In this document: positions 1-64,000 of the stretch, in pieces
How positions within the stretch are numbered: the first letter of the stretch is position 1
Layout of the letters: each line of letters starts with the position of its first letter
Origin: an uncultured Pseudomonadales bacterium
Lineage (GTDB): Bacteria; Patescibacteriota; Microgenomatia; UBA1400; PJMF01
Reading direction: 5' to 3'
Assembly (NCBI GenBank): GCA_964412775.1
Contig: CAYPPX010000001.1
Coordinates: 1,122 to 65,121, forward strand
Length of the DNA stretch: 64,000 nucleotides
Position numbers and translations under genes: made by a program
Notes under the pieces: generated by a model
Database searches by the model: none
Seen by the model: the letters and a program-made list of their open reading frames with translations, nothing else
Told to the model about the DNA's origin: nothing

Positions 1-125
1 TCAACCGCACTAGGAGCGACTGTTTTAGGAGTAATTTTTGGAATAGCTTTAACAGCTTTTGGTTGAACTTCAACCTGAGCTTTTCCAACTAGCTCGTCTG
101 CAGAAATATCAGCTTTTGCTGGCAT
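1..125 (-). CDS. 5' partial CDS (N-terminal fragment MPAKADISADELVGKAQVEVQPKAVKAIPK...), hypothetical; gene continues beyond window start
   Basis: Reverse-strand ATG at 123-125 with an open frame running off the window edge; Lys/Ala-rich low-complexity N-terminus. Confidence 0.3.
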   Translation of the reverse strand, partial: MPAKADISADELVGKAQVEVQPKAVKAIPKITPKTVAPSAV

Positions 126-284
126 ATAACTTCTGGTTCCTTTCTTACTTACTGATGATGAATGATAAAAAAATCATGCTTAAAAAATCTACTTATTCGG
201 GAAATTCTTACCGAGTTACCTAAAAGATAAAACTTAATGAGAACTAAGATATTATGGCAAATAAAGCTAAATTTGTCAAAAAAT

Positions 285-1025
285 TTAAATTAAAGCCAAA
301 ATTTTCTCAAGGGCATTGGTTTCATCAACGATTGTCCAGTTGTTCTCTTCAGCGATCTTCACCAAATCGTTGGGGTCTCGGTTGGACTCTTTCATTACAA
401 CTGGTTTACCAATTGCCTTTAACATTTCGATATCTGAATAGGAATCGCCCATCCCCAAAGAAGCTTGCCAATTCACTTCCTGATTAGGAAATAAATTACT
501 AGCTAAATTATTAAGTTGTTCACGTTTGTGTTTGGCTAAAGACAAGTTTACTGCTGCTTGATCGGTGTACTTACCAAACTCATCTACTTGAACTTTAGTG
601 GCTCTAAATCTATCTGGAGTAAAACTATTTGCTTCACAGAAATAACGGACAATTTCGTCTGGACTAGCACTAATTACCAAAGTGGTATAACCACTTTCAG
701 TGAGTTTTGATAATAATGGTTGGACAAAAGCAAAAGTATTTTTTCTTGATTCAGCCCAAACTTCCCTACCAGTCTCAATATATTTTTCCGGATCATTGCC
801 TTTCATGGCTTGCAAGTAATTGGCCAGCCACAAACCGGACATTTCTTCACGACCCAATTTACCATTAGCGTAGTCCACTTCCAAATCATGAAGTTTCTGA
901 AACATCGCATGACTAAACAAACCTCTTTCTACTAGTTTTTCAAGTAAAGCCAAAGATAGCACGCCAGTACTTAGCGTTCCATCAATATCAAAAGCAGCTA
1001 GTTTTATATCATTTGTTTGTAACAT
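285..1025 (-). CDS. HAD-superfamily (Cof-like, subfamily IIB) hydrolase/phosphatase
   Basis: N-terminal FDIDGTL (DxDGT) nucleophile motif and C-terminal GMGDSYSDIEML motif typical of HAD-IIB Cof-type phosphatases. Confidence 0.7.
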   Translation of the reverse strand: MLQTNDIKLAAFDIDGTLSTGVLSLALLEKLVERGLFSHAMFQKLHDLEVDYANGKLGREEMSGLWLANYLQAMKGNDPEKYIETGREVWAESRKNTFAFVQPLLSKLTESGYTTLVISASPDEIVRYFCEANSFTPDRFRATKVQVDEFGKYTDQAAVNLSLAKHKREQLNNLASNLFPNQEVNWQASLGMGDSYSDIEMLKAIGKPVVMKESNRDPNDLVKIAEENNWTIVDETNALEKILALI

Positions 1026-1100
1026 TTTTTTAAAATTTAAACTAAAAAGATGGCATATTATAACTCATAATCTGAATTTGAAACTGTGTAAGACCTTACT

Positions 1101-1949
1101 TTAGTTACTAAGAATTCCTAAAGCACTATTTTCTTTGACTTCAACAATCTTGGCATAGCGAAAGATTCTGATTGGCGAGTCCAAATGTTTACAAGTGTAA
1201 AGAATTAAATCAGCTTGGTAATCAGTGATCTGTTCACCTTCTTCACCAGCATAAATTTCATAAATCCACTTACGTTGACCAGAGATTACTTCCACTCTAT
1301 CTCCCGGTTCTAAATCAGGTAATGAATAAAATGAGTGGTATTTCCAATAGTCATCTTTCCACCACCAATCAAAACCATAACGGTGACCAGCCACAATCAT
1401 TGGCTTAGAACGATCACCAGCTTTACCAAAATCTGGTACCCACCACAAACCAACTTGGAGAGCTTCTTCATAGTTCTCGTTTTGATTTAACTCTGATCTC
1501 ACTCCAATTCTAGGGATCACTAACCAATCACCTTCTGGCAAATCTGGATTGTAAGCTGGTTTGTAACTTCGTTGAGAAGGTAAAACCTTTCTTTTAGTGG
1601 CAGCTTCGTCTAGCAAGTTGAGTTCTAGTTCAAAATTGCCTTTAAGCTCTTCTGCTTGAGCAATTTGATTACCAGGTTGTTGAGGAAAAATAGCGTGTAA
1701 AAGCTTTGGCCCCTGCCAAAAAAGCAGGCCACCAAAACTTAAAATAATTAATAAGTTGAGAAAATTCTTTAACACTTCTCTCAAAAAACTAGGTTGTTTG
1801 ACTGGCTTGAGCTGCTGCTGTTTTTTTTGAGTTTTTTGTTGAAAAAGCTGATGAGCAGTTTTTGCCTCACTACGACGAAAACCCCCATTAAAAACTTGTT
1901 TTATTGAGTTGGAAAACTTAGCTGGTTTAGCCTGGTTCTTCATTTTCAT
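1101..1949 (-). CDS. Sortase-like transpeptidase, membrane-anchored
   Basis: N-terminal TM segment; conserved His (IVAGHR), catalytic Cys in LILYTC (TLxTC-like) and an Arg ~8 residues downstream (PIRIFR); spacing matches the sortase catalytic triad. Confidence 0.5.
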   Translation of the reverse strand: MKMKNQAKPAKFSNSIKQVFNGGFRRSEAKTAHQLFQQKTQKKQQQLKPVKQPSFLREVLKNFLNLLIILSFGGLLFWQGPKLLHAIFPQQPGNQIAQAEELKGNFELELNLLDEAATKRKVLPSQRSYKPAYNPDLPEGDWLVIPRIGVRSELNQNENYEEALQVGLWWVPDFGKAGDRSKPMIVAGHRYGFDWWWKDDYWKYHSFYSLPDLEPGDRVEVISGQRKWIYEIYAGEEGEQITDYQADLILYTCKHLDSPIRIFRYAKIVEVKENSALGILSN

Positions 1950-1960
1950 AAAGATCGTTA

Positions 1961-1989
1961 ATTATAACAAAAAATAGCTATTTTGTCAA
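1961..1989 (-). promoter_or_regulatory. Consensus sigma70-type promoter (TTGACA-17nt-TATAAT) directly upstream of the sortase-like gene; implies a near-leaderless transcript
   Basis: Reverse complement reads TTGACA (1984-1989), a 17-nt spacer and TATAAT (1961-1966); start codon at 1947-1949. Confidence 0.5.
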
Positions 1990-2029
1990 TGTTATAGGAT
2001 AATTTTGGGAAATATTTTGGTTTAAACAA

Positions 2030-2500
2030 AAAAAGCGCTAAGCTGAAGTTCGGTAGCCTGCCCAACCGACCGAACTTCAACCTAACGCTTTCACGAATCT
2101 AACCCGTAGTATACAACAAGTCTGAACATTAATATATAGTAATAAATATTAAAAGATATTAATATCCAGTTTACCGGACCCGATGAAAATGCTATGTTCA
2201 GTTCATCTCTCACAAACCACAGTGTTTTCGTGAGAAATACAGAGCAATATTATTCGTGGTCTTCCAGCGGTAATCTTGCGCCTTGATCCACCGTATTTGT
2301 AGTTCTGCCTGCCATGTTCTGGAATCTACAAATTGCGGTGGATTTTTTTATCTCAAGTTCCCATCTTTAGAGAACCGTTGATTTTTAATTCTTCCACTCT
2401 AAATGCTTCAAAACCAGCTTTTAATAAAGTCTTCCATGCTGATTGCCTCCCCTAAGATTAATTAGGCTTCCTGGAGGTAATCAGCCTTTATTTTTCAATT
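2030..2500. other. Noncoding structured region, candidate small RNA(s) of unknown family
   Basis: ~750-bp ORF-free interval. GC-rich inverted repeat gaagttcgg...ccgaacttc (2044-2075) with a T-run on the minus strand. Long imperfect hairpin ccaccgtatttgtag...ctacaaattgcggtgg plus TTTTTTT (2293-2352) on the plus strand. A second terminator-like hairpin lies at 2438-2496. Confidence 0.25.
2438..2496 (+). terminator. Rho-independent terminator-like hairpin (gctgattgcctcc ... ggaggtaatcagc followed by a T-run)
   Basis: 13-bp imperfect stem plus CTTTATTTTT seen directly in the sequence. Confidence 0.4.
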
Positions 2501-2705
2501 GATTTTAAAACAAATTCACTATAACTCATTTTTAGTTATTTTGTCAAATTTTTAGGTCTTATAATAATAAATACTCTATATTTTGACTATCTTATATAAT
2601 TATATTTAAAACAAAACCAGGTTTATTTAAAAAGTTATCAACAAGATTAGTAAAGATGAGGATAACTGGTGAAAAACCAAAAATAAGCTATAATTTAATA
2701 ACCAA

Positions 2706-2999
2706 ATGACAAAAGAAGTCGTTAAAACCCAAAAAATTGCTGACTCATTAGAGGTTGATTTAATTTTAGAGAACAGCATTTACTTTTTAATCCTGAGAAT
2801 AACTGGAGAAAATCCTGAAGAAAAACAACCGATTGAAATCAATAACGACAAGGTAGTAGCTGAAAAAATTTTTAACGAAATAATTAAACTTAGCTTAATT
2901 AGCATTGGCCCAAATACCCTTTGGCAACTAATCACTAACAAAGTTTTAAGCGAACTCTATGGTTTGCCTGGCATAATTCCAGATAAACTCTTTGAATAA
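2706..2999 (+). CDS. Hypothetical small protein (97 aa)
   Basis: ORF only; no recognisable motif. Confidence 0.3.
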   Translation: MTKEVVKTQKIADSLEVDLILENSIYFLILRITGENPEEKQPIEINNDKVVAEKIFNEIIKLSLISIGPNTLWQLITNKVLSELYGLPGIIPDKLFE

Positions 3000-3049
3000 A
3001 GACCTCTCTCCCCTAGAAACAGATATCTGTATATAATGGAAACATCCTT

Positions 3050-5227
3050 ATGACTTCACATACTATTTTAGAAATTAGAACTGGCCGTGATGCTGAACAT
3101 ACTCCAGAAACTGCCGTCCAGTTTTACTCTACTCTACCTAAACTTTACAACAATATTTTTTACCAACTAATTGGCCAACATGAATACTTTAGTTTGGAGA
3201 TTGTCGTCAGAGATCAAACCATTAAGTTCTTGATGTACGTCCCCAACCGTTTAGTGGAATATGTTCGAGGGGCAATCACTGCTAGCTATCCAGAGTCCTT
3301 AGTAACTGAAAGACTTGATGACCCTATTCTTGACTTTTTTGACCCAGAAGGAAAACTTATTGCACCAACTTTTGTTAAAACTGGTAATTTAGCTTTATCA
3401 AATGCAGAATATTTACCCTTAAAAACCTATTTAGATTTTAAAGAAGTTGATCCACTAGCCTCACTCCTTGCTTTTCTTTCTAAGAGCCAACCCACAGATA
3501 TCATTCATATCCAATATTTGGTTTCACAAGATAGAGACTGGTGGAAAAATAAAGGTTGGCATGAAATTAGTGGTAAATCAGTTGACGATGCTTCGGCTGG
3601 TTACCACCGTCAAAAAGCCATGATTGAGGAGAAACTCAAAAAGGAAGCTTTAAAAGTAGGGATTAAAATTGCAGTTAGAACAGACTCTGCCCAACGCAGT
3701 GACCTAATTATTGAAACTCTTGCAGCTACTTATAATTCTATCTCTAAGAGTGAAGGTAACTTGCTGGTTTTGCGTAGAAATTACCTTTTCAAAACTCATT
3801 TTATGAAGATGATGAAGAAACGAGATTTCTTTATGTCTCCTAAAATGCACTTGGCTCTAGATGAGTTGGCCACCGTTTATCACTTGCCCAATAAAGATTT
3901 GGAGGTTATTCCTAATATTGCTTGGGGTAAAAATCTACTTGGTGAACCACCAGAAAATTTACCAATCATCACTCGTGACACCAACCCAGAAGAAAAAGTT
4001 CATACCAACGTTTTTGCCGAGACTACTTATAAAAATAAAGCAGTGAAATATGGTTTAAAACGAGCCGATCGTCGTCGCCACATGTATGTCATTGGTAAAA
4101 CTGGTACTGGTAAGTCTACTCTCCTGGCTAACATGGCCATTAATGACTTAAAAAATAACGAGGGCATGTGTGTCATCGATCCTCATGGTGATCTAGTAGA
4201 AACTCTCCTTAACTATATTCCTTCTCGCAGAATTAATGATGTAATTTACTTTGACCCCAGTGACCCTGAAAGAACTGTCCAGATTAACTTATTTGAAGGT
4301 AAAAATGTCGTTCACCGAGAATTGATTGCTTCTGGTATTATCTCTATTTTCCAAAAACTTTATGGTTACTCCTGGGGTCCAAGACTTGAATATATTTTGA
4401 GAAATGCTTTGTTAACCCTTTTGACGAGTGATAATGCCAGGTTGTCTGATATCTTGGAGCTTTTGACTAATAAAAAATTTAGAGATAAATATGTCGAAAA
4501 TCTTGAAGACCCAATCTTGAAAAGCTATTGGGTGGAAGAATATAACAAGATGCAAGACCGATTAAGGACTGAGTCAATTGCTTCTATTTTAAATAAAGTG
4601 GGCCAATTTACCTCTTCACCACTAATTCGTAACGTGGTGAATGCTCATAAAAGTTCCTTTAACATCGAAGATATTATGAATGAAGGCAAGATTTTACTGG
4701 TTAATCTTTCTCAGGGAAAACTCGGTGAAGACAATGCCACCTTACTAGGTGCGATGATGATTACTAAAATTCAACTTGCTGCCATGACCAGAGTTCACAT
4801 TGAAGAAGAAAAAAGAAGAGATTTTTATCTTTATGTCGACGAGTTCCAAAACTTTGCCACTGAGGCCTTTATTAAAATTTTGTCTGAAGCTCGTAAATAT
4901 CGACTAAATTTAACTCTGGCTAACCAGTATATTGCTCAAATCCCAGAAGAAGTCCAAAAAGCGATCTTTGGTAACTGTGGTAGTGTGGCTAGTTTTGTCA
5001 TGGGTTCGGAGGATGCTGAAGTCTTCAGTAAAGAGTATGGTGAACATTACACTCCTGACGAGCTGGTTTCACTAGAAAAGCACCAAATTATTAATCGAAT
5101 CTCAATTGATAATGTCTTAAGTAAACCATTCCCAGCTCGAACCTTGGCCTTAGCCAAAAGCAGTAATATGAATAAAGATAAAGTGATTAAAGTGAGCAAA
5201 GAACGTTACGCTAAAAAACGTAGTTAG
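3050..5227 (+). CDS. VirD4/TraG/TraD-like type IV coupling protein-like P-loop ATPase (soluble; lacks N-terminal TM segments)
   Basis: Walker A YVIGKTGTGKST, downstream IDPHGDL, Walker B-like LYVDEFQNF (DEFxN motif of the TraG-D_C/VirD4 family); no hydrophobic N-terminus. Confidence 0.5.
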   Translation: MTSHTILEIRTGRDAEHTPETAVQFYSTLPKLYNNIFYQLIGQHEYFSLEIVVRDQTIKFLMYVPNRLVEYVRGAITASYPESLVTERLDDPILDFFDPEGKLIAPTFVKTGNLALSNAEYLPLKTYLDFKEVDPLASLLAFLSKSQPTDIIHIQYLVSQDRDWWKNKGWHEISGKSVDDASAGYHRQKAMIEEKLKKEALKVGIKIAVRTDSAQRSDLIIETLAATYNSISKSEGNLLVLRRNYLFKTHFMKMMKKRDFFMSPKMHLALDELATVYHLPNKDLEVIPNIAWGKNLLGEPPENLPIITRDTNPEEKVHTNVFAETTYKNKAVKYGLKRADRRRHMYVIGKTGTGKSTLLANMAINDLKNNEGMCVIDPHGDLVETLLNYIPSRRINDVIYFDPSDPERTVQINLFEGKNVVHRELIASGIISIFQKLYGYSWGPRLEYILRNALLTLLTSDNARLSDILELLTNKKFRDKYVENLEDPILKSYWVEEYNKMQDRLRTESIASILNKVGQFTSSPLIRNVVNAHKSSFNIEDIMNEGKILLVNLSQGKLGEDNATLLGAMMITKIQLAAMTRVHIEEEKRRDFYLYVDEFQNFATEAFIKILSEARKYRLNLTLANQYIAQIPEEVQKAIFGNCGSVASFVMGSEDAEVFSKEYGEHYTPDELVSLEKHQIINRISIDNVLSKPFPARTLALAKSSNMNKDKVIKVSKERYAKKRS

Positions 5228-5261
5228 TGGTTGGGACTAATTTAAAATTAACTCACAACTC

Positions 5262-5293
5262 ACTCCCCTCTCCCCCGTGGGTAAGTGTCTCAT
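5262..5293 (+). repeat. GC-rich ~30-nt intergenic element, copy 1 (CCCCTCTCCCCCGTGGGTAAGTGTCTCAT)
   Basis: Near-identical sequence recurs at 13248-13277 (same orientation) and 45732-45766 (inverted); stands out against AT-rich intergenic DNA. Confidence 0.5.
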
Positions 5294-5391
5294 GTTTTTC
5301 TGACAACAAATTTGAAACAAAAATATAACCAAACGATATGTTTGCTTGTCACTCAAAAAAATTTTAATACTGTTAAAACCTAACTCAAAAT

Positions 5392-6789
5392 CTAAAGCAA
5401 ACCTAATTCTGCTAAAACATCTTTAACAAAGCGATGAGATTCACGTGAGTAGATCTTACTAAAACCCAATCTTTTGGCTTCTTTCTTTCTTTTTTCCAAA
5501 AAAGGTACTTTTCTAATCTCTCCAAGTAAACCGATTTCACCAATAAAAATAGCTTTCTGTGGTATTTTTTTGTTCTTTAATGAGCTGGCAATCGCCACTG
5601 CCAAACCCAAATCAACAGCTGGTTCTTTAACCGTAAAACCACCCGCAACATTCAAAAAAACATCATTTGAGTCTAGAGGTAGTTTGGCGTGTTTTTGCAA
5701 AACTGCTGCTAAGACTTGAATTCTTGACAGCTCTACTCCACGCCCCACTCTTCGGGGCATAGCTAGTTGTGAAAAGTTAACCAAAGCTTGAACTTCAATT
5801 AGTAGAGGTCTAGTACCTTCCATCACACAACTAGTAGCATTTCCAGGTATACCAGCTTCTACTTCTTCTAAAAATAACTCACTAGGATTCTTGACCTCGG
5901 CTAAACCATACTCATCATGCTGAAAAACCCCAACCTCATCGGTTGCCCCGAACCGATTTTTTAAAGCACGAACCAGCCTCAATTGGCTTGATCTTTCACC
6001 ACTAATTTCAATAACTGCATCAACAATATGTTCTAAAACTTTTGGTCCAGCAATCGTGCCTTCCTTAGTCACATGGCCAATAAAAAAAACTGGAATATGA
6101 AATGCCTTAGCGATTTGGGTTATTTTCTCAGTTGATTCTCTAATCTGGCCAATACTGCCACTAGCTCCAGTTAACTCAACACTAGAGATAGTCTGGATAC
6201 TGTCAATTATTACCAACCTTGGTTTCCGTTTAGCAATCAAGTTAACAATTTCTTCTGCTTGAACACTGCTAACAAACACTAGTTTTTTGAGTTGATCTTT
6301 CGGGTCAAAGCTGCTTGATTTTTTTGAACTATTTTTATGTTCTTTTTCTAAAAAACGATTGATTCTAATAGAAATTTGAGCAGGACTTTCTTCACCAGAA
6401 ATATAAAGAATCTCTTTTTCAGCAAAGTGCTTATTTTCGGTATTCATTAATAAACCTACCACCACTTGTGTTAACAGAGTAGATTTACCAATCCCCGGCT
6501 CACCACCCAATAAAGTCACCATTCCTGGGACTAAACCACCGCCTAAAACCCGATCTAACTCGCTAATCGTTGTCGAAAACCGGTTTTTAGTCGTTTCTAC
6601 AAGCTCGACATCTGGGAAAAAAGTAATAATCTCTTCTGGATCTTTAAAAACCTGTTGGTTTTGAGCTTTTTCGTTGGCAACTTCCTCAACTAAAGTATTC
6701 CAAGCCCCACAACCACCACACTGACCTTGCCATTTCGGAAAAGAGGCCCCACACTGCTGACAGGTAAATTGAGAATGTCTTTTAGGCAC
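5392..6789 (-). CDS. radA: DNA repair protein RadA/Sms
   Basis: N-terminal C4 zinc finger (CQQCGA...CGGCGAWNT), RecA-like Walker A GEPGIGKSTLL, C-terminal Lon-protease-like domain. Confidence 0.9.
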   Translation of the reverse strand: MPKRHSQFTCQQCGASFPKWQGQCGGCGAWNTLVEEVANEKAQNQQVFKDPEEIITFFPDVELVETTKNRFSTTISELDRVLGGGLVPGMVTLLGGEPGIGKSTLLTQVVVGLLMNTENKHFAEKEILYISGEESPAQISIRINRFLEKEHKNSSKKSSSFDPKDQLKKLVFVSSVQAEEIVNLIAKRKPRLVIIDSIQTISSVELTGASGSIGQIRESTEKITQIAKAFHIPVFFIGHVTKEGTIAGPKVLEHIVDAVIEISGERSSQLRLVRALKNRFGATDEVGVFQHDEYGLAEVKNPSELFLEEVEAGIPGNATSCVMEGTRPLLIEVQALVNFSQLAMPRRVGRGVELSRIQVLAAVLQKHAKLPLDSNDVFLNVAGGFTVKEPAVDLGLAVAIASSLKNKKIPQKAIFIGEIGLLGEIRKVPFLEKRKKEAKRLGFSKIYSRESHRFVKDVLAELGLL

Positions 6790-6799
6790 TAATGATATC

Positions 6800-7096
6800 T
6801 TACTCTATGTTGCCAACAAACAAAGTATCACCACTATATTGCCCAGTCACCGTTACTTTTTGACCAACATAAGCAGAAAGGTCGATTGCATAACTATCAA
6901 TCTCTTTGGGAACTTGGCCGGCTTCAGTTAAAAAATATTTACCATCAACAGTGCTAATTGTCCCAGTTTTGGTAGTGTCCCCTACTTTTTCATTAGCGGC
7001 TCGTTGAACTTCTTGTTTGGTCAAGTTTTGTTTACCACAGCCAGCAAATAGAATAGCCGAACCCAATAAAACAACTGAGAGAAATACTTTTTTCAT
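6800..7096 (-). CDS. Small lipoprotein, hypothetical
   Basis: Signal peptide with lipobox LFAGC; 98 aa. Confidence 0.5.
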   Translation of the reverse strand: MKKVFLSVVLLGSAILFAGCGKQNLTKQEVQRAANEKVGDTTKTGTISTVDGKYFLTEAGQVPKEIDSYAIDLSAYVGQKVTVTGQYSGDTLFVGNIE

Positions 7097-7154
7097 AACT
7101 AACCTTTACCTAGCTAATAATTAGCTAAAAGTATAAAGATAAACGAACAAACTT

Positions 7155-8486
7155 TCAAAGCCTAGCTTTTTTACTAATTAGCTTAGTTGTGGAAAATCTA
7201 GGATTATGTTGGTAAACAACTTTGAGCTGGCCACCACACTCTTGCATAATCTTGGCTTTTTCTGACTGGTGGGCGGTGTGAGCTGAAACAGCCAAAACAT
7301 CAGGTTTTAACTGACGAATTAACTTGATGTGATCTGCTTTAGTTTGAAATTTTTCTGGCAAAATAAAAACTTCATCAGCTAGTTGTAATTTTTCTAAATT
7401 ATTTTTTCTGGTTTTTTGGTCAAAAATAGGTCGATCAGAGCCCTTGATTTGTTTGACTCGTTTATCTGATTCCAAGCCAACTATTAAGTAATCACCCACC
7501 GCTTTGGCTGCTTGAAGAAACTTAGTATGTTCTTGGTGTAAAACATCAAATACACCAGTTACCAAAACTTTTTTGGGCTTTACTAGTCTGAAATAATGGT
7601 TTTTCCAATTAGCAATAATATCCATTTTAGTCGTTTTGGCATGCAAAAAAGCACTGTGCAAAGTGGTGTTTTGTTTACCATGTCTGAACTGACGATAACG
7701 ATCCTGAATAAAAAACAATCCCTGTTCTAACAATAAACCTAGATCAAAAGTGGCTGGATTAGTTTTAGCCAACCTAACAGTAGTTGGAAACTTGCTAAAC
7801 ATAAAGTAATCATTAACCCAATTATTTTGCTGAAAAAACCTTTCTTTAATCTGGTTTTTATTAACTACCCAACGAGTCTGTAATATTTCATAAGCTTCAT
7901 AAATTCCTCGCTTGGCTGGGGGTAATGCTAAAGTAGTTTCATCAAGCCAAAAATTAAAATCCCAGCTATAACTCAAATCACCAGCTGGTAACTTGGGTCT
8001 TCGGCCATTTAGCCAAGAAATAATCAAAAAAATCAACCTGGTCGACCACAACCTGTTTTTCTTGGTGATAATTAAAAAATCTAAATCATGTTTTTTCTCA
8101 ACTACTCCAGCTGCATAAGAACCAGTCAACACTACTCCTAACACCCAGGGAATTTTTTTGGCAAAGATAACTAATTCACTAATGACCGCTTCTTTTGACT
8201 GCTGGAGTTTTTTACTGGTAGTTCTAGTTTTTACTGGTGAAGTTTTTAAATAAAAAAAGTTATTTTTCTGTAAAATAATATTGGTGGCTACTAGTTTTTT
8301 TAAAGCAGTAAGCACCTCTGATTTGGTTGGTCTTTTTTGGCTAACTTTGAAATTAGGTTCTAATAAAGTTAAAAACTTGGGTTGAAAAATTCTAGCAATT
8401 AATTCTGCTTCAGTTAAAGGATAATTAAACTGGGCACTATATGCCAAAACAGCCACAATAGTTCTTTCTGTAACAGAAAAATCCAT
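7155..8486 (-). CDS. Two-domain protein: N-terminal Pol-beta-like nucleotidyltransferase domain plus C-terminal cytidylyltransferase-like (HxGH) domain
   Basis: GSYAAG...DLDFLII NTase signature; C-terminal VTGVFDVLHQEH (HIGH-type nucleotidyltransferase motif as in TagD/RfaE domain II). Confidence 0.5.
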   Translation of the reverse strand: MDFSVTERTIVAVLAYSAQFNYPLTEAELIARIFQPKFLTLLEPNFKVSQKRPTKSEVLTALKKLVATNIILQKNNFFYLKTSPVKTRTTSKKLQQSKEAVISELVIFAKKIPWVLGVVLTGSYAAGVVEKKHDLDFLIITKKNRLWSTRLIFLIISWLNGRRPKLPAGDLSYSWDFNFWLDETTLALPPAKRGIYEAYEILQTRWVVNKNQIKERFFQQNNWVNDYFMFSKFPTTVRLAKTNPATFDLGLLLEQGLFFIQDRYRQFRHGKQNTTLHSAFLHAKTTKMDIIANWKNHYFRLVKPKKVLVTGVFDVLHQEHTKFLQAAKAVGDYLIVGLESDKRVKQIKGSDRPIFDQKTRKNNLEKLQLADEVFILPEKFQTKADHIKLIRQLKPDVLAVSAHTAHQSEKAKIMQECGGQLKVVYQHNPRFSTTKLISKKARL

Positions 8487-8521
8487 AGTGGTTATTATAG
8501 CCCTTAAGTTTAAAAGATAAC

Positions 8522-9529
8522 TTGCGAAATAAGTCCAATCAGGTTAACCTTAGTATCATGACTAAGGTTGTTGTAATCGGAGGTGGTACGGGCTCATCCG
8601 TAGTGCTCTCCAGTTTGAAAAACTTACCTGGAGTTGATTTAACTGCGTTACCAGTTGTCACTGATTCTGGTGGTTCTACCGGCAGACTAAGAGATGAGTT
8701 TGGGTTTTTACCAGTAGGCGATGTTAGACAATGTCTAGCTGCGATGGCTGACGACCAAACTCAACAAGATATCAAAGAACTTTTACTTTATCGTTTTGCC
8801 AAAGGCACCGGTCTCAAAGGTCATAATCTGGGCAATCTAATTTTGACGGCTTTAGAAGACTTAAAACTTGAACCAGGTAAAGCCATCGAAACTGCTAGTA
8901 AAATCTTTAGAATTAAAGGTAAAGTTTTACCAGTAACTCAAGATAATACTCACTTACTAATTACCTATGAAGATGGCCAGCAACTTGTGGGTGAACACTT
9001 CTTGGATGACCATGGTCGAGGTGGTAAGAAAATTACCAAAATTGAACTAACTAAACCAGCAAATCTTTATCAACCAGCCGGTCAAGCTATTCTAGAAGCT
9101 AATATTATTGTGGTTGGACCTGGAGACCTCTATGGTAGTTTACTTCCAAATACGCTCGTAACCGGATTTAAAGATGTATTTAAAAAATCCTCAGCTAAAT
9201 TTATTTACTTTACCAACCTGATGACCCATTTTTCTCAAACTCATAATTTAACAGCTAGTGATCATGTTAAGATCATTACTAACTATTTTGGTAAATCACC
9301 AGACTTGGTAATCGTTAATACCGAAAAAATTTCACCCAAAATTTTAGCTTCTTATAAACAAGAGAAAGAATATCCTGTAGTTGATGACTTGGCCGAAACT
9401 TCTCAAATCGTGAGAGCTGAATTAGTTTCTAAAGTGATAGAAAAACAAAGCTCAAACGACCAAATTGCTCGTAGTTTATTGCGTCATGATGCTAAAAAGG
9501 TCACTGAGATCTTTGCTAAATTAATTTAA
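8522..9529 (+). CDS. YvcK/UPF0052 (CofD-like) family protein, gluconeogenesis factor-like
   Basis: VVVIGGGTGSS glycine-rich N-terminus and VVTDSGGSTGRLR motif characteristic of the YvcK/CofD family. Confidence 0.75.
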   Translation: MRNKSNQVNLSIMTKVVVIGGGTGSSVVLSSLKNLPGVDLTALPVVTDSGGSTGRLRDEFGFLPVGDVRQCLAAMADDQTQQDIKELLLYRFAKGTGLKGHNLGNLILTALEDLKLEPGKAIETASKIFRIKGKVLPVTQDNTHLLITYEDGQQLVGEHFLDDHGRGGKKITKIELTKPANLYQPAGQAILEANIIVVGPGDLYGSLLPNTLVTGFKDVFKKSSAKFIYFTNLMTHFSQTHNLTASDHVKIITNYFGKSPDLVIVNTEKISPKILASYKQEKEYPVVDDLAETSQIVRAELVSKVIEKQSSNDQIARSLLRHDAKKVTEIFAKLI

Positions 9530-9536
9530 CTAACAA

Positions 9537-11267
9537 CTAATTATCTGCTCCATACTGACGAAGAACTTGTTTTACTCCAGTTTCTAAATTAAGCAATACT
9601 TCTTCTTCATCTTCTCCACCCACTAAATCATTAATTGCTGTTTCATAGTACTCAATAATTTGATCGTTAATTCCATTATCATGAGTCGCAGAACTCATAT
9701 ACCAACCAGTAGCAATTGGTGCATCTTTGAGAATACCAGCAACATAAGGGTCGCTAGCTAACTCTTGAGCTAAATCAACCCTAGAGTAGGGTTCGCCAAA
9801 AGTACGGATATTGCTTTGAGCTGAGTAAAGTTTTTTCATGACATCGGCACTAGTCAAATATTTTAAGAATTTCCAAGCTTCTTCCTTAGCCTTACTCTTT
9901 TCGTTAACCCCTTCTGCCCAATAGTTGGCCCAAGCAATATGTTCATCTGATAATTGAGGAACAGGAGCAATAGCAAAATCTAAACTTGGGTTAAGTTCCT
10001 TTACTTCGTGGGCTCTCCAAGTAGGCGCAAACATCATCGCTGCATCACCTTTGGCAAAAGCAACTGTTGAGGTTGGTAAAGAAGTATCCCAAACAGCATC
10101 TTCTGTCACAAAGTTGCTATAAAAAATTAAAGCATCTCTCACTTCGGTAAAGGCTGGTTCAGCTGGATCACCTCCATTTTGTAAAATTAATAAACCTAAA
10201 ATATCAGAAAAGTGATCAACATTATCCGTGTTACCAATTGCCAAACCACCTCTGGTAATATTCCCCCCTTTACGAGCATTTTTATCTGCAGGCACACTTA
10301 AATCTGAAGCCAACTTTTTCAATTCTGCCCAGGTGGCTGGTGGTTGAACACCCGCTGTTTGTAAAATGTCTTTATTATAGTAAAGGCCCAAACCTTCATA
10401 CATCATAGGTAAACCAACAATCTTGCCATCTATTTGCAACATTTGTGAAGCTGATGGATAAAAACTCTCTTTAAACTCAGTCGCACTCATCACACTGGCA
10501 GGTAAAACTGCTAACTCTGTACTTAACATTGGTACCCAAGAAGCATGGTAGCGAAAAATATCTGGACCATTACCAGAAGCAATGGCTGTTTGGAGTCTTT
10601 CTCGATAATCTTTATGTGATTGGACCCGATAATCAATCTTAACACCTGGATTTTTGTTTTGGTATTCTTGAATCACCTCATCCAAAACCCCATTTGGTTC
10701 CCATAACCCCCAATAAGTTAAAATAGTTTGTTCAGTTGGCTGTTTAACCTGTTGAGTATTATTAGAGTTGGCAGAATTATTACTAGCAGTATTGACTGAA
10801 GTAGTTTTACTCCCTCCAAAAACATTAGCCAATAAACTGCCCACTACACCTAGACCAATTAAAGTCAAAGCAATAATCAAAATCATTTTTTTAGGATCTT
10901 TGGCTTTGGCCATTTGAGGTGGTGCCTGACCAGCAGGTGGTTTAGAACTAGTTGAACTTCCTCCAGCAACCGGAGTTGGTGGATTAGCCACTGGATTCTT
11001 GACTTGAGGGATATTAATTGTTGGCGCAGCTTGACCCAAATTTGGTGGAGTATCAGTCTTTAAAGATGGTGGTGGCGGTGACTGATCTAGCTTTGGAGCT
11101 AGATTTGGATTCACCCCATCCATTTTAGGCACACCAGCTGGAGCAACGGATCGGCCAATTTTAGCTGGATCAGGCATTACCTGGTTAGCTGGCACAGGGC
11201 TAGAGCCAGGACCAACTGACTTATTAGCACTATTTGGATCGGTAGGCTTCGGTAGTGGTGTATTCAT
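9537..11267 (-). CDS. Membrane-anchored extracellular solute-binding protein (ABC transporter SBP family 1-like) with a Pro-rich N-terminal extension
   Basis: Low-complexity Pro-rich N-terminus, single TM segment, then a ~400-aa domain with the sugar-SBP-like pattern (TYWGLWEP..., aromatic-rich). Confidence 0.5.
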   Translation of the reverse strand: MNTPLPKPTDPNSANKSVGPGSSPVPANQVMPDPAKIGRSVAPAGVPKMDGVNPNLAPKLDQSPPPPSLKTDTPPNLGQAAPTINIPQVKNPVANPPTPVAGGSSTSSKPPAGQAPPQMAKAKDPKKMILIIALTLIGLGVVGSLLANVFGGSKTTSVNTASNNSANSNNTQQVKQPTEQTILTYWGLWEPNGVLDEVIQEYQNKNPGVKIDYRVQSHKDYRERLQTAIASGNGPDIFRYHASWVPMLSTELAVLPASVMSATEFKESFYPSASQMLQIDGKIVGLPMMYEGLGLYYNKDILQTAGVQPPATWAELKKLASDLSVPADKNARKGGNITRGGLAIGNTDNVDHFSDILGLLILQNGGDPAEPAFTEVRDALIFYSNFVTEDAVWDTSLPTSTVAFAKGDAAMMFAPTWRAHEVKELNPSLDFAIAPVPQLSDEHIAWANYWAEGVNEKSKAKEEAWKFLKYLTSADVMKKLYSAQSNIRTFGEPYSRVDLAQELASDPYVAGILKDAPIATGWYMSSATHDNGINDQIIEYYETAINDLVGGEDEEEVLLNLETGVKQVLRQYGADN

Positions 11268-11293
11268 AAATAAGTTACAATTAACTGTCTATT

Positions 11294-13222
11294 ATGGAGC
11301 GTTTTCTTCAGCCTATCAAGTTCGTTTTTTCTCAGAACTCTAAAAAAAAGAGTTCTCAAGCTGTATTTATTGAGGAAAAACTAAATCCATTCAACCAAAA
11401 ACCCCCAAAAACTAACTACTTAGCTGGAGTTTCACTTATCACTGTTCTTTCAACTGCTCTCCTATTTATAGTTTACTCATCTAGCAAGTTTTTACCTGAA
11501 ACCTATGTTGAAGAAGTTAGGATCGGTGGGCTAACCAAAGAAGAAGCTATTCAAAAAATAACCAATCATTACCCCACTCCACCTGAACACACCATCACTC
11601 TTGGGTTTGATAGCCAATCATTTTTAGAACAGCAACCAGAAACACTTAGTAATTTTACTAATGAGTCTCTAAGTGTTACTACCAATTCGGCAGAATTAGC
11701 GGCTAGTTATGACTACCAAACAACCGTCAATGACATATTAACTAATCAACAAAAAAACAAATTAAATTGGTTAAAACAGTTAATTTTTGAACCAAATAAA
11801 CAAAAATTATTTGTTTTACCCATCAAATATGACTCAGACAAATTAAAACTCTTTGTACAAAACTTTAAAAATAAATTTGACCAGCCTCTAGATTTACCTA
11901 GGGTTAGTTTGGAGATCACAAATTCACCTCAGAGCTTAGTTTTAAATCCAGGTAGTAATACTTTAGCGATTGAACTTGATAAAACTTTGGAAAAAATAAC
12001 CACAGAACTAAGAGAAACTAGCCATTTAACTAATATTAAAAAACGACCAATCCTATCGTTAGAACCAGAATTAGTTTGGGCTAGCAAAACTTTAACTCCT
12101 GAAGAAAAAGTAACAGCTTTAAAAACTGCACAACAGTTAGTTGGAACTGAACTAACCCTTAAATACGATGTCATTACCAAAAAAATCAATGACCAGCAAT
12201 TAGTCTCATTTTTAACTTTTCCAACTGGTTTTATTGATGAAAAACTTGATGAACTAATTGATTCATGGAAAAAAGAACTTGATCGGCCAGCCAAAAATGC
12301 AGAATTTGAGTTTGATAAACAAAGTTTTATCGTTACCAAGTTTTCTCCAGATAGAGAAGGTCTTGCCCTTGATAAGGATCAACTTAAAACTTTGCTGAAA
12401 GAGACTATTAATAACTTGATGATCAACAACCAAGAAAAAACCAAAGAACTAACTTTACCTTTTGTAACTACCACTCCAGATTTAACTTTGGAAAAAACCA
12501 ATAACTTGGGTATTAACCAAAGAATTGGTTTTGGGGAAAGTTATTATGCTCATTCAATTCCAAGCAGAATTCATAACGTTGCTTTAGCAGCCAAAAGAAT
12601 TAATTATTCAATCATCGCGCCTGGCAAAGAATTCTCCTTTAATAAAGCCATTGGCGATGTTTCAGCTCAAACAGGTTTTCAATCAGCTTATGTGATTAAA
12701 GATGGCCAGACTGTCTTGGGCGATGGTGGTGGTGTGTGTCAGGTTAGTACTACTTTATTTAGAGCCCTGCTTAATGGGGGCTTAGATATTACTCTTAGGT
12801 TACCTCATAGCTATCGGGTCAGTTACTATGAACTTGATAACCAACCAGGATTTGATGCAACCGTTTATGATGGTAATGTAGATCTCAGGTTTATCAATGA
12901 TACGCCCAACTATATTTTAATTTACACTGAAACTGATAGTAATAACCTTTATATGAAAGTTGAACTTTATGGCACTAGTGATGGACGAACAGCCGAGATA
13001 TCTAATTACAAATCTTGGGGTTATAGCCCACCCCTACCTCCTGTTTATGTACCAGACCCATCTCTCCCTACTGGTAAATTAAAACAAATTGACTGGTCAG
13101 CTAGTGGGATTAAAGCAGAGTTTACTTATACAGTTAAAGATAAAAACGGTAAAATTATTAGAGAAAAAACTTACTACTCTAATTATCGACCTTGGGCAGC
13201 AAAGTATCTGCAAGGAATTTAA
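11294..13222 (+). CDS. VanW-domain protein, membrane-anchored
   Basis: N-terminal TM; C-terminal region with GDGGGVCQVSTTLFRALLNGG, typical of the VanW family. Confidence 0.6.
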   Translation: MERFLQPIKFVFSQNSKKKSSQAVFIEEKLNPFNQKPPKTNYLAGVSLITVLSTALLFIVYSSSKFLPETYVEEVRIGGLTKEEAIQKITNHYPTPPEHTITLGFDSQSFLEQQPETLSNFTNESLSVTTNSAELAASYDYQTTVNDILTNQQKNKLNWLKQLIFEPNKQKLFVLPIKYDSDKLKLFVQNFKNKFDQPLDLPRVSLEITNSPQSLVLNPGSNTLAIELDKTLEKITTELRETSHLTNIKKRPILSLEPELVWASKTLTPEEKVTALKTAQQLVGTELTLKYDVITKKINDQQLVSFLTFPTGFIDEKLDELIDSWKKELDRPAKNAEFEFDKQSFIVTKFSPDREGLALDKDQLKTLLKETINNLMINNQEKTKELTLPFVTTTPDLTLEKTNNLGINQRIGFGESYYAHSIPSRIHNVALAAKRINYSIIAPGKEFSFNKAIGDVSAQTGFQSAYVIKDGQTVLGDGGGVCQVSTTLFRALLNGGLDITLRLPHSYRVSYYELDNQPGFDATVYDGNVDLRFINDTPNYILIYTETDSNNLYMKVELYGTSDGRTAEISNYKSWGYSPPLPPVYVPDPSLPTGKLKQIDWSASGIKAEFTYTVKDKNGKIIREKTYYSNYRPWAAKYLQGI

Positions 13223-13247
13223 AAATATTAACTGCAAAAAAACCACA

Positions 13248-13277
13248 CCCCTTCTACCCCGTGGGTAAGTGTCTCAT
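13248..13277 (+). repeat. GC-rich ~30-nt intergenic element, copy 2 (CACCCCTTCTACCCCGTGGGTAAGTGTCTCAT)
   Basis: 21/21 core identity (CCCCGTGGGTAAGTGTCTCAT) with copy 1; lies ~30 nt after the stop of the VanW-like gene. Confidence 0.5.
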
Positions 13278-13379
13278 ATTAATCTGTCTTTTAGCTTAAA
13301 AATACCCAAAAGTGATCAATTTGAACTTTTAAGATTGGTTTGACTAGTATCTGTTTATTTCAGTACACTGTTAGAGCTG

Positions 13380-13727
13380 ATGAAAATTATTTCAATGAAA
13401 CAGCTGAGACAAAAATTCACCTCCATGCGGAAAGCTCTGGATCGTGGTGAGAGTTTTTTATTGATGTACAGGTCAAAACCACTAGCTGTAATTAGACCAT
13501 ACGAAGCCAATAAAGATATTCATCTGCTAGTGCCAGAAGAAGAAAAGCCACAGCTACCAACAGCAAAACCACTCAATAAATTACCTGAACCAAAAAATAT
13601 TGCGATTGAACCTAGAAATATCCCCCAACTACCTGCTACTAACGAAAAACTTTTAACTGCTAAAACTGCAACCACTCACACTAGTAAACCTCTTGATAAA
13701 TTTAAACTCAAAAAAGTTTTTGCTTAG
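13380..13727 (+). CDS. Phd/YefM-like antitoxin-domain protein with a Pro-rich C-terminal extension
   Basis: N-terminal ISMKQLRQKFTSMRKALDRGESFLLMYRSKPLAVIRP fits the Phd/YefM pattern (sxxexRxnlxxvl..gexvxItrrgkPvAVl); no toxin partner visible. Confidence 0.4.
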   Translation: MKIISMKQLRQKFTSMRKALDRGESFLLMYRSKPLAVIRPYEANKDIHLLVPEEEKPQLPTAKPLNKLPEPKNIAIEPRNIPQLPATNEKLLTAKTATTHTSKPLDKFKLKKVFA

Positions 13728-13759
13728 TTTTTTAAGCCCAAATTAAATTCAGTTCCTGA

Positions 13760-15520
13760 TTAGTTTTTGTGTTCAATGTTGAAAAATGCAAAGCTACTTT
13801 GAGGAATTCGCAAATAACCAGGAGCTCTCAAATTAAAAGTTTCCTTAAACTCACTCCCAGAAATAGAGATTGTGCCTTTATTAGTATTCAAAGTAACAGT
13901 TGCCGTTTGACCATTGCTATTATGGCTAACTGAAACACTAGAAATACTGGTAACAGCTCCACCAGAGTTATTGGCTTTATCTCTTAGTTCTGAAATCGAG
14001 TAAGGACTACCACCTTGGCCACCAATATTACACTCATTAATCGTCGTTGGAGTAATTTTGTTTAGATCAGCACCATTGGGATTTTTTCTAACAATCCAAG
14101 CATTGATGATGTCAGCAAACTCTTCTTGTGACAACCAGGGATGAGCTCTACCACAGCTAGCCCCAGAAGAAGAGTAACCGGAGCGATACCATGATTTGTA
14201 AAACCAAGGACTGCCCGCTTTATTTTCCCAAGCCCTAGTTGACCAATCACCAGAATTTGATTTATCGGTCGTGTCCCAATTACTAGTATTGCTGTAACCA
14301 CCATGCGTTGAAGCATATTGCGTGGAAACTGGATTTCCACTGCCATCAACTAACACCCAGTTTTTGGTTTCATTGACAGCCGTTTGCCAATTACCACCTT
14401 TGGGTGAATCTTTATAAACTTGGCAACTTTCAGTTGTACAAATTGATCTAGCACCATTATCAGTATATTTGATGGCAAAAGTTCTGGCCGCAATAGCTTG
14501 AGCCTTGAGAGCATTAAGTGGCCATGAGCCTGGCATTTCATAGATTCCTTGTAAATATTGATCTTCAAAAGACCGGCTTCCATAACCCTCCACATTAATT
14601 GAACTCATTTCAGCGTAATCTTTTTTAATCGTCGTTCCTGGATAATAAGCTGCCAGGATTTCTTCGACTGACTGACCTGCCTCTGCTCTAGCTTTAGCTC
14701 CATACTGACTCATACCATTGCGGTGGGTGTAAGCTCCAAAACTAAACACAGCAAAAGAATTACTGGGAGCTTGAGCTTTATAAGCAATTGAAGCGTTAAA
14801 GTCATCTGCCAAAGGCACCTCACCCACTGAAGTCGTATAAGTTCCAGAACGAGCATTAATAATTGCTTCCTGCTGAGCTGATAACGAAGCAATTTGACCA
14901 GCTAGATTGGTTTGATAGTTTTTGGCTTTACCAATCTCGACTTTAAAAAAACTAGCCTGGCTATCCAGTTGTTTCTCTAAACTTGCTAGTTTTAATTGAT
15001 CTTGTTCTAGTTTTTGTTTATCTGACTCAAGGGCTGTGATTTCATCAGTCAAAGATCTAATTAACCGATTGTCTTGTGCTTGAACTGAAGAGCTATAAGC
15101 TAAATTTTTAGTTAGTTTACTGGCATTACTACTATTAAAGAAAAGTAATAGTGGTGAAAAAGTTCTAGATCTTTTGTACTGTTGGGCAATTCTGTTAGAA
15201 AAAATAATGTACTGAACAGCGATATCATCTTCTCTATTCTCAATAGTTTTTTCTAACTCCTTAGTTTGGTTCTGGGCATTGATAATTCCTTGTCGAGCAT
15301 TAGTAATTTTTTTCTCCAAAGAACTAAGCTCTTGCTCAAGTGGTTTGGTAGCATCTTCTGACAGTTTTTTGAGTTGTTCTAGTTCATCAATTTGTCGTTG
15401 TAAGGTTTCGACAGGATCTTCTGCAAAAACCGGTTGGGAAAACAACTTTGAAAAACTCAAACTAGCACCAATCAACAGCAACAAAAACACTAAAGATAAT
15501 GATCTTTTTTGTCTAAACAC
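13760..15520 (-). CDS. SpoIID/LytB-domain secreted protein with an N-terminal coiled-coil
   Basis: Signal peptide, extended coiled-coil (repeated E/Q/L heptads), then LKAQAIAARTFAIKYT (SpoIID signature) and Cys/Trp-rich C-terminus. Confidence 0.55.
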   Translation of the reverse strand: MFRQKRSLSLVFLLLLIGASLSFSKLFSQPVFAEDPVETLQRQIDELEQLKKLSEDATKPLEQELSSLEKKITNARQGIINAQNQTKELEKTIENREDDIAVQYIIFSNRIAQQYKRSRTFSPLLLFFNSSNASKLTKNLAYSSSVQAQDNRLIRSLTDEITALESDKQKLEQDQLKLASLEKQLDSQASFFKVEIGKAKNYQTNLAGQIASLSAQQEAIINARSGTYTTSVGEVPLADDFNASIAYKAQAPSNSFAVFSFGAYTHRNGMSQYGAKARAEAGQSVEEILAAYYPGTTIKKDYAEMSSINVEGYGSRSFEDQYLQGIYEMPGSWPLNALKAQAIAARTFAIKYTDNGARSICTTESCQVYKDSPKGGNWQTAVNETKNWVLVDGSGNPVSTQYASTHGGYSNTSNWDTTDKSNSGDWSTRAWENKAGSPWFYKSWYRSGYSSSGASCGRAHPWLSQEEFADIINAWIVRKNPNGADLNKITPTTINECNIGGQGGSPYSISELRDKANNSGGAVTSISSVSVSHNSNGQTATVTLNTNKGTISISGSEFKETFNLRAPGYLRIPQSSFAFFNIEHKN

Positions 15521-15622
15521 AACTTCATTATATCGGCGACTTTACTGATAAGCTACGACTAGCTCAAATAAAGCGAAACATGTTAGAATATAAATCACTT
15601 AAACCAGATATAAATCTTAGTC

Positions 15623-16876
15623 ATGATTAAAATTAAACAATCATTTTTTGTTTCAGTTGGGAAAACTTTATTGAGTTTAGTCTTATCAGGTTTAGTTTTT
15701 GTTACCACCCCAGCCCCAGTTATGGCTGCTAGTTGTCGAGGAGTTTTGGCCGGGCCAGGCACAACCTTGCCTGCTTATCAAGACGGAGATACTCACACTG
15801 TTAAAATCGACATGAACAGCTATGACAAAAATCAATCTTTTTACTTAAAAGTTAAAAATACCTCTGGCACAGATGATGAAGCTCAGACCCCAACTTTCAA
15901 AATTGATAGAAATGGCACTTACCAAAATGGAGATGGGACTGTTACCGTCAGAAATGGCGTTGTTACCTGGGTAATTACTGACAAAGAAGCTCTAGAAAGC
16001 GCTCCTCTATCTGGAGAAAATGACACTCATTTTATTAAACTTTATGACCACGGGGCTGGCAGTAATGTTTTATGTGATGTTGGTACCTACGAAACCACCA
16101 AAAATACCACTGGTGGAAAATGTGCCCTTTATGTGTCTCAGAGTAGAACTGTTGGTGGTCAAAGTGCAACTTGTTATTCTAGTGGTTGTTTAGATACTGC
16201 TACGACTGATACCAAGATAGAAGTAGAAAAATTAGAAGATAATGAAGGTAAACCTTTTAATGGTAAAGTCAGATTCGTGATTAAGGGTGGTAGTACTCCA
16301 GATAAAATTGTTAATGCTAGTAACGGTAAAGCCTCAACGGTTTTTGCTGCAGATAATGAAACTAACTATGAAATTAAGGTTGAAATTGAACGAACTGGTA
16401 ATAACTTTGACTTTGCTGGTTGTTCAACTTCTTTTACAGCTGTAGACAAGTGTTCAGATGATACTTGTGATGAAATTAGAACTGATGTTTCTGGTAACGC
16501 CCTAGTTAAAAACTTTGAACTATGTGAACAAGTAACCCCAGATGATATCGGTAAATGCCAAGCTTGTTTTGGTGGAGAAAGTTACAATGGCCAAGCTGGA
16601 GTTTGGACAGCGATCGGTTGTATTCCAGCTAAACCAGATAGTATTATCAAGACTTTTATTACCATTGGTCTAAGTATTGGCGGTGGAGCAACATTTTTAT
16701 TAATTCTAGCTGGTGCCTTTAGACTTTCGGTCTCACAAGGAGATCCTCAAGCCACCAAAGATGCTAAAGAACAAATTTCTTCGGCTATAATTGGCTTAGT
16801 TTTCATTATTTTTTCAATTACCATGTTGAGATTTATAGGGGTCAACTTATTCCAGATTCCTGGTTTTGGAGGCTAA
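15623..16876 (+). CDS. Secreted Cys-rich protein with C-terminal pilin-like (VirB2/TrbC-like) two-helix module; candidate minor pilin or tip adhesin
   Basis: Signal peptide, ~20 Cys in the ectodomain. The C-terminus ITIGLSIGGGATFLLILAGAFRLSVSQGDPQATKDAKEQISSAIIGLVFIIF matches the hydrophobic-loop-hydrophobic layout of the pilin-like paralogs at 50-53 kb. Confidence 0.45.
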   Translation: MIKIKQSFFVSVGKTLLSLVLSGLVFVTTPAPVMAASCRGVLAGPGTTLPAYQDGDTHTVKIDMNSYDKNQSFYLKVKNTSGTDDEAQTPTFKIDRNGTYQNGDGTVTVRNGVVTWVITDKEALESAPLSGENDTHFIKLYDHGAGSNVLCDVGTYETTKNTTGGKCALYVSQSRTVGGQSATCYSSGCLDTATTDTKIEVEKLEDNEGKPFNGKVRFVIKGGSTPDKIVNASNGKASTVFAADNETNYEIKVEIERTGNNFDFAGCSTSFTAVDKCSDDTCDEIRTDVSGNALVKNFELCEQVTPDDIGKCQACFGGESYNGQAGVWTAIGCIPAKPDSIIKTFITIGLSIGGGATFLLILAGAFRLSVSQGDPQATKDAKEQISSAIIGLVFIIFSITMLRFIGVNLFQIPGFGG

Positions 16877-17309
16877 AACAATGACTAAAAAAATAATCAA
16901 AAGACTAGCTATCACTTCAACCGGTTTATTGGTCATGCTATTAACTGCTTCAAATGTCTTGGCAGCGACCGGCTTATCAGGTGCCGAAAACTCTTATGAG
17001 GTTACGTCTGATGTTTTGGATTCTTTTGACCCACTCAAGGTTGCCGGCTCACCTCAAGCTTCAACTTTATCTACTCCAGGTGGAATCATTAGTCGCTTAT
17101 TAGAATTTATCTTTCCTTTAGCTGGATTTGGTCTCTTTATCATGATTTTAGCTGGAGGCTTACAGATTTTAGCTGGAGCTACTAATGCCAAAGGCTTAGA
17201 AGAAGGTAAAAAAAGAGTCACTATGGCTATAGTTGGGTTTTTGATTTTATTTGCTTCTTACTGGATAGCTCAAATTCTTGAGGTGATTTTTGGGGTTAAT
17301 ATTGTTTAA
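16866..17309 (+). CDS. Pilin-like small membrane protein (VirB2/TrbC-like architecture)
   Basis: Signal peptide, hydrophobic helix (FIFPLAGFGLFIMILAGGLQIL), basic loop (KGLEEGKKR) and second helix (VTMAIVGFLILFASYWIA); start overlaps the preceding gene. Confidence 0.5.
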   Translation: MEAKTMTKKIIKRLAITSTGLLVMLLTASNVLAATGLSGAENSYEVTSDVLDSFDPLKVAGSPQASTLSTPGGIISRLLEFIFPLAGFGLFIMILAGGLQILAGATNAKGLEEGKKRVTMAIVGFLILFASYWIAQILEVIFGVNIV

Positions 17310-17324
17310 AACAACTAAATTTTT

Positions 17325-19994
17325 GTGTTCAATCACCAACCACTGAACAAATTTTCAAGGTATAATAGATGTGTGAAATTAAGTTATAAACTACTGTTAG
17401 TGTTTTCTTTGTTTTTTTTGTTAATGAGTCGAGTTTTTGAGGTTAAAGCTGCTTCTAGTGATGATTACGTCAACTATACTCGTCGTGATCCAGAAATGTA
17501 TAACTATCTACCACTCGTGATCGATGATGGTTATTCATTGGGTAATACCGGTGAACTTCAAGATATTATTACCTACCAAATGGCCTACAACCAAGGTTAC
17601 GAAGTCCAGTGTGCCAAACCAAAGTGGTGGCTTTGGGGACAAGTGCATGGTGATATTAAAGAATATTTTGAGGAATATGAAAAACCAGTTAGACTAACTT
17701 CAACTTCAGTTTATGAGGGTCAGTTTGCTGAAGGAAAAATTCCTCTCTTTCAAGGAGATGAAGACTTCAAAGATACTACTAAAATCTCTTCTTATGAGGG
17801 TTACTTTGGAGCAAAAAACCTAACCAAACAACCAGCTGAGTTAAATTCGGCCGGTGTAGCTACCACCCTTTTAACCAGAGAAGAACAATGTGTAGTTAAG
17901 TATAACAATTTGTACGAAGTCTATAACAAACTTTTCTGTGATAAATTTAAGGAAGGTTCTCCTTGTAAACTTAACCAAATTGACATTCCAGGCAGAGATT
18001 ATGGTGGCTGGATTCTTTTCGAAGCACTAAGAGATATTTTTGCCATTAAAAGTAAAACAGATCCAGACAAAAATTTCAGTTGTTATGAATTAATGCATGA
18101 GTGGTCTCCAGACATCGAAGAAGAGTTCGGCATTAGCCAATCAAAGTTTGAAAATGACATTAAGCCATTTGCTGAAGATATCAGTCTAGCCCCTCTCAAT
18201 ATGGAAGCTTTATATCGCTTGGCGTTTTTGGTTGTCTCAATTAAACAGAATGTGATGGAAGGCAACGAAGAAGTTGACCCAGCTCTTTTCCCTAGTAATG
18301 AAGATATCTTTGACTTTTTGGAAATCTCAACACCAGAACCAGTCTGGGGTGGAACTTTCGAAAGAATGCCCATTAAAAAAGAAGCTCCCATTGTGATTGG
18401 TTTCAAAGTCCCAATGACTGCTACCAACATGATCTTTTCTTTGCCTGGTTTAACTGATTCAGCCAGACTAACTTCATATCTCTTTAGTGAACCAGAAAGT
18501 ATTGCCAAACATATTGATGAAATGAAAGACCAAAGAAAAGAATACTTGGGGAATATTCTAGCTGTAAAAAAAGGCTTACCTGGCACCGATCCAGTCATCA
18601 ACTGTGGTGCTCTACCTCAATGTGTGGGTGATGATCCTAATAAAATTTTGCTTAGATCTTTAATTGACCAAATTAATGGTAGTGGTCTAGATTGTGGTGG
18701 CTTCGAAGGTTCTTATGAATTGGTATCTGAGTTGGGTTCTAGTGCTAATACTCCAGATAATACTAGAGAGCTAAGAGACCCCTACTTTTCCAAAGTCTTT
18801 ACTTCTGACGCATCCTATACTTTTGACTGGAACATTATTGTCAAAGATGAAGTGGTAAATGGCGACTTAGATGGCGATCCAATTGTAGCCAGAGCACATT
18901 TAGTTACACCTTATGGTAGTGATATGGAATACATCAACAAGGTTTTACGTCAAATGTTTACTGAAGATGAATTCAAAAAAATTGTAGAAAAAAACTGTGT
19001 TGAAGACTTTGATGGTAAGTGTGGAATTATTCCTGAAAACTTAACTTTTGTTAACACTACCGCAGAACTAAAAACCAAGCCAGATGTTTTTTCCTTTATT
19101 TACCATCAGCCACCAGGCTGTGTTGAGAAATGTCCAGAGGATGATAAATACTGTATTGAGTGCGAAAGAAAGAAAATGGCTGGAGTTGTTGTAGAGAACC
19201 CAATAGAACCAATGAGAATTCTAGGTGGCGAGCTAGGGTTTATGATTAGAAAAATTCAAGAAAATTTAAGAGATTATGGCTCAAGAGCTTGGGAATATAT
19301 TCATAACTGTAAACGTACTGAAGATTTATTCTTGGGACGATGTGAAGGTTATGATAGCGGGACTGATCCTACTGATGGTGAAGAATTAGCCTGTGAAGAA
19401 ATCAAAACTAGAACCACTAAATTACCAACTATGAATGAACTGATGAAAATGACTTGTAGTGTAGCTGGTAATGATCCGAACAATGCTCAGATGTTATGGG
19501 GCTTTTTACAAATTGAAGCCAGTCCAATGCTCAGAAAAATTAGAGAAGGAGCAAAAGAAATGAGTTGTGGTGAAATCGTCACTAATGCTTGTGGCGCTTC
19601 AGGCATTGTGGGGGTTTTAATCCCTCAATGTATCGATAAGGAAGGTTGTCCTCAAGCTGCTTATATTGCTGATGATAAAGATGACCCATGGATTCAAGAA
19701 GCGAGAAACAACCCTGATATTGCTTGCGATATCAAAACATCACTGGAATATATTCTAAGGAAAAGACTTTCAGAAAGAGGTTGGTTAGTAGAACAATACA
19801 AAGCTAAAAATGGAACAACCCCATCCACTCAACAACTTTATTATATGATGGCTGGACGTAATTATGGTGTTCCCACTGAATATTTGACAACACCTGCTTG
19901 TGCTGGCTATGAAGAAGTTCAAGGCTGTGGTGGAGCCAACTACTGTGTTTGTACTATGGATACATTCAAGTTGGATTGTGGAAATATTAAATAA
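17325..19994 (+). CDS. Large secreted Cys-rich protein (889 aa), hypothetical; candidate adhesin or effector of the adjacent pilus/T4SS-like system
   Basis: N-terminal signal/TM; >35 Cys spread along the length; no enzymatic motif recognised. Confidence 0.4.
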   Translation: MFNHQPLNKFSRYNRCVKLSYKLLLVFSLFFLLMSRVFEVKAASSDDYVNYTRRDPEMYNYLPLVIDDGYSLGNTGELQDIITYQMAYNQGYEVQCAKPKWWLWGQVHGDIKEYFEEYEKPVRLTSTSVYEGQFAEGKIPLFQGDEDFKDTTKISSYEGYFGAKNLTKQPAELNSAGVATTLLTREEQCVVKYNNLYEVYNKLFCDKFKEGSPCKLNQIDIPGRDYGGWILFEALRDIFAIKSKTDPDKNFSCYELMHEWSPDIEEEFGISQSKFENDIKPFAEDISLAPLNMEALYRLAFLVVSIKQNVMEGNEEVDPALFPSNEDIFDFLEISTPEPVWGGTFERMPIKKEAPIVIGFKVPMTATNMIFSLPGLTDSARLTSYLFSEPESIAKHIDEMKDQRKEYLGNILAVKKGLPGTDPVINCGALPQCVGDDPNKILLRSLIDQINGSGLDCGGFEGSYELVSELGSSANTPDNTRELRDPYFSKVFTSDASYTFDWNIIVKDEVVNGDLDGDPIVARAHLVTPYGSDMEYINKVLRQMFTEDEFKKIVEKNCVEDFDGKCGIIPENLTFVNTTAELKTKPDVFSFIYHQPPGCVEKCPEDDKYCIECERKKMAGVVVENPIEPMRILGGELGFMIRKIQENLRDYGSRAWEYIHNCKRTEDLFLGRCEGYDSGTDPTDGEELACEEIKTRTTKLPTMNELMKMTCSVAGNDPNNAQMLWGFLQIEASPMLRKIREGAKEMSCGEIVTNACGASGIVGVLIPQCIDKEGCPQAAYIADDKDDPWIQEARNNPDIACDIKTSLEYILRKRLSERGWLVEQYKAKNGTTPSTQQLYYMMAGRNYGVPTEYLTTPACAGYEEVQGCGGANYCVCTMDTFKLDCGNIK

Positions 19995-20010
19995 GTATTT
20001 TCAAAAAAAC

Positions 20011-20832
20011 TTACTTTTCAGTAACAATTTCAGGCTCAATAGTAATTTTCTTTTTTCTACCTCGTTTTTTCTTGACTACTAAAGAAATTTCTGTAGCATC
20101 AACTCGCTTGGTTCTTCTCGCCCCCATTCTCAAAAGTCGAGCAACTTTTTCAAAAGTCTCAGCAGTGGTAGTAAAAGATTGCAGATAATTAGTAGTGTGT
20201 TCAATTCCCATTAACAAAGCTGTTGCCATTGGCTCATTTATTACTAACTCCAAATTGTCAAACAAATCAATAATATTTTCACTCATGCTACTAGAGCCAG
20301 ACAGATCAAACTGAGTGGTACCAATTTCTGGCTTAAAGTTATGTAAAGTCACCACATAACTATTTTGGTAAAGACTTTCATAACCAAAATATAATTGTTC
20401 CAAACTTTCTAAATCATGAACGCCCACTAAAAAAACTAAATCAATATCTGTGCCCGCATAACCAAACTCAACTGATTTTGGATCAAGTGGTTTGATACCT
20501 TTTTTGGGTTTAATTGTTAAATAGAATTTTTTACTTTCCTCAGCAATGTGGTAACTAACTTTGTCGACTGCTTGTTCATCGTAATCAAAAGAAATAACCA
20601 AGTTTTGTTTACCTAGGTTGGTTTGCAACTCTTTTAAAGCCGAGAAATAATCATCACTAATTTTTTGGGGGGCATAAAAACCAACTTCTTTACCAACCGA
20701 CACACAACCATGAAACAAACTACTTGCTACAGCTAATTGGTCAACTGTTGGTTTTGGGCCTAAAATAATCGCAATTGACTCTGCTGATTGAAAGTACTCT
20801 TTGAGTGAATTGACTTGTTCTAGTGCTATCAT
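20011..20832 (-). CDS. Hypothetical protein; start refined to the internal Met (MIALEQVN...) to avoid overlap with the divergent gene
   Basis: The ORF-track version (to 20997) overlaps the plus-strand gene by ~100 bp and adds an unlikely hydrophobic leader. The Met at 20830-20832 follows a TATACT -10-like box. A GVHDLE segment only weakly recalls DHH phosphoesterases. Confidence 0.35.
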   Translation of the reverse strand: MIALEQVNSLKEYFQSAESIAIILGPKPTVDQLAVASSLFHGCVSVGKEVGFYAPQKISDDYFSALKELQTNLGKQNLVISFDYDEQAVDKVSYHIAEESKKFYLTIKPKKGIKPLDPKSVEFGYAGTDIDLVFLVGVHDLESLEQLYFGYESLYQNSYVVTLHNFKPEIGTTQFDLSGSSSMSENIIDLFDNLELVINEPMATALLMGIEHTTNYLQSFTTTAETFEKVARLLRMGARRTKRVDATEISLVVKKKRGRKKKITIEPEIVTEK

Positions 20833-20893
20833 TATGAGTAGTATAGTACATTTTTGATTACTTTTGTAGTATTTAAAGTTTGTTTTTGGGGTT

Positions 20894-22579
20894 TTGCTTT
20901 TTAATTTCTTGACGTACAATATTAAACAAATGAGGCAAATCACTAAGCTTGCTATTTTTGCCGTTTTCCTACTACTAGGTTCTGTTGTTGTTGCCAAACC
21001 AGTTCAAGCTTTTGATTTGGTTGAATGGTTTCAAGAAACTTTTAATATTCAGAAAAACCTCGATGATTCGATTAATGCTCAAGTTAGAGCTTCAGAAGAA
21101 GGTGATGTTACTTTAACTTCTCTGGTACCCAATGTTGGTGGTGAAACTAGAAATGACCTACTTTTGGTTGCTGCTGGTGTACCTAAGGTTGAAAACAGTC
21201 CAGCACTACAAAGTATGACTGAAGAACAAAGAAAAATTGTTTATGAAAGATACGGTCGAGGCTTAATTGGTGACTCAGTTAATGCTGTAGCAATGCTTTA
21301 TACTCCTCCAGCTTCTGGTACAGTCTATGTTGCAGAACTGCTTAGATCTGCTCACATTATTCCTCAAGCCCATGCCCAAGGGTTAGGTTTTTCTGCCTTA
21401 GACCCAGTTTTAGAAACTTGGAAAGTCTTTAGAAACATTGCCTACCTATTTTTTGTAGTCGTATTTTTGGCAATAGGCTTAATGATTATGTTCCGTCAAA
21501 AAATTGGTGGCCAAACTGTGGTTACTGCTCAACAAGCTATACCAGGCATTATTGTCTCTTTAATTACCGTTACCTTCTCTTATGCTATTGCTGGATTTTT
21601 GATCGATTTAATGTACTTAATTATGTACTTAATGATTGGTTTATTTAGTCCTCAATCTGGTACAGAAATCATCAGTAAAAACTTTTTACAAATTGGTTTT
21701 GATGTAGTTACTGGGGTTAACACTAATGGGGCCTTTTCTAGTATGAACGAAGCTGTTAAAACCTTTGCTTCTTCAATCGATACTAGTGCCATTGGTGAAG
21801 TCTTGGGGTGGATTGGTGGTGTGACCATGGGCTTAATTGTTTCGATTGCTATTTTGATTGGTGTTTTCAAACTCTTTTTTGAACTACTCAAGATTTACAT
21901 TACTATTATTATTGCTATTGTGGTCAGTCCAGTTTTATTAATGATGGGAGCTATCCCAGGTAAAAGTAACTTTGGATATTGGGTTAAACTAGTCTTTGGT
22001 AACCTACTAGCTTTTCCAATGGTTCTATTTTCTTTAATTCTTTATGAGATGTTTACTAGTGGTGACCTTTCTGCCGGTGGCTTTATGCCTCCTTACTTGA
22101 TTGGTCGTGGATCTGGTAGTGTGATGATGACCTTGGTGGGAATCGGTATTATCATGATCATTCCAGAATTAATTAAAGAAATGAAAAAAGCCCTCAAAAT
22201 CGATGGTGGTATTTGGGAAACCTTGGCCTTCAAAGCTGTTGATCAAACCAAAGAAGGTCTTAGATACGGTGTACCAGGTGCCTACGTGGCTGGTGGCGCT
22301 ATTGGTGATACAGCCAAAGGTATCTGGGCTGGTAGAAAGAATCTTAAGACTATTCCTGGCAATGTTTATAGAAACGTTACTCAAAATGTTGGAGACAACC
22401 TTAGAAGAGGTAACCAGGCCGCCGCTAGTATTGAAAATGTGTTAGAAGGTAAGTTTAAAGATCCAAACAGTTGGGAGAACTTAATGCTCAGAAACCAACT
22501 AGAAGAACAAGAAAAACGTAGAAAAGAAGAAAAAGAACGACGCAGACAAAAAGTTAGAAGACCAAGACCAAACGGCTAG
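20894..22579 (+). CDS. Polytopic membrane protein, VirB6/TrbL-like candidate
   Basis: Signal peptide plus >=6 hydrophobic helices in the central region and a charged C-terminal tail (KRRKEEKERRRQKVRR); architecture and position in a VirB4-containing cluster. Confidence 0.35.
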   Translation: MLFNFLTYNIKQMRQITKLAIFAVFLLLGSVVVAKPVQAFDLVEWFQETFNIQKNLDDSINAQVRASEEGDVTLTSLVPNVGGETRNDLLLVAAGVPKVENSPALQSMTEEQRKIVYERYGRGLIGDSVNAVAMLYTPPASGTVYVAELLRSAHIIPQAHAQGLGFSALDPVLETWKVFRNIAYLFFVVVFLAIGLMIMFRQKIGGQTVVTAQQAIPGIIVSLITVTFSYAIAGFLIDLMYLIMYLMIGLFSPQSGTEIISKNFLQIGFDVVTGVNTNGAFSSMNEAVKTFASSIDTSAIGEVLGWIGGVTMGLIVSIAILIGVFKLFFELLKIYITIIIAIVVSPVLLMMGAIPGKSNFGYWVKLVFGNLLAFPMVLFSLILYEMFTSGDLSAGGFMPPYLIGRGSGSVMMTLVGIGIIMIIPELIKEMKKALKIDGGIWETLAFKAVDQTKEGLRYGVPGAYVAGGAIGDTAKGIWAGRKNLKTIPGNVYRNVTQNVGDNLRRGNQAAASIENVLEGKFKDPNSWENLMLRNQLEEQEKRRKEEKERRRQKVRRPRPNG

Positions 22580-22712
22580 TCATCAATAAGTTTAATTATA
22601 AATATTAAACACGCGACAACAATTTTGTTTGTCCACTATTCACTAAAAGTAAGATTTTTTTATAGACAAATAAATCAAATCAACATTGTGGTTAATTGAT
22701 ATTTACAAAGAA

Positions 22713-25700
22713 TTAAGCTCTAGTATCTTCGCTGACAGCCTCACTCTCCCAAGGGGCTTCAAATAAAAGTGGCTCACCATTAGGTAACTCTTTAGACCAA
22801 TTAAATGGTAAAAGCTTGCCCAAGAAGTTCTTTAAACCAAATTTAAACTCAACTTTATATTGCCATAAAGCTCTTAAGTAATTTAAAACCTTAAGATCAT
22901 ATTGGTATTCAACCATCTCTTTAACGTGGTAACCATCCATATATTTATGGACAAAGTCTTTGGTGGCTTGAGGCACACCACCCGCAGCATCCAGTTGTTT
23001 AAGCATAATATGTCTGAGCATATCAACCTCATCAACATTGGTTGCATTTGAATACATATGACTTAAGCGATGCATCATTCTGACGGTAAATGGTCCAAAT
23101 AATAAATGATGTCTTCCTGGTACAAGTTTTGCTTTACCAATAATTTTGTCTAACCATTCAATAAATTTGTGTTCAACCTCATCAAAACTTATCTCCTTTT
23201 GTTCTTGCATAAAGGCTTTGTTAAATTTCTCTAAAGCTTTAAAACTCACGGTCATATATTGATCAACAGTTAACCTAGTAAGCTGTGGAATACCAATATC
23301 ATTCAAACTTTTACCATAACCAAGTAAGTTGGCTTCTTCAGTGAAAGCAGCAATAGCTCTATCTTTGGCTGGCCCATCATCCATGGCCATCAAGTCTCGT
23401 TTTCTTTGTTCCATTTTCAAAATATTAATTGTGACTTCTCCTGGCAAAGGGAAAAAGTTGGAATTCAAATCCAACCTAGTTTCTGGCAAAGGATCTCTAG
23501 CAGTCGAGAAACCCATTAAGTCTCTAGTGTCCTTAACCCATTTTGGAATATTGTCCCAAACGGCTTGTCTATATTTATCAATAATATGCCATAGCTCTTT
23601 GATACTATGCATTTTATTATGTTTAGGATGACCACTACCATCATACTCGACCATTCCTACCAGATCTTTTTCATGAATATACAAAAGTTCTTCTGAGTTG
23701 GCTTTAGGTAAGTTATCTCCATATCTATTTCTGGAGTATTGGCCAGCTGCAAACGGAGCTGCCACAAATAATTCATCAGAAAATTCTTGTTTTCTAAGCC
23801 CAGTTAAAGCCAGTCCGTGAGCTCTGGTAGTAGCATGCATTAACCAAGGCACATAACCAGCAGATTTTGCAGCCATAGCTTGAGAATACTTAATCAGTTC
23901 TCCAAGTAATTTAGGATCAATATCGGCAAATTTTTGTTTTAAATGCTTGATAAAGTCACTCAGACGATCATTAAGTAAGTTGTTATAAGAGTAATCTTTT
24001 CGACCGAGTGGATCACTAGGATTTTCTGGGTCATAATTTAAGCCACCCCACTCTGGTTTACCCTTAATTCTTTGAACAATGTACTCATAAACCTCAATTG
24101 CCCGCATATTAATTTCTGCTTTATCCATATCTTCAGCAGTTAATGGGCCTTTTTTCTCTGGTCTTTTTAAGAAAAGGGCTCTAGCAATATTATTAAAGTC
24201 AACACCTTTATCTGCTAGCTCCACCATAATTGAGTCAAAACCAATATCAAAACCTTTGACACCAGTATCTCCAGCTGTCATCACAGCCTGTAAACCTCTT
24301 CTAACCCGATACCAAGATTCAAGTTGTTTATCTTCAACACTGCCAATTAATTCAAAATAACGTGCATTTAAGTCTCTTAAACGATCAGTTGGAACAATAG
24401 CTTCAGCAATTTCATCAATTACTTCTTCAATATCCATTTCATAAGGGTCTTTTTGCTTTTCAACCAAGCCCAATGATTTCAAATATCTCTCAGAAGTAAA
24501 TTTCCCAAGGCTGTCAATTTGTTTTCTAATCTCTAAATGAAGCAAAGATAATAACTCATTGGCTTTTTCATAGTCTACTGAGTCTGGATCTTTGACCAAT
24601 GACATTTCTTTTAAGTAGGCAGCATATTCACCATCATCAAGGTCTGCTGGTTTATTTCTGTAACCAATAGGAATACCCTTAACTTCTTTTTCCATCACAT
24701 CAGAGCTAATCGATTGAACTCTCTTGGCAGACTTAGATAAATAAAACAAAAGCTTTTCTAGTTTTTCTCTTTCTTTATCAGTAAGCTTAGCACCACCTTT
24801 GGCTGTTAGTTCTCTAGCAAATTTTTCTGCTAATCTCAAAGCATCAACTACCAGAATGTTGGTTGTATCTGCCTCTCCTCTTTCTGTTGATAAACTAAGT
24901 CCATCACCAATACTAACTCTGTTTAGGTTAAAGAAACTTTCAATTTCTCTAAGATTTTCTTTAGTACCTTTATCCTTAAAATCTTTGGCTCTTGGCTTTT
25001 CATCTAACATCAGTTCTATTTGATGAATAACTTTTTCTGCTTGATCAAAGAGCTCAGCATCAATCCTGGCTAACAAAGCACTGTTTTTTCTGGAACCTAC
25101 AAATTTTCTAGACTTAACTAATAAGTCACTCAACTCACTTCTTCTAGTTTCTAGGTTGTTCCAAGAATTTTTTCTAGGCAAAGTCTGAGACAATAGATCT
25201 TTCAAATTAGTCAAGTCTTCACTGTCAGCAAAAGCTTGTTGGTAAGCCTCTTCTGTAGAAAGGTTGTCAACATAAGCCTGCATTTTTTCTAAAAGTGCTT
25301 TAGCTGGAATAATAAAACGCTTAATTAGTTCAATTCTTTCTTTTCTTAAAGTAGTTGTTTGAATACTCTTGTAGTCATAAACTTCTTCCAACTCTTCAAT
25401 ATTAGTTTGGAGAAACTGAAGATAACTAGTTGGTGGAATAAATCCTGGTACCAGAGCTCTTGGATCAAGCCCAGTTGCATCACCAGTAAAAGCGTCGTTA
25501 ATCTCACGATATTTTTCTTCAAAAACTAATAGATCTTCAGGAATTTCAGTCTCTGCCTCTTCTTTAGATTCTTCTGAAGAAGTTAGACCTAAAATCTTTT
25601 TTTGTTCTTTAGATAAAAGTGGTTCAATCTCTGCAATATAGTTACCAATCAGGTTCATTATTGTTTGTACAGAGTTAAGAATATCTTCTGGTGAGTTTAG

Positions 25701-26069
25701 TTTTTTGGCAAAATCTTTTTCTTTTATTTTTAAAACATCTGGATATACACCACCAAGTCTAGAAACAGCTTTTAGTTTTTTGGCAAGTTTTGCTAGTTCT
25801 TCTAGAGATTTTTCTAATGAGGAAATAATTATGTCTTGTAGGTCTGGATCTTTTTTAAATTCATCTTGAAAATCACCTCCATAGATAACATCTTCCACTC
25901 TACTTAAAACCCGGTTTAGTGAGCCACTAACTCCAAGTTCCTCTAACTCAATCATTATTTTTTCTAAATCCAAAACAGTCCCAACTGTAACTTTTTTTTC
26001 ACGATCAGAGACAACAAACTTCATTGCCTCTTTTAGATTAGCTGGTCCTGATTCTCGTGATCCCGACAT
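22713..26069 (-). CDS. Giant hypothetical protein (1118 aa), predicted cytoplasmic
   Basis: Long ORF with no TM and no recognisable catalytic motif; divergent from the plus-strand T4SS-like operon; extended -10 (TGGTATAAT) 12 nt upstream of the ATG. Confidence 0.4.
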   Translation of the reverse strand: MSGSRESGPANLKEAMKFVVSDREKKVTVGTVLDLEKIMIELEELGVSGSLNRVLSRVEDVIYGGDFQDEFKKDPDLQDIIISSLEKSLEELAKLAKKLKAVSRLGGVYPDVLKIKEKDFAKKLNSPEDILNSVQTIMNLIGNYIAEIEPLLSKEQKKILGLTSSEESKEEAETEIPEDLLVFEEKYREINDAFTGDATGLDPRALVPGFIPPTSYLQFLQTNIEELEEVYDYKSIQTTTLRKERIELIKRFIIPAKALLEKMQAYVDNLSTEEAYQQAFADSEDLTNLKDLLSQTLPRKNSWNNLETRRSELSDLLVKSRKFVGSRKNSALLARIDAELFDQAEKVIHQIELMLDEKPRAKDFKDKGTKENLREIESFFNLNRVSIGDGLSLSTERGEADTTNILVVDALRLAEKFARELTAKGGAKLTDKEREKLEKLLFYLSKSAKRVQSISSDVMEKEVKGIPIGYRNKPADLDDGEYAAYLKEMSLVKDPDSVDYEKANELLSLLHLEIRKQIDSLGKFTSERYLKSLGLVEKQKDPYEMDIEEVIDEIAEAIVPTDRLRDLNARYFELIGSVEDKQLESWYRVRRGLQAVMTAGDTGVKGFDIGFDSIMVELADKGVDFNNIARALFLKRPEKKGPLTAEDMDKAEINMRAIEVYEYIVQRIKGKPEWGGLNYDPENPSDPLGRKDYSYNNLLNDRLSDFIKHLKQKFADIDPKLLGELIKYSQAMAAKSAGYVPWLMHATTRAHGLALTGLRKQEFSDELFVAAPFAAGQYSRNRYGDNLPKANSEELLYIHEKDLVGMVEYDGSGHPKHNKMHSIKELWHIIDKYRQAVWDNIPKWVKDTRDLMGFSTARDPLPETRLDLNSNFFPLPGEVTINILKMEQRKRDLMAMDDGPAKDRAIAAFTEEANLLGYGKSLNDIGIPQLTRLTVDQYMTVSFKALEKFNKAFMQEQKEISFDEVEHKFIEWLDKIIGKAKLVPGRHHLLFGPFTVRMMHRLSHMYSNATNVDEVDMLRHIMLKQLDAAGGVPQATKDFVHKYMDGYHVKEMVEYQYDLKVLNYLRALWQYKVEFKFGLKNFLGKLLPFNWSKELPNGEPLLFEAPWESEAVSEDTRA

Positions 26070-26353
26070 CTTATGGGAAAATTATACCATTTTTTCTCAA
26101 AAAAAGCTTTAAAAAAATATCTTATAACTTTTAGTTGAGAACCTAAAAATTAAATCAACAAAAACCAACATAAACATGCTATAACATAACTATTACTCGG
26201 AAGTTCCGTGAGATTCGGAGACTGTGCCGCAACGGTGATGTTTTTTATAAACTAGTCCGGTCGGAGTAAGCCACTTCATATCTGGAGTGAAGAAAGAATT
26301 TGTTAAAAATTCTTTACGACGAGCATCGGGCTAAATTTTAACTGCCTCCCGGT

Positions 26354-26373
26354 GCTCCTCTCAACAGAGGAGC
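26354..26373 (+). promoter_or_regulatory. SD-sequestering hairpin (GCTCCTCT-CAAC-AGAGGAGC) immediately upstream of the GTG start at 26378
   Basis: Perfect 8-bp stem whose 3' arm contains the AGAGGAG Shine-Dalgarno, 5 nt before the start codon; preceded by an unusually GC-rich ~150-nt leader. Confidence 0.3.
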
Positions 26374-26377
26374 TTTT

Positions 26378-28036
26378 GTGTTAACCAACCAATTTGAAAT
26401 ACCAACCTTACCATTTACTTTAACCGATTTGATTCCTAGTTTTTTAGGACAAAAACCAACTGATAGACTTGACAGCAACTTAGAGCTAGAACAAATTAAA
26501 CCAATTAATAATCCTGAACAAGATAAAACCATTATTATTCTTAACTTTATTCTTAAAGAAGTTTTGCCCATTAAAGACCGAACCAAACAAAAAGAACTTT
26601 TAGTTTATTTTTTTAAATCTATTTTGTCAGAAACTCAAAAACTTCCAATTACTCACTTGGCTTATGAAATAGTCCATAAAAATTCTGGAAAATTAGCACT
26701 TCACGATGATGTTTACTTACTTAGACCAGATTTACTCCAAATTTGTCAGGAAGCCATTGAGTCTTTGGCCATTAGTCATGTAGAAAAGGATAGATACAAC
26801 CTAGAAAAAGATCAAATTGAAAACTTATTGGCTGTTTTGGAAAGTCTTTTTAAACTAACACCACATGCCATTTTAAGTTTGTTGAGCCAACAAGAAACAA
26901 CTACTCCCAACTTAGTTGATACTAACAAAACCAAAGAAAGTTTGGAATTAACTGGCTGGCAAACCTTGCCGCCACCTAAAGCTTTTTCCTTTATCCAACC
27001 AGAAGTAAAAGAAAAAATGAAACTAGAAAAACTTACTGGAGAAATTACTATTGGGCCAAAATACTTGTATATAATGCCTCAATCAGCTGTTCATGAGGGA
27101 AACTTAAGTATTATTGTACTTGCTCAACCAGTCTTTATACCAAGTTTAAACCGATTTATTCTTCTACATGACCAACATATGTCTCCCAAAAACTGGTCAG
27201 ACCATGAGCAACTTTTCAAAAAACTAAAAGTTGAATTGCCAATAGACTTTTCCAACTTGGAGTTTGCTGAAAAAGAAAAACTGATTATGGAAAAATTAGT
27301 CAAACTACCCAAAGAATTTCAAGCCGCCACTGCTAGTGAAGCTTTTTTTAAGCTTTTTCCAGAAAAAAAATTTTTAAACCGATTAAGACAAAAAATTACC
27401 AGGCAAAAAATTAAGGGAATGGAAAAATCATTGGCAGAGTATGCTGAGTTGGTAATTGATGTTGTTGGTACTGAAGTAACCAATGACCAAAATCTTTTTT
27501 CTTCAACGGTAAATAAATTAACTAATTTCATGAACAGAGTGGTATTTGCCGGAATTTTAGACGTTAAAAAAATCTCGAGTGCTAAAAGAAATACTCTCTT
27601 TAGACATTTTAAAAAGTTCGGTGACTTAGCAGAAAGAGATTTTGCTCTTTCTCTAAAAAATATTGGTTTTTCTTCTGCAGTCAAAGCCTTTGATACTTCT
27701 CTGTTGGAATGTGTTGCTTTAAGTCCTTTATCCAGTGTTCAACAACTTGCAAAACTGAATGGTTTTTCACCCAACTCACTCACTAGAGTCGATTTAGGTA
27801 AATTTATTGGTGAAAAAAGATCTAAAGACTGGAAAATGGGTGCTTGTGTTAGATGTGGTGCTTTTAATACTTGGGTCGGAGAATGTAATTGGTGTCTAAC
27901 CTGTGAGCTAAACTATAACTCACCAAAAACCAATAGCTCAACTCAAAAAAATAATTTACCAAAAACTAGCTTACCTTCCAAAAAAACTAGCATTTTTACT
28001 GAAAACCTTGGCTCTTTTATTGCCAATTTAGTCTAA
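26378..28036 (+). CDS. Hypothetical protein (552 aa) with a C-terminal Cys4 zinc-ribbon
   Basis: GTG start with a strong SD; C-terminal CVRCGAFNTWVGECNWCLTCE motif. Confidence 0.4.
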   Translation: MLTNQFEIPTLPFTLTDLIPSFLGQKPTDRLDSNLELEQIKPINNPEQDKTIIILNFILKEVLPIKDRTKQKELLVYFFKSILSETQKLPITHLAYEIVHKNSGKLALHDDVYLLRPDLLQICQEAIESLAISHVEKDRYNLEKDQIENLLAVLESLFKLTPHAILSLLSQQETTTPNLVDTNKTKESLELTGWQTLPPPKAFSFIQPEVKEKMKLEKLTGEITIGPKYLYIMPQSAVHEGNLSIIVLAQPVFIPSLNRFILLHDQHMSPKNWSDHEQLFKKLKVELPIDFSNLEFAEKEKLIMEKLVKLPKEFQAATASEAFFKLFPEKKFLNRLRQKITRQKIKGMEKSLAEYAELVIDVVGTEVTNDQNLFSSTVNKLTNFMNRVVFAGILDVKKISSAKRNTLFRHFKKFGDLAERDFALSLKNIGFSSAVKAFDTSLLECVALSPLSSVQQLAKLNGFSPNSLTRVDLGKFIGEKRSKDWKMGACVRCGAFNTWVGECNWCLTCELNYNSPKTNSSTQKNNLPKTSLPSKKTSIFTENLGSFIANLV

Positions 28037-28084
28037 AGAAAAGCTAATGCGTTTCCATCTGGTAAAGGATATAATAGCTGATAG

Positions 28085-31000
28085 ATGACTGATCATAGCC
28101 AAGTAGCCGGTGCTGGTGTTTATACTCTAAAAAGGTTAAGGGATGGTGTTTCTTTGGATCAAGTGCTTGATTTCTTAAAAAGAATCAGCCAAACAACCTT
28201 TAGAGATGGTGAAAGAATTGATTATTCATTTGCTAGTATTTTCCAAAATGTCCAACAAAGTACTTTATTGATTAATACTAAAAATCGGCAACAAAGTATT
28301 GCTGATGGAGAAAACCCAAGTTTTTTTCTATACAAAAGTGATCTAGCTTACTTGTATTCTGATTTAATCAGAAGATTTGATAACAACTTGGAGGATTTCA
28401 AAGGTACTGAAGATTATAGCCGTCTAAAAGCTTTAAATATTTACTGTGAAAATCATGATGGTGACCTTGAAATTAGTGGAGAAAACGATGTTTATCTCAA
28501 TGGTCTACTTACCGATCTAGTCGGTCGGACAACTAGATTCATTTTGCCACTACTAGAAGACTCCAAACCAAAAGAAGCTGAAGCAGTTCCCAAAGAAACT
28601 GAAGCTAATAATGAAGATCAGCTTGACCCACAACTAGTAGCAGCCGCCCTAAATGACCGCAATAATGCTCAACCAGTTGCCCCAGACTTAGTTAATACTG
28701 GCAATGAAAATGGTTCAGTTGTTCCACCTACAGACCAACCAACCAATGATCCAATTGCCACTAAAAACTTGTTATTCAGTAAAGATTTAAGAGAACAAGC
28801 TGCTAAATTTACTGGAATCGCCATAGCTCAGCTAGAACAACAAAACGGTTTACCTCCAGGATCATTAGCTAATTCTCCAGATCTTCAAAAAGTTTTAAGT
28901 GATAAAACCATGGGTTTTTTCTTGACAACTTTGGGTGATGGCCGAGCTAAAGACTTAATTGATCCTGAAACTAGATTAACTCTAATTAGAGAATATATTT
29001 GGTTGGTTCAAAATGATTTTAGAACTACAGCCATCATCTCTAACCGATTAGAAAATCTTCAAGACTTACAACCATCTCAAACAAACCAACTAGAAGTAAC
29101 TTTGCCAGATGGAACTACTAAAACTATTTCATCAGAAAAAGCACTCAAAGAACAAGTAACCCAAGCTATTAGTAACGCTTCTGGTGCTTCAGCTTCAATC
29201 GCCGAAAAAATTATTGCTGGTATTAATGGTAATACAGAACTAAACACCATCTTTGAAAAACTAGGTGATAACCAACTTATCGAAGATCGAAATGGCTACT
29301 TAATTCAAGAAACAACCAAACTATTACAACAAGAACTTCAAAGAATTGGTGTTCAAACGGACAAAATTTCTCTGGCCGAAAAAAATGTTGTCAATGTAGT
29401 TGATGCCTGGATCCTTCAGGGTTTACCTTTAGATATTTTAAAATATGTTGATGATGGGAAATTTAAACTTATTTTTGGTGAAGAAATCCCTTATAACCCA
29501 ACTTTCCTTGAATCATTAGAAGAAGTTTGGATTGCGAGAAGATCAATTCTTGGCAAAAGGACTGGTCAGCTACTACTCCACAATGAAGCCAGGTTCGCCA
29601 CTCAAGAAGCTTTGGCTCTGTTTGATGAAAGCAAAAAACTTTTAACTAAAAAAGAAGCTAACCAAGTTTTTGAAAGAGGGATTGCTGCCCCAACAAGACA
29701 AATTTTGGTTGGTAGTAAAGGGACTGCTGTTAAAGATCCTGCAGAAATAATTGAACTAACTAATGGCAAAAAATCAGCTACTAACTCAGAAAAAAGAGAA
29801 GTTTTTCTCAAACAAGTTTGGTCAACCAAAGATACTAATGTTAAACAAGAAATTCTGATCGTTTTGGGCTATGGTGATCCCGGCAGTAAAGCCATCCAAA
29901 ACTTGGCAGAGAATGCAGATTTTTATCCAAAAGAAATTGGTCTACATGATATGGCTCCATTGCTAGGTGGAGCTGCTTTCTATGATCAAAGTCAAATAAA
30001 TAACTACCAATCAAACTACATTCCTAATCAAGGAATAATTCAAAACCCCCTAGCTAATGTTGGTCAATTTGCTCAAAAAACAAAAAATTTAACTAACAAA
30101 CTTAGAGGTGGAATTAAGGGAATTGGTTCCAGATTTAGTAAAAAAGCTGCTCAAAAAGCTGCTGATAAAGCGGCTGAAGCTGGTTTAAGCACTGTGGCCT
30201 CTACAGCTACTGGAGCTATTAACCCAGCTTTGGGCTTTTTGACTAAATTAGCCAGCACCAAAAAAGGTCGTCGGGCCTTACTAATTGGAGGAGCTGTTGG
30301 AGTTGGTTCACTTGTTGTACCATTAACCACGCTTGGAGGTCAAATTGGGGCAGCTCTTGGTAGTCTTGTTGGAGGAATTTTTGGTGGCCCTGGTGGAGCA
30401 GTCTTGGGTGGAATTAGTGGAAGCTGGACAGGTTATGGCATCCAAAAGTGGTTCGGAGGATTATTTTCAAAAAGCCCTAGCAGTAACTTAATTAACCCTT
30501 TAACCAGTCAGGCAACCGCTTCCCCACTGGCCCAATCAGCTCTAAATTCAGCAACAACCACCACAGCCACTCAAGCAGCAGCCCTTAATACTGCTTCAAC
30601 CACTTTTGTTGGTCAAACCATCACCCATGTTGCTGGCCAAGCAGTTCTAGGGACGGTGGGCCTTATCACTGCTTCAGAATTAATGTTTCAATCAACAGTG
30701 CTTGGTGCTTTGACAGCGAACTTTCCAGTTGTTGAACCACTCGGTGCCTTTTCTATTGATGGAGTTGACGGCAAGGTTTCTGAGTTTGTTTCAATCGAAA
30801 AAAGAGCTTTTATTGCTGGCTGTCCAGAAAACAAATGTGAAAGTCCTTCTTTCCCAATTAAAGTTGAATATACTGTCACCATTGCTCCCAAGGGTAACTA
30901 TACAATTCAAATTCTAGACGCTACTGATACTTTGAAAGTTAATCATAGTAAAAAAGCTTGGGAAGAAAAAGGTAAAACTCCTCCTACAATTCCAGAAAGA

Positions 31001-31663
31001 ATTAAAAAATTAGCTGACTTTCCAGAGTTATATGAAGAAATTATAATTGAACCTGGAGATTCAGTTACGCTTGTTTATTCTGAGTCACTTGACGAAAAAT
31101 ACAATGATGCTTCTATTACTAATAGATTTGAGCTCAAAGTTTTTGCCAAAGATCCAGCAACTGGTAAAGAAGGAACAGATACGGCCATTACTGGAGAGAT
31201 TGTCTATATTGGTGATTATTCTCAAGGAGAAGGTTGCTGGCCAACTAGTGGCACCATGCTCCAGCTACCATTTAATCAGGGCCCAGATTCAACCCACAGT
31301 CGCTGGGATGCTTTTGATATCGTTAATGTTGAAGGTACCCCAATTTATACTCCATTTGCTGGAAAAGCTTGTCCAGGAACCAGAGATGCCTCAATCTATG
31401 GTATTCATGTAACGCTACAATCAGACAAAGGCACTTTCCAGTTTTCCCATATGCACGCGACCAACGGCCTTGATAATGGGTGTAAAGATCTTCAACCAGG
31501 AGATGTAGTAGGCTACATGGGCACGACTGGTATGGGTGGAGTACACTTGGATTGGGCTAAAATTGGTCGTGGTTCTGCTCCATCAGATTTGGCCCCCATG
31601 ATGCCTGATGGTTTAAGCATTAAACCAGGAGACCCAGTAAGGAGTTGCTATGATGGTGGCTAA
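28085..31663 (+). CDS. Giant protein (1192 aa) with a central glycine-zipper membrane segment and a C-terminal M23 (LytM-type) metallopeptidase domain; candidate T4SS-associated cell-wall hydrolase
   Basis: Gly-rich hydrophobic stretch (GGAVGVGSLVVPLTTLGGQIGAALGSLVGGIFGGPGG), Ser/Thr/Ala-rich linker, then C-terminal GTPIYTPFAGK ... FSHMHAT (HxH) ... DW pattern of M23 peptidases. Confidence 0.55.
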   Translation: MTDHSQVAGAGVYTLKRLRDGVSLDQVLDFLKRISQTTFRDGERIDYSFASIFQNVQQSTLLINTKNRQQSIADGENPSFFLYKSDLAYLYSDLIRRFDNNLEDFKGTEDYSRLKALNIYCENHDGDLEISGENDVYLNGLLTDLVGRTTRFILPLLEDSKPKEAEAVPKETEANNEDQLDPQLVAAALNDRNNAQPVAPDLVNTGNENGSVVPPTDQPTNDPIATKNLLFSKDLREQAAKFTGIAIAQLEQQNGLPPGSLANSPDLQKVLSDKTMGFFLTTLGDGRAKDLIDPETRLTLIREYIWLVQNDFRTTAIISNRLENLQDLQPSQTNQLEVTLPDGTTKTISSEKALKEQVTQAISNASGASASIAEKIIAGINGNTELNTIFEKLGDNQLIEDRNGYLIQETTKLLQQELQRIGVQTDKISLAEKNVVNVVDAWILQGLPLDILKYVDDGKFKLIFGEEIPYNPTFLESLEEVWIARRSILGKRTGQLLLHNEARFATQEALALFDESKKLLTKKEANQVFERGIAAPTRQILVGSKGTAVKDPAEIIELTNGKKSATNSEKREVFLKQVWSTKDTNVKQEILIVLGYGDPGSKAIQNLAENADFYPKEIGLHDMAPLLGGAAFYDQSQINNYQSNYIPNQGIIQNPLANVGQFAQKTKNLTNKLRGGIKGIGSRFSKKAAQKAADKAAEAGLSTVASTATGAINPALGFLTKLASTKKGRRALLIGGAVGVGSLVVPLTTLGGQIGAALGSLVGGIFGGPGGAVLGGISGSWTGYGIQKWFGGLFSKSPSSNLINPLTSQATASPLAQSALNSATTTTATQAAALNTASTTFVGQTITHVAGQAVLGTVGLITASELMFQSTVLGALTANFPVVEPLGAFSIDGVDGKVSEFVSIEKRAFIAGCPENKCESPSFPIKVEYTVTIAPKGNYTIQILDATDTLKVNHSKKAWEEKGKTPPTIPERIKKLADFPELYEEIIIEPGDSVTLVYSESLDEKYNDASITNRFELKVFAKDPATGKEGTDTAITGEIVYIGDYSQGEGCWPTSGTMLQLPFNQGPDSTHSRWDAFDIVNVEGTPIYTPFAGKACPGTRDASIYGIHVTLQSDKGTFQFSHMHATNGLDNGCKDLQPGDVVGYMGTTGMGGVHLDWAKIGRGSAPSDLAPMMPDGLSIKPGDPVRSCYDGG

Positions 31664-32639
31664 TAAGAAAAAAGAATTTGCTTGGCTTTTATATTTAGGA
31701 ATTTTTGTATTCGTTTCATTAGTAATAGCCATCTTATTCTGGATCATCACTCCCAGAGAAACAGTTATTCAAAAAACTGACTTTATTACTACCAATAAAG
31801 ACCAACAAAAAACTAACTTTTCTGGTATTGCCTTTGTTGGCACTCCCATTGAGACTCCCCAAAAACTGCCTATTCTAGCTATTAAAACAGAACATGATGC
31901 TGCTGACACTATAAAAAATAGTTTAATCGATCAATATAAACTTATAAAACACCCCAATTTAAGTGGTCTTTGGCTAAGCGACTTATACTCACTTTCATAT
32001 AATTCTCTAGATAAAGCTTATATCTTCTTTGATAAAACATATCGTCCAGAAGATGCTAACTTATACTTAAATAGTGTTAATAAAGCCATTAGTGTTTCTA
32101 CAGATTTTGTTAAGAGGCTATTCCCAGAGTTAACAATCGAAGTTGATAAAAATAATTTAGTTTATTTAGAAGGTCTGGTAGAGATGCATCCAGGTGAAAA
32201 AAACCATGCTAACTCAGTCATGATTCCATTTAACTATATGTATCAAGGTGTTCCTTTATTCGTTGATAAAAACCGAGGCAACCTTTTAGAGTTAATTGTT
32301 AATGCTAGAGATGAAATTAAAAAAATAACTTTTAAAGAAGATATTATTAGTTTTATCCCTACCGAAAAAACCATTTCAATTATTAGCCTAACTGAAGCGA
32401 TCGAAAATATTAATCAAAGCGAGGCTTTATTACTTAACTCTTATAGTGAAGATGGTTTACCCTACTCAATTAGTGACATTGCTTATGGAGATCTAGAAAC
32501 CGTTAAACTTGAATACCGAGCTGATCTAGATACTAACATTGCTTATCCCTTCTACCACTTCTACGGTAACTTAGTAAATAATAACAACAAACAATTTAAG
32601 GCAGAGATCATTACTCCGGCCGTAAAAGTTGTTGAGTAG
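31650..32639 (+). CDS. Bitopic membrane protein (N-terminal TM plus extracytoplasmic domain); VirB8/TcpC-like position (speculative)
   Basis: Start overlaps the upstream stop by 14 nt (coupling); single N-terminal TM FAWLLYLGIFVFVSLVIAILFWII; no recognised motif. Confidence 0.3.
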   Translation: MMVANKKKEFAWLLYLGIFVFVSLVIAILFWIITPRETVIQKTDFITTNKDQQKTNFSGIAFVGTPIETPQKLPILAIKTEHDAADTIKNSLIDQYKLIKHPNLSGLWLSDLYSLSYNSLDKAYIFFDKTYRPEDANLYLNSVNKAISVSTDFVKRLFPELTIEVDKNNLVYLEGLVEMHPGEKNHANSVMIPFNYMYQGVPLFVDKNRGNLLELIVNARDEIKKITFKEDIISFIPTEKTISIISLTEAIENINQSEALLLNSYSEDGLPYSISDIAYGDLETVKLEYRADLDTNIAYPFYHFYGNLVNNNNKQFKAEIITPAVKVVE

Positions 32640-32679
32640 GTCTAGCAACACGTTTCTATACACGCTAAGATAGTAATGA

Positions 32680-33732
32680 ATGCGTGAACATCCAATCCCA
32701 CAAGACGTTGTGGGTTACAAATTCCATATTGTTGGTAACATGACCTTAAAGCAGTTTGCCGAGGTCGCAATTGGTGTGGTTATTGGTGTAATTCTTTACA
32801 ATACAAACTTAGTTGATCTGGTTAAATGGCCATTAATTATTTTGTCTGCTGGTATTGGTGTTTTAGTCGCATTTGTACCAATTGAAGAAAGACCACTGGA
32901 TCACTGGATTACTACTTTTTTCAAAAGAATTTATAACCCAACTAAGTTTTACTGGAAAAAAGAAACTGAGATTCCATTTGCTTTTATGCACGTCAAACGA
33001 GAAAAAACTAAAGAAGAGGAAGACTTTGAGATTGATCTTACTCCTGCCAGAAGACAAAGAATCAAAGAATATCTAAGTTCTGTAGGTGAAAAAAAGGCAA
33101 TCGATCCATTGGATACAGAAGAACAACAAAGAATGACTAGTATTCTTGAGGAGTATAGTAAAGTTGAAGTCAAAAATATTACTGCCACACCTCAACAAAT
33201 TAAGCCTAACCTTACCACTAAAGTCAGAAACCTAGCTAAAAAATCAACAATTTCTACCGAAAATTCAGAAAAAATTATTTTTCAACAACAACAAAAAACA
33301 AACCAACAACTTAAGCAAGAAGATCAACAAAATCAACAAGGTTTAACCACAGCTCCTCAGCTCACCACGCCTGCAGTAGCTAATGAAGAGCTTAAAATAG
33401 ACAAACAAGCCTTTACTTTGCCAGATGAAGCTGTTGCAACCAACAAAGAACTTCCTTTTCCACAACAACCTACCACACCCAACACCTTGGTGGGGATGGT
33501 GCTAACTCCAGAGAATAAGTTGGTTGATCAAGCAACAGTACAAATAAAAAATAACAATGGTCAAGTGATTTACGCACTAAAAACGAACTTGTTGGGACAA
33601 TTTTCTCTTAGTTCTGCTCTGCCCAATGGTACTTATGTTTTAACTACTCAAAAAACTGGTTTTAACTTTAATGATCAAACAATTACACTAAGTGGCAAAA
33701 TTGTTTCACCACTAGAAATTAGATCTGCCTAG
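32680..33732 (+). CDS. Membrane protein with an N-terminal two-helix hairpin (VirB3/PrgI-like candidate) and a C-terminal carboxypeptidase-regulatory-like beta-sandwich
   Basis: Two adjacent TM helices in the first 70 aa (pattern of VirB3/PrgI preceding VirB4 in Gram-positive-type T4SS); C-terminal GMVLTPENKLVDQATVQIKNNNGQ...NGTYVLTTQKTGF resembles the CarbopepD_reg fold. Confidence 0.3.
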   Translation: MREHPIPQDVVGYKFHIVGNMTLKQFAEVAIGVVIGVILYNTNLVDLVKWPLIILSAGIGVLVAFVPIEERPLDHWITTFFKRIYNPTKFYWKKETEIPFAFMHVKREKTKEEEDFEIDLTPARRQRIKEYLSSVGEKKAIDPLDTEEQQRMTSILEEYSKVEVKNITATPQQIKPNLTTKVRNLAKKSTISTENSEKIIFQQQQKTNQQLKQEDQQNQQGLTTAPQLTTPAVANEELKIDKQAFTLPDEAVATNKELPFPQQPTTPNTLVGMVLTPENKLVDQATVQIKNNNGQVIYALKTNLLGQFSLSSALPNGTYVLTTQKTGFNFNDQTITLSGKIVSPLEIRSA

Positions 33733-33782
33733 GATTTTCTCATTGCGATTAGGGCTTAACTTCTAGTACCATAGAGGAAGGT

Positions 33783-34931
33783 ATGCCTGACGTTAATGAA
33801 ATTTCTTCTACCACTCAAAAATTTTTGGATATTTTTGATATTACTAATGATGTGGTTGTCTTAAAAGATGGCACTATCTCTTTAATTATGGTCATCAGTG
33901 CCATGAACTTTGGATTGCTAGCTGAACAAGAACAAGATGCAGTCATTTATGCTTATGCTGCTTTACTCAACTCTCTAAACTTCCCAATCCAAATTATTAT
34001 TAGTTCAAAAACCAAAGATGCTACAGCCTACTTGAGATTATTAGATGAACAAGCAGAAAAAGCATCAACTCAAGAGAAAGAAGACTTAATCAAGAGATAT
34101 CAAACTTTTGTCGGTCAACTAATCAGAGAAAGAAATGTTCTTGATAAAAAGTTTTATGTTTCAATTCCAGCTTCACCAGCAGAAGTTGGCATGATTACTC
34201 CTCAATCAGTTTTACCGGGCAATAGTGAAACCAAACTAACTAGAGACCAAAAAACTGCAGTCATTGAAAAAGGACTGGGGGTTTTAGAACCAAGAAGAGA
34301 TCATTTAATTGCTCAATTTAACAGAATTGGTCTTTACGCTAGACAACTCCATACCCAAGAGATTATTGAGATTTTCTATAATAACTATAATCCAGAGGCT
34401 TATGAAGGCCAACAAATTACTGATAGCAGTAACTATACCACTATGGTGGTTCAAGCCAAAACAGCTCCAGATTTAAGTTCTTTAAAAAGCTTAACTGAAG
34501 CAAATACAGCTAGCCAAGACAATCCAACTACCTTGGCTGAATTGCCACCTGCAGGAGTAGCTGAAATTAGTGAATCAGCAGTGGTACCTAGAGAACTACC
34601 AGAAAATAATTCTGGAATAGTGATAAACCAACCGGCTAGTCAACAAGCTCAAACACCTGTTAATGAACCCAAAATTGAACCAACAGTTACTCAGCCTCAA
34701 CCGACTCAACTTCCAAGTAAGCCTTTACCAAAACCAGCCCAACAAACTGTTTTTCAAGCAAATAAACCAGTTTTAGACACCACTGATCAACAACCACCAA
34801 TGAACCAACCTCTAGCTCAACCAAGTATCCAGAGTCAACCACAACTAACTTTAGAAAAAACAATTAGTGAAGTACCAATAAATAATCCTCAACCTACTGA
34901 CAAACCATTACCACCAGTAGCTGAGCTTTAA
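33783..34931 (+). CDS. Hypothetical protein with a Pro/Gln-rich C-terminal tail, just upstream of the VirB4-like ATPase
   Basis: ORF; low-complexity PQ-rich C-terminus; no motif. Confidence 0.3.
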   Translation: MPDVNEISSTTQKFLDIFDITNDVVVLKDGTISLIMVISAMNFGLLAEQEQDAVIYAYAALLNSLNFPIQIIISSKTKDATAYLRLLDEQAEKASTQEKEDLIKRYQTFVGQLIRERNVLDKKFYVSIPASPAEVGMITPQSVLPGNSETKLTRDQKTAVIEKGLGVLEPRRDHLIAQFNRIGLYARQLHTQEIIEIFYNNYNPEAYEGQQITDSSNYTTMVVQAKTAPDLSSLKSLTEANTASQDNPTTLAELPPAGVAEISESAVVPRELPENNSGIVINQPASQQAQTPVNEPKIEPTVTQPQPTQLPSKPLPKPAQQTVFQANKPVLDTTDQQPPMNQPLAQPSIQSQPQLTLEKTISEVPINNPQPTDKPLPPVAEL

Positions 34932-34960
34932 ATAAATTTGATGGAGTAAAATAAAAAACA

Positions 34961-37081
34961 ATGCCTTTACAACTGCCTTTTTTTAAACAAAAGCAAAACG
35001 ATCAGCCAGCAAAATTAACTCCTGAGCAAAAACAAATGGAAAAAGTGAGAGAATTTTCTCAGGGTTTAGTCACTATTCAAGACATTATTGCTCCAGAAGC
35101 GATCGAGGTTGATTTTACTTATCAACAAATTAACTCAACTTATACGCGTACATTATTTGTGGCTGGTTATCCAAGAACTGTCCCAGCTAACTGGCTATCT
35201 CCTTTAATCAACTTTCCTAATCAAGCCAATATCGCCATGTTTATTTATCCAGTAGATTCTGCTGAAGTTTTGGATAATTTGAAAAGGAAAATTACAGAAA
35301 TGGAGGCTGAAATTCAATCAGATATTAGATCTGGTAAGATCAGTAACATTAACACCGAAATTAAGCTCAGTGACGCTCGAACAATCCGTGAACAGTTGGC
35401 AGCTGGTTCAGAAAGATTTTTCCAATTTGGTTTATATGTCACGCTTACTGCTCCAAGCATGGAGTATTTAGATAAAGTCACTAAAAACATTCAATCAATG
35501 CTTGGGTCTTTGTTAATTGTTTCTAAAAAAGCCACTTTACAAATGGACGAGGGTTTTAAAACTACCTTACCAATGGGTAAAGATAAATTAATGATTACTA
35601 GAAACATGGATACTACTTCTCTGGCAACAACTTTTCCTTTTACTTCTTCAGAACTTACCATGGAAACAGGTATCCTCTATGGTATTAATGAACACAATGA
35701 TTCATTGGTTATTTTTGATCGTTTTAAGATGGAAAACGCCAACATGGTTATTTTTGCCAAATCTGGTGCTGGTAAATCTTACACGGTGAAACTTGAGATT
35801 ATTCGTCAGCTAATGTTTGATGCTGAAGTAATTGTACTTGATCCTGAACACGAGTATGAAGAATTGGCAAAAAAAGTTGGTGGTGAATACATTAACTTTA
35901 CTTTTGGTTCCAAAACTAAAATCAACCCATTTGACCTTTCTGCGATGTACGAAGAAGGTGAAAATGAATTAGGCCAAAAAATCTTAACTTTGCATGGTTT
36001 ATTAAAAGTAATGCTAGGAGACATGACCTCTCAGCAAGAAGCTCTGCTTGACCGAGCTTTGATTGCTGCTTATAAAGCTAAGGGTATTACACCAGACCCG
36101 GTCACCCAAACCAATGAACCACCTCTGATGGAAGATTTATACAAGGCTTTAATTGGTATGGAAAATGAAGAAGCTAATGATGTGGCAGCTAGACTAGAAA
36201 AATTCATTACGGGTTCTTTTAGAGGTATTTTTGATAAACCATCCAACTTAGATATCACCAATCCTTTCACAGTTTTTTCGGTTAAAGAAATGGAAGAAGA
36301 ACTTCGACCAATTGCGATGTTTATTATTCTTGATTTTATCTGGACAAGAGTAAAAAAAGACCTTAAACGTAGAATTTTGGTCATTGATGAGGCTTGGTAC
36401 TTTATGAAACATAAAGACAGTGCTTCATTTATTCATTCAATGGTAAAACGTGCTAGAAAATACTATTTAGGCATTACTACCATTACTCAAGATGTTGAAG
36501 ATTTTATCCATAATGATTACGGTAAAGCGATTGTTAGTAATGCTTCAATTCAATTTTTAATGAAGCAATCAACTGCTTCCATTCCAGTCTTAGCAGAAAC
36601 TTTTTACCTTTCAGAGGGAGAAAGACAATTATTGGTTTCATCTGATGTCGGTGAGGGTATCTTTTTTGCTGGCCAAAACCACGTCGCTCTAAGAGTGGTG
36701 GCTAGTGACGAAGAACATGAAGTTATTACCACCAACCCAGAAGAAATTCTTAAAAAGAAAGAAGAAGAACAAAGACTTAAGTTAGAAAAGATGGCTGAAT
36801 TAGAAAAAGCTAAAGAAAAAAAACCTAAATTTTCTTTTGGCGTACCAACTAGCCAAAAAAACAAACCAGCTACTGCAACTCTTTCACAGCCAGGCATAGT
36901 CCCGGAACAAACGCAGAAAACTGATAGTCTTGAAAAAGAACCAACTGAAGCTCCTAATGCTAAAGCGACTCAATCTTCAGTAGATCAAGTAAAACCAGTT
37001 ACTAAACCAGTACAACAAAATGACCGTCCAGACTATGCTGGTTACTACACGATTGATGACTATTCCCCACCAGAAAGCTAG
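34961..37081 (+). CDS. VirB4/TrbE/CagE-family type IV secretion ATPase
   Basis: Walker A FAKSGAGKSYTV, Walker B ILVIDEAWYFM, overall length and the VirB4-typical C-terminal NTPase region. Confidence 0.8.
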   Translation: MPLQLPFFKQKQNDQPAKLTPEQKQMEKVREFSQGLVTIQDIIAPEAIEVDFTYQQINSTYTRTLFVAGYPRTVPANWLSPLINFPNQANIAMFIYPVDSAEVLDNLKRKITEMEAEIQSDIRSGKISNINTEIKLSDARTIREQLAAGSERFFQFGLYVTLTAPSMEYLDKVTKNIQSMLGSLLIVSKKATLQMDEGFKTTLPMGKDKLMITRNMDTTSLATTFPFTSSELTMETGILYGINEHNDSLVIFDRFKMENANMVIFAKSGAGKSYTVKLEIIRQLMFDAEVIVLDPEHEYEELAKKVGGEYINFTFGSKTKINPFDLSAMYEEGENELGQKILTLHGLLKVMLGDMTSQQEALLDRALIAAYKAKGITPDPVTQTNEPPLMEDLYKALIGMENEEANDVAARLEKFITGSFRGIFDKPSNLDITNPFTVFSVKEMEEELRPIAMFIILDFIWTRVKKDLKRRILVIDEAWYFMKHKDSASFIHSMVKRARKYYLGITTITQDVEDFIHNDYGKAIVSNASIQFLMKQSTASIPVLAETFYLSEGERQLLVSSDVGEGIFFAGQNHVALRVVASDEEHEVITTNPEEILKKKEEEQRLKLEKMAELEKAKEKKPKFSFGVPTSQKNKPATATLSQPGIVPEQTQKTDSLEKEPTEAPNAKATQSSVDQVKPVTKPVQQNDRPDYAGYYTIDDYSPPES

Positions 37082-37098
37082 TTTCTCTAAAATTCCTC

Positions 37099-37129
37099 TT
37101 GACACATTGTGGAAAACTAGGTGTATAAC
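37099..37129 (+). promoter_or_regulatory. Candidate dnaA promoter (TTGACA ... TATAAC) with an overlapping DnaA-box-like TGTGGAAAA
   Basis: TTGACA at 37099-37104, TATAAC at 37124-37129; TTGTGGAAAA in the spacer suggests autoregulation. Confidence 0.35.
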
Positions 37130-37195
37130 TAAACAATTAAATCTGACCTGTCCTCTAAGATTTTAACTGTCAATAAAACTGTCCAAAAAGGAAAA

Positions 37196-38683
37196 ATGTT
37201 TACTCAAGCACTTGATTCAAGTGAGGTGGTAAAGGTCTGGCAAGCTAGTCAAGAAAGCCTTAAAACCCAGCTCACTCCAGCTGTTTTTAATACTTGGATT
37301 GTTTCTAATCCGCTAACCAAGGTTGAGGTTGATCAACAAAACATGGCTCTAGCAACTATTACTTGTCCGACCGCTTTCCATGCAACAAACTTGAAAAAGA
37401 ATTTATACACTCAACTCAAGGAAACTTTGGAAAAAGAACTAAATCGGCCGGTTGAGATTGAGTTCGTAATTGGTAATCCAATTGATCTAGCCAAGCAAGA
37501 GCCAGCTAAAGAAACTAAAAAAACTTCTCCTCAAAAAAATTTACTCGGATATAACAATGGCAATATCAACTCACCAACAGTTGATGAATTATTTTCAGCA
37601 CATACATTGCAAGCAAGTTTTCAAGACCGAGCTAAAACAGCGGCCAGAAGAGTTGGTCTTAGAGAAGATTACACTTTTAAAACCTTTGCTGTTTCAACTA
37701 CCAATGAGATGGCCCACGCTGCGGCCACCGCCGTTTCTAACAACCCTGGGGTGGCTTATAACCCACTATTTTTATATGGTGGCGTGGGCGTAGGTAAAAC
37801 TCATTTAATGCAAGCTATTGGTAATAACATTCTTAAACAAAATCCTGAGACAAACATTATCTACTGTACTGGTGAAGAATTTACTAATGAAATTGTTAAT
37901 GCTATTCAAAAGAAAAAAGCTTTTGACTTTAAACAAAAGTACCGCAATACTCAAGTTTTACTAATCGATGATGTCCAGTTTATTGCTGGTAAAAATGCTG
38001 TTCAGGAAGAGTTTTTTCATACTTTTAATGCTTTAACCAAACAAGCTTCCCAAATTATCTTAACCTCAGATAGGCCACCTCATGAGATCAATTTACTTGA
38101 ATCAAGACTAAGATCACGGTTTGAAGCTGGTTTAATGATTGATATTCAGCAACCTTCTTTTGAGCTTAGAACAGCTATTCTATTAATAAAATCACAAGCA
38201 AATAATCTTGATTTACCAATGGAATTAGCTCAATTAATCGCTTCAAAAGTAGATGGAGCTAGAAGAATTGAAGGTATTGTTAAATTACTTCGTTCTGAAG
38301 TAGAGCTAAAACAAAAAACTATTAATGAAGAGTTAATTCAAAGTTTGCTTAAGACAGAAGCCCCAACTAATATCTCGATTATTAGAGCCAAACCTCAAGA
38401 TGTCATCAAAACTGTCGCCAATCACTATCGGATTAAACAAAGCGCTCTTAAAGGTAAAAGAAGAACCAAGGAGATTGTTAATGCTAGACATGCGGCTATG
38501 TTCTTATTAAGAAAAGAGCTTAATATGCCACTAGAAGAAATTGGTAAGTGGTTCTCTGGTAGAGACCACACTAGTGTGTTGCATGCGATTAATAAAATAG
38601 AAAAGGAAATTTCCGAAGAAGGCTTGATGAAACAAGATATTTCAGCTATAAGAATGTCATTAACTGTAGTCGCGAAAGGATAG
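37196..38683 (+). CDS. dnaA: Chromosomal replication initiator DnaA
   Basis: AAA+ Walker A LFLYGGVGVGKTHL, sensor motifs, C-terminal DNA-binding domain (HTSVLHA). Confidence 0.95.
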   Translation: MFTQALDSSEVVKVWQASQESLKTQLTPAVFNTWIVSNPLTKVEVDQQNMALATITCPTAFHATNLKKNLYTQLKETLEKELNRPVEIEFVIGNPIDLAKQEPAKETKKTSPQKNLLGYNNGNINSPTVDELFSAHTLQASFQDRAKTAARRVGLREDYTFKTFAVSTTNEMAHAAATAVSNNPGVAYNPLFLYGGVGVGKTHLMQAIGNNILKQNPETNIIYCTGEEFTNEIVNAIQKKKAFDFKQKYRNTQVLLIDDVQFIAGKNAVQEEFFHTFNALTKQASQIILTSDRPPHEINLLESRLRSRFEAGLMIDIQQPSFELRTAILLIKSQANNLDLPMELAQLIASKVDGARRIEGIVKLLRSEVELKQKTINEELIQSLLKTEAPTNISIIRAKPQDVIKTVANHYRIKQSALKGKRRTKEIVNARHAAMFLLRKELNMPLEEIGKWFSGRDHTSVLHAINKIEKEISEEGLMKQDISAIRMSLTVVAKG

Positions 38684-38952
38684 TTATCAACAATTGTGGA
38701 AAACTTTGGGGAAAAATCAGTGGAAAGTTGTTGGAAAACTTTTAATAACTTTTTAAGTTTGTGAATAAGCAGTCGATTTTTACAAAGTTTTCCATCACAA
38801 TACACAAAGTTTTACAGATGACTAAAACGAAACAATCAACAGTGTTTTTAAGTAATAAACCAGACCTAAAAGTAAAGTTTATTCACTTATCCACACACTC
38901 TATTATTACTACAACAAATATATTTATATAAATAGTTAGATAAGTAAGATTT
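38684..38952. promoter_or_regulatory. Putative oriC: DnaA boxes plus an AT-rich unwinding element between dnaA and dnaN
   Basis: Perfect TTATCCACA at 38887-38895; TTATCAACA at 38685-38693; TGTGGAAAA at 38696-38704; further TGGAAA-type half sites; AT-rich AAATATATTTATATAAATAG tract at ~38917-38936. Confidence 0.55.
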
Positions 38953-40053
38953 ATGAAAATTACAGTTTTACAAGAAAATTTAAAAGTTGCTTTAACTAAT
39001 TTACAAAAAGCAATTCCAGCTAAACCTCAATTACCAATTCTGTCATCAATTTATTTAAAGGTTGAAAATAATCAGCTAACTTTGGCGGCAACAGATTTGT
39101 TTATTGGTATCAAAAACGTAATTCCAGCCAAAGTTGAAGTAGCTGGAAGTTGTGTTGTACCTGGTGATATCTTTAAAAACTTAGTTTTTTCTTTTTCTGC
39201 AGGAGAGATAGACTTGGAGTTAAAAGATAAATCAATGATTGTGAAATACCAAAATAGTAAAAGCACTCTCCCCTATCAATTAGCCGAAGAATATCCTCAA
39301 TTTCCAGAAGTAACAGGTGATGAATTTTTTTTGGAAAAATCTTTATTAGAAAGAATCGATAAATATGTCACTTTTGCTACTACCCAGGATCAAACTAGAC
39401 CAGTTTTGACTTCAATTCTTTTTTCTTTTCAAGCGGATAAACTTGAGATTGCTGCCACAGATGGTTACAGATTAGTTAGTTTAGTTGATAACAAAATTAC
39501 TGGTTTAGTTAAGGAACTGTTAATCCCCGTAAAAGCTTTAAATGAAGTTTTTAGAATGATGACCCAAACAGAGTCTAGTAACGTCGTTTTTAAGGTCTCT
39601 GAAGAGCTTAAACAAGTCCTATTTATTGTTGACGGCATTGAGATTTATGTCAGATTAATTGAAGGTGACTATCCACCATATAAAAAAATTATTCCTGATG
39701 AATTTAAATATCAAGTAAAAATTGATGTATCAGAGTTGACTACTCAAGTAAAAAGAGCGTTTCTATTTTCAAAAGATAGTTCTAATATTGTCAGATTTAT
39801 TTTAGCTGACAAAAAACTAGTAATTAAAGCGATTTCACCATCTGCTGGAGAATATCTTGGAGAAATCGAGACCAGTTTTAGTGATGAAAGTCTAGAAATT
39901 GCATTTAATGCTAGTTATATTTTGGATTTTTTAAACACGCAAAAAGAAGGTGAAATTTTATTTAGTTTGAACGAAAGTTTGAAACCAGTTGCATTTAGTT
40001 ATCCTGCAGAAAAAGATTTAATTTACATTGTGATGCCTTTCAGGACTAACTAA
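38953..40053 (+). CDS. dnaN: DNA polymerase III beta sliding clamp
   Basis: N-terminal MKITVLQENL...LTLAATDLF pattern and three-domain length typical of DnaN; immediately follows dnaA. Confidence 0.9.
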   Translation: MKITVLQENLKVALTNLQKAIPAKPQLPILSSIYLKVENNQLTLAATDLFIGIKNVIPAKVEVAGSCVVPGDIFKNLVFSFSAGEIDLELKDKSMIVKYQNSKSTLPYQLAEEYPQFPEVTGDEFFLEKSLLERIDKYVTFATTQDQTRPVLTSILFSFQADKLEIAATDGYRLVSLVDNKITGLVKELLIPVKALNEVFRMMTQTESSNVVFKVSEELKQVLFIVDGIEIYVRLIEGDYPPYKKIIPDEFKYQVKIDVSELTTQVKRAFLFSKDSSNIVRFILADKKLVIKAISPSAGEYLGEIETSFSDESLEIAFNASYILDFLNTQKEGEILFSLNESLKPVAFSYPAEKDLIYIVMPFRTN

Positions 40054-40081
40054 TCTATTTTTTGTGATATAATCCTCGCCT

Positions 40082-40237
40082 ATGGCAAAGACTAAAAGAA
40101 CTTGGAATCCAAAAAAGAAAAAAAGATTAAGAACTCACGGCTTTTTAAAGCGAATGGCTTCTCATGATGGTAGATTAGTCCTCAAACGAAGACGTCAAAA
40201 GGGTCGTAAAAAATTAACGGTGATTAAAAAAGTTTAA
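40082..40237 (+). CDS. rpmH: 50S ribosomal protein L34
   Basis: Translation [47 protein letters not shown] matches bL34; missing from the ORF track because it is short. Confidence 0.8.
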
Positions 40238-40314
40238 AACTTAAACTTGGTTTTTAAGATTGTTTTCTCGTACAATGTAATTGTAGTTAACAGAATTACT
40301 GTTAACTTGGTTTT

Positions 40315-40668
40315 ATGCTAGCAAAATCACTAAAACTCAACTTGAGTGATCCCCAAACTAGAAAAATTTTTAGGTCTGGTCTGATTATCAAAACCACCAA
40401 TTTAACAGCTAGCTATGATCCTAAAGTTCAATCATCTAAAATTTCAGTTGTTATAGCTAAAAAAACTTTGACTTTAGCTACCCAAAGAAATAAATGGAAA
40501 AGATTTATTTATGATCAAGTAAAACTAAATTTGGCAATAATAAAAGCCCTGTCGATAGCAGTTATTATTAGATTTACCCCAAAAACTTCTCTGATTTCTA
40601 AAGCTCAATTAGCAACAGAGGTAAAAGAGATCTTTTTAAAAATAAGTAAAAATGAGACTTCCAACTAG
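40315..40668 (+). CDS. rnpA: Ribonuclease P protein component
   Basis: Basic protein with the RNR-like motif (ATQRNKWKRFIY) and a conserved position after rpmH. Confidence 0.7.
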   Translation: MLAKSLKLNLSDPQTRKIFRSGLIIKTTNLTASYDPKVQSSKISVVIAKKTLTLATQRNKWKRFIYDQVKLNLAIIKALSIAVIIRFTPKTSLISKAQLATEVKEIFLKISKNETSN

Positions 40669-40855
40669 ACCTATTTTTGCGTTTTATCAATTTTTAGGCA
40701 ATTTTAAGCACCAACTTTTTTATTCTGTGTTTGGTTTTTCAAGTAAATGTAAACATAATCCGACTTGTAGCAGATATACTCAAGCACAGATAGAAAAACA
40801 TGGTACAATCGTTGGATCAATCAAAGGATTTATCCGAATTCTTACTTGTTGGTAA
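40652..40855 (+). CDS. yidD: Membrane protein insertion efficiency factor YidD
   Basis: CKHNPTCSRYTQAQIEKHG matches the YidD C-x-x-PTCS-Y signature; overlaps the rnpA stop. Confidence 0.8.
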   Translation: MRLPTRPIFAFYQFLGNFKHQLFYSVFGFSSKCKHNPTCSRYTQAQIEKHGTIVGSIKGFIRILTCW

Positions 40856-40867
40856 AAGGAAAAAATA

Positions 40868-41620
40868 ATGGCATATCTTATTGAACAAAGTGTTAGATTC
40901 TTAATTTTTTTAAGTGAAACTTTAGGCAGTTTGGGGTGGGCAATTATTGCTTTTACTCTGTTGACTAAATTTGCTATTTTTCCATTAGCTACATCATCAA
41001 TTAAAGCTCAAAAACAACTGCAAAAACTTCAACCAGAGCTCAAGAAACTTAATGAAAAATATAAAAATGACAAGCAAAAACTTCAGCAAGCTCAAATGGA
41101 ACTTTACCAAAAATACAATGCAAATCCGATTGCTGGATGTGTACCACAGCTACTCCAACTTGGAGTAATTATTGTTCTTTATCAAGCAATGTTAGCTTTT
41201 TTGGGGGAAGATATTCCTCAAGGAATGAACCTAAACTTTTTTTGGTTTAATTTAACTCAAGCAGATAAAACTTATGTTTTACCGATTCTTTCAGGTTTAA
41301 CACAGTTGATTTTATCTCTGATGATTGCTCCAGGTGGAGAGGTTAGAGACTTAGTGCCAAATAAAAGTAAAAACCAAAAAGTTAAAGTAGCTAACGAAAA
41401 AGAAGAAAACATGGCTGAAATGGCTGCTACGATGCAACAGCAAATGATTTTTGTGATGCCAGTTATTATGGTGGTAATTACAGCCCAGTTTCCTTCTGGC
41501 TTAGCTCTTTATTGGGTAGTTAGTAATATTTTCACAATCGGACAGCAATACTTTATTTCTGGTTGGGGAGGTTTAATAGTTTATTATCAAAGATTGGTCA
41601 ATAAATATGGAAAAAATTAA
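40868..41620 (+). CDS. yidC: Membrane protein insertase YidC/Oxa1 (short form)
   Basis: Five-TM 60-kDa_IMP core (FPLATSS...PQL..LYWVVSN) and conserved synteny with yidD/jag. Confidence 0.8.
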   Translation: MAYLIEQSVRFLIFLSETLGSLGWAIIAFTLLTKFAIFPLATSSIKAQKQLQKLQPELKKLNEKYKNDKQKLQQAQMELYQKYNANPIAGCVPQLLQLGVIIVLYQAMLAFLGEDIPQGMNLNFFWFNLTQADKTYVLPILSGLTQLILSLMIAPGGEVRDLVPNKSKNQKVKVANEKEENMAEMAATMQQQMIFVMPVIMVVITAQFPSGLALYWVVSNIFTIGQQYFISGWGGLIVYYQRLVNKYGKN

Positions 41621-42077
41621 AAGCAGAATTATTAGAATTTTTGATTTTTATGGAATTGACGAAGCTGAAATTAGCTTTGAAGAACATAAAGATGAAGATA
41701 AAAATTACTTAAATATTGTTTTACCAGAAGAGAGAGCTAAGCATTTTATTGGTGCCAAAGGTGAGACATTAGAGGCTATTGAAATTTTAGTGAGACTTTC
41801 ACATCAAGATGAGATCGCTGAAAACGAACGCTTGTTAATTGATATTAATGGTTACAGAAAAGAAAGAGAAAATAAACTTCAAGAAAGAGCGATTGCTGTA
41901 GCTGAAAAAGTTCGTGAATCTGGCCGAGAATATGTTTTTAATGATCTTAATTCTTATGAAAGATTCTTAATTCACTCAGCCATTGGTAATAATCCAGATT
42001 TTACTGATATTGAAACATTCTCTGAAGATGATACCTTTGGGAGAGTCTTGGTAGTCAGAAAAAAAGAGTTAGAATAG
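41607..42077 (+). CDS. Jag/KhpB-like RNA-binding protein (KH + R3H)
   Basis: C-terminal R3H-like segment (NDLNSYERFLIHSAI) and position downstream of yidC. Confidence 0.6.
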   Translation: MEKIKSRIIRIFDFYGIDEAEISFEEHKDEDKNYLNIVLPEERAKHFIGAKGETLEAIEILVRLSHQDEIAENERLLIDINGYRKERENKLQERAIAVAEKVRESGREYVFNDLNSYERFLIHSAIGNNPDFTDIETFSEDDTFGRVLVVRKKELE

Positions 42078-42081
42078 TTTC

Positions 42082-42504
42082 ATGGAATTAAAAATTTTCA
42101 CAGACGGAGGTTCTAGAGGTAACCCAGGAATTGCTGGTGGTGGTGTGGTGGTTTATCACCAAGACCAAGTAATTTTTGAACAAGCAACTTTTTGGGGACA
42201 AAAAACTAATAACGAATCTGAATATTTGGCTTTTTTGGCTGCATTAGATTGGTTGAGTAATTTTTCAGCTAATAATAAACTTGAGAAAGTTGCGTTTTTT
42301 CTAGATTCAAAATTGGTTGTCGAACAAATTAATAAAAAATGGCAAATTAAAGAACCAAGACTTAGAGAGTTTGCTCAACAAGCTTGGGAAAAAATTTCAG
42401 CTATCCCCTGTTCTATTACCGTCACTCACATATTGAGAAAAGATAACGCACAAGCTGACGCTCTAGCCAATCAAGCAATGGATACTGCTGACGAAAATAA
42501 ATAA
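42082..42504 (+). CDS. rnhA: Ribonuclease HI
   Basis: IFTDGGSRGNPG N-terminal motif with catalytic Asp, conserved E and D (ESEYLA, DSKLVV), C-terminal ALAN. Confidence 0.8.
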   Translation: MELKIFTDGGSRGNPGIAGGGVVVYHQDQVIFEQATFWGQKTNNESEYLAFLAALDWLSNFSANNKLEKVAFFLDSKLVVEQINKKWQIKEPRLREFAQQAWEKISAIPCSITVTHILRKDNAQADALANQAMDTADENK

Positions 42505-42553
42505 TTGACCTTTCCAAGATCACTTTAAGTTCTTACAATAGACTAGCCTGTCT

Positions 42554-45466
42554 ATGTCTAGTTTTGAAACACAAATAATTAGCGAAAATCCTCGAGTAAT
42601 ACTCTTGGGTGATTATCAACCTTTTATCGATAAGATGGCTGGTTTGTTGAGTGAGTTCCAGTTGGATATTTGGCCATTAACAGCTAATGAGTTAATGCAT
42701 TTAGATTTTAGAAATTTAGATAATCAAACAGTTTATAAACTAATTTGGTGGCTAGATCTTGATAAACCTGAAGAGATTGACCAAATTAGGCAAATTTTAG
42801 CCCAGAACACTACGATTCCCAAAATTTTGCTTGGTGTTTTACCTGAATCTTATTCATTATTAGAACCAAATCAAAATATCTTATCTAAACAAAAACTTTT
42901 ACAACAGCTTATTTTTGAGTTCACAGATAGTCAATATTTCTTGATTAGAGATTTAGTGGCGGTTGATTACTTCTCGCCTATTTTCAAATTTTCTTTACAA
43001 AATTTAGTTAAAGGGAAATTGTTATTAACTCCAGGAAACAGTAATCTAATAGATCTGGATGTAGTTACTGAAAACTTGAGGACATATCTTTTTAAACCAG
43101 CCACAACTAGTAAAATAATTTTACAAGGCAAAACTGTTAGTAACCAAAAAATTTTAGAGTATTTTGCCCAAATCTACTCTAGAGTTTATGGCCATGATTT
43201 GGAGCTAGTTAGTGTTGATGCTAACTACCAAAAATTTAATTTACCAGATGAGTTAGTGGTTAAGCTTAATACTGATGAAAAAAAAATACTTGACCAAATT
43301 ATTGAGAATCAAACTGAACTAAAAAAACAGTTAGCCACTTTGCCCCACTTAGAAAATCAACAGTTAGTTGAACTAAATAAAATACCGGTTATTAGTCACT
43401 TAGATAGTGAAAAAACGGATTTGAATCTCAAAATCAATAAAGACATCATTGCTGTTAAACATCAGAATGAAAATCAAGAGATAAAAGAATTGATAGATCA
43501 ATCTAATTCTCTTAAAACTAGCTCTAGTGAACCATTTTTAGCCAAAGAAGAAAAAATCGAAGGTGAATTATCCAGATTATTCAAAGAAAAAAGAGAACTT
43601 AAAAAAGAAAAAAGAATTGATGAGAAAGTAAAAATAGTTAAAAAAATCTCTAGCAAATCAAAGAAAAATAGAGTTTTATTTGTTGGTGGAGTAGGGGTGA
43701 TGATTCTAGGAGGCGTAACTTTGGCTCTTTGGTTGATTTTAAGCTTGAGTGTTTTTTTGGCTAAAAAAGAGTTTGTTAATTATCTTTACAACAATACTCC
43801 TCAAAGTAACCAAGTTTACCAACCAGGATTTTGGCCTGGTATTTTAGACAAACAAACTAGTTTTTATCAAAAAATTCTAGGAGAGATAGTTGCTGATCAA
43901 GTCATGGTGGCAAGTTTATTTTCTGATTTTCAAGATTTACAAGACTTACAATTACAACTAGAAAAAGAAATTCAGAACTATACTTTGGGAGTTTTGGGCT
44001 CTGCCGAAACTAGAGCTGTTTTTCCTCCAGAAATAAACCAATTAGCTACGGAAATTGATAGCAAAATTAGCAACGTGGAAAATGCAATTTTTTATTTATC
44101 TCCAGAAGAAACTCCAGAACAAACTAAATGGATAAAATATCTAGAAGAAGTTAAAGAACAACTAGCAAAAACTAAACAATATCCAGAATTTTTCACTGAG
44201 TTTTTTGGTGGTAATGGTAAAAAAACCTACGCAGTTTTGTTGCAAAATAATCTAGAAATTAGAGCAACAGGTGGTTTTATTCAAGGATTTATATTATTAA
44301 CTTTTGATAAGGGTTTATTGATTGATAGTCAAATTTTTAATACTAATGAAGTTGATACTAGACTACCCGGTAATGTCGCTTCACCAGAGGAAGTACAACG
44401 CTATCTGGGGGAGAAAAATTGGTTTATTCGAGATAGTAACTGGGAGCCTGATTTTCCAACCACGGCTAATCGCGTTGGTTGGTTTATTAAAGAAGCTTTG
44501 AAAAAACAAGTTGATGGAGTAATTGCCCTTAATTATTATGTTACTCAAGATATTTTGGGTTCACTAGGTTCTTTAGAAGTTCCAGATTATCAAGAGACTT
44601 TGACTAAAGATAATTTATTAGAAAGAGTAGAGTTTCATTCTGATGAAGAGTTCATTAATCAACCTAATAGTGGGCAAAAAGACTACTCGGCTACAGTCTA
44701 TAAACAACTTTTAAGTGATTTAAAACAAATTAGTCCAGATCAGGCTAATAAGTTAGTTGAAGCTCTAGGCAATAGTTTAACCAATAAAAACTTACTAATT
44801 AGTTTATTTGATGAAAAAACTGCTGAGTTTTTACAAGCTATTGGTTGGAGTGGAGAAGTGATTGTCCCGATTTGTCCACAACGCTTTCCCCAAACCAACT
44901 GTTTAGTCAACCAAATTTACCAAGTTGAATCAAATATTGGTCTGAATCGAGTTAATGAATATATTAAACGGACAATCGAAGAAAGAGTAGAGTTCCAAGA
45001 TAAAAAAATTAAACATCTTAGAACAGTTACTTATACAAATACAGCCAAATCAGATGGTTGGCCACTGGGTAGTTACAAACTCTACTTAAGATTTATTACT
45101 GGCAAAGAAACTCAACCACGAGAAGTTCTGATTAATGGTAAAAAACTTGATGGAGCTTTAGCTAATGTTTATCTTGAAAATGATAAAAAAATAGTTGGTT
45201 TTCCACTAGAAATCCACAAAGATTCAACAGTGACAGTTCAATATACTTACGAGACGGATAAGTTGTTAGATGAGCCATTTTCTTACTTATTATTTGATCA
45301 AAAACAGCCTGGTATTAAACGAGAAGATCTAAAAACAACCTTTTACTTTCCTAACAGAAAACCAACCTTGATTGCCCCACAAGGGACATTATCTGGTGAT
45401 ACTTTAGAGTTTAATTCTCTAACAGATGACCACTCTTTTGTTGGTGTCAGTTTACAGAATAAATAA
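42554..45466 (+). CDS. Large membrane-anchored hypothetical protein (970 aa)
   Basis: Cytoplasmic N-domain, single TM (~res 370-395), long extracytoplasmic domain; no confident family assignment. Confidence 0.35.
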   Translation: MSSFETQIISENPRVILLGDYQPFIDKMAGLLSEFQLDIWPLTANELMHLDFRNLDNQTVYKLIWWLDLDKPEEIDQIRQILAQNTTIPKILLGVLPESYSLLEPNQNILSKQKLLQQLIFEFTDSQYFLIRDLVAVDYFSPIFKFSLQNLVKGKLLLTPGNSNLIDLDVVTENLRTYLFKPATTSKIILQGKTVSNQKILEYFAQIYSRVYGHDLELVSVDANYQKFNLPDELVVKLNTDEKKILDQIIENQTELKKQLATLPHLENQQLVELNKIPVISHLDSEKTDLNLKINKDIIAVKHQNENQEIKELIDQSNSLKTSSSEPFLAKEEKIEGELSRLFKEKRELKKEKRIDEKVKIVKKISSKSKKNRVLFVGGVGVMILGGVTLALWLILSLSVFLAKKEFVNYLYNNTPQSNQVYQPGFWPGILDKQTSFYQKILGEIVADQVMVASLFSDFQDLQDLQLQLEKEIQNYTLGVLGSAETRAVFPPEINQLATEIDSKISNVENAIFYLSPEETPEQTKWIKYLEEVKEQLAKTKQYPEFFTEFFGGNGKKTYAVLLQNNLEIRATGGFIQGFILLTFDKGLLIDSQIFNTNEVDTRLPGNVASPEEVQRYLGEKNWFIRDSNWEPDFPTTANRVGWFIKEALKKQVDGVIALNYYVTQDILGSLGSLEVPDYQETLTKDNLLERVEFHSDEEFINQPNSGQKDYSATVYKQLLSDLKQISPDQANKLVEALGNSLTNKNLLISLFDEKTAEFLQAIGWSGEVIVPICPQRFPQTNCLVNQIYQVESNIGLNRVNEYIKRTIEERVEFQDKKIKHLRTVTYTNTAKSDGWPLGSYKLYLRFITGKETQPREVLINGKKLDGALANVYLENDKKIVGFPLEIHKDSTVTVQYTYETDKLLDEPFSYLLFDQKQPGIKREDLKTTFYFPNRKPTLIAPQGTLSGDTLEFNSLTDDHSFVGVSLQNK

Positions 45467-45580
45467 AACTTCTTTTGATTTAATGGCTAAAATGCAAGCA
45501 TTTGTTTGATTTTTTGGTTTTAAAAATGTTTTTTAAATTAGATCTCTTGGGGATAATTGCCAAATAATATTTTTTTTAAT

Positions 45581-45640
45581 TTTTCTTATTTTTCTTATTT
45601 TTCTTATTTTTCTTATTTTTCTTATTTTTCTTATTTTCTT
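45581..45640. repeat. 9-bp direct tandem repeat (TTTTCTTAT), about 6 copies
   Basis: Perfect 9-nt periodicity of CTTAT (C at 45585, 45594, 45603, 45612, 45621, 45630), read directly from the sequence. Confidence 0.7.
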
Positions 45641-45731
45641 CAATGATTTAATAGGCGAACAAGCAAAAGTTTAATTGTTTATTGGCTGGCAAAGTTTTCA
45701 AGGTTGATTATAAATTGGGTGTCAGTAGGAT

Positions 45732-45766
45732 ATGAGACGCTTGCCCACGGGGCAGAGGGGACGGGC
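45732..45766 (-). repeat. GC-rich ~30-nt intergenic element, copy 3 (inverted: GCCCGTCCCCTCTGCCCCGTGGGCAAGCGTCTCAT on the minus strand)
   Basis: Reverse complement aligns with copies 1 and 2 with 3 substitutions in the 21-nt core. Confidence 0.5.
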
Positions 45767-46046
45767 TAATTTTATATTTAATATTTTTAAAGGTTGGCAT
45801 TATATACCCAAATTCTGACATTAATCTGACGCTAACCTGACAAAAATTTTCACGTGTTTTATTTATTAAACTTAATAAAAGAACCTATTTATCAATCTAA
45901 AAACCAATAAATTAATTAGATATATTTTGATATTAATTGATTGGTTTTTGTTAAAATAATTTAGTGACATCCATTTTTATTCTTAAAAGGTGTGATACAA
46001 TAGTACGCCTGGTTTAAAACAAACGAAAAATATTTTGAAAGGTTAA

Positions 46047-46691
46047 ATGACACAAACCAAATTTGCTGTTAAAGAAAGAGAAACAGCCAGACCAAACCAA
46101 CTTAGACGTAAAGGCTTGATTCCAGCCAATGTTTATGGTGATGGAAAATCAAAAGCTGTGCAAGTGGGTTATCAAGAATTTATTAAGCTTTATGACGAAG
46201 CAGGTGAAAACAGCTTAATTTACTTATCTATTGAAGGTGAAAATAAACCAAGACCAGTTCTAATTGCTGAAACTCAATTAGATCCTTTGACCGGTAAAAT
46301 TATTCATGTCGCTTTTCAACAAGTAAGTTTGAAAGAAAAAATCTCTGCTGAAATTCCAGTTGAGGTTACTGGTGAGTTTAAAGTTGCTGGTGGTGTGTTA
46401 GTGGTGGTAAAAAATACTGTTGAAGTTGAAGCTTTGCCTACGGACTTTCCAGAAAGTTTTGTTTTTTCAGCTGAGCAATTAACTGAAATTGGTCAAACCA
46501 TTACTTACAAAGATTTAGTTATTGATAAAACTAAAGTAACTTTAGTTCTTGGAGAAGAAGGGGAAGATGAACCTTTGATTATTGTCCAAGAGCAAAAAGA
46601 AGAAGTTGAGGAAACCCCAGCTGATGAAACTGAAGGCGAATCGACTGAAGCTGCAACTGGTTCAGCTGACACAACCGAAACTGCTGAATAG
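46047..46691 (+). CDS. rplY: 50S ribosomal protein L25 / general stress protein Ctc
   Basis: N-terminal AVKERETARPNQLRRKGLIPANVYG matches bL25; acidic C-terminal tail; extended -10 TGATACAAT at ~45993-46001. Confidence 0.85.
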   Translation: MTQTKFAVKERETARPNQLRRKGLIPANVYGDGKSKAVQVGYQEFIKLYDEAGENSLIYLSIEGENKPRPVLIAETQLDPLTGKIIHVAFQQVSLKEKISAEIPVEVTGEFKVAGGVLVVVKNTVEVEALPTDFPESFVFSAEQLTEIGQTITYKDLVIDKTKVTLVLGEEGEDEPLIIVQEQKEEVEETPADETEGESTEAATGSADTTETAE

Positions 46692-46692
46692 T

Positions 46693-47118
46693 TTATTTGA
46701 TTAGATCTGTATTTGGATTAATATAGCGGGCTATCTTTAAAAAGTAGTCCGCTTTTTGTTGGTCTTTAGCTAGGAGATTTAGGTTGGCCAAATTAAGGTA
46801 GTAATTTTGTGAAAAGTATTGATTTTGAGTTGTTTCAGCAAAACTATTTTCGGCCAAAAAAACTTTGGCTTCTTGAGTAGTTAAATTAAGAGTAGTAACA
46901 GCTTGACTTTCTTGGTTAATGGTCAAAAGATTGGGTGGGGTTTCAGGAACAAAACTGGGGGTTTGTTTAATAATTAATAGAAAAACAATTGCTAATAGAG
47001 TAATAGCCGAGTTGGTAATCAAAAAAAACTTATTAACAAAGATTTTTTCCAGTAGAAATACCCCAGAATAGATCAACAATGACAAACTAAGTTTGGTTGT
47101 TAATAAAATTAATGACAT
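46693..47118 (-). CDS. Small membrane protein, hypothetical (co-transcribed downstream of valS)
   Basis: Two N-terminal hydrophobic helices; starts 8 nt after the valS stop. Confidence 0.4.
   Translation of the reverse strand: MSLILLTTKLSLSLLIYSGVFLLEKIFVNKFFLITNSAITLLAIVFLLIIKQTPSFVPETPPNLLTINQESQAVTTLNLTTQEAKVFLAENSFAETTQNQYFSQNYYLNLANLNLLAKDQQKADYFLKIARYINPNTDLIK
46727..46758 (+). terminator. Rho-independent terminator after rplY (overlaps the 3' end of the convergent gene)
   Basis: GCGGGCTA-loop-TAGTCCGC stem followed by TTTTT. Confidence 0.45.
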
Positions 47119-47126
47119 CTTAGGGT

Positions 47127-49367
47127 CTATTTTGCCAATTTTTTAGTTGGCCAGGAAGAGGTAATTAGCAGTTCTTCTTTAACTAGTTTTTTAGTTTTTA
47201 GCTCTTGCCAGACAGCTTCGGTGACAAATGGTACAAAAGGGTGGAGTAGGGCTAAAAATGTTTTAAGACCAATAATCAGGTTTTCTCCTTTGAGCTTACC
47301 TTCTTTAGCAATCTCAATTTGTTCGTCGCAAAACCAATGCCAAAACTCGTTATAGACTGTTTCTGCAGCCAAACCCAATTGAAATTTTTGTAAATTTTTA
47401 GTAATTGCTTGAGTTGTTAATGTTAATTTTTTAGTAAATTCTTGGTTAATTTTTTCATCGCCGGCTTGAGATAAATCTAGATATTCAAGAATAAATCTAG
47501 AAGCATTCCAGATTTTATTGGAAAAGTTTCTCATGGCTTTGAAATCTTGATCACCAACTGATTTATCCAAACCAGCTGAAGACCTAATGACTAAAGCCAT
47601 TCTGAGCGCGTCAGATCCATATTTTTCGGCAATATCCAGAGGATTGACTACATTACCCTTACTTTTACTCATTTTTTGACCTTGTTGGTCTCTAACCAGG
47701 CCGTGTAAGTAAATATCAGTAAATGGTAAATTACCGGTAATGTATTTACCCATCATCAACATTCTCATTACCCAAAAAGGCAAAATATCGTAACCAGTTT
47801 CCATTACTTGAGTAGGGTAGAAGTTTTTGAAGTCTTCTGGGTTTTTGTTTAAAGTGGTTACTGGCCATTGAGCAGAGCTAAACCAAGTATCAAAAGTATC
47901 GGTTTCTTGAAGGTAATTTGCACCTGGTGAAGAAGCACTAACAACAAACTTTGAGTTAATTGGGGCCCTTAATTCTTGTAATCCTTGATTAATAGCTGAT
48001 AAATCAAATTTTTTAAGTAAATCACCAAGTTTTCCAGTGATTTTTTCTTTAGCCGTGTTTAAAAAGCTGACATTAATCTCTGGATTTTCTGTGGCTTCAT
48101 ACCAGACCGGAATTCTGATTCCCCAAACAATTTGTCTAGAAATATTCCAGTCTTTGAGGTTCTCTAACCAGTGTTTGAGAATTTTATCGTGGCCAGCACC
48201 ATGAACAGTAAATTTTTTACTCTTTAGGTCTTCAAGAATTGGTTGAGTGAGTTGTTTAACTCTAATAAAGAACTGAGGTAAAAGTAGTGGTTCAATTGGT
48301 CTTTTACATCTGTAACAGGTACCGATACGGTTAGTGTATTTATCGTTTATTTTTTCGACTAATCCTTTTTCCTGGAGGTCTTTAACGACCTCATCTCTAG
48401 CAGTTTTAACTTTCATGCCAGCATATTTACCACCATTAGCAGTGATTTTACCTTCGAGGTTAATGGCGTGATACATTGGTAGACTGTGAGTTTTAGCAAC
48501 TTGAAAATCATTAGCATCATGAGCTGGAGTGAGTTTAACAATTCCAGTACCAAATTCTGGGTCAACAAATTCGTCACCGATTATTTCCATTTCTTCGTTG
48601 GTGAGTGGATTTAAAACTTTTTCACCAATTAAATAGTTATGATGTTTATCAGTTGGATTAACTGCTAAGTGAGTGTCGGCAAAAATTGGTTCTGGTCTAA
48701 CTGTCGCGACAGTAATGAATTTGGTTGGATCTTTAACTAGGGGATATTTGATGTAGTAAAGTGGAGAAATTTGATCTTGATAAACCACTTCTAGCTCGGA
48801 AAAACTAGTGCCACAGTGAGTGCAGTAGTTGACTAGTTGTTCATCACGATAAAGGAGCTCATCTTGGTGTAACTTGATAAAAGTAGCCAAAACTTGTTCT
48901 ACGACTTTTTCATCAAGCATGAAAGTAAATCTAGACCAATCAGCACTAGCTCCAATTTTTTTCATTTGATCAACTGCAACCTCAGAGTTATTTTGGACAT
49001 AGTCCCAGATCATTTGATAGAGAGTTTCTCGATCAAATTGAAATCTACTTTGGTTGTTTTTTTTGAGTTTTTTTTCAAAAACAAATTGAGTTTCAATACC
49101 AGCGTGGTCTGTACCTGGTAGCCACAAGGTTTGATCACCCAACATCCTGTGAAAACGAATTAAAATATCCTCAAGAGCAATAAACATGGCATGACCAATG
49201 TGTAATGGGTCATTAGCATTTGGGGGAGGCATCATGATCGTAAATGACTTAGCTCCTGTTTTTAAAACTGGTTTAAAAGCTCCAGCTTGTTCCCAAAGTT
49301 GGTAAAGTTGTTGCTCTAGTTGTTGATGGTCGTAGCGATTGTCCATAGATAGGCTGAATTGTACCAC
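47127..49367 (-). CDS. valS: Valine--tRNA ligase (compact form)
   Basis: HIGH motif PPPNANDPLHIGHA, KMSKS motif, editing-domain segments; 746 aa is shorter than canonical ValS. Confidence 0.9.
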   Translation of the reverse strand: MVQFSLSMDNRYDHQQLEQQLYQLWEQAGAFKPVLKTGAKSFTIMMPPPNANDPLHIGHAMFIALEDILIRFHRMLGDQTLWLPGTDHAGIETQFVFEKKLKKNNQSRFQFDRETLYQMIWDYVQNNSEVAVDQMKKIGASADWSRFTFMLDEKVVEQVLATFIKLHQDELLYRDEQLVNYCTHCGTSFSELEVVYQDQISPLYYIKYPLVKDPTKFITVATVRPEPIFADTHLAVNPTDKHHNYLIGEKVLNPLTNEEMEIIGDEFVDPEFGTGIVKLTPAHDANDFQVAKTHSLPMYHAINLEGKITANGGKYAGMKVKTARDEVVKDLQEKGLVEKINDKYTNRIGTCYRCKRPIEPLLLPQFFIRVKQLTQPILEDLKSKKFTVHGAGHDKILKHWLENLKDWNISRQIVWGIRIPVWYEATENPEINVSFLNTAKEKITGKLGDLLKKFDLSAINQGLQELRAPINSKFVVSASSPGANYLQETDTFDTWFSSAQWPVTTLNKNPEDFKNFYPTQVMETGYDILPFWVMRMLMMGKYITGNLPFTDIYLHGLVRDQQGQKMSKSKGNVVNPLDIAEKYGSDALRMALVIRSSAGLDKSVGDQDFKAMRNFSNKIWNASRFILEYLDLSQAGDEKINQEFTKKLTLTTQAITKNLQKFQLGLAAETVYNEFWHWFCDEQIEIAKEGKLKGENLIIGLKTFLALLHPFVPFVTEAVWQELKTKKLVKEELLITSSWPTKKLAK

Positions 49368-49470
49368 GATTCACATCTGGTAATAAGATCTTTATTTAGT
49401 AAAAGGCTATCTATAAAATGTTTTTTATAGTTTTTACGACTAAAAAGTATTACTTGTTTAAAGGATTATT

Positions 49471-50169
49471 ATGCAGGTTCCACAACATATCGCAATTATT
49501 ATGGATGGAAATAGACGTTGGGCCAAACAAAAAGGTTTGGAGGTCTTTTTGGGTCACCAAAAAATGGCTAAAGAGGGTATAGAGCAAGTAGTGAGAGCAA
49601 GTATTGACTTGGGTGTAAAGTATTTAACTTTGTGGGCATTTAGTACAGAAAATTGGGATCGTGATCCTAAAGAGATTGCTTTTTTAATGCAACTGTTTAG
49701 AGACTTGTTTAAGGAACAAGCTGGAGAATTAGCAAAACTAGGCGTTAGAATTAATGCTTTGGGTGACCTAACCCGTTTTGACCAAGATATTCAGGACAAT
49801 ATTGCTCTTTGGAAAGAAAAAACTAAGGGTAATTCTAAATTAGTTTTAAGTATTGCCATTAATTATGGGGGAAGAGATGAAATTTTAAGAGCAATCGAAA
49901 AAGTTACTCAAAAAGTAAAAGCGGGGGAGCTTTCAGCAAACAAATTAACTGTTGAACAATTTTCAAGTTATTTAGATACGGCAGGCATGCCTGATCCAGA
50001 ATTAATTATTCGTACTAGTGGAGAACAACGAATGTCTGGATTTTTACTTTGGCAAAGCAACTATTCAGAGTTTTATTTTACAAATACCTTGATGCCTGAT
50101 TTTGACAAAGCAGAGTTGGAAAAAGCGATTAAAGACTTTAATTCTAGAGGTAGAAGGTTTGGTAAATAG
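49471..50169 (+). CDS. uppS: Undecaprenyl diphosphate synthase
   Basis: HIAIIMDGNRRWA and downstream cis-prenyltransferase motifs (ENW.R, RTSGE.R.S.FLLWQ). Confidence 0.9.
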   Translation: MQVPQHIAIIMDGNRRWAKQKGLEVFLGHQKMAKEGIEQVVRASIDLGVKYLTLWAFSTENWDRDPKEIAFLMQLFRDLFKEQAGELAKLGVRINALGDLTRFDQDIQDNIALWKEKTKGNSKLVLSIAINYGGRDEILRAIEKVTQKVKAGELSANKLTVEQFSSYLDTAGMPDPELIIRTSGEQRMSGFLLWQSNYSEFYFTNTLMPDFDKAELEKAIKDFNSRGRRFGK

Positions 50170-50174
50170 CGGTT

Positions 50175-50585
50175 TTACCAGTTAGTATCTGCTGTTGGGA
50201 TTGAAAATTGCAGAATGCTTTTAACACCAGTAAATTCGGCAATTAAATTTAAGATAATAAATGAACTGAGGGCTACCACTAAGCCAACTACAGCAAAGGT
50301 AATAGAGCTTTTGGATTTTTCAACGGCTTGAGAATTACCACCGGAAAGCATAATTCTAATTCCAGAAACAACTAGCATTATAAAACCAGCAATACCAATG
50401 ATGGTTAAAAAGTTACTTAAAAGTCTGGCTAATAAACACTGAAAACCTTGAATAGTTGCAACATCAGTATGAGTGTCATCAACACAGACACCAGTCCATT
50501 GAGCACTGGCTGGTAAAGCAGCCAGTAAGAAGATTAAGTTGGTAGTGATGAAACCAATAATTCTAGTGGAGTATTTTTTTAACAT
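50175..50585 (-). CDS. Pilin-like small membrane protein, divergent member of the array (VirB2/TrbC-like architecture)
   Basis: Signal peptide, helix 1, loop SGGNSQAVEKSKSS, helix 2; same layout as the downstream paralogs. Confidence 0.45.
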   Translation of the reverse strand: MLKKYSTRIIGFITTNLIFLLAALPASAQWTGVCVDDTHTDVATIQGFQCLLARLLSNFLTIIGIAGFIMLVVSGIRIMLSGGNSQAVEKSKSSITFAVVGLVVALSSFIILNLIAEFTGVKSILQFSIPTADTNW

Positions 50586-50629
50586 AATTTAAGTCAAAAA
50601 TTCGTTGTTAATGGCATTATACATCAGAA

Positions 50630-50662
50630 ACTAAAAACCCCACACCTTAAAGCGTGGGGTTT
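50630..50662 (-). terminator. Rho-independent terminator after the pilin array (hairpin CCCCAC/GTGGGG plus T-run on the minus strand)
   Basis: Minus-strand reading: AAACCCCACGCTTTAAGGTGTGGGGTTTTTAG. Confidence 0.5.
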
Positions 50663-50684
50663 CTTGATTACTTTTTTGAAGTCT

Positions 50685-51089
50685 TTATTTACCAGTAATA
50701 CTTTTGGTGTTAAAGACATCATTGAGGTCTGAGAAGCCAAGGAAGTTCAAGGCAAGGGTCAAGACTGCATATGAAGCAGCCACCACGATCAAACCAATGA
50801 TAGCTGAAGTGATTTTGTTTCTAGCAGCTTCAGTTTTACCTTTGTCACCACCACTAGTAATCCATTCGATACCACCCCAAATGAGATAGAGGAAAACTAA
50901 CAAAGCAGCAATTACCATCACAAAACTTAAGACACCATTAATCAAACCACCAAAATCAGTGGCAAAACCTTTACCTGGGTCTACGTTAGTATCAGTAATC
51001 TTGGTGGCAGCAGCTACTGGTAAAACACTAGTAGCCAAACCACTAAGGGCAACTCCGGTGGAGAGAGCAAATTTTTGAATTTTGTTCAT
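50685..51089 (-). CDS. Pilin-like protein paralog (VirB2/TrbC-like), conserved EWITSGGDKGKTEAARNKIT loop
   Basis: Signal peptide plus two hydrophobic helices around the GIEWITSGGDKGKTEAARNKITSAIIGLIVVAAS core; nearly identical to the core of the next gene. Confidence 0.55.
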   Translation of the reverse strand: MNKIQKFALSTGVALSGLATSVLPVAAATKITDTNVDPGKGFATDFGGLINGVLSFVMVIAALLVFLYLIWGGIEWITSGGDKGKTEAARNKITSAIIGLIVVAASYAVLTLALNFLGFSDLNDVFNTKSITGK

Positions 51090-51174
51090 ACTTTTCCTTT
51101 TAAATTTTTATTCCTTAATAATCTACTTGTTAATTGTATCAAGAATTTACCTGATTCGTCAAAAAAAGATTTTT

Positions 51175-51516
51175 CTAGCAACTTCCATCAAAGCTTAGTA
51201 CACAAATTCCCAAGAAACTTTGCAATAACATAAAGATAGCAGTAGTGGCAGCTAAAACAATTAAACCAATAATTGCTTGAGTGATTTTATTTCTAGCAGC
51301 TTCAGTTTTACCTTTGTCACCACCACTAGTAATCCATTCAATTGCTCCCCAAAGCAAAAAAATTAAGACCATTACGGCTGCGATAACCATGATGCCTCCC
51401 ATTAAGCCACCAAGTAGAGTGCCAAAGTTTTTTTGAGGATCAGCACTAACAGCTCCTGGCAAGTTGCCTTGGGCAGCTCCTGATAAGTCTAGTGTAGCAG
51501 CAATGGTTTTATTCAT
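51175..51516 (-). CDS. Pilin-like protein paralog (VirB2/TrbC-like)
   Basis: Core AIEWITSGGDKGKTEAARNKITQAIIGLIVLAAT. Confidence 0.55.
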   Translation of the reverse strand: MNKTIAATLDLSGAAQGNLPGAVSADPQKNFGTLLGGLMGGIMVIAAVMVLIFLLWGAIEWITSGGDKGKTEAARNKITQAIIGLIVLAATTAIFMLLQSFLGICVLSFDGSC

Positions 51517-51519
51517 AAT

Positions 51520-51933
51520 TTAATTTGGATCCGGAACGTTAATTTGTAAGACACTAAAGGTATCACCAAAGAAAATTTCACCAATAAAGCCAATAATTGC
51601 ATATGAACCAACCAAAACAACTAGACCAATTACGGCTTGAGTAATTCTGTTTCTAGCATTTTCGACCTTGCCTTTATCGCCACCACTACCAATCCATTCA
51701 ATTGCTCCCCAAACAAAGAAGATCAAAACTGTAATAGCACCAATACTAATTAAGGCATTCCAAAAGAAAATAAAGTATTCAGCAAAAGTACTGCCAGAAG
51801 CAGCTTCTTTTGAACCACTACCATATTTACCACTAACAACGGGGTTAGTTATTTCAGCTTTGACTGGGCTAGCCAAAAAAAGTCCTAATAGAAAAGTGTT
51901 GATGGCTGTTGATATTTTGGTTAGTTTTTTCAT
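51520..51933 (-). CDS. Pilin-like protein paralog (start refined to the internal Met MKKLTKIS)
   Basis: Core AIEWIGSGGDKGKVENARNRITQAVIGLVVLVGS; the longer ORF-track start would overlap the upstream paralog. Confidence 0.5.
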   Translation of the reverse strand: MKKLTKISTAINTFLLGLFLASPVKAEITNPVVSGKYGSGSKEAASGSTFAEYFIFFWNALISIGAITVLIFFVWGAIEWIGSGGDKGKVENARNRITQAVIGLVVLVGSYAIIGFIGEIFFGDTFSVLQINVPDPN

Positions 51934-51937
51934 ATTT

Positions 51938-52309
51938 TTAAATAGAGTCAACAATTGTTTGAATTTGTTCTGCTGGATTAAGTAAGTCAATACCAATGAA
52001 GCTACCCAGTAAACCAAGAATAGCGTAAGAAGCCACAATAATAACCAAACCAATGGCTCCGTTCATCATTCTAGTTCTGGCTTTTTCGGTTTTACCTTTA
52101 TCACCACCACTAGTAATCCATTCAAAGGCACCAAGCACAAAATAGATAACAAAAAAAACAGTTCCAATAGTGGTCATGAAACCAATGATATTTGAAATGA
52201 AAAGTTCTAGGTTTGACAAAGCCCCACCAGCAGTATTAGAGCCTTTACTGTAAGCTTCGGTAGGTGGTTTGAATCCACCAATGTCGATTGTTTTTTGTGC
52301 TAATTGCAT
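51938..52309 (-). CDS. Pilin-like protein paralog
   Basis: Core AFEWITSGGDKGKTEKARTRMMNGAIGLVIIVAS. Confidence 0.55.
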   Translation of the reverse strand: MQLAQKTIDIGGFKPPTEAYSKGSNTAGGALSNLELFISNIIGFMTTIGTVFFVIYFVLGAFEWITSGGDKGKTEKARTRMMNGAIGLVIIVASYAILGLLGSFIGIDLLNPAEQIQTIVDSI

Positions 52310-52312
52310 GTT

Positions 52313-52744
52313 TTATACTCCTTGGATCTTTGGATTTAAGATATATGAGGCATCTCCAAAGAAAACTAAACCGATGATGGCTGCTAAAGTATATGAGCCA
52401 ACGATAATCGCTAAACCAATCACGCTGTTGGTCATCATATGAGAAGCATCAGTATGAGCTTTGCTATCACCAGAAGAAGTAATATATTTCCAGCCAGCCA
52501 AAATAAAGTTGAGCATGACCCAAACACCAGCCACTGTGGTAGCCAATCTAATGCCATTTGAGGCAAAAAGTAGTAAACCACCACTTTGGAGATCACCATA
52601 TTTGTCAACTCCAGCAGGTGGTTTAATGGAACCAAAAACACCTCCAGCAGCAGCTCCAGAAGGAGCTGGAGTAGCAGCAAAAACTTGTTTAACATTTAGG
52701 AGTAAAAGACTTAAGCTAAGGAATATTTGGTTTATTCTTTTCAT
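52313..52744 (-). CDS. Pilin-like protein paralog (divergent loop SSGDSKAHTDASHMMT)
   Basis: Signal peptide, two hydrophobic helices, weaker match in the loop. Confidence 0.5.
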   Translation of the reverse strand: MKRINQIFLSLSLLLLNVKQVFAATPAPSGAAAGGVFGSIKPPAGVDKYGDLQSGGLLLFASNGIRLATTVAGVWVMLNFILAGWKYITSSGDSKAHTDASHMMTNSVIGLAIIVGSYTLAAIIGLVFFGDASYILNPKIQGV

Positions 52745-52787
52745 TTTCTCTGGATATTCTATTACTTTCTTTATTTTTTAGCTAGTT

Positions 52788-53126
52788 TTAGATTCTAATG
52801 TCTGCTCCGGTGACAAGCTTAATTGCTTGAACAGCCCAGTAGGCAGCAAACATCACTGAAAAACCAATCACTGCATTTTTGAAGATAGTTAAAGCTTGGT
52901 CTTTACCTTTGGCAGTATCAGAAATGTAGTAGTAACCAGCCATAATAATCATCACAAAAATAATAATTCCACTAACCATAAACATGTTTGGTACGATTAA
53001 ATTAACCAAGTCAGCTGGGGTTTTATAAACATCTTTAACAGCTCGACCATCACCCAAAGTTAGGGTAGAGCCCAAATCAACTCCTCCAGCACCAATATTT
53101 TGAGCAGCAAGTAAAGTATTTAGCAT
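52788..53126 (-). CDS. Pilin-like protein paralog (most divergent; loop SDTAKGKDQALTIFKNAVIG)
   Basis: Same two-helix layout with a KGK-containing loop; first gene of the array. Confidence 0.45.
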   Translation of the reverse strand: MLNTLLAAQNIGAGGVDLGSTLTLGDGRAVKDVYKTPADLVNLIVPNMFMVSGIIIFVMIIMAGYYYISDTAKGKDQALTIFKNAVIGFSVMFAAYWAVQAIKLVTGADIRI

Positions 53127-53150
53127 CTGATGCTATTATATCAGTAAATT

Positions 53151-53714
53151 ATGTTGAGAAGAGGAGTTTTTTCTTTAGCTAAAGAAGATCTACTAATTAA
53201 TGAGTTAAAAACCGGTAATAAACAAGCGGTTAGATATTGGTATAAACTGTTTTTTCCAGTTTTGTTAAGGCTTGCTTTACAAAAAGTTGCTAATAAAAAA
53301 GATGCTGAAGAGTTGGTTCAAGAAACATTTATTAATTCTCTAAAACAGATTCAGTTGTTTCAACAAAAATCAAAGTTGAAAACTTGGATGGTGAGTATTT
53401 TGTACCATGAAATTGCTGACTATTACCGCAAGAGATACGCCAAAAAAGCCCTAAAGATAGTGCCACTTTTAGATGAAATTTTGCAAAAACCACTTCTTAG
53501 CTCTGATGAACTCAACCAAAAAGTAGAGACCGTTTTGGCTGAAATGAAAAAAGATTCAAGAGATTTATTATTGTTGAAGTATTTTGATAAGAAAAAAGTG
53601 AAAGAAATTGCTAAAAAACTAAAAAAAACTGTTAAGGCAGTTGAGGCAGATTTATTCAAAGCTAGAAGAGAATTTAAAGATATTTATTTAGCTAAGGGCT
53701 ACTTAAACAGATGA
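53151..53714 (+). CDS. ECF-type RNA polymerase sigma-70 family factor
   Basis: Region 2 (LVQETFINSLKQIQLFQQKSKLKTWMVSILYHEIADYYRKR) and region 4 HTH (IAKKLKKTVKAVEADLFKARREFK); divergent from the pilin array. Confidence 0.65.
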   Translation: MLRRGVFSLAKEDLLINELKTGNKQAVRYWYKLFFPVLLRLALQKVANKKDAEELVQETFINSLKQIQLFQQKSKLKTWMVSILYHEIADYYRKRYAKKALKIVPLLDEILQKPLLSSDELNQKVETVLAEMKKDSRDLLLLKYFDKKKVKEIAKKLKKTVKAVEADLFKARREFKDIYLAKGYLNR

Positions 53715-53896
53715 AAACAAGCAGATTTCTTCAATTATTAGAGCAAGAAGCGGTTAAACAGGCAGAGCTGGAAAAGACGAGTTTATTACCCAAGAACTTA
53801 AATTTTTTGGCTAGTTTTTTTATTAGGCATATGTGGCAGTCATTAGCTTTAATATCATTTATTTTGGCAGTGATTAAAGTGGTTTATGAAAAGTAA
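53711..53896 (+). CDS. Small single-TM protein coupled to the sigma factor by ATGA overlap; anti-sigma factor candidate
   Basis: Start/stop overlap (ATGA at 53711-53714); C-terminal TM WQSLALISFILAVIKVVY. Confidence 0.25.
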   Translation: MKTSRFLQLLEQEAVKQAELEKTSLLPKNLNFLASFFIRHMWQSLALISFILAVIKVVYEK

Positions 53897-54227
53897 TTTA
53901 TTAAAAACAACCCATCTATTTTCGTCATTTGGTTATTCTTTAATAGAAATGACTCAAGGACTTTTTTTTCATCCTTATCAAACCATGCAGTTTCTTTTTA
54001 CTAAAAAAACTTTTAGTTTTTTAGTTTTTATGCCAATGATACTTTTAACTTTAGCTAAACTAGCTTTTGTAGTTTTGGGTAGTTTGCAGTTGTTTCCTGA
54101 ATTAGTAATGGTTAAAAACCTTCTATGGTATTGGGTTAAGTATTTTTGTTTACTTTGGCAGCTGGTTTTGGGCTATTTGTTTATTCGTTTTTGGTATGCT
54201 TGGAGACCAAGATATTCAAAAAACTAA
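53886..54227 (+). CDS. Small polytopic membrane protein, hypothetical
   Basis: ORF with two or three hydrophobic helices; overlaps neighbours by a few nt. Confidence 0.3.
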   Translation: MKSNLLKTTHLFSSFGYSLIEMTQGLFFHPYQTMQFLFTKKTFSFLVFMPMILLTLAKLAFVVLGSLQLFPELVMVKNLLWYWVKYFCLLWQLVLGYLFIRFWYAWRPRYSKN

Positions 54228-54230
54228 ATC

Positions 54231-55280
54231 ATGAAAGTCGTTCACTCAATTCTTCTACAAAACTTTCGAACTTTTAAACAACAACAAGTTGATTTTGCCT
54301 TGCGCACTTTACTAGCTGGAAAAAATGGTGCTGGTAAAACATCAATTATTGAAGGTTTATATTTGCTTTCTCACGGCGAGAGTTTCCGAGCTTCAGTAGT
54401 TGAGGAAATGATTAGTTTTGATCAAGAACTAGCTAGAGTTGGTGGTAAAGTAGACGAGGATATTTTAGAAGTCGCTTTAACAAGAGGTGTTTTGCAAGGA
54501 AAAAAAACTTTAAAAAAACACTATTCACTAAATGGAGCTAAAAAGAGAAAAAAAGATTTTGTTGGTCAGTTTTTTGCTGTCGTTTTTAGGCCAGAAGATA
54601 TGCGTTTGATTGAGGGTTCTCCTGTTAGAAGACGAAGTTTTATTGATAGTGTTTTAAGTATTACTGATCTTGATTATGCTCATTCTTTACATACTTATGA
54701 ACAAGCTTTAAAGAGAATTAATAAACTTTTTGAGGTAGTTCGTGATGGTTCTCAGCCACGATCTGTGTTGAAGTATTGGGAAATGATGTTGATTAAGCAT
54801 GGTGAATATTTACAAGAAAAAAGACAAGCTTTTTTTAGTTTTTTACGAACAGTTGAGTTCCCTTATGATTTTAATGTTAAATATTTAGTTTCCAAAATTA
54901 GTGAAGAAAGTGTTTCTAGTCACAGAGATCGAGCAATTTTGGCTGGTTATCTTTTAACTGGTCCACACAAAGATGACTTTCAAGTGTTATTTGCGAGTGA
55001 AAAACTAAACAATCGAGATGTAGCAGCTTTTGGTTCAAGAGGCCAACAACGACTAGGAGTATTGTGGTTAAAATTGGGTGAGTTGCAATATGTGGAACAG
55101 TTACGGGAACAAAAACCGTTGTTTTTATTAGATGATATTTTTTCCGAACTAGATGAAGAAGCACAGCTAATGATTTTGGAGTTAATTAATAAATACCAGA
55201 CAATAGTTACGACTGCTCATGAAGAAACAGTCGCATTTCTCAAAGCAAAAGTCTTAGATTTAAAAACCGTTGAGTTTTAG
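54231..55280 (+). CDS. recF: DNA replication and repair protein RecF
   Basis: Walker A LLAGKNGAGKTSIIEG, SMC-like signature region, Walker B LFLLDDIFSELD. Confidence 0.85.
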   Translation: MKVVHSILLQNFRTFKQQQVDFALRTLLAGKNGAGKTSIIEGLYLLSHGESFRASVVEEMISFDQELARVGGKVDEDILEVALTRGVLQGKKTLKKHYSLNGAKKRKKDFVGQFFAVVFRPEDMRLIEGSPVRRRSFIDSVLSITDLDYAHSLHTYEQALKRINKLFEVVRDGSQPRSVLKYWEMMLIKHGEYLQEKRQAFFSFLRTVEFPYDFNVKYLVSKISEESVSSHRDRAILAGYLLTGPHKDDFQVLFASEKLNNRDVAAFGSRGQQRLGVLWLKLGELQYVEQLREQKPLFLLDDIFSELDEEAQLMILELINKYQTIVTTAHEETVAFLKAKVLDLKTVEF

Positions 55281-55319
55281 AATTTTTTTAAAGTTTTTTA
55301 AATGGCTTACGACTTAAGG

Positions 55320-56111
55320 CTAAAGCTGTTGTTCACTAAGCTGTTTTTGCCATAAAACTTTGGGAATTTCTTCTACTAAGTCTGAAGCATTAAAGTAGGG
55401 GCCAACTTGAGAATAAAGCTGATCACCAGCAGTTTTGCAAGTATAACTGCCAGTAATAGTTGCAGTGAGCACATCATTTTTACAGTAGAGAGCAGCGATT
55501 AGTCCAGCTAATACATCGCCTGTTCCGCCTTTAGTCATACCAGCATTTCCACCGGTAATTTTAATGATTTTATTTTGGTTAATTATTTGATCAGTTTGAC
55601 CTTTAATTAAAGTTACTCCAGGAAATTCTTGTGGATTAAAGTTTTTTGTTTTTAAAACTTCAAGTTCTCGGCTGTGTGGAGTAATAATATGGTGGTGATT
55701 TAGTAGTTTGGGATTAACCATTTGTAAAGCTCCAGCATCAACCACAAATTTTTTTTCTGGATAGTTTTTTAGTAAATTATTAGTTATTTTTTCAGTATTT
55801 TCAGAACGATCCATTCCTGGACCAATTAAAATACAATCGGCTTCAACAATGTACTTAGCAATTTCTTGTCTTTGAATGACAATGCCATTCCAAAAGTTTT
55901 GTTTGGCTTGTTTGATGAGTTCATTGTTTTCTGGTACAGAGGTATAAAAAACCATATCAACGATTTTTGAGGCAATATCTAAACTCCATTTACTGGCGGC
56001 ATGAAATAACTCAGAGCCACCGACTAAGAGTAATTTACCATTTTGCCCTTTATGTGAATTCGGATCAGGCAAAGTTAAGTTTTTAAAAGCTTGTTGAATG
56101 ATTTGGTCCAT
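55320..56111 (-). CDS. ADP-dependent NAD(P)H-hydrate dehydratase (YjeF C-terminal / Nnr-like)
   Basis: GKLLLVGGS, DAGAL and GGNAGMTKGGTGDVLAGLIAAL motifs of the carbohydrate-kinase-like Nnr family. Confidence 0.7.
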   Translation of the reverse strand: MDQIIQQAFKNLTLPDPNSHKGQNGKLLLVGGSELFHAASKWSLDIASKIVDMVFYTSVPENNELIKQAKQNFWNGIVIQRQEIAKYIVEADCILIGPGMDRSENTEKITNNLLKNYPEKKFVVDAGALQMVNPKLLNHHHIITPHSRELEVLKTKNFNPQEFPGVTLIKGQTDQIINQNKIIKITGGNAGMTKGGTGDVLAGLIAALYCKNDVLTATITGSYTCKTAGDQLYSQVGPYFNASDLVEEIPKVLWQKQLSEQQL

Positions 56112-56114
56112 AAA

Positions 56115-56420
56115 TTATTTTTTTTTGGCTTTTTTTAGCAAAGAATCATTAACATCTTCAAGTGTTTTCTGCATTTGAGCGAGTTGCATGGTGACAAAAA
56201 CAGCTAAAACAGTGACAACTAAAGCATAAATAAACAGTGAAATTACACCACTACTGTTACCTAAAAATGGTGAAATATAGGTTTCAACGACAGCTTTAAT
56301 CGCCTCATTCCAGGCTAAAGCTACCACCACTCCGAAACCACTTGTAGCAAGAGTAACTACATTTTTTATTAAAACTAGTGGTACTTCTTTAATATTTTGA
56401 GGTGAATCGATATTAGCCAT
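56115..56420 (-). CDS. Small membrane protein, hypothetical
   Basis: Two hydrophobic helices, Lys-rich C-terminus. Confidence 0.35.
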   Translation of the reverse strand: MANIDSPQNIKEVPLVLIKNVVTLATSGFGVVVALAWNEAIKAVVETYISPFLGNSSGVISLFIYALVVTVLAVFVTMQLAQMQKTLEDVNDSLLKKAKKK

Positions 56421-56572
56421 AATCGCTTATTATACTTGAATTAGCCACAATCATACTCAAACAACTTTTGCCAGTCTTTTTACTAATAAAAACTTACTAA
56501 ACGAAGTTAAAAAAATGAGTTTTTAAATTTTCCTTGCAAATTTTGCAAAAATTCTTTTAAAATAAGATCAAA

Positions 56573-57658
56573 ATGTATCAGCCAAATTTTAATATTACTC
56601 ATAACTTGTTAACTTATATTGCTAGTATTGAGGCTAGCAAAGCTCTGATAGATAGTGCTCCACTGGTACCATCTTGGGAAGCTAAATTTAGAGATGAGGC
56701 TTTAACTAGAACGGTCCACTTTGGAACTAAAATTGAAGGCAATGACCTCAGTGAAGAACAAGCCAAACAAGTGATTCATTTTAATGGTGACTTGAAAAGT
56801 GAAGACTTTGCAGAAAAAACTGGCGTAGTAGCTCGTGAGCGAGATATTCAAGAGGTCATTAATTACAGGAATGTGTTGTTATGGATTGACCAACAAAAAG
56901 CTTTGGATAGAAAACCAGACTTTTCACTTGAGATTCTGCATACTTTACATTCATTAACGATGAGAGGATTAATTGAAGAAGAGGAAATAGGGCAGTTTAG
57001 GAAAAAACAGGTTATTGTCAGAGGTGTGGGTGATGGCAAAGTAGTTTTTAGACCACCAGTTTCTGTGGAAGTGCCATTTTTGGTTGAGGAACTTTTTGCT
57101 TGGTTGGGAAATCCCAATAACCAAATTCACCCGATTTTTAAGGCAGCAATTGTCCATTATCAATTGGTTTATATTCATCCTTATGTTGAGGGAAATGGTC
57201 GAACAGCTCGAGCTTTTGCCACTTTAGTTCTTTACTTGCTTGGTTATGACTTTAAACGATTTTTTTCACTTGAACAGTATTTTGATAGTGATGTTGACCA
57301 ATACTATAAAGCTCTATTATCGGTTCAACAGAGTGCCAGTACCGAAATGACTTTTTGGATGGAGTATTTTTGTTATGGTTTAGCCGTAGAAATTGATAAA
57401 GTTAAACACCAGGTTCAAAAACTTTCCAAAGACCTTAAACTCAAAAAAGAATTGGGGGCTCAAGTAGCTTTATCAGAACGACAGATTATTTTGTTAGAAT
57501 TACTCCAGAACAAGGGTAAAATTACTTCTGATGATGCTCAAGAAGTTTTGCCTAATATTTCGGTTGATACAATTTTACGTGATATTAGAGATTTGATTAA
57601 AAAAGGTGTCGTCAAAAAAGAAGGTGTTACTAAGGGGGTAAACTACTCGTTAGTTTAA
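56573..57658 (+). CDS. Fic/DOC family protein (AMPylase-type fold)
   Basis: Canonical Fic motif HPYVEGNGRTARA (HPFx[D/E]GNGR). Confidence 0.8.
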   Translation: MYQPNFNITHNLLTYIASIEASKALIDSAPLVPSWEAKFRDEALTRTVHFGTKIEGNDLSEEQAKQVIHFNGDLKSEDFAEKTGVVARERDIQEVINYRNVLLWIDQQKALDRKPDFSLEILHTLHSLTMRGLIEEEEIGQFRKKQVIVRGVGDGKVVFRPPVSVEVPFLVEELFAWLGNPNNQIHPIFKAAIVHYQLVYIHPYVEGNGRTARAFATLVLYLLGYDFKRFFSLEQYFDSDVDQYYKALLSVQQSASTEMTFWMEYFCYGLAVEIDKVKHQVQKLSKDLKLKKELGAQVALSERQIILLELLQNKGKITSDDAQEVLPNISVDTILRDIRDLIKKGVVKKEGVTKGVNYSLV

Positions 57659-57716
57659 TTATGGTTTTTCTACCTGACTAGTAACTTTAAATCTAGTAGA
57701 ATCCAGAATTACTGAC

Positions 57717-59549
57717 ATGCTTTTTGCTCAATTTGCTCAACATTTACAAAAAATAGAAACAACCTCATCTCGCTTGGAAATGACTGCTTACTTGGCACAG
57801 TTATTTAAAGAATTGGCAGCTGAAGAAATTCCCATTGCGGTTTATTTATCACTTGGGCAACTAACTCCGGCTTATAAAAACTTGGAGTTTCAGCTTTCTA
57901 CTAAAATGGTTTTGAGGGTATTAGTTCAACAAATGGCCCAAAATACTGATTTATATGGTGACGGTTTACCTGCGGCCAATTTATTTGACGAGGCTGATAT
58001 TTCCATGTATGAAACCAAGGCCAACCAACTTTATAAAAAAAATGGTGATATTGGTAAAACTGCTCAAGAGGTTTTTGCTTTAAGTAAAAATAAAGACTTT
58101 TCTAAAACAATTTTAGCTGTTTACCAGGATTTAATTGAGGTAGCTGAAGACGCTGGGGCTGGTTCTCAAGAAAGAAAAATTAATTTATTGTTGAAGCTTT
58201 TTCAGGGTTTAGACGAAGTTTCAGTCAGATTTGTTAGTCGAATTGTGGTGGGCAAACTACGTTTGGGGTTTTCTACCATGACAATTTTTGATGCTTTGTC
58301 ATGGACTAAACACCAAAACAAAGCCGATGCAGAATTTTTAGAAGAACTCTTTCAAAGAAAAGCCGACTTAGGTTTATTAGCTCAAATGTATCTCCAAGAA
58401 AACGATAAAAAAGTTTTATTAGCAAAATATCATGCTGAGTTTGGGGTGCCGATTGTGCCAGCCTTGTGTCAACGCCTCAATACTGCTCAGGAAATCATTG
58501 AAAAAATGGACAAAGTGATTGTTGAACCAAAGTATGATGGTTTGAGAATTCAGATTCACCTGGATAAAAAAACTGGTGTAGTTAAATCTTTTACTAGAAA
58601 CTTAGAAGAGACTTCTCATATGTTTCTAGAGTTAAAAAAAGCTTTAACTGAAATAAATTGTGACAGTTGTATTTTGGATGGTGAAGTAGTGGGCCTGGAT
58701 AAAAAAACTGGAGCAATTTTACCTTTTCAGGAGACTGCTACTAGAAGAAGGAAACATGGTGTTGCTGCCAAAGCTGCTGAAATTCCAGTTCACTTTTACA
58801 TTTTTGACATTTTATTTCAAAATAACCAGTCGCTATTAGATACTGCTTTGACTACCAGAAAAGCAATCCTTCAGGATATTCTAAATCAAGCTACCACTTT
58901 TACGCCCACTCCATTTGTTGTAACCAACGATGCTCAGGAATTGAGAGAGTTTCATGAAGAACAACTGGCCAATGGTCTTGAAGGGGCAGTGATGAAGAAA
59001 GATGACTCTTTATACAAAAGTGGTCGAAAAGGTTGGCGTTGGGTCAAGATTAAAGAAGCAGAAGGCAGTAAAGGCAAACTCAATGACACTTTGGATTGTG
59101 TAGTGATGGGTTATTATGCTGGTCGTGGTAAAAGAGCCGGTTTTGGGTTGGGGGCGTTTCTAGTTGGGGTGGTGGCAGATAATGGCATGATTGAAACAGT
59201 GGCAAAAATTGGTACCGGCTTATCTGATGATCAATTTAGAGAATTCAAACAAAGAACTGCAAAGTTGGTGGTAGAAAATGATTTCAAAGCAATTGCTGAT
59301 ATAAAGCCGGTTGAGTACCGAGTTCATAAGAATCTCTATCCTGATGTCTGGGTAAGGCCTGGTTTAGTGGTGGAAATTGCGGCTGACGAAATTACCAATT
59401 CTCAGATTCACTCAGCTGGTCAAGATACTGCTAAGAATATACCTGGCAAAGCATTACGTTTTCCTCGTTTAGTTAAATTTAGAGATGACAAGGGAGTTAC
59501 AGAAGCAACTACTGTCAGAGAGCTAGCTTCTATTTCCCATTTAGTTTAA
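57717..59549 (+). CDS. ATP-dependent DNA ligase (archaeal/eukaryotic Lig-type)
   Basis: Adenylation motif I KYDGLR, subsequent nucleotidyltransferase and OB-fold motifs, 610 aa. Confidence 0.8.
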   Translation: MLFAQFAQHLQKIETTSSRLEMTAYLAQLFKELAAEEIPIAVYLSLGQLTPAYKNLEFQLSTKMVLRVLVQQMAQNTDLYGDGLPAANLFDEADISMYETKANQLYKKNGDIGKTAQEVFALSKNKDFSKTILAVYQDLIEVAEDAGAGSQERKINLLLKLFQGLDEVSVRFVSRIVVGKLRLGFSTMTIFDALSWTKHQNKADAEFLEELFQRKADLGLLAQMYLQENDKKVLLAKYHAEFGVPIVPALCQRLNTAQEIIEKMDKVIVEPKYDGLRIQIHLDKKTGVVKSFTRNLEETSHMFLELKKALTEINCDSCILDGEVVGLDKKTGAILPFQETATRRRKHGVAAKAAEIPVHFYIFDILFQNNQSLLDTALTTRKAILQDILNQATTFTPTPFVVTNDAQELREFHEEQLANGLEGAVMKKDDSLYKSGRKGWRWVKIKEAEGSKGKLNDTLDCVVMGYYAGRGKRAGFGLGAFLVGVVADNGMIETVAKIGTGLSDDQFREFKQRTAKLVVENDFKAIADIKPVEYRVHKNLYPDVWVRPGLVVEIAADEITNSQIHSAGQDTAKNIPGKALRFPRLVKFRDDKGVTEATTVRELASISHLV

Positions 59550-60409
59550 AACTCCAATTGCTCTTGAATATTTTTGAGGAGTTTTTTGGCTTTGGTCAGT
59601 TGGTCTTTTGAAGCTTTCTCAATAAAACTTTGGAGGTTTTTTAATGGTGACGGAGAAACTTCATCATAATAACTGCCACCCTTCATAACATAACCATGGT
59701 TGTCTTTTTCAAAGTTTTTACCAAATAATATGTAGTTTACTTGAGCTTTAGCCACGATATTAAACATTTTTAGATTGCCTTCCTTTTTTACTCGACGAAG
59801 AGAAAAAAAGTATTGAGGTTCTCTAAAAATTTTGAATTTATAACCAAGTTTTTCCGCATCTTGAACAAAGAAAGAGTCTTCAAAAATTTGAGCTTTTTCT
59901 CTAAATTTTATTTTTTTAACCACTTCTTTTTTGGCACCAATTAAGGCTCCCAAAGCTCCATCTTTGCCGATTAGAGCATAGACTTCATAACCAAGATTAA
60001 TGGCACTTTCCATGGTTTTATCAAGTGGAGATTCTTTTTCAACTTTGATCCAAGTAGTAAAAACACTGGTACCTGGGTTTTTATCTATTTGGTATTTCAA
60101 GCCTTGTAAAAAGTAAGTTGGCAACCGATTATCAGCATCCATAAAAATTATCCACTCACCTCTAGTTTTAGAGGCTCCTAAGTTTCTTTGAAAAGCAACG
60201 TTTCTAATTTTGGTTTTTTCTGTTTTTAAATAGATTTTTTTACGCCATTCATTGGCTTTTTTAATGGTTTGGTCCTCTGAATTACCATCAACGTGGATTA
60301 CTTCAAAATCTTTGAAAGTTTGGTTGGCTAAGTCTGAGAGTAGATTGGGAAAATATTTCTCTTCATTAAGTGTGGGAGTGACGATCGAAAAAAATGGTTT
60401 TTTGAGCAT
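59546..60409 (-). CDS. Family 2 glycosyltransferase
   Basis: N-terminal FSIVTPTLNEEKYF...HVDGNSEDQT and DAD-like (FMDADN) motif. Confidence 0.75.
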   Translation of the reverse strand: MLKKPFFSIVTPTLNEEKYFPNLLSDLANQTFKDFEVIHVDGNSEDQTIKKANEWRKKIYLKTEKTKIRNVAFQRNLGASKTRGEWIIFMDADNRLPTYFLQGLKYQIDKNPGTSVFTTWIKVEKESPLDKTMESAINLGYEVYALIGKDGALGALIGAKKEVVKKIKFREKAQIFEDSFFVQDAEKLGYKFKIFREPQYFFSLRRVKKEGNLKMFNIVAKAQVNYILFGKNFEKDNHGYVMKGGSYYDEVSPSPLKNLQSFIEKASKDQLTKAKKLLKNIQEQLEF

Positions 60410-60469
60410 AATTTAAACTTTTGTTTTTTAAGTACTCACATTATAAAGGCTGTTGATACAATTAAGTTT

Positions 60470-60985
60470 ATGAAATTAATTGTTGGTTTAGGTAATATCG
60501 GTGCTAACTATGCTAAAACAAGACATAACGTTGGGTTTATGGTAGTTGATGCATTTGCTCACAAATTAGATTTGAGTTTTAATAAAGTGCCCAAGCTTTT
60601 TGCTGAGATGGCCAAAAACCAAGCATACATTTTATTTAAACCCCAAACTTTTATGAATGATTCTGGTAAAGCAGTGAGAGCGGTGTGTGATTATTTTCAA
60701 CTAGATCCAGCTACAGATTTAACAGTAATTCATGATGATTTAGACATTGTTTTGGGTGAAAGCAAATTTCAGCAAGGGACTGGTCCTAAAATTCATAATG
60801 GTTTGGGTTCGATTTATCAGCATCTTGGCACTAAAGATTTTTTGCATGTCAGAGTGGGAATTGATGGCCGAGCTGGTGATCGGAGTATGCCTGGTTCCAG
60901 CTATGTTCTAGCTGCTTTTAATCAAGAAGAGTTATTAAAGTTAAAAACTGTTACTGAGCAAATTGTTGAAAAATTGTTACGATAA
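60470..60985 (+). CDS. pth: Peptidyl-tRNA hydrolase
   Basis: MKLIVGLGNIG..Y..TRHNVGF N-terminal signature. Confidence 0.9.
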   Translation: MKLIVGLGNIGANYAKTRHNVGFMVVDAFAHKLDLSFNKVPKLFAEMAKNQAYILFKPQTFMNDSGKAVRAVCDYFQLDPATDLTVIHDDLDIVLGESKFQQGTGPKIHNGLGSIYQHLGTKDFLHVRVGIDGRAGDRSMPGSSYVLAAFNQEELLKLKTVTEQIVEKLLR

Positions 60986-60998
60986 CTAGGTTAATTTT

Positions 60999-62234
60999 AT
61001 GCCCGGAATTAATCTTAATCATTCTCATCATTTTCAGTTCCCTAGAATCTCGATTGACGACTCTAAAAACATGAAGGTTTTGTTTGCTATTAGAGTTGTT
61101 AGAGAATTAGCGAATAAATTTGCTCTATTCTTTTTGCCAGTTTTTTTGTTTCAACTGGGTCAACAAAACAACTTTTTAGGCGAGACTGGTTTATCCAGTT
61201 TTCAGAGTGGGGTGTTATTGATGTCGCTTTATTTTGCAGCGACGAGAACTGTTGTGGCATTAGTTTTGATTGCTGTGGGTAACTTTATCAAAAAATATGG
61301 TTTTTCGGCTGGTTTTATGTTGTCATTTTTGGCTTATGCAGTTGAATTGATTGCTTTGAGGTTTTCGACCACTGATATTAGTTGGTTATGGTTGGCTATC
61401 CCGGCTGATGGAATGACCACAGCGCTAATGTGGGGTGGGTTTAATACCTTGTTAGCCAAAGGTGCCAGAAGATCTAGAATGGGCAAGGATCTGGGTTTTT
61501 TACAAGTATTACTAAACATCACTTGGTTGGTGGCCCCAACCCTGAGTGGTTTTGTAATTTACATTTTTGGTTACGAAGTTTTATTTAATATTGGGATTGT
61601 AATGGTCGCAGTTGGTTCTTTTTTGTCTTATTTTGTCAATTTTCCTAATGAAAAAGACAATATCTCTCTGAAGGAGTTTTCATTTTGGTTAACTGACTGG
61701 CGTTTTTGGAAACTGAGTATCTCAATTTTTGGTAAAACTATTTATGACATCTCTATTTATGTCTGGCCATTATATGTTTTTTTGATTTTGGGTAATACCG
61801 AAAAAGTAGGAATTGTCTATAGCTTATCTTTTTTGGTTTCAATGATTTTGAGCCTTTTTATTGGTATTAAACTTGATACAGAAATTAAGAAAAAACCATT
61901 TTTTGTCTCTGGTGGGATTCTTTCACTTTTGTGGTATGTGCGTTCACAAATTTTTGGTTTTTGGTCAATTGCTATTACTGATGCGATTGATAAAATTACT
62001 GGAAATTTTCATTGGTTATTTTTTGATCGGGTCATGATGAATCGAGGTAAAGGCCGAGAAGCATTTTCTTATTTTACTTATCGAGAAATTATTATTAGTT
62101 TTGCCTCAGTTGCTTTTTGGTCAATTTTCTTATTAATCTTTTTGCTCTCAAAAATGGAGTGGAATGGTTTATTTTTAGTGGGAGCGATTGGTACTTTGCT
62201 AAGTTTACTGATTAGCAATAAACATGAAGACTAA
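60999..62234 (+). CDS. Polytopic membrane protein, transporter-like (about 10-12 TM), hypothetical
   Basis: Multiple hydrophobic helices throughout; no specific family signature recognised. Confidence 0.4.
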   Translation: MPGINLNHSHHFQFPRISIDDSKNMKVLFAIRVVRELANKFALFFLPVFLFQLGQQNNFLGETGLSSFQSGVLLMSLYFAATRTVVALVLIAVGNFIKKYGFSAGFMLSFLAYAVELIALRFSTTDISWLWLAIPADGMTTALMWGGFNTLLAKGARRSRMGKDLGFLQVLLNITWLVAPTLSGFVIYIFGYEVLFNIGIVMVAVGSFLSYFVNFPNEKDNISLKEFSFWLTDWRFWKLSISIFGKTIYDISIYVWPLYVFLILGNTEKVGIVYSLSFLVSMILSLFIGIKLDTEIKKKPFFVSGGILSLLWYVRSQIFGFWSIAITDAIDKITGNFHWLFFDRVMMNRGKGREAFSYFTYREIIISFASVAFWSIFLLIFLLSKMEWNGLFLVGAIGTLLSLLISNKHED

Positions 62235-62254
62235 GCTGGTAAAATATAGTTTGC

Positions 62255-62611
62255 ATGCAAGACAGTCTTTTTCAAGGGCAAGCACTAGTTAATAAAAAAG
62301 CTGACAAAAAAACTAAAAATAAAGATTTTGAATCAGTTCAAGCTTTGTTTGAAAAATATCAGGTAGAAAGTAAACCTGGTTATATTTCTCAAGAATTTCA
62401 AGATTTTGGTTATAGATTGGCTTTAGAGTTAGATGACCTTGATCGAGTAAGTTTGTATATGAGACTAGCTAAAGTTGAGAATAGGGGTATTTTGGAGCAA
62501 GCTCTTTCATTTGTAAGTGATGCTAACGCCAGAAACAAAGCTAGATTGTTTATGTGGAAAATGAAACAATTGAAAGATAGCAAGGAAGCTAAAACTAATG
62601 ATAAAAAATAA
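62255..62611 (+). CDS. Hypothetical small protein (118 aa)
   Basis: ORF only. Confidence 0.3.
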   Translation: MQDSLFQGQALVNKKADKKTKNKDFESVQALFEKYQVESKPGYISQEFQDFGYRLALELDDLDRVSLYMRLAKVENRGILEQALSFVSDANARNKARLFMWKMKQLKDSKEAKTNDKK

Positions 62612-63776
62612 TGCTACTAAAATTTTAATTTTTATTCTTTTTATTTTGGCTTTATTGAGCGGTTATAACTTTTTTCAAAAGCCATTTATTAAAATGATCG
62701 AGAAAAAGCAAGCTGAACTAAAGCTGGCTCAAAGTATGCCGGTGGTTACGCCGGTTATTACTACTAATGAGGACGCAGTTTTTTCGAACTTAACTACTGA
62801 ACAAAAAATTTGGCAATTAATTAGTGTGCCTGTTTCTTTATCAGAATACACCACTGCTACCACCTCAGCTGAACTGGAGTTTATTTATCAACATAACCCT
62901 GGGTTTGTCACTATTTTTGGTTCCAAATTAGATCTAGAAACAGTTAAAAATTTTACTAATAATTTACCAGCTTCAGAAGCAGGCTTTAAAACTTTGGTAG
63001 CAGTTGATCATGAGGGTGGAACAGTTCAACGTTTAACTGGTGATGGTTTTACCACTTTACCTAGTTGGGCTAATTTATGTATGGAGACTGCAGCCGAAAA
63101 AATCTCTTTTTTTGAAACTTCTGCCAGGGAACTTCGTTCTGCCGGTATTAATATTGTTTTTGCTCCGGTAATTGATGTGCCAAGAGTGGGATCGTTTTTG
63201 AAATCAAGAGCTTGTCAAAGTCAAGTCGCTTCTTTAGACACAGCTGAAAGTTATATTAAGGCTTTTGGTGAGCAGGGTATTTTCCCAGTGGTAAAACACT
63301 ATCCAGGTATTGGGAGTTTAACCAAAGACTTACATGATTATCAGGCCGAAGTTTACCCTGGGTCTCAAGATACTTTGCCTTTTCAAAAGGTTTTTGAGGC
63401 TTTTCCAAATATTGGGGTAATGACAGCCCATGTGATTGTTCCTGATAGAACCGATGGTTTGCCTTGTAGTTTAAGTTCAGTTTGCTTGGATCCTTTTCCA
63501 ATTCATTTTCCTGATGTAATGATTTTTGTTGATGCTTTGGAGATGAAATCGGCTGTGACTCAAGATGAAAACGGTGAGGATGTTTCTTTGGCAACTACGG
63601 CCAAAATGGCGTTGATGGCGGGAAATAATGTTTTGGTTTTTGGTGACAAATTAAATTACCAAGAATTAGAATTAATTGTGGGTGAGTTGGTTAAAGTTTA
63701 TGACGAAGATAGTGAGTTTAGATCAAAAGTAGATGCTAGTGTTTATAAGATATTAGATAAAAAAATTTTTGACTAA
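62598..63776 (+). CDS. Glycoside hydrolase family 3 beta-N-acetylhexosaminidase-like (NagZ-like), membrane-anchored
   Basis: N-terminal TM; KHYPGIGS (KHFPGHG-like GH3 motif) and Asp-rich catalytic region (FAPVIDV). Confidence 0.6.
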   Translation: MIKNNATKILIFILFILALLSGYNFFQKPFIKMIEKKQAELKLAQSMPVVTPVITTNEDAVFSNLTTEQKIWQLISVPVSLSEYTTATTSAELEFIYQHNPGFVTIFGSKLDLETVKNFTNNLPASEAGFKTLVAVDHEGGTVQRLTGDGFTTLPSWANLCMETAAEKISFFETSARELRSAGINIVFAPVIDVPRVGSFLKSRACQSQVASLDTAESYIKAFGEQGIFPVVKHYPGIGSLTKDLHDYQAEVYPGSQDTLPFQKVFEAFPNIGVMTAHVIVPDRTDGLPCSLSSVCLDPFPIHFPDVMIFVDALEMKSAVTQDENGEDVSLATTAKMALMAGNNVLVFGDKLNYQELELIVGELVKVYDEDSEFRSKVDASVYKILDKKIFD

Positions 63777-63784
63777 AAGTAATT

Positions 63785-64000
63785 ATGAATAAAGAAATTT
63801 TTAAAGAAGTAGTCAACCAATTTGGCAAGCATTTTTTAACAGTTGTCGCTTATGTATTGGTCTTATTACCGTTTATCCAGGGTTGGTTTAGTTGGTTGCT
63901 ATTTTTAATTGGTGCTATTTTGGGAGTGAGTTTGGCGATTGCTGATGCTAAGTATTTGTATACTCTTTATCAAGAAGAGCAGCCTGTTGATCAAGCTGAT
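63785..64000 (+). CDS. 3' partial CDS, hypothetical membrane protein (continues beyond the window)
   Basis: ATG at 63785 with an open frame to the window edge; hydrophobic segment. Confidence 0.3.
   Translation, partial: MNKEIFKEVVNQFGKHFLTVVAYVLVLLPFIQGWFSWLLFLIGAILGVSLAIADAKYLYTLYQEEQPVDQAD

Follow-up and report, generated by a model that had tools for sequence, protein, structure and literature searches.

An M23-type protein as candidate membrane-anchored cell-wall hydrolase of a chromosomal T4SS in Ca. Pacebacteria

The window analysed here, a stretch of DNA of 64,000 nucleotides, encodes a 1192-aa protein that is probably (we put the probability at about 0.6) the dedicated membrane-anchored cell-wall hydrolase subunit of a chromosomal, origin-proximal T4SS, that is, a functional VirB1 analogue with PrgK-like topology. 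The source is an ultra-small bacterium of the Ca. Pacebacteria (Patescibacteria/CPR). The ORF is real and starts with ATG, as an earlier sequence-only reading had it, and every string quoted there (GTPIYTPFAGK, FSHMHAT, a Gly-rich stretch and an S/T/A linker) is found in the protein. The two-part layout drawn from them was right about the Gly-rich stretch and the linker but overlooked a third hydrophobic segment (residues 844–884) and, between linker and M23, a ~160-aa Cys-containing β-sandwich (885–1045); the domain order is a ~730-aa N-terminal domain, three hydrophobic segments including the Gly-zipper, the β-sandwich and M23 (Table 1). The proposal of a channel-associated cell-wall hydrolase retains the M23 fold, the anchor and the T4SS operon in its favor; counted against it are the sub-cut-off Pfam score and the Asp third ligand of an HxD site, together with the moderate hydrophobicity of TM2 and TM3, an ambiguous first motif, the narrow lineage, and the fact that the LytM domain of PrgK is itself inactive (PMC11323569).

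Table 1. Positions of the protein, its parts and the neighboring T4SS genes in the window.
Feature	Positions	Strand	Evidence or remark
Whole ORF, 1192 aa + stop	28085..31663	+	ATG start; N-terminus M-[ST]-D... and length kept in 11 full-length homologs
N-terminal α/β subdomain, res 12-160, fold of no assigned kind	28118..28564	+	AF2 block pLDDT 71-88; no PDB fold match
Acidic, poorly conserved, disordered linker, res 161-225	28565..28759	+	pLDDT 26-35; D+E 18%; variable and gapped in alignment A1
Conserved, mostly α-helical domain, res 226-660	28760..30064	+	invariant motifs LPxGxL, GFF, QNDF, IFG, EAxFA
Basic juxtamembrane helix region, res 661-730, ends TKKGRR	30065..30274	+	predicted cytoplasmic side
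Hydrophobic segment 1 (TM1), res 731-750	30275..30334	+	Kyte-Doolittle (KD) 1.93; lowest dG sum 2.6; kept in 12/12
Glycine-zipper hydrophobic segment, res 751-795, probable TM2	30335..30469	+	31% Gly; dG 5.4
S/T/A-rich uncharged linker, res 796-843	30470..30613	+	length differs among homologs
Hydrophobic segment 3 (H3), res 844-884, probable TM3, then acidic stretch	30614..30736	+	KD 1.2-1.35; dG 5.6
β-sandwich domain, res 885-1045, invariant C913-x4-C918 (CPENKC)	30737..31219	+	AF2 strands pLDDT ~90; dN/dS 0.14
M23/LytM metallopeptidase domain, res 1046-1192	31220..31660	+	Pfam, PDB profile search, AF2, Foldseek, hhalign
M23 key residues H1071; D1075; D1078; H1122	31295-31297; 31307-31309; 31316-31318; 31448-31450	+	
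M23 key residues H1124; H1154; D1156	31454-31456; 31544-31546; 31550-31552	+	
561-aa protein, 7 strongly hydrophobic segments, candidate VirB6-like polytopic subunit	20894..22579	+	position kept in homolog loci; no Pfam match
Upstream 552-aa protein, first gene of co-directional run	26378..28036	+	C-terminal Cys-rich CxxC...CxxC; position kept in L001, L003
Downstream 329-aa bitopic protein, likely translational coupling	31650..32639	+	start overlaps M23 stop by 14 nt
PrgI (VirB3-like) with C-terminal CarboxypepD_reg domain	32680..33732	+	
382-aa protein, probably TrsD-like component	33783..34931	+	position equivalent to TraC-like PF26593 genes in L001-L006
VirB4-like ATPase	34961..37081	+	P-loop_TraG E=1.8e-25, CagE_TrbE_VirB

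Profile searches and the predicted structure agree that the C-terminus has the M23/LytM fold. A family profile built from alignment A1 (12 full-length members) finds M23 enzymes in the PDB, best 9gy1 (E=7.4e-15), followed by DipM, NMB0315, Csd3, ShyA, zoocin A, lysostaphin and LytM, and hhalign aligns the domain to lysostaphin with 95% probability (E=3.5e-8). The AF2 model of the C-terminal module (pLDDT 86, pTM 0.78) gives a Foldseek probability of 1.00 to Csd3, ShyA, DipM, EnvC, LytM and lysostaphin, with TM-scores relative to the target of 0.6–0.76 for single-domain targets, and the phrog_7767 metallo-endopeptidase family is matched by 11 of the 12 members (best E=1.9e-14). The M23 domain of the sequence-only reading thus stands on fold and family profile; its single-sequence PF01551 HMM search, however, leaves the window protein short of the curated Pfam gathering score (residues 1074–1158, E=5e-5, 23.8 vs 28.7 bits). 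The window protein is divergent in this respect, 10 of the 11 homologs having a precomputed PF01551 match.

The active site departs from the canonical form at one position. By hhalign, M23 residues of the window protein pair with lysostaphin H32, D36, H82 and H113: the HxxxD motif is present as H1071-x3-D1075, aligned to H32-x3-D36, and the second catalytic His, on the 'AHL' strand, as H1122, aligned to H82. Aligners disagree on the register of the first motif: a 3-residue insertion follows it, and phmmer and MAFFT put D1078 at the canonical Asp; H1071, D1075, D1078, H1122 and H1154 are invariant in all 12 aligned full-length members. The HxH motif is absent from the window protein, which reads H1154-L-D1156 followed by W. 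The 'DW' quoted earlier as part of the M23 signature is therefore present as a string, but its D1156 stands where HxH has its second His, so that one zinc ligand has been substituted, and aligning the catalytic His/Asp residues gives HxD where HxH had been expected. This HLD form, which co-varies with W1074, H1124 and W1157, is found also in P0001, P0002, P0009 and L009, and the His-to-Asp change is a single one, in one subclade; HLH is found in each of the other family members examined (17 carrying the H-x3-D-A-x-D-I signature), the catalytic motifs of further relatives having been spotted by eye or pattern. The dN/dS of 0.14 in the β-sandwich and the pN of 0.12 in M23, where pS is saturated, point to purifying selection on the C-terminal module. 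On the favored reading the HLD site is a conserved alternative active-site form and not decay, and catalytic activity of the HLD-type M23 domain is plausible because most relatives keep HLH and purifying selection acts on the HLD form.

A binding module would show purifying selection just as well, and it can be argued that the HLD-type M23 domain is inactive, a peptidoglycan-binding, regulatory or adhesin module comparable to the LytM domains of PrgK, EnvC, NlpD and DipM, in which case the protein would be a structural or scaffold subunit of the T4SS and not a hydrolase. This we consider unlikely, although D1156 does replace a zinc-ligand His, the best matches by sequence and fold include DipM and EnvC, and the LytM domain of PrgK is degenerate and regulatory, an adhesin role having been suggested for inactive VirB1 homologues (PMC11323569, PMC12857230). 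The site keeps four of its five catalytic or ligand residues, Asp can itself bind metal, most family members carry the fully canonical set, and the change from H to D comes with R1124 to H on the catalytic-His strand, which looks like remodelling and not loss; nor is there another hydrolase domain in the protein or operon to serve as regulated partner, no second peptidoglycan-hydrolase domain being found in the co-directional run 26378–37081 or in other large ORFs back to 15623. EnvC, NlpD and DipM share the LytM fold without the zinc motifs, and their role is to activate amidases or transglycosylases, whereas the window family keeps the motifs. Membership in the degenerate LytM regulator class, marked by loss of HxxxD and HxH, was accordingly rejected, as only one of five residues differs and its replacement is a potential metal ligand.

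The remainder of the protein is less familiar. The N-terminal ~700 aa, described earlier as unusual and without motifs, indeed have no Pfam, NCBIfam or PDB match in profile and sequence searches and no fold match, and a profile search of 1.84 billion representatives with the N-domain found only 14 proteins; as far as these searches reach, the ~730-aa domain is lineage-specific, with no detectable relatives outside its own family. Toward its end, helices 659–673 and 681–699 are predicted by AF2 at low confidence (pLDDT <50), and residues 701–740 are rich in K+R with no acidic residue. The membrane-anchoring region noted before is supported by hydropathy and a dG scan, which give three conserved hydrophobic segments measured against soluble parts of the protein at dG of at least 9.8; segments 2 and 3 are of moderate hydrophobicity only. 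The Gly-zipper segment has sub-threshold Gly-zipper_Omp/DUF1269 matches, residues 801–850 are 56% S+T+A with no charged residue, and H3, whose dG ranges from 2.5 to 5.8 across homologs, retains invariant Q852, A853, F880 and P881. The β-sandwich that follows after only ~15 residues resembles ApaG/TRAP/Spo0M-type β-sandwiches in Foldseek. The hydropathy, the positive-inside pattern (a basic stretch before TM1 and an acidic stretch after H3) and the Cys distribution (six of seven Cys in the C-terminal module, all invariant) would fit an N-in/C-out topology.

This arrangement is most like that of PrgK (Enterococcus faecalis pCF10, VirB1-type, DELTA class), the closest comparator. Monoderm VirB1 analogues are membrane-anchored, PrgK having its N-domain inside the cell, then a TM helix, then its LytM domain on the outside (PMC11323569, PMC12857230), and the two proteins have in common a monoderm-type T4SS cluster, an N-domain poorly modelled by AF2 and a LytM/M23 domain, with the window protein predicted to share the anchor, the intracellular placement of the first and the extracellular placement of the second (PMC11323569). 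They differ in the size of the N-domain (~250 aa in PrgK vs ~730 aa), in the membrane part (one TM helix vs three hydrophobic segments including the Gly-zipper), and above all in the source of activity: the PrgK LytM domain lacks HxxxD and HxH and holds no metal, its activity coming from MUR (and CHAP) domains, whereas in the window protein M23 is the sole hydrolase domain and keeps 4–5 of 5 active-site residues. No sequence similarity between the two was detected outside the LytM fold. TraG (pIP501), TrsG (pGO1), CD419 (CTn2) and Orf14 (Tn916) are likewise anchored extracellular peptidoglycan hydrolases encoded near virB4, needed to cross the wall (PMC12857230, PMC12102498), but they use SLT, CHAP or NlpC/P60 domains; since none of these was detected in the 1192-aa protein by Pfam and NCBIfam search, it would be a functional analogue of VirB1 and not a homologue. 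In Patescibacteria, VirB1 homologues are rare near virB4 and other hydrolases may stand in (PMC12102498). The best Foldseek matches, over ~300 columns, are ShyA (V. cholerae), Csd3 (H. pylori) and NMB0315 (Neisseria), which like the window protein carry a β-rich domain before M23; in ShyA this additional domain blocks the active site when the enzyme is closed and latent (6ue4; the open form is 6u2a). Superposition on the window model gives an rmsd of 19–22 Å, which indicates a different domain arrangement, and unlike the window protein these enzymes are soluble and periplasmic, have canonical HxxxD/HxH motifs and no T4SS link.

In two independent backbone pairs, P0009/P0010 and L009/P0020, the M23 domain and the remainder of the protein have conflicting phylogenies, from which the HLD-type M23 domain is read as an old, purifying-selected cassette exchanged between divergent backbones. 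The purifying-selected HLD variant and its cassette exchange are the new points here, a wall hydrolase in a monoderm T4SS being a known kind of component. Such discordance is typical of host-interaction modules and lends some color to an improbable alternative, in which the hydrolase is aimed at the wall of a partner cell, as a host-penetration subunit of the T4SS with an M23 cassette tuned to host peptidoglycan types; it accords with this that Patescibacteria T4SSs are mostly without relaxases and that the T4SS is essential for Saccharibacteria epibiotic growth (PMC10633639, PMC12102498). In architecture the protein is also analogous to M23-bearing phage proteins of the tape-measure, tail-lysin and ejection classes: these (for example cyanophage A4 pre-ejectosome internal protein 9k2v, Gp16 9m7n, phrog_1047, phrog_167) are chains of ~900–1250 aa with M23 in the C-terminal part, as in the window protein. 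Proteins of these phage classes are long and helical, have Gly-rich hydrophobic segments, cross the envelope and digest peptidoglycan locally. However, the phage-like matches outside M23 are inconsistent, appearing in two of the four members tested (window protein E=5e-7, L001 E=0.03, no match for L002 and L003), the enzyme would be anchored in the symbiont's own membrane with a short reach from H3, and cassette exchange could equally mirror changes in the symbiont's own wall chemistry. Identity as a phage tape-measure or tail-lysin protein was rejected, there being no consistent similarity outside M23 and the context being a chromosomal T4SS with dnaA and dnaN, not a prophage. An equally improbable extension makes the protein a subunit for trans-envelope bridging and penetration that is unique to this CPR T4SS: its N-domain would couple to the VirB4/TrsD motor in a VirB10-like relay role, and its exchangeable M23 cassette, of HLH or HLD type and matched to the host, would determine host range in the manner of phage tape-measure and tail-lysin proteins. 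It pictures the HLD-type cassette with a His/Asp/Asp or relocated-His metal site; a VirB10-like signal-relay role is said to be missing in monoderm systems.

The genomic setting bears on whether the protein belongs to the T4SS at all. Its gene and virB4 share one co-directional run (26378–37081), the former lying three genes upstream, with the order 552-aa ORF, M23, 329-aa ORF, PrgI, TrsD-like and VirB4, the neighbors being joined by the 14-nt overlap or separated by gaps of 29–50 nt; the gene order is the same in every homolog locus examined (L001–L006), the overlap of M23 stop and 329-aa start recurs in L001–L004, and the family was seen only at this T4SS position. The 329-aa bitopic neighbor matches neither VirB8 nor other families by sequence, and the 382-aa copy in the window has no Pfam match of its own, its TrsD context being taken from PMC12102498. 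The operon is thus of monoderm type, as had been supposed, but the label 'Gram-positive T4SS' was mistaken: the locus is chromosomal, near dnaA and dnaN, and not on a conjugative element, and belongs to the Patescibacteria chromosomal T4SS related to the monoderm MPF-FATA type (PMC12102498). The homologs are without exception from a single narrow lineage in which the whole origin region is syntenic; since gene order may be conserved there in general, synteny by itself says little about functional linkage. That the protein is a growth or division endopeptidase (MepM/ShyA/EnvC-like) merely located beside T4SS genes near the origin, as this synteny and the housekeeping multi-domain M23 enzymes Csd3, NMB0315 and ShyA as best fold matches might suggest, is nevertheless very improbable in view of the short gaps within the co-directional run, the conserved overlap of its stop with the start of the next gene, leading into PrgI, TrsD-like and VirB4, the restriction of the family to this locus, a predicted 730-aa cytoplasmic domain foreign to those enzymes, and the separate encoding nearby of the wall enzymes SpoIID (just upstream, opposite strand) and VanW.

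As a dedicated hydrolase subunit, the M23 protein would be co-expressed with PrgI/VirB3-like, TrsD-like and VirB4, as order and spacing suggest. Upon membrane insertion the ~730-aa N-domain would stay inside, held by the basic TKKGRR stretch, while TM1, the Gly-zipper and H3 would put the C-terminal module outside, where a Cys-stabilised β-sandwich would display the M23 zinc endopeptidase. By family precedent the enzyme would cut peptide stems or cross-links of peptidoglycan beside the machine and so make way for the channel and a VirB2-like pilus; Asp1156 would take the place of His as third zinc ligand in the window protein, with co-varying His1124, Trp1074 and Trp1157. More speculatively, the large cytoplasmic domain may tether the enzyme to the VirB4/TrsD energy centre, so that hydrolysis is restricted to the assembly site.

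A large part of bacterial diversity belongs to the Patescibacteria, whose chromosomal T4SS proved indispensable for epibiotic growth in the single lineage where this was tested (PMC10633639). In a 2025 survey VirB1 homologues were rarely linked to virB4 and VirB6 was scarce in Microgenomatia, so that the parts list is incomplete (PMC12102498); for one such lineage the M23 family provides a concrete candidate to fill the wall-hydrolase gap, with H1071, D1075/D1078, H1122, H1124, H1154 and D1156 offered as residues for mutation. Its two active-site forms separated long ago, recombine, and sit on backbones that otherwise resemble each other, a natural experiment: comparison of HLD and HLH could show if an M23 site works with Asp as third ligand, and if specificity tracks the symbiont's own wall or that of the host.

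The M23 gene begins with ATG and encodes 1192 aa, exactly as the sequence-only reading had it, and every sequence string quoted there is found in the protein. The peptidase domain proposed for its C-terminus was matched by a Pfam search (Peptidase_M23, residues 1074-1158, E=5e-5), but at 23.8 bits, below the gathering score of 28.7 bits; at the level of the family the evidence is strong. PF01551 matches are precomputed in 10 of the 11 full-length homologs (37-98% identity), and a profile of the 12 aligned members (the window protein and these homologs) matched solved M23 enzymes alone in the PDB, via its C-terminal ~120 positions only: 9gy1 (E=7.4e-15), DipM, NMB0315, Csd3, ShyA, zoocin A, lysostaphin and LytM. 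Alignment by hhalign with the lysostaphin catalytic domain gave 95% probability, a lead cross-checked by the profile search. AF2 modelled residues 880-1192 with confidence (pLDDT 86, pTM 0.78), and in Foldseek this model matched M23 structures at probability 1.00. A phage metallo-endopeptidase PHROG is matched by 11 of the 12 members.

H1071, D1075, D1078, H1108, H1122 and H1154 are invariant in all 12 aligned members. In the hhalign pairing with lysostaphin, H1071-x3-D1075 corresponds to the zinc ligands H32-x3-D36, H1122 to the catalytic H82, H1154 to H113, and position 1156 to the third ligand, H115. The first motif is atypical in having a three-residue insertion after H1071-x3-D1075 (family signature H-x3-D-A-x-D-I), and its register is ambiguous, because phmmer and MAFFT, unlike hhalign, pair the canonical Asp with the equally invariant D1078. 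Most members have His at position 1156 (the HLH form); Asp takes its place (HLD) in the window protein, in the homologs P0001, P0002 and P0009, and in the protein of homolog locus L009. Exactly these Asp1156 sequences have His in place of R1124, Trp in place of V1074 and Trp in place of F1157, and they also carry 'NG' and 'PFNQ' insertions; position 1124 lies two residues past the catalytic H1122, on the same β-strand in the AF2 model. The HxH/Asp ligand set is thus incomplete in the window protein (Asp1156), though not in the family, and the missing-ligand condition that was to refute the sequence-only reading applies in part to this one protein.

One rival reading holds that the LytM domain is inactive and serves as a regulatory module or an adhesin. 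In the M23 domain, synonymous sites between the window and L009 sequences are saturated (pS 0.78) yet pN is 0.12, so the HLD domain is old and under purifying selection; dN/dS for the same pair is 0.14 in the β-sandwich and 0.44 in the N-domain. Such selection argues against a decaying pseudo-enzyme, but is by itself no proof of catalysis.

Region-wise identities are strongly discordant between the M23 domain and the rest of the protein. P0009 and P0010 are 85% identical in the N-domain, 66% in the TM region, 68% in the β-sandwich and 46% in M23, and the corresponding values for P0009 and the window protein are 43, 44, 70 and 74%. Similarly, L009 and P0020 share 65-72, 89, 68 and 52%, and L009 and the window protein 36-39, 44, 72 and 83%. 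The alternative M23 types, HLD and HLH, therefore appear on two independent pairs of related backbones. In their HLD cassettes P0009 and L009 share 74-83% identity with the window protein, despite N-domains only ~36-43% identical to its own. Recombination is the best explanation, the breakpoint lying near residue ~1046.

The Gly-rich segment and S/T/A linker of the sequence-only reading are present, but a β-sandwich between H3 and M23 had been missed (~160 aa, ApaG/TRAP/Spo0M-like by AF2 and Foldseek, with an invariant CPENKC loop). A basic stretch closing in TKKGRR is followed by TM1 (731-750), the Gly-zipper (751-795), H3 (844-884) and an acidic stretch, the uncharged linker separating the hydrophobic segments. 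TM1, Gly-zipper and H3 are kept in all 12 homologs and, by a second hydrophobicity scale with approximate values, are far more hydrophobic than any soluble-domain stretch. Six of the seven cysteines, all invariant, sit in the C-terminal module, where three disulfides are predicted (C913-C918; C1051, C1096, C1133, C1188). Taken together, the basic and acidic flanks, hydrophobic segments and Cys placement fit a predicted N-in, three-pass, C-out topology, and the M23 module would still lie outside if TM1 alone spanned the membrane. Residues 1-~700 have no match in Pfam, NCBIfam or the PDB. The AF2 model of the N-domain is weak and mostly helical (pLDDT 59); an α/β subdomain (residues 12-160) is modelled better, an acidic linker (161-225) is disordered, and Foldseek found no fold match for it in the PDB.

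In PHROGs, the segment spanning the basic helix, TM1 and Gly-zipper matches 'tail associated lysin' phrog_1047 (E=3.7e-6; 5e-7 with the isolated region) and, weakly, tape-measure phrog_167. Residues 354-813 match a tape-measure family, tape-measure PHROGs are matched by many family members, and phage ejection proteins that carry M23 are among the PDB matches. When the M23 domain is left out, just two of four divergent members still match any PHROG, and in view of this inconsistency homology of the helix/TM/Gly-zipper region to phage tape-measure or tail-lysin proteins was rejected; the likeness is one of architecture, that of a long helical protein with Gly-rich hydrophobic segments and an M23 domain.

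An exhaustive search of 1.84 billion cluster representatives with the N-domain profile matched only 14 proteins, 10 of them ~1190-1360 aa long, and the full-length ones examined finish in the same M23 module; the N-domain is therefore confined to this architecture. Two peptide patterns located 4 loci in 185,579 species-representative genomes, a lower bound. Short proteins consisting of the C-terminal module were rejected as evidence that the enzyme also exists on its own: contig ends cut off P0012 and P0014, while P0015, from a distant relative, belongs to a gene called in two pieces (816 + 399 aa). The latter may be due to a frameshift in the assembly, or the extracellular module may truly be separate from the cytoplasmic/TM part there. 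A Candidatus Pacebacteria MAG has a 98%-identical protein, annotated as hypothetical, so that the Gram-positive T4SS framing of the earlier reading must be adjusted to a Patescibacteria/CPR genome, not a classical Gram-positive one; G+C of the window is ~35%.

Six genes run in the same direction, the M23 gene being second, and encode in order the 552-aa protein, the M23 protein, the 329-aa bitopic protein, PrgI (VirB3-like) with CarboxypepD_reg, a 382-aa TrsD/TraC-like protein and VirB4, with intergenic gaps of 48, -14, 40, 50 and 29 nt, and then dnaA and dnaN. Upstream are genes for the 7-TM 561-aa protein, for a protein with a T4SS_pilin domain and for large, secreted proteins rich in Cys. 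The 561-aa protein is a candidate for the VirB6-like channel subunit, reportedly scarce or absent in Microgenomatia, and as the better candidate it displaces the M23 protein from that role. The 329-aa protein could be a VirB8-like partner; as a VirB8/PrgL analogue it has no sequence support and no Pfam match, its sole match being a weak one to ComGC competence pilin (E=0.004, residues ~242-299).

Features of the T4SS region and of homolog loci (window positions unless a locus is named)
Feature	Position	Strand	Remarks
Sortase	1101-1949		Adjoins VirD4-like gene
VirD4-like coupling protein	3050-5227	+	TrwB_AAD_bind, TraG-D_C; ~23 kb upstream of M23 gene, ~30 kb from virB4
RadA-like ATPase	5392-6789		Adjoins VirD4-like gene
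VanW + PG_binding_4 protein	11294-13222	+	Cell-wall-related, flanks T4SS region
SpoIID-domain protein	13760-15520	-	N-terminal coiled coil; cell-wall-related, flanks T4SS region
T4SS_pilin (PF18895) protein	15623-16876	+	417 aa, unusually long for a VirB2-like pilin; 12 Cys; pilin domain solely C-terminal (351-404)
889-aa protein	17325-19994	+	N-terminal signal-like segment; 29 Cys; no Pfam or PHROG match; position beside the T4SS conserved in homolog loci (L001 and L003, genes of ~870-895 aa)
328-aa ORF	20011-20997	-	
561-aa protein	20894-22579	+	Signal-like N-terminus; 7 strongly hydrophobic segments; no Pfam match; position conserved in homolog loci
552-aa protein	26378-28036	+	GTG start; no family match; first of co-directional run
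M23 protein	28085-31663	+	
phrog_1047-matching segment	29969-30487	+	Residues 629-801
M23 domain	31220-31660	+	
329-aa bitopic protein	31650-32639	+	ATG overlaps M23 stop codon by 14 nt; overlap kept in L001-L004
Second T4SS_pilin (PF18895) protein	51520-52053	-	~20 kb downstream of M23 gene
L009 homolog gene	L009:10001-13585		
L005 homolog	L005:745-4363		816-aa and 399-aa (P0015) ORFs in place of single gene, 32-nt overlap

The annotated TTG start of the 561-aa gene overlaps the 328-aa ORF by ~100 nt, and one of the two starts may therefore be wrong. The 552-aa protein has a Cys-rich CxxC...CxxC stretch at its C-terminus (CVRCGAFNTWVGECNWCLTC), zinc ribbon-like in look. Pilin genes also lie upstream of homolog locus L002. 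Cumulative GC skew has its minimum at ~36-38 kb and G+C falls to ~31% from 38 kb on, which together fit a replication origin at dnaA/dnaN; being on the + strand and directly abutting it, the T4SS operon is transcribed toward the origin. A promoter/terminator scan returned sites no more frequently than in shuffles. No relaxase domain was found among the window's ORFs of >=150 aa. The locus matches the published picture of Patescibacteria T4SS as chromosomal, origin-proximal, relaxase-less and related to the monoderm MPF-FATA class, with VirB1 homologues rarely linked to virB4 and VirB6 scarce in Microgenomatia (PMC12102498).

A related T4SS is essential for epibiotic growth in Saccharibacteria (PMC10633639), and a second rival reading has the enzyme directed at the host wall. 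A third, a housekeeping endopeptidase, is to be read beside a gene order and stop/start overlap that recur in every homolog locus examined, including those of the 37%-identical P0011 and the more distant P0015. The best-supported reading is that of a T4SS-dedicated, membrane-anchored, putative wall hydrolase, a functional analogue, not a homologue, of VirB1. Its closest comparator is PrgK of pCF10, in which an N-domain inside the cell, of which AF2 gives a poor model, is followed by a TM helix and then by a LytM domain outside (PMC11323569). Unlike PrgK, the M23 protein has a cytoplasmic domain three times as large, an anchor of several segments with a Gly-zipper, and a β-sandwich; it lacks an SLT/MUR/CHAP domain, and keeps the catalytic set that is degenerate in PrgK. 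Prompted by a review's remark that monoderm systems are without a known VirB10-like relay (PMC12857230), it may be proposed that the cytoplasmic domain is tethered to the VirB4/TrsD centre.

A membrane-anchored peptidoglycan hydrolase is already known as a component of monoderm-type T4SS, and no description of this family was found in the literature searched. What is new are the 730-aa lineage-restricted domain, predicted to be cytoplasmic, and the dimorphic, recombining M23 cassette with its Asp-substituted zinc site; if the cassette targets host walls, or if the N-domain couples the motor to the exterior, the interest of the family would rise sharply.

Follow-up and report, generated by a model that had tools for sequence, protein, structure and literature searches.

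The locus is a tandem array of VirB2-like T4SS pilin genes (Pfam family PF18895, T4SS_pilin) on the chromosome of an ultrasmall Pacebacteria/Microgenomatia (CPR/Patescibacteria) bacterium, and it probably belongs to a monoderm-type T4SS, the remaining genes of which lie dispersed near the replication origin within the window (i.e., the whole 64,000-nt stretch analysed). Its seven members are old, non-redundant, and individually conserved subunits, not a fast-varying surface repertoire. We are highly confident that this is a pilin-like array of family PF18895 and that its paralogs are old and non-redundant; the fuller statement, which adds the T4SS assignment and a heteromeric-filament mechanism with g2 as major subunit, is moderately probable, and the heteromeric filament taken by itself is tentative, at slightly under even chances. 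Tandem VirB2-like pilin arrays in Patescibacteria have already been published (Wang 2023; Quinonero-Coronel 2025); added here are the collinear conserved paralogs, the g2-specific expression signals, and the adjoining ECF sigma module (Table 1).

Table 1. Positions of the array genes, their expression signals, and related genes in the window.
Feature	Position	Strand	Details
T4SS coupling protein (VirD4/TrwB-like)	3050–5227	+	TrwB_AAD_bind 40 bits, TraG-D_C 33.5 bits
Ig-domain pilin	15623–16876	+	417 aa; PF18895 30.2 bits at residues 351–404
Ninth PF18895 pilin-like gene	16881–17309	+	about 142 aa from ATG; PF18895 26.9 bits
PrgI (VirB3-like) family protein	32680–33732	+	PF12666 30.4 bits
VirB4-like T4SS ATPase	34961–37081	+	P-loop_TraG 89.9 bits, AAA_10, CagE_TrbE_VirB
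g1	50175–50585	-	136 aa; separate transcription unit; PF18895 31.2 bits
g1 extended -10	50616–50623	-	TGTATAAT, 30 nt before g1 ATG
Terminator 3′ of g2	50633–50664	-	intrinsic; 14-bp stem, 4-nt loop, U-run; z = -3.1
g2	50685–51089	-	134 aa; PF18895 41.6 bits, top score among the seven
g2 promoter	51133–51162	-	sigma-70-type: TTGACG, 18 nt, TACAAT, TG before -10
g3	51175–51516	-	113 aa; PF18895 35.3 bits; degenerate N-terminus
g4	51520–51930	-	136 aa from ATG; PF18895 31.9 bits
g5	51938–52309	-	123 aa; PF18895 39.1 bits
g6	52313–52744	-	143 aa; PF18895 17.4 bits, below gathering threshold
g7	52788–53126	-	112 aa; first gene of the array; PF18895 21.9 bits, below gathering threshold
g7 extended -10	53135–53143	-	TGaTATAAT, ending 8 nt before g7 ATG
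ECF-type sigma factor	53151–53714	+	187 aa; divergent from g7
Candidate anti-sigma factor	53711–53896	+	61 aa; overlaps sigma stop codon (ATGA), translationally coupled
113-aa polytopic membrane protein	53886–54227	+	overlaps 61-aa gene; always travels with sigma gene

ORF calling in the window yielded seven consecutive minus-strand genes, g7 to g1, of 112–143 aa, bearing out the 110–145 aa of an earlier sequence-only reading, and the stop codon of g1 lies 5 nt from that of the convergent uppS gene. For g4 the ATG start was taken and a longer TTG ORF overlapping g5 was not used; its orthologs are called at about 135 aa in public annotation. In 7/7 proteins, a polar/charged loop divides two hydrophobic segments of 19 residues, as the two helices per paralog proposed earlier would have it. 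The sequence and leader that had been described as common to all were recovered in part only. Specifically, the near-invariant loop EWI(T/G)SGGDKGK occurs in g2, g3, g4, and g5 (EWITSGGDKGK in g3 and g5, EWIGSGGDKGK in g4) but not in g1, g6, or g7, where the equivalent stretches read RIMLSGGNSQ, KYITSSGDSK (degenerate), and YYISDTAKGK, respectively; the hairpin loop of g1 is LSGGNSQAVEKSK. Likewise, a Sec-type N-terminal signal (i.e., basic n-region and hydrophobic h-region) is present only in g1, g2, g4, and g6, while the N-termini of g3, g5, and g7 are weakly hydrophobic over 35–45 residues and show no recognisable signal peptide. In g1 the signal peptide (…ALPASA↓QW) is followed by two conserved cysteines and the hairpin, and in g2 by a conserved DPGxGFATDFG segment, a helix (46–78), the loop SGGD, and a second helix (83–116), which AlphaFold2 predicted to form a hairpin (pLDDT > 90).

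PF18895 was matched by 7/7 paralogs, with g1–g5 above its gathering threshold of 26.6 bits (31–42 bits) and g6 and g7 below it. All seven also gave weak matches to the Mycoplasma ICE pilin-like family NF045849 (NCBIfam), with a maximum of 33 bits and thus every paralog below the cut-off of 40 bits. Membership of PF04956 (TrbC/VirB2), the check set by the earlier reading, was not reached by any of the seven (best 16.1 bits vs. a Pfam threshold of 27.9), and profile–profile comparison with Agrobacterium-type VirB2 (hhalign) returned a probability of 0.8%. Type IV (PilA) and Flp prepilins were rejected as candidates: the class III signal peptide (G↓F..xE) is absent from all seven sequences, and 5/7 pass PF18895. 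Of the VirB2/TrbC architecture that had been put forward in place of PilA, the T4SS-type hairpin therefore stood and the PF04956 assignment did not. These data support the array proteins being conjugative-type (T4SS) pilin-like hairpin proteins, although canonical VirB2/TrbC homology could not be demonstrated by sequence or fold.

Like Gram-negative VirB2/TrbC (PF04956; Agrobacterium VirB2, RP4 TrbC, F TraA), the array proteins are small, in some members carry a leader that can be cleaved, and consist of two hydrophobic helices linked by a short basic loop, and the genome encodes VirB3/VirB4-type partners. In contrast, the host is a monoderm, the pilin gene is present as seven to nine paralogs rather than singly, the array is not next to virB3/virB4, and no VirB5 homolog was found among the window ORFs scanned. 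The Mycoplasma ICE protein Mbov_0395/MMCAP2_0565 (NF045849) likewise belongs to a monoderm T4SS and is a hairpin, but is single-copy and resides on a mobile conjugative element. In archaeal Ced/Ted conjugation-like pili, a helical-hairpin pilin is likewise served by a VirB4-type machine and the organism has no outer membrane, yet a single pilin type is used; the match to the Aeropyrum pernix pilus (PDB 8dfu; target-normalised TM-score of 0.65, E = 9.2, rank 34) was not significant.

Among ~80 species-level relatives, the paralog order from 7 to 1 was collinear in 62/62 complete arrays, defining positional orthologs. Array size varied from 6 to 10 genes, with copy-number changes confined to the 6-type and 2-type. 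Identity between paralogs is low (20–32% to g1, mean column identity of 41%), and, as noted before from the sequence, the termini are the most divergent parts; within each ortholog group, however, the termini are conserved across ~70 species. For example, the motif dLg..L.L.dg..V.dVy..Pa.lVNLiV marks the g7 ortholog in 70 loci, the C-terminal motif fFGDA.yIlNP is kept across 72 g6 orthologs, ItNPv lies past the signal peptide of g4, and AQW.gvCv…dVATIQG..CLlA is kept across 77 g1 orthologs. The cores of g2 and g3, earlier taken as almost identical and recently duplicated, share 65% identity over 71 residues (77% at the DNA level over 158 nt), and since each has its own orthologs in > 60 species, the duplication is old. 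Their core identity within genomes (0.54) hardly exceeds that between genomes (0.50), indicating little concerted evolution. The dN/dS values of the paralogs (roughly 0.05–0.26, and rough because dS is saturated at > 1) fall inside the range of the flanking housekeeping genes, showing purifying selection comparable to that on valS, recF, and uppS. The most conserved member is g2: its orthologs average 0.70 identity in the core, and it is 88–90% identical to its closest relatives, exceeding valS.

The promoters of the array are sigma-70-type, with TTGAC-N17-TGnTATAAT before g2 and TGnTATAAT directly before g7 and g1. Upstream of g2, TTGAC-N16-19-TAnnAT was found in 35/75 relatives (vs. 0.3% of random windows); in the present locus, a ~40-nt leader and a ribosome-binding site (AGGA) come after the promoter, and an SD-like site precedes g2 in 61/77 relatives. 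A rho-independent terminator had been placed after the last member, but the strong one lies between g2 and g1 and thus, in the direction of transcription, comes after the sixth gene; equivalent hairpins occur after g2 in many relatives. No Shine-Dalgarno site precedes g7, and a -10-like hexamer was located 5–11 nt upstream of the g7 start in 40/67 loci, with an SD-like site in 0/67. Together with the -10 element at 8 nt, this predicts a leaderless or near-leaderless mRNA for the g7–g3 unit. The extended -10 upstream of g1 recurred in 18/75 relatives (vs. a background of 2.5%). Given its own conserved promoter, Shine-Dalgarno site, and terminator, g2 is probably the major subunit, with major and minor told apart by expression signals only.

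The window further supports a monoderm-type T4SS, with genes for a coupling protein and for VirB3/PrgI-like, TrsD-like, and VirB4-like proteins, together with a Mbov_0396-like TM protein (weak matches to the Mbov_0396 and Mbov_0397 (VirB4) families). The VirB4-like gene is directly upstream of dnaA, and the array lies 13 kb and about 12 genes from it, with housekeeping genes intervening.

In the mechanism that we tentatively favour, each protein would enter the cytoplasmic membrane and adopt a helical-hairpin form, with both ends outward and its short lysine/arginine-rich loop on the cytoplasmic side; members that carry a Sec signal would be cleaved. A VirB4-driven machine would then extract the hairpins and stack them into a pilus-like filament or wall-spanning tube. 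In this filament, g2 would be the major and most abundant subunit, because it alone combines a strong conserved sigma-70 promoter, an AAGGAG leader, a terminator, and the highest conservation, and the SD-less g7–g3 operon and g1 would encode specialised subunits present in low copy, acting in initiation or as tip, base, or adaptor. This would parallel type IV pili and type II secretion pseudopili, where one highly expressed major pilin is accompanied by a conserved operon of low-copy minor ones, albeit by analogy only, as fold and assembly ATPase family differ and a class III signal/PilD site is lacking here. To our knowledge, a T4SS filament has never been seen in Patescibacteria, which counts against this mechanism, as do the distance to virB4 and the three members without recognisable signal peptide.

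The same two points fit a reading in which the hairpins remain integral-membrane subunits, lining a hetero-oligomeric ring or channel of the T4SS or another envelope machine. No significant sequence or fold link of the array proteins to any solved pilin was found, the constancy of the set, with seven distinct subunits in seemingly fixed stoichiometry, is reminiscent of a defined complex, and a pilus is normally absent from Gram-positive T4SSs (PMC12857230, PMC10633639). We nevertheless consider this reading rather unlikely, as the much stronger expression signals of g2 fit a polymer mostly of one subunit, the family member with a 300-residue Ig-like ectodomain fits a surface-exposed role, and the weak matches consistently point to pilin-like conjugal proteins. 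Were it to hold, the PF18895 'pilin' label would be only a name. Far less probable still, and already disfavoured, is antigenic or host-range variation, whereby interchangeable alternative pilins would vary what a single filament exposes at its surface. This has been proposed for the VirB2 arrays of Bartonella and Anaplasma, and was suggested earlier for pilin arrays (PMC12102498) and by the sequence-only reading. Low identity between paralogs, their divergent termini, and the varying copy number would suit it. However, the fixed order and identity of the seven types, termini conserved within ortholog groups, and housekeeping-like rates with no non-synonymous excess argue against such variation and for a multi-subunit structure; copy number changed in two types only, and the array showed neither near-identical copies nor silent cassettes, invertible promoters, or repeats that could drive switching. 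Bartonella and Anaplasma also carry tandemly multiplied T4SS pilin genes, and variation in these VirB2 arrays is considered a means of immune evasion; the present paralogs, in contrast, are ancient and individually conserved.

A third reading concerns control of the array, i.e., that an envelope or host-contact signal frees the ECF sigma factor from the 61-aa anti-sigma factor and so switches on the pilin genes. The sigma factor, with Sigma70_r2 (48 bits) and Sigma70_r4_2 (39.9 bits) domains, passes TIGR02937 (sigma70-ECF; 73 bits vs. a cut-off of 42.9), and its coupled partner has an N-terminal helix of about 35 residues and one C-terminal TM segment, in agreement with the divergent pair described earlier. 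The pattern FL..L..EA..Q..L....LLP..L…WQ of the 61-aa protein is kept in 57 orthologs, and the 113-aa protein has the conserved motifs GL..HPYQtMQ and FC..WQ..L.YL..RF. The adjacency of this module to the array is real: it is adjacent and divergent in 58/65 loci, it recurred in 3/3 loci reached independently from sigma homologs (47–49% identity), and it persists while outer neighbours change (recF kept in 29/58 loci, uppS in 26/62). Moreover, the start codons of sigma and g7 are 24 nt apart, and the -10 element of g7 overlaps the likely -10 region of the sigma gene within this spacer. Yet g2, g7, and g1 are all preceded by conserved promoter elements of the housekeeping type, the extended -10 TG among them; by the standard view, this TG is recognised by sigma region 3, missing from ECF sigmas. 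ECF-type AAC-N16-18-CGT motifs occur at background frequency upstream of every gene, sigma itself included, seven loci carry the array without an adjoining module, and the 61-aa protein has neither a Pfam/NCBIfam match nor a detectable anti-sigma domain. The dedicated sigma control claimed earlier is thus unproven, and a regulon of this kind appears quite unlikely. Alongside the favoured filament, the module is a conserved neighbour that may sense envelope or contact status.

In Patescibacteria, 441 arrays of 2–11 VirB2-like genes have been described, Microgenomatia being particularly rich in them, and the T4SS was located close to dnaA (PMC12102498); in Southlakia epibionticum, the pilin series forms part of the T4SS cluster and is essential (PMC10633639). 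The present locus shares with these arrays (including those of S. epibionticum ML1 and Nanosynbacter lyticus TM7x) the family PF18895, the tandem arrangement of divergent paralogs (about 25% identity), abundance in Microgenomatia, and a chromosomal monoderm-type T4SS near dnaA. It differs in lying outside the T4SS cluster and in its pairing with the ECF sigma module, a link absent from the literature searched, and its positional orthology is at odds with the published antigenic/host-range idea.

Finally, the 417-aa PF18895 protein encoded elsewhere in the window carries a Cys-rich ectodomain of about 300 residues between signal peptide and hairpin, predicted as tandem Ig-like beta-sandwiches (AlphaFold2 mean pLDDT of 83) with Foldseek matches to Ig-like folds, including invasin, intimin, and Fab chains. 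It is a candidate adhesin-bearing pilin, which could provide an adhesive subunit, with the product of the ninth pilin-like gene as its partner. In relatives without the sigma module, this gene pair is located directly upstream of the array.

The array consists of seven consecutive minus-strand ORFs of 112–143 aa each (here g1 to g7, transcribed in the order g7 to g1), as the sequence-only reading had claimed, and a gap of 5 nt separates the end of g1 from uppS, which is convergent with it. For g4, a longer ORF with a TTG start was rejected since it overlaps g5 and receives no support from orthologs. Hydropathy analysis gave two hydrophobic helices around a short polar loop in all seven proteins, so that the expected two-helix hairpin was recovered throughout; the single plan ascribed to all members was nevertheless too broad, as a recognisable Sec-type signal is present in g1, g2, g4, and g6 only. 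Similarly, the supposedly near-invariant EWI(T/G)SGGDKGK loop proved to be confined to g2–g5 when the seven sequences were aligned, and is degenerate in g1, g6, and g7. An AlphaFold2 model of g2 (58-sequence alignment) placed a signal helix first, followed by disordered residues and a confidently predicted hairpin (helices 46–78 and 83–116, loop SGGD, pLDDT above 90). In g1, residues C34 and C50 are kept in orthologs within the predicted extracytoplasmic N-terminal segment, suggesting a conserved disulfide unique to that paralog.

The array begins 13 kb downstream of virB4, with housekeeping genes in between. Judged from profile matches, the window encodes a monoderm-type type IV secretion system (T4SS) dispersed around the origin, and its Mbov_0396-like membrane protein may correspond to VirB6, whose equivalent has been reported to be scarce in Microgenomatia. 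Among the window ORFs that were scanned, none appeared to encode a relaxase. Both dnaA and dnaN are present and the cumulative GC skew is lowest beside them, at ~36–38 kb, consistent with a replication origin inside the window; a T4SS near dnaA has been described for Patescibacteria (PMC12102498).

Coordinates of the array, the sigma module, T4SS genes, and other features in the window
Feature	Position	Strand	Remark
Sortase gene	1101-1949	-	
T4SS coupling protein	3050-5227	+	TrwB_AAD_bind, TraG-D_C
VanW-like and SpoIID-like cell-wall proteins	11294-15520		
Two further PF18895 genes	15623-17309	+	
417-aa PF18895 protein	15623-16876		
Mbov_0396-like membrane protein	20894-22579	+	weak match
1192-aa M23 protein	28085-31663	+	sub-threshold Peptidase_M23 (23.8 vs. 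gathering 28.7 bits, E = 5e-5)
PrgI/VirB3-like	32680-33732	+	
TrsD-like	33783-34931	+	weak match
VirB4-like	34961-37081	+	
dnaA	37196-38683		
970-aa DUF4012 protein	42554-45466	+	
g1	50175-50585	-	ortholog motif AQW..C…VATIQG..C, two conserved cysteines
Intrinsic terminator	50633-50664		14-bp stem, z = -3.1
g2	50685-51089	-	ortholog motif PG.GFATDFG
g3	51175-51516	-	
g4	51520-51930	-	ATG start; ortholog motif ITNPV
g5	51938-52309	-	
g6	52313-52744	-	ortholog motif FFGDA.YILNP
g7	52788-53126	-	
ECF sigma gene	53151-53714	+	divergent, 24 nt from g7 start codon
61-aa ORF	53711-53896	+	ATGA overlap with sigma gene
113-aa ORF	53886-54227	+	overlaps 61-aa ORF; recF next
DUF5654 small membrane protein	56115-56420	-	
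Fic/DOC protein with DeoR-type HTH	56573-57658	+	
ATP-dependent DNA ligase	57717-59549	+	

As to family membership, the gathering threshold of PF18895 (Pfam T4SS_pilin; 26.6 bits) is passed by g1 (31.2 bits), g2 (41.6), g3 (35.3), g4 (31.9), and g5 (39.1). While g7 (21.9) and g6 (17.4) fall under it, PF18895 is still their best match and both are array members by position. The setting of this curated CPR family is found here as well, i.e., a Patescibacteria genome encoding a VirB4-type T4SS, with the genes in a tandem array. All seven moreover give sub-threshold matches to NCBIfam NF045849 (Mycoplasma ICE pilin-like conjugal transfer protein). A type IV (PilA-like) prepilin, which the sequence-only reading had already dismissed in favour of a VirB2/TrbC pilin, or a Flp/Tad prepilin is contradicted by the presence of two hydrophobic helices rather than one and by the absence of a class III signal peptide (G|F/M-x-x-x-E or G|xxxxEY) from all seven sequences; in line with that claim, none of g1–g7 matched the Pfam pilin families N_methyl and Flp_Fap. 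Small membrane proteins of holin-like or toxin-like type were also considered, and were rejected in view of the PF18895 matches, the chromosomal conservation across ~80 species, and the T4SS context.

The VirB2/TrbC half of the assignment fared less well. Among g1–g7, only g2 matched PF04956 (Pfam TrbC/VirB2), at 16.1 bits (E = 0.013) against a gathering threshold of 27.9 bits, and weak precomputed matches to that family exist for a few orthologs. Comparison by hhalign of the 58-sequence family alignment with an alignment of seven annotated VirB2/TrbC plasmid genes was not significant (probability 0.8%, E = 0.066, 20 columns), and the family profile, when searched by sequence against every PDB chain, had no match up to E = 10. 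Foldseek of the g2 model against the PDB returned nothing under E = 1, with the Aeropyrum pernix conjugation pilus at rank 34. Since profile, PDB-sequence, and fold comparisons all lacked a significant match, g1–g7 are best called VirB2-like pilins by working likeness and name, and these comparisons did not establish a shared ancestry with VirB2/TrbC.

The closest homologs reside in Candidatus Pacebacteria/Paceibacterota and Microgenomates MAGs, and a genome scan with one genome per species yielded 80 related loci, whose ORFs were each labelled after the window protein that gave the best phmmer match. In each of the 62 complete arrays the paralog types followed the order 7 to 1. Arrays comprised 6–10 genes (seven genes in 28 loci), and additional copies were of the 6-type and 2-type only. 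The N- and C-terminal segments indeed differ among paralogs, as had been noted, yet they are conserved inside each ortholog group (~70 species). The pilin genes are 62–90% identical to those of the three closest genomes, among which g2 is the most conserved gene in the neighbourhood, and their dN/dS of 0.05–0.26, approximate only because dS is saturated (above 1 in every comparison), spans the same range as that of valS, recF, and uppS.

The cores of g2 and g3, which had been taken for almost identical products of a recent duplication, share 77% DNA identity over 158 nt. Core identity between g2 and g3 was 0.54 within genomes versus 0.50 between genomes, which is at most the slight excess that concerted evolution or gene conversion would leave; the duplication thus predates these species, with little gene conversion since. 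A direct-repeat search recovered the paralogous cores only (63–77% identity) and found neither cassettes nor switch repeats. For such arrays, a role in antigenic variation or in adapting to different hosts has been suggested (PMC12102498), and antigenic or functional diversification was also the explanation given in the sequence-only reading. Here, however, the fixed order, the conserved termini, the housekeeping-like rates, and the old duplication together argue against both recent duplication and antigenic diversification, and indicate that the seven subunits are non-redundant.

With regard to expression signals, inspection of the region upstream of g2 disclosed, in nearly every relative, a TTGACx box, a 17-nt spacer, TGnTATAAT, and a ~45-nt leader with AAGGAG. 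The full sigma-70 pattern precedes g2 in 35/75 loci (vs. 0.3% of random windows) and a Shine-Dalgarno (SD)-like site in 61/77, and many loci carry a terminator hairpin 3′ of g2. In the window, the only strong intrinsic terminator is located between g2 and g1, and not after the last array member as had been stated; an Rfam scan of 49300-54400 gave nothing beyond sub-threshold terminator-like matches. Upstream of g7, a TATAAT box, often with TG in front, ends ~8 nt before the ATG, and none of 67 loci has an SD there, which together predict that the g7–g3 transcript would be leaderless or nearly so. This leaderless appearance of the first array gene recurs across many Microgenomatia species (53135-53143 in the window; related loci L005-L084). 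A -10-type arrangement like that of g7 is often found before g1 in relatives, and in the window the TGTATAAT of g1 is situated 30 nt before the ATG. We infer three transcription units, i.e., g7–g3, g2, and g1. As these signals would make g2 by far the best-expressed unit, it is proposed as the major subunit.

The divergent sigma gene encodes a 187-aa protein with Sigma70_r2 (48 bits) and Sigma70_r4_2 (39.9 bits), and a profile search found no match to regions 1.2 and 3. It passes the ECF model TIGR02937 (73 bits vs. a cut-off of 42.9), bearing out its earlier designation as an ECF-type sigma factor. The 61-aa protein consists of a conserved helix of ~35 residues and a single TM segment, and its gene is kept in 57 loci. 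Position, translational coupling, and single TM segment fit an anti-sigma partner, but the cytoplasmic part comprises only ~35 residues. The sigma/anti-sigma pair of the sequence-only reading is thus upheld for the sigma factor and its coupled single-TM protein, but not for an anti-sigma family: neither the 61-aa nor the 113-aa protein matched any family in Pfam or NCBIfam, and the former has no recognisable anti-sigma domain.

The sigma/61-aa/113-aa module is divergent from and adjoins the array in 58 of the 65 loci with enough upstream sequence. By comparison, recF is still next to the module in only 29/58 and uppS next to g1 in 26/62. When sigma homologs (47–49% identity) were taken as the starting point, a divergent pilin array was present in 3/3 loci with different outer neighbours, so the linkage exceeds background synteny. 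Dedicated control of the array by this sigma factor, as had been claimed, did not follow: the ECF motif AAC-N16-18-CGT occurred upstream of the sigma gene and g1–g7 at 0–4% (vs. 4.3% of random windows), no ECF promoter motif was apparent on visual inspection of the upstream regions, and the conserved promoter elements before the array genes are of housekeeping type. Given this and the lack of a recognisable anti-sigma domain, both the anti-sigma role and sigma control of the array are best regarded as hypotheses. Only 24 nt (53127-53150) lie between the g7 and sigma start codons, and the g7 TATAAT and sigma TATTAT/TTATAT share one AT-rich stretch flanked by a short CTGAT…ATCAG inverted repeat, so that the two promoters may compete for RNA polymerase. 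In one subgroup, the sigma gene carries TGTAAAAT 8–9 nt before its ATG, resembling g7 and g1.

In the other seven loci the module does not adjoin the array, and in five of these (L027, L061, L067, L069, and L077) a large pilin-domain protein and a small pilin lie directly upstream of the array in its place. This pair corresponds to the 417-aa PF18895 protein of the window and its pilin-like PF18895 partner of ~142 aa, both encoded outside the array. Two Ig-like beta-sandwich domains are predicted before the hairpin of the 417-aa protein (mean pLDDT 83), the ectodomain is Cys-rich, and matches of the model include invasin, intimin, and Fab chains, which fits a surface-exposed adhesive subunit.

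Tandem pilin-like arrays in CPR genomes are of an already published kind, and the discovery value of this one is modest. Using PF18895 and PF04956, Quinonero-Coronel et al. 2025 (PMC12102498) catalogued, in 383 assemblies, 441 arrays of 2–11 pilin genes that were found above all in Microgenomatia and Saccharimonadia and had a mean identity of 25%; a 2025 review gives a matching account (PMC12857230), and VirB2-like tandem arrays in Patescibacteria were also described by Wang et al. In the one genetically tested species, the T4SS and pilin series are essential (PMC10633639). A sigma factor is not mentioned in the array papers cited here, and a literature search for a link between the two found nothing relevant. 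The sequence-only observation is largely real with several details wrong, and the additions made here, namely fixed positional orthology, g2-specific expression signals, and a conserved sigma-module neighbourhood, are modest and testable.

A tentative, and on balance rather unlikely, reading is that, in a monoderm cell, the seven paralogs and the Ig-domain pilin assemble into a single ordered heteromeric structure, either a conjugative-type filament or a tube spanning the wall. Its shaft would consist of g2, with initiation, tip, or base roles reserved for the other six conserved hairpins, and its expression or assembly would be linked, via the overlapping divergent promoters, to an ECF sigma/mini-anti-sigma module that senses the envelope or contact. 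If true, a T4SS pilus would for the first time exhibit a division of labour between major and minor pilins.

A large part of bacterial diversity falls within the Patescibacteria, and these live attached to the cells of a host. A fixed set of individually conserved subunits with one probably dominant member shifts the model from variable surface antigens to a multi-part machine, with g2 orthologs as the protein to seek in filaments and the conserved sigma module as candidate regulator.

Among the remaining genes of the window, the sortase, VanW-like, and SpoIID-like genes border the T4SS/pilin region and may bear on remodelling of the wall or on surface anchoring, and those for DUF5654, DUF4012, Fic/DOC, and DNA ligase are syntenic in close relatives. 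Finally, recF follows the sigma, 61-aa, and 113-aa genes on the same strand (53151-55280, plus strand), with overlaps or 3-nt gaps between them, so that it may share a transcript with the ECF sigma operon of this genome; roughly half of the relatives have lost the link of recF to that operon.
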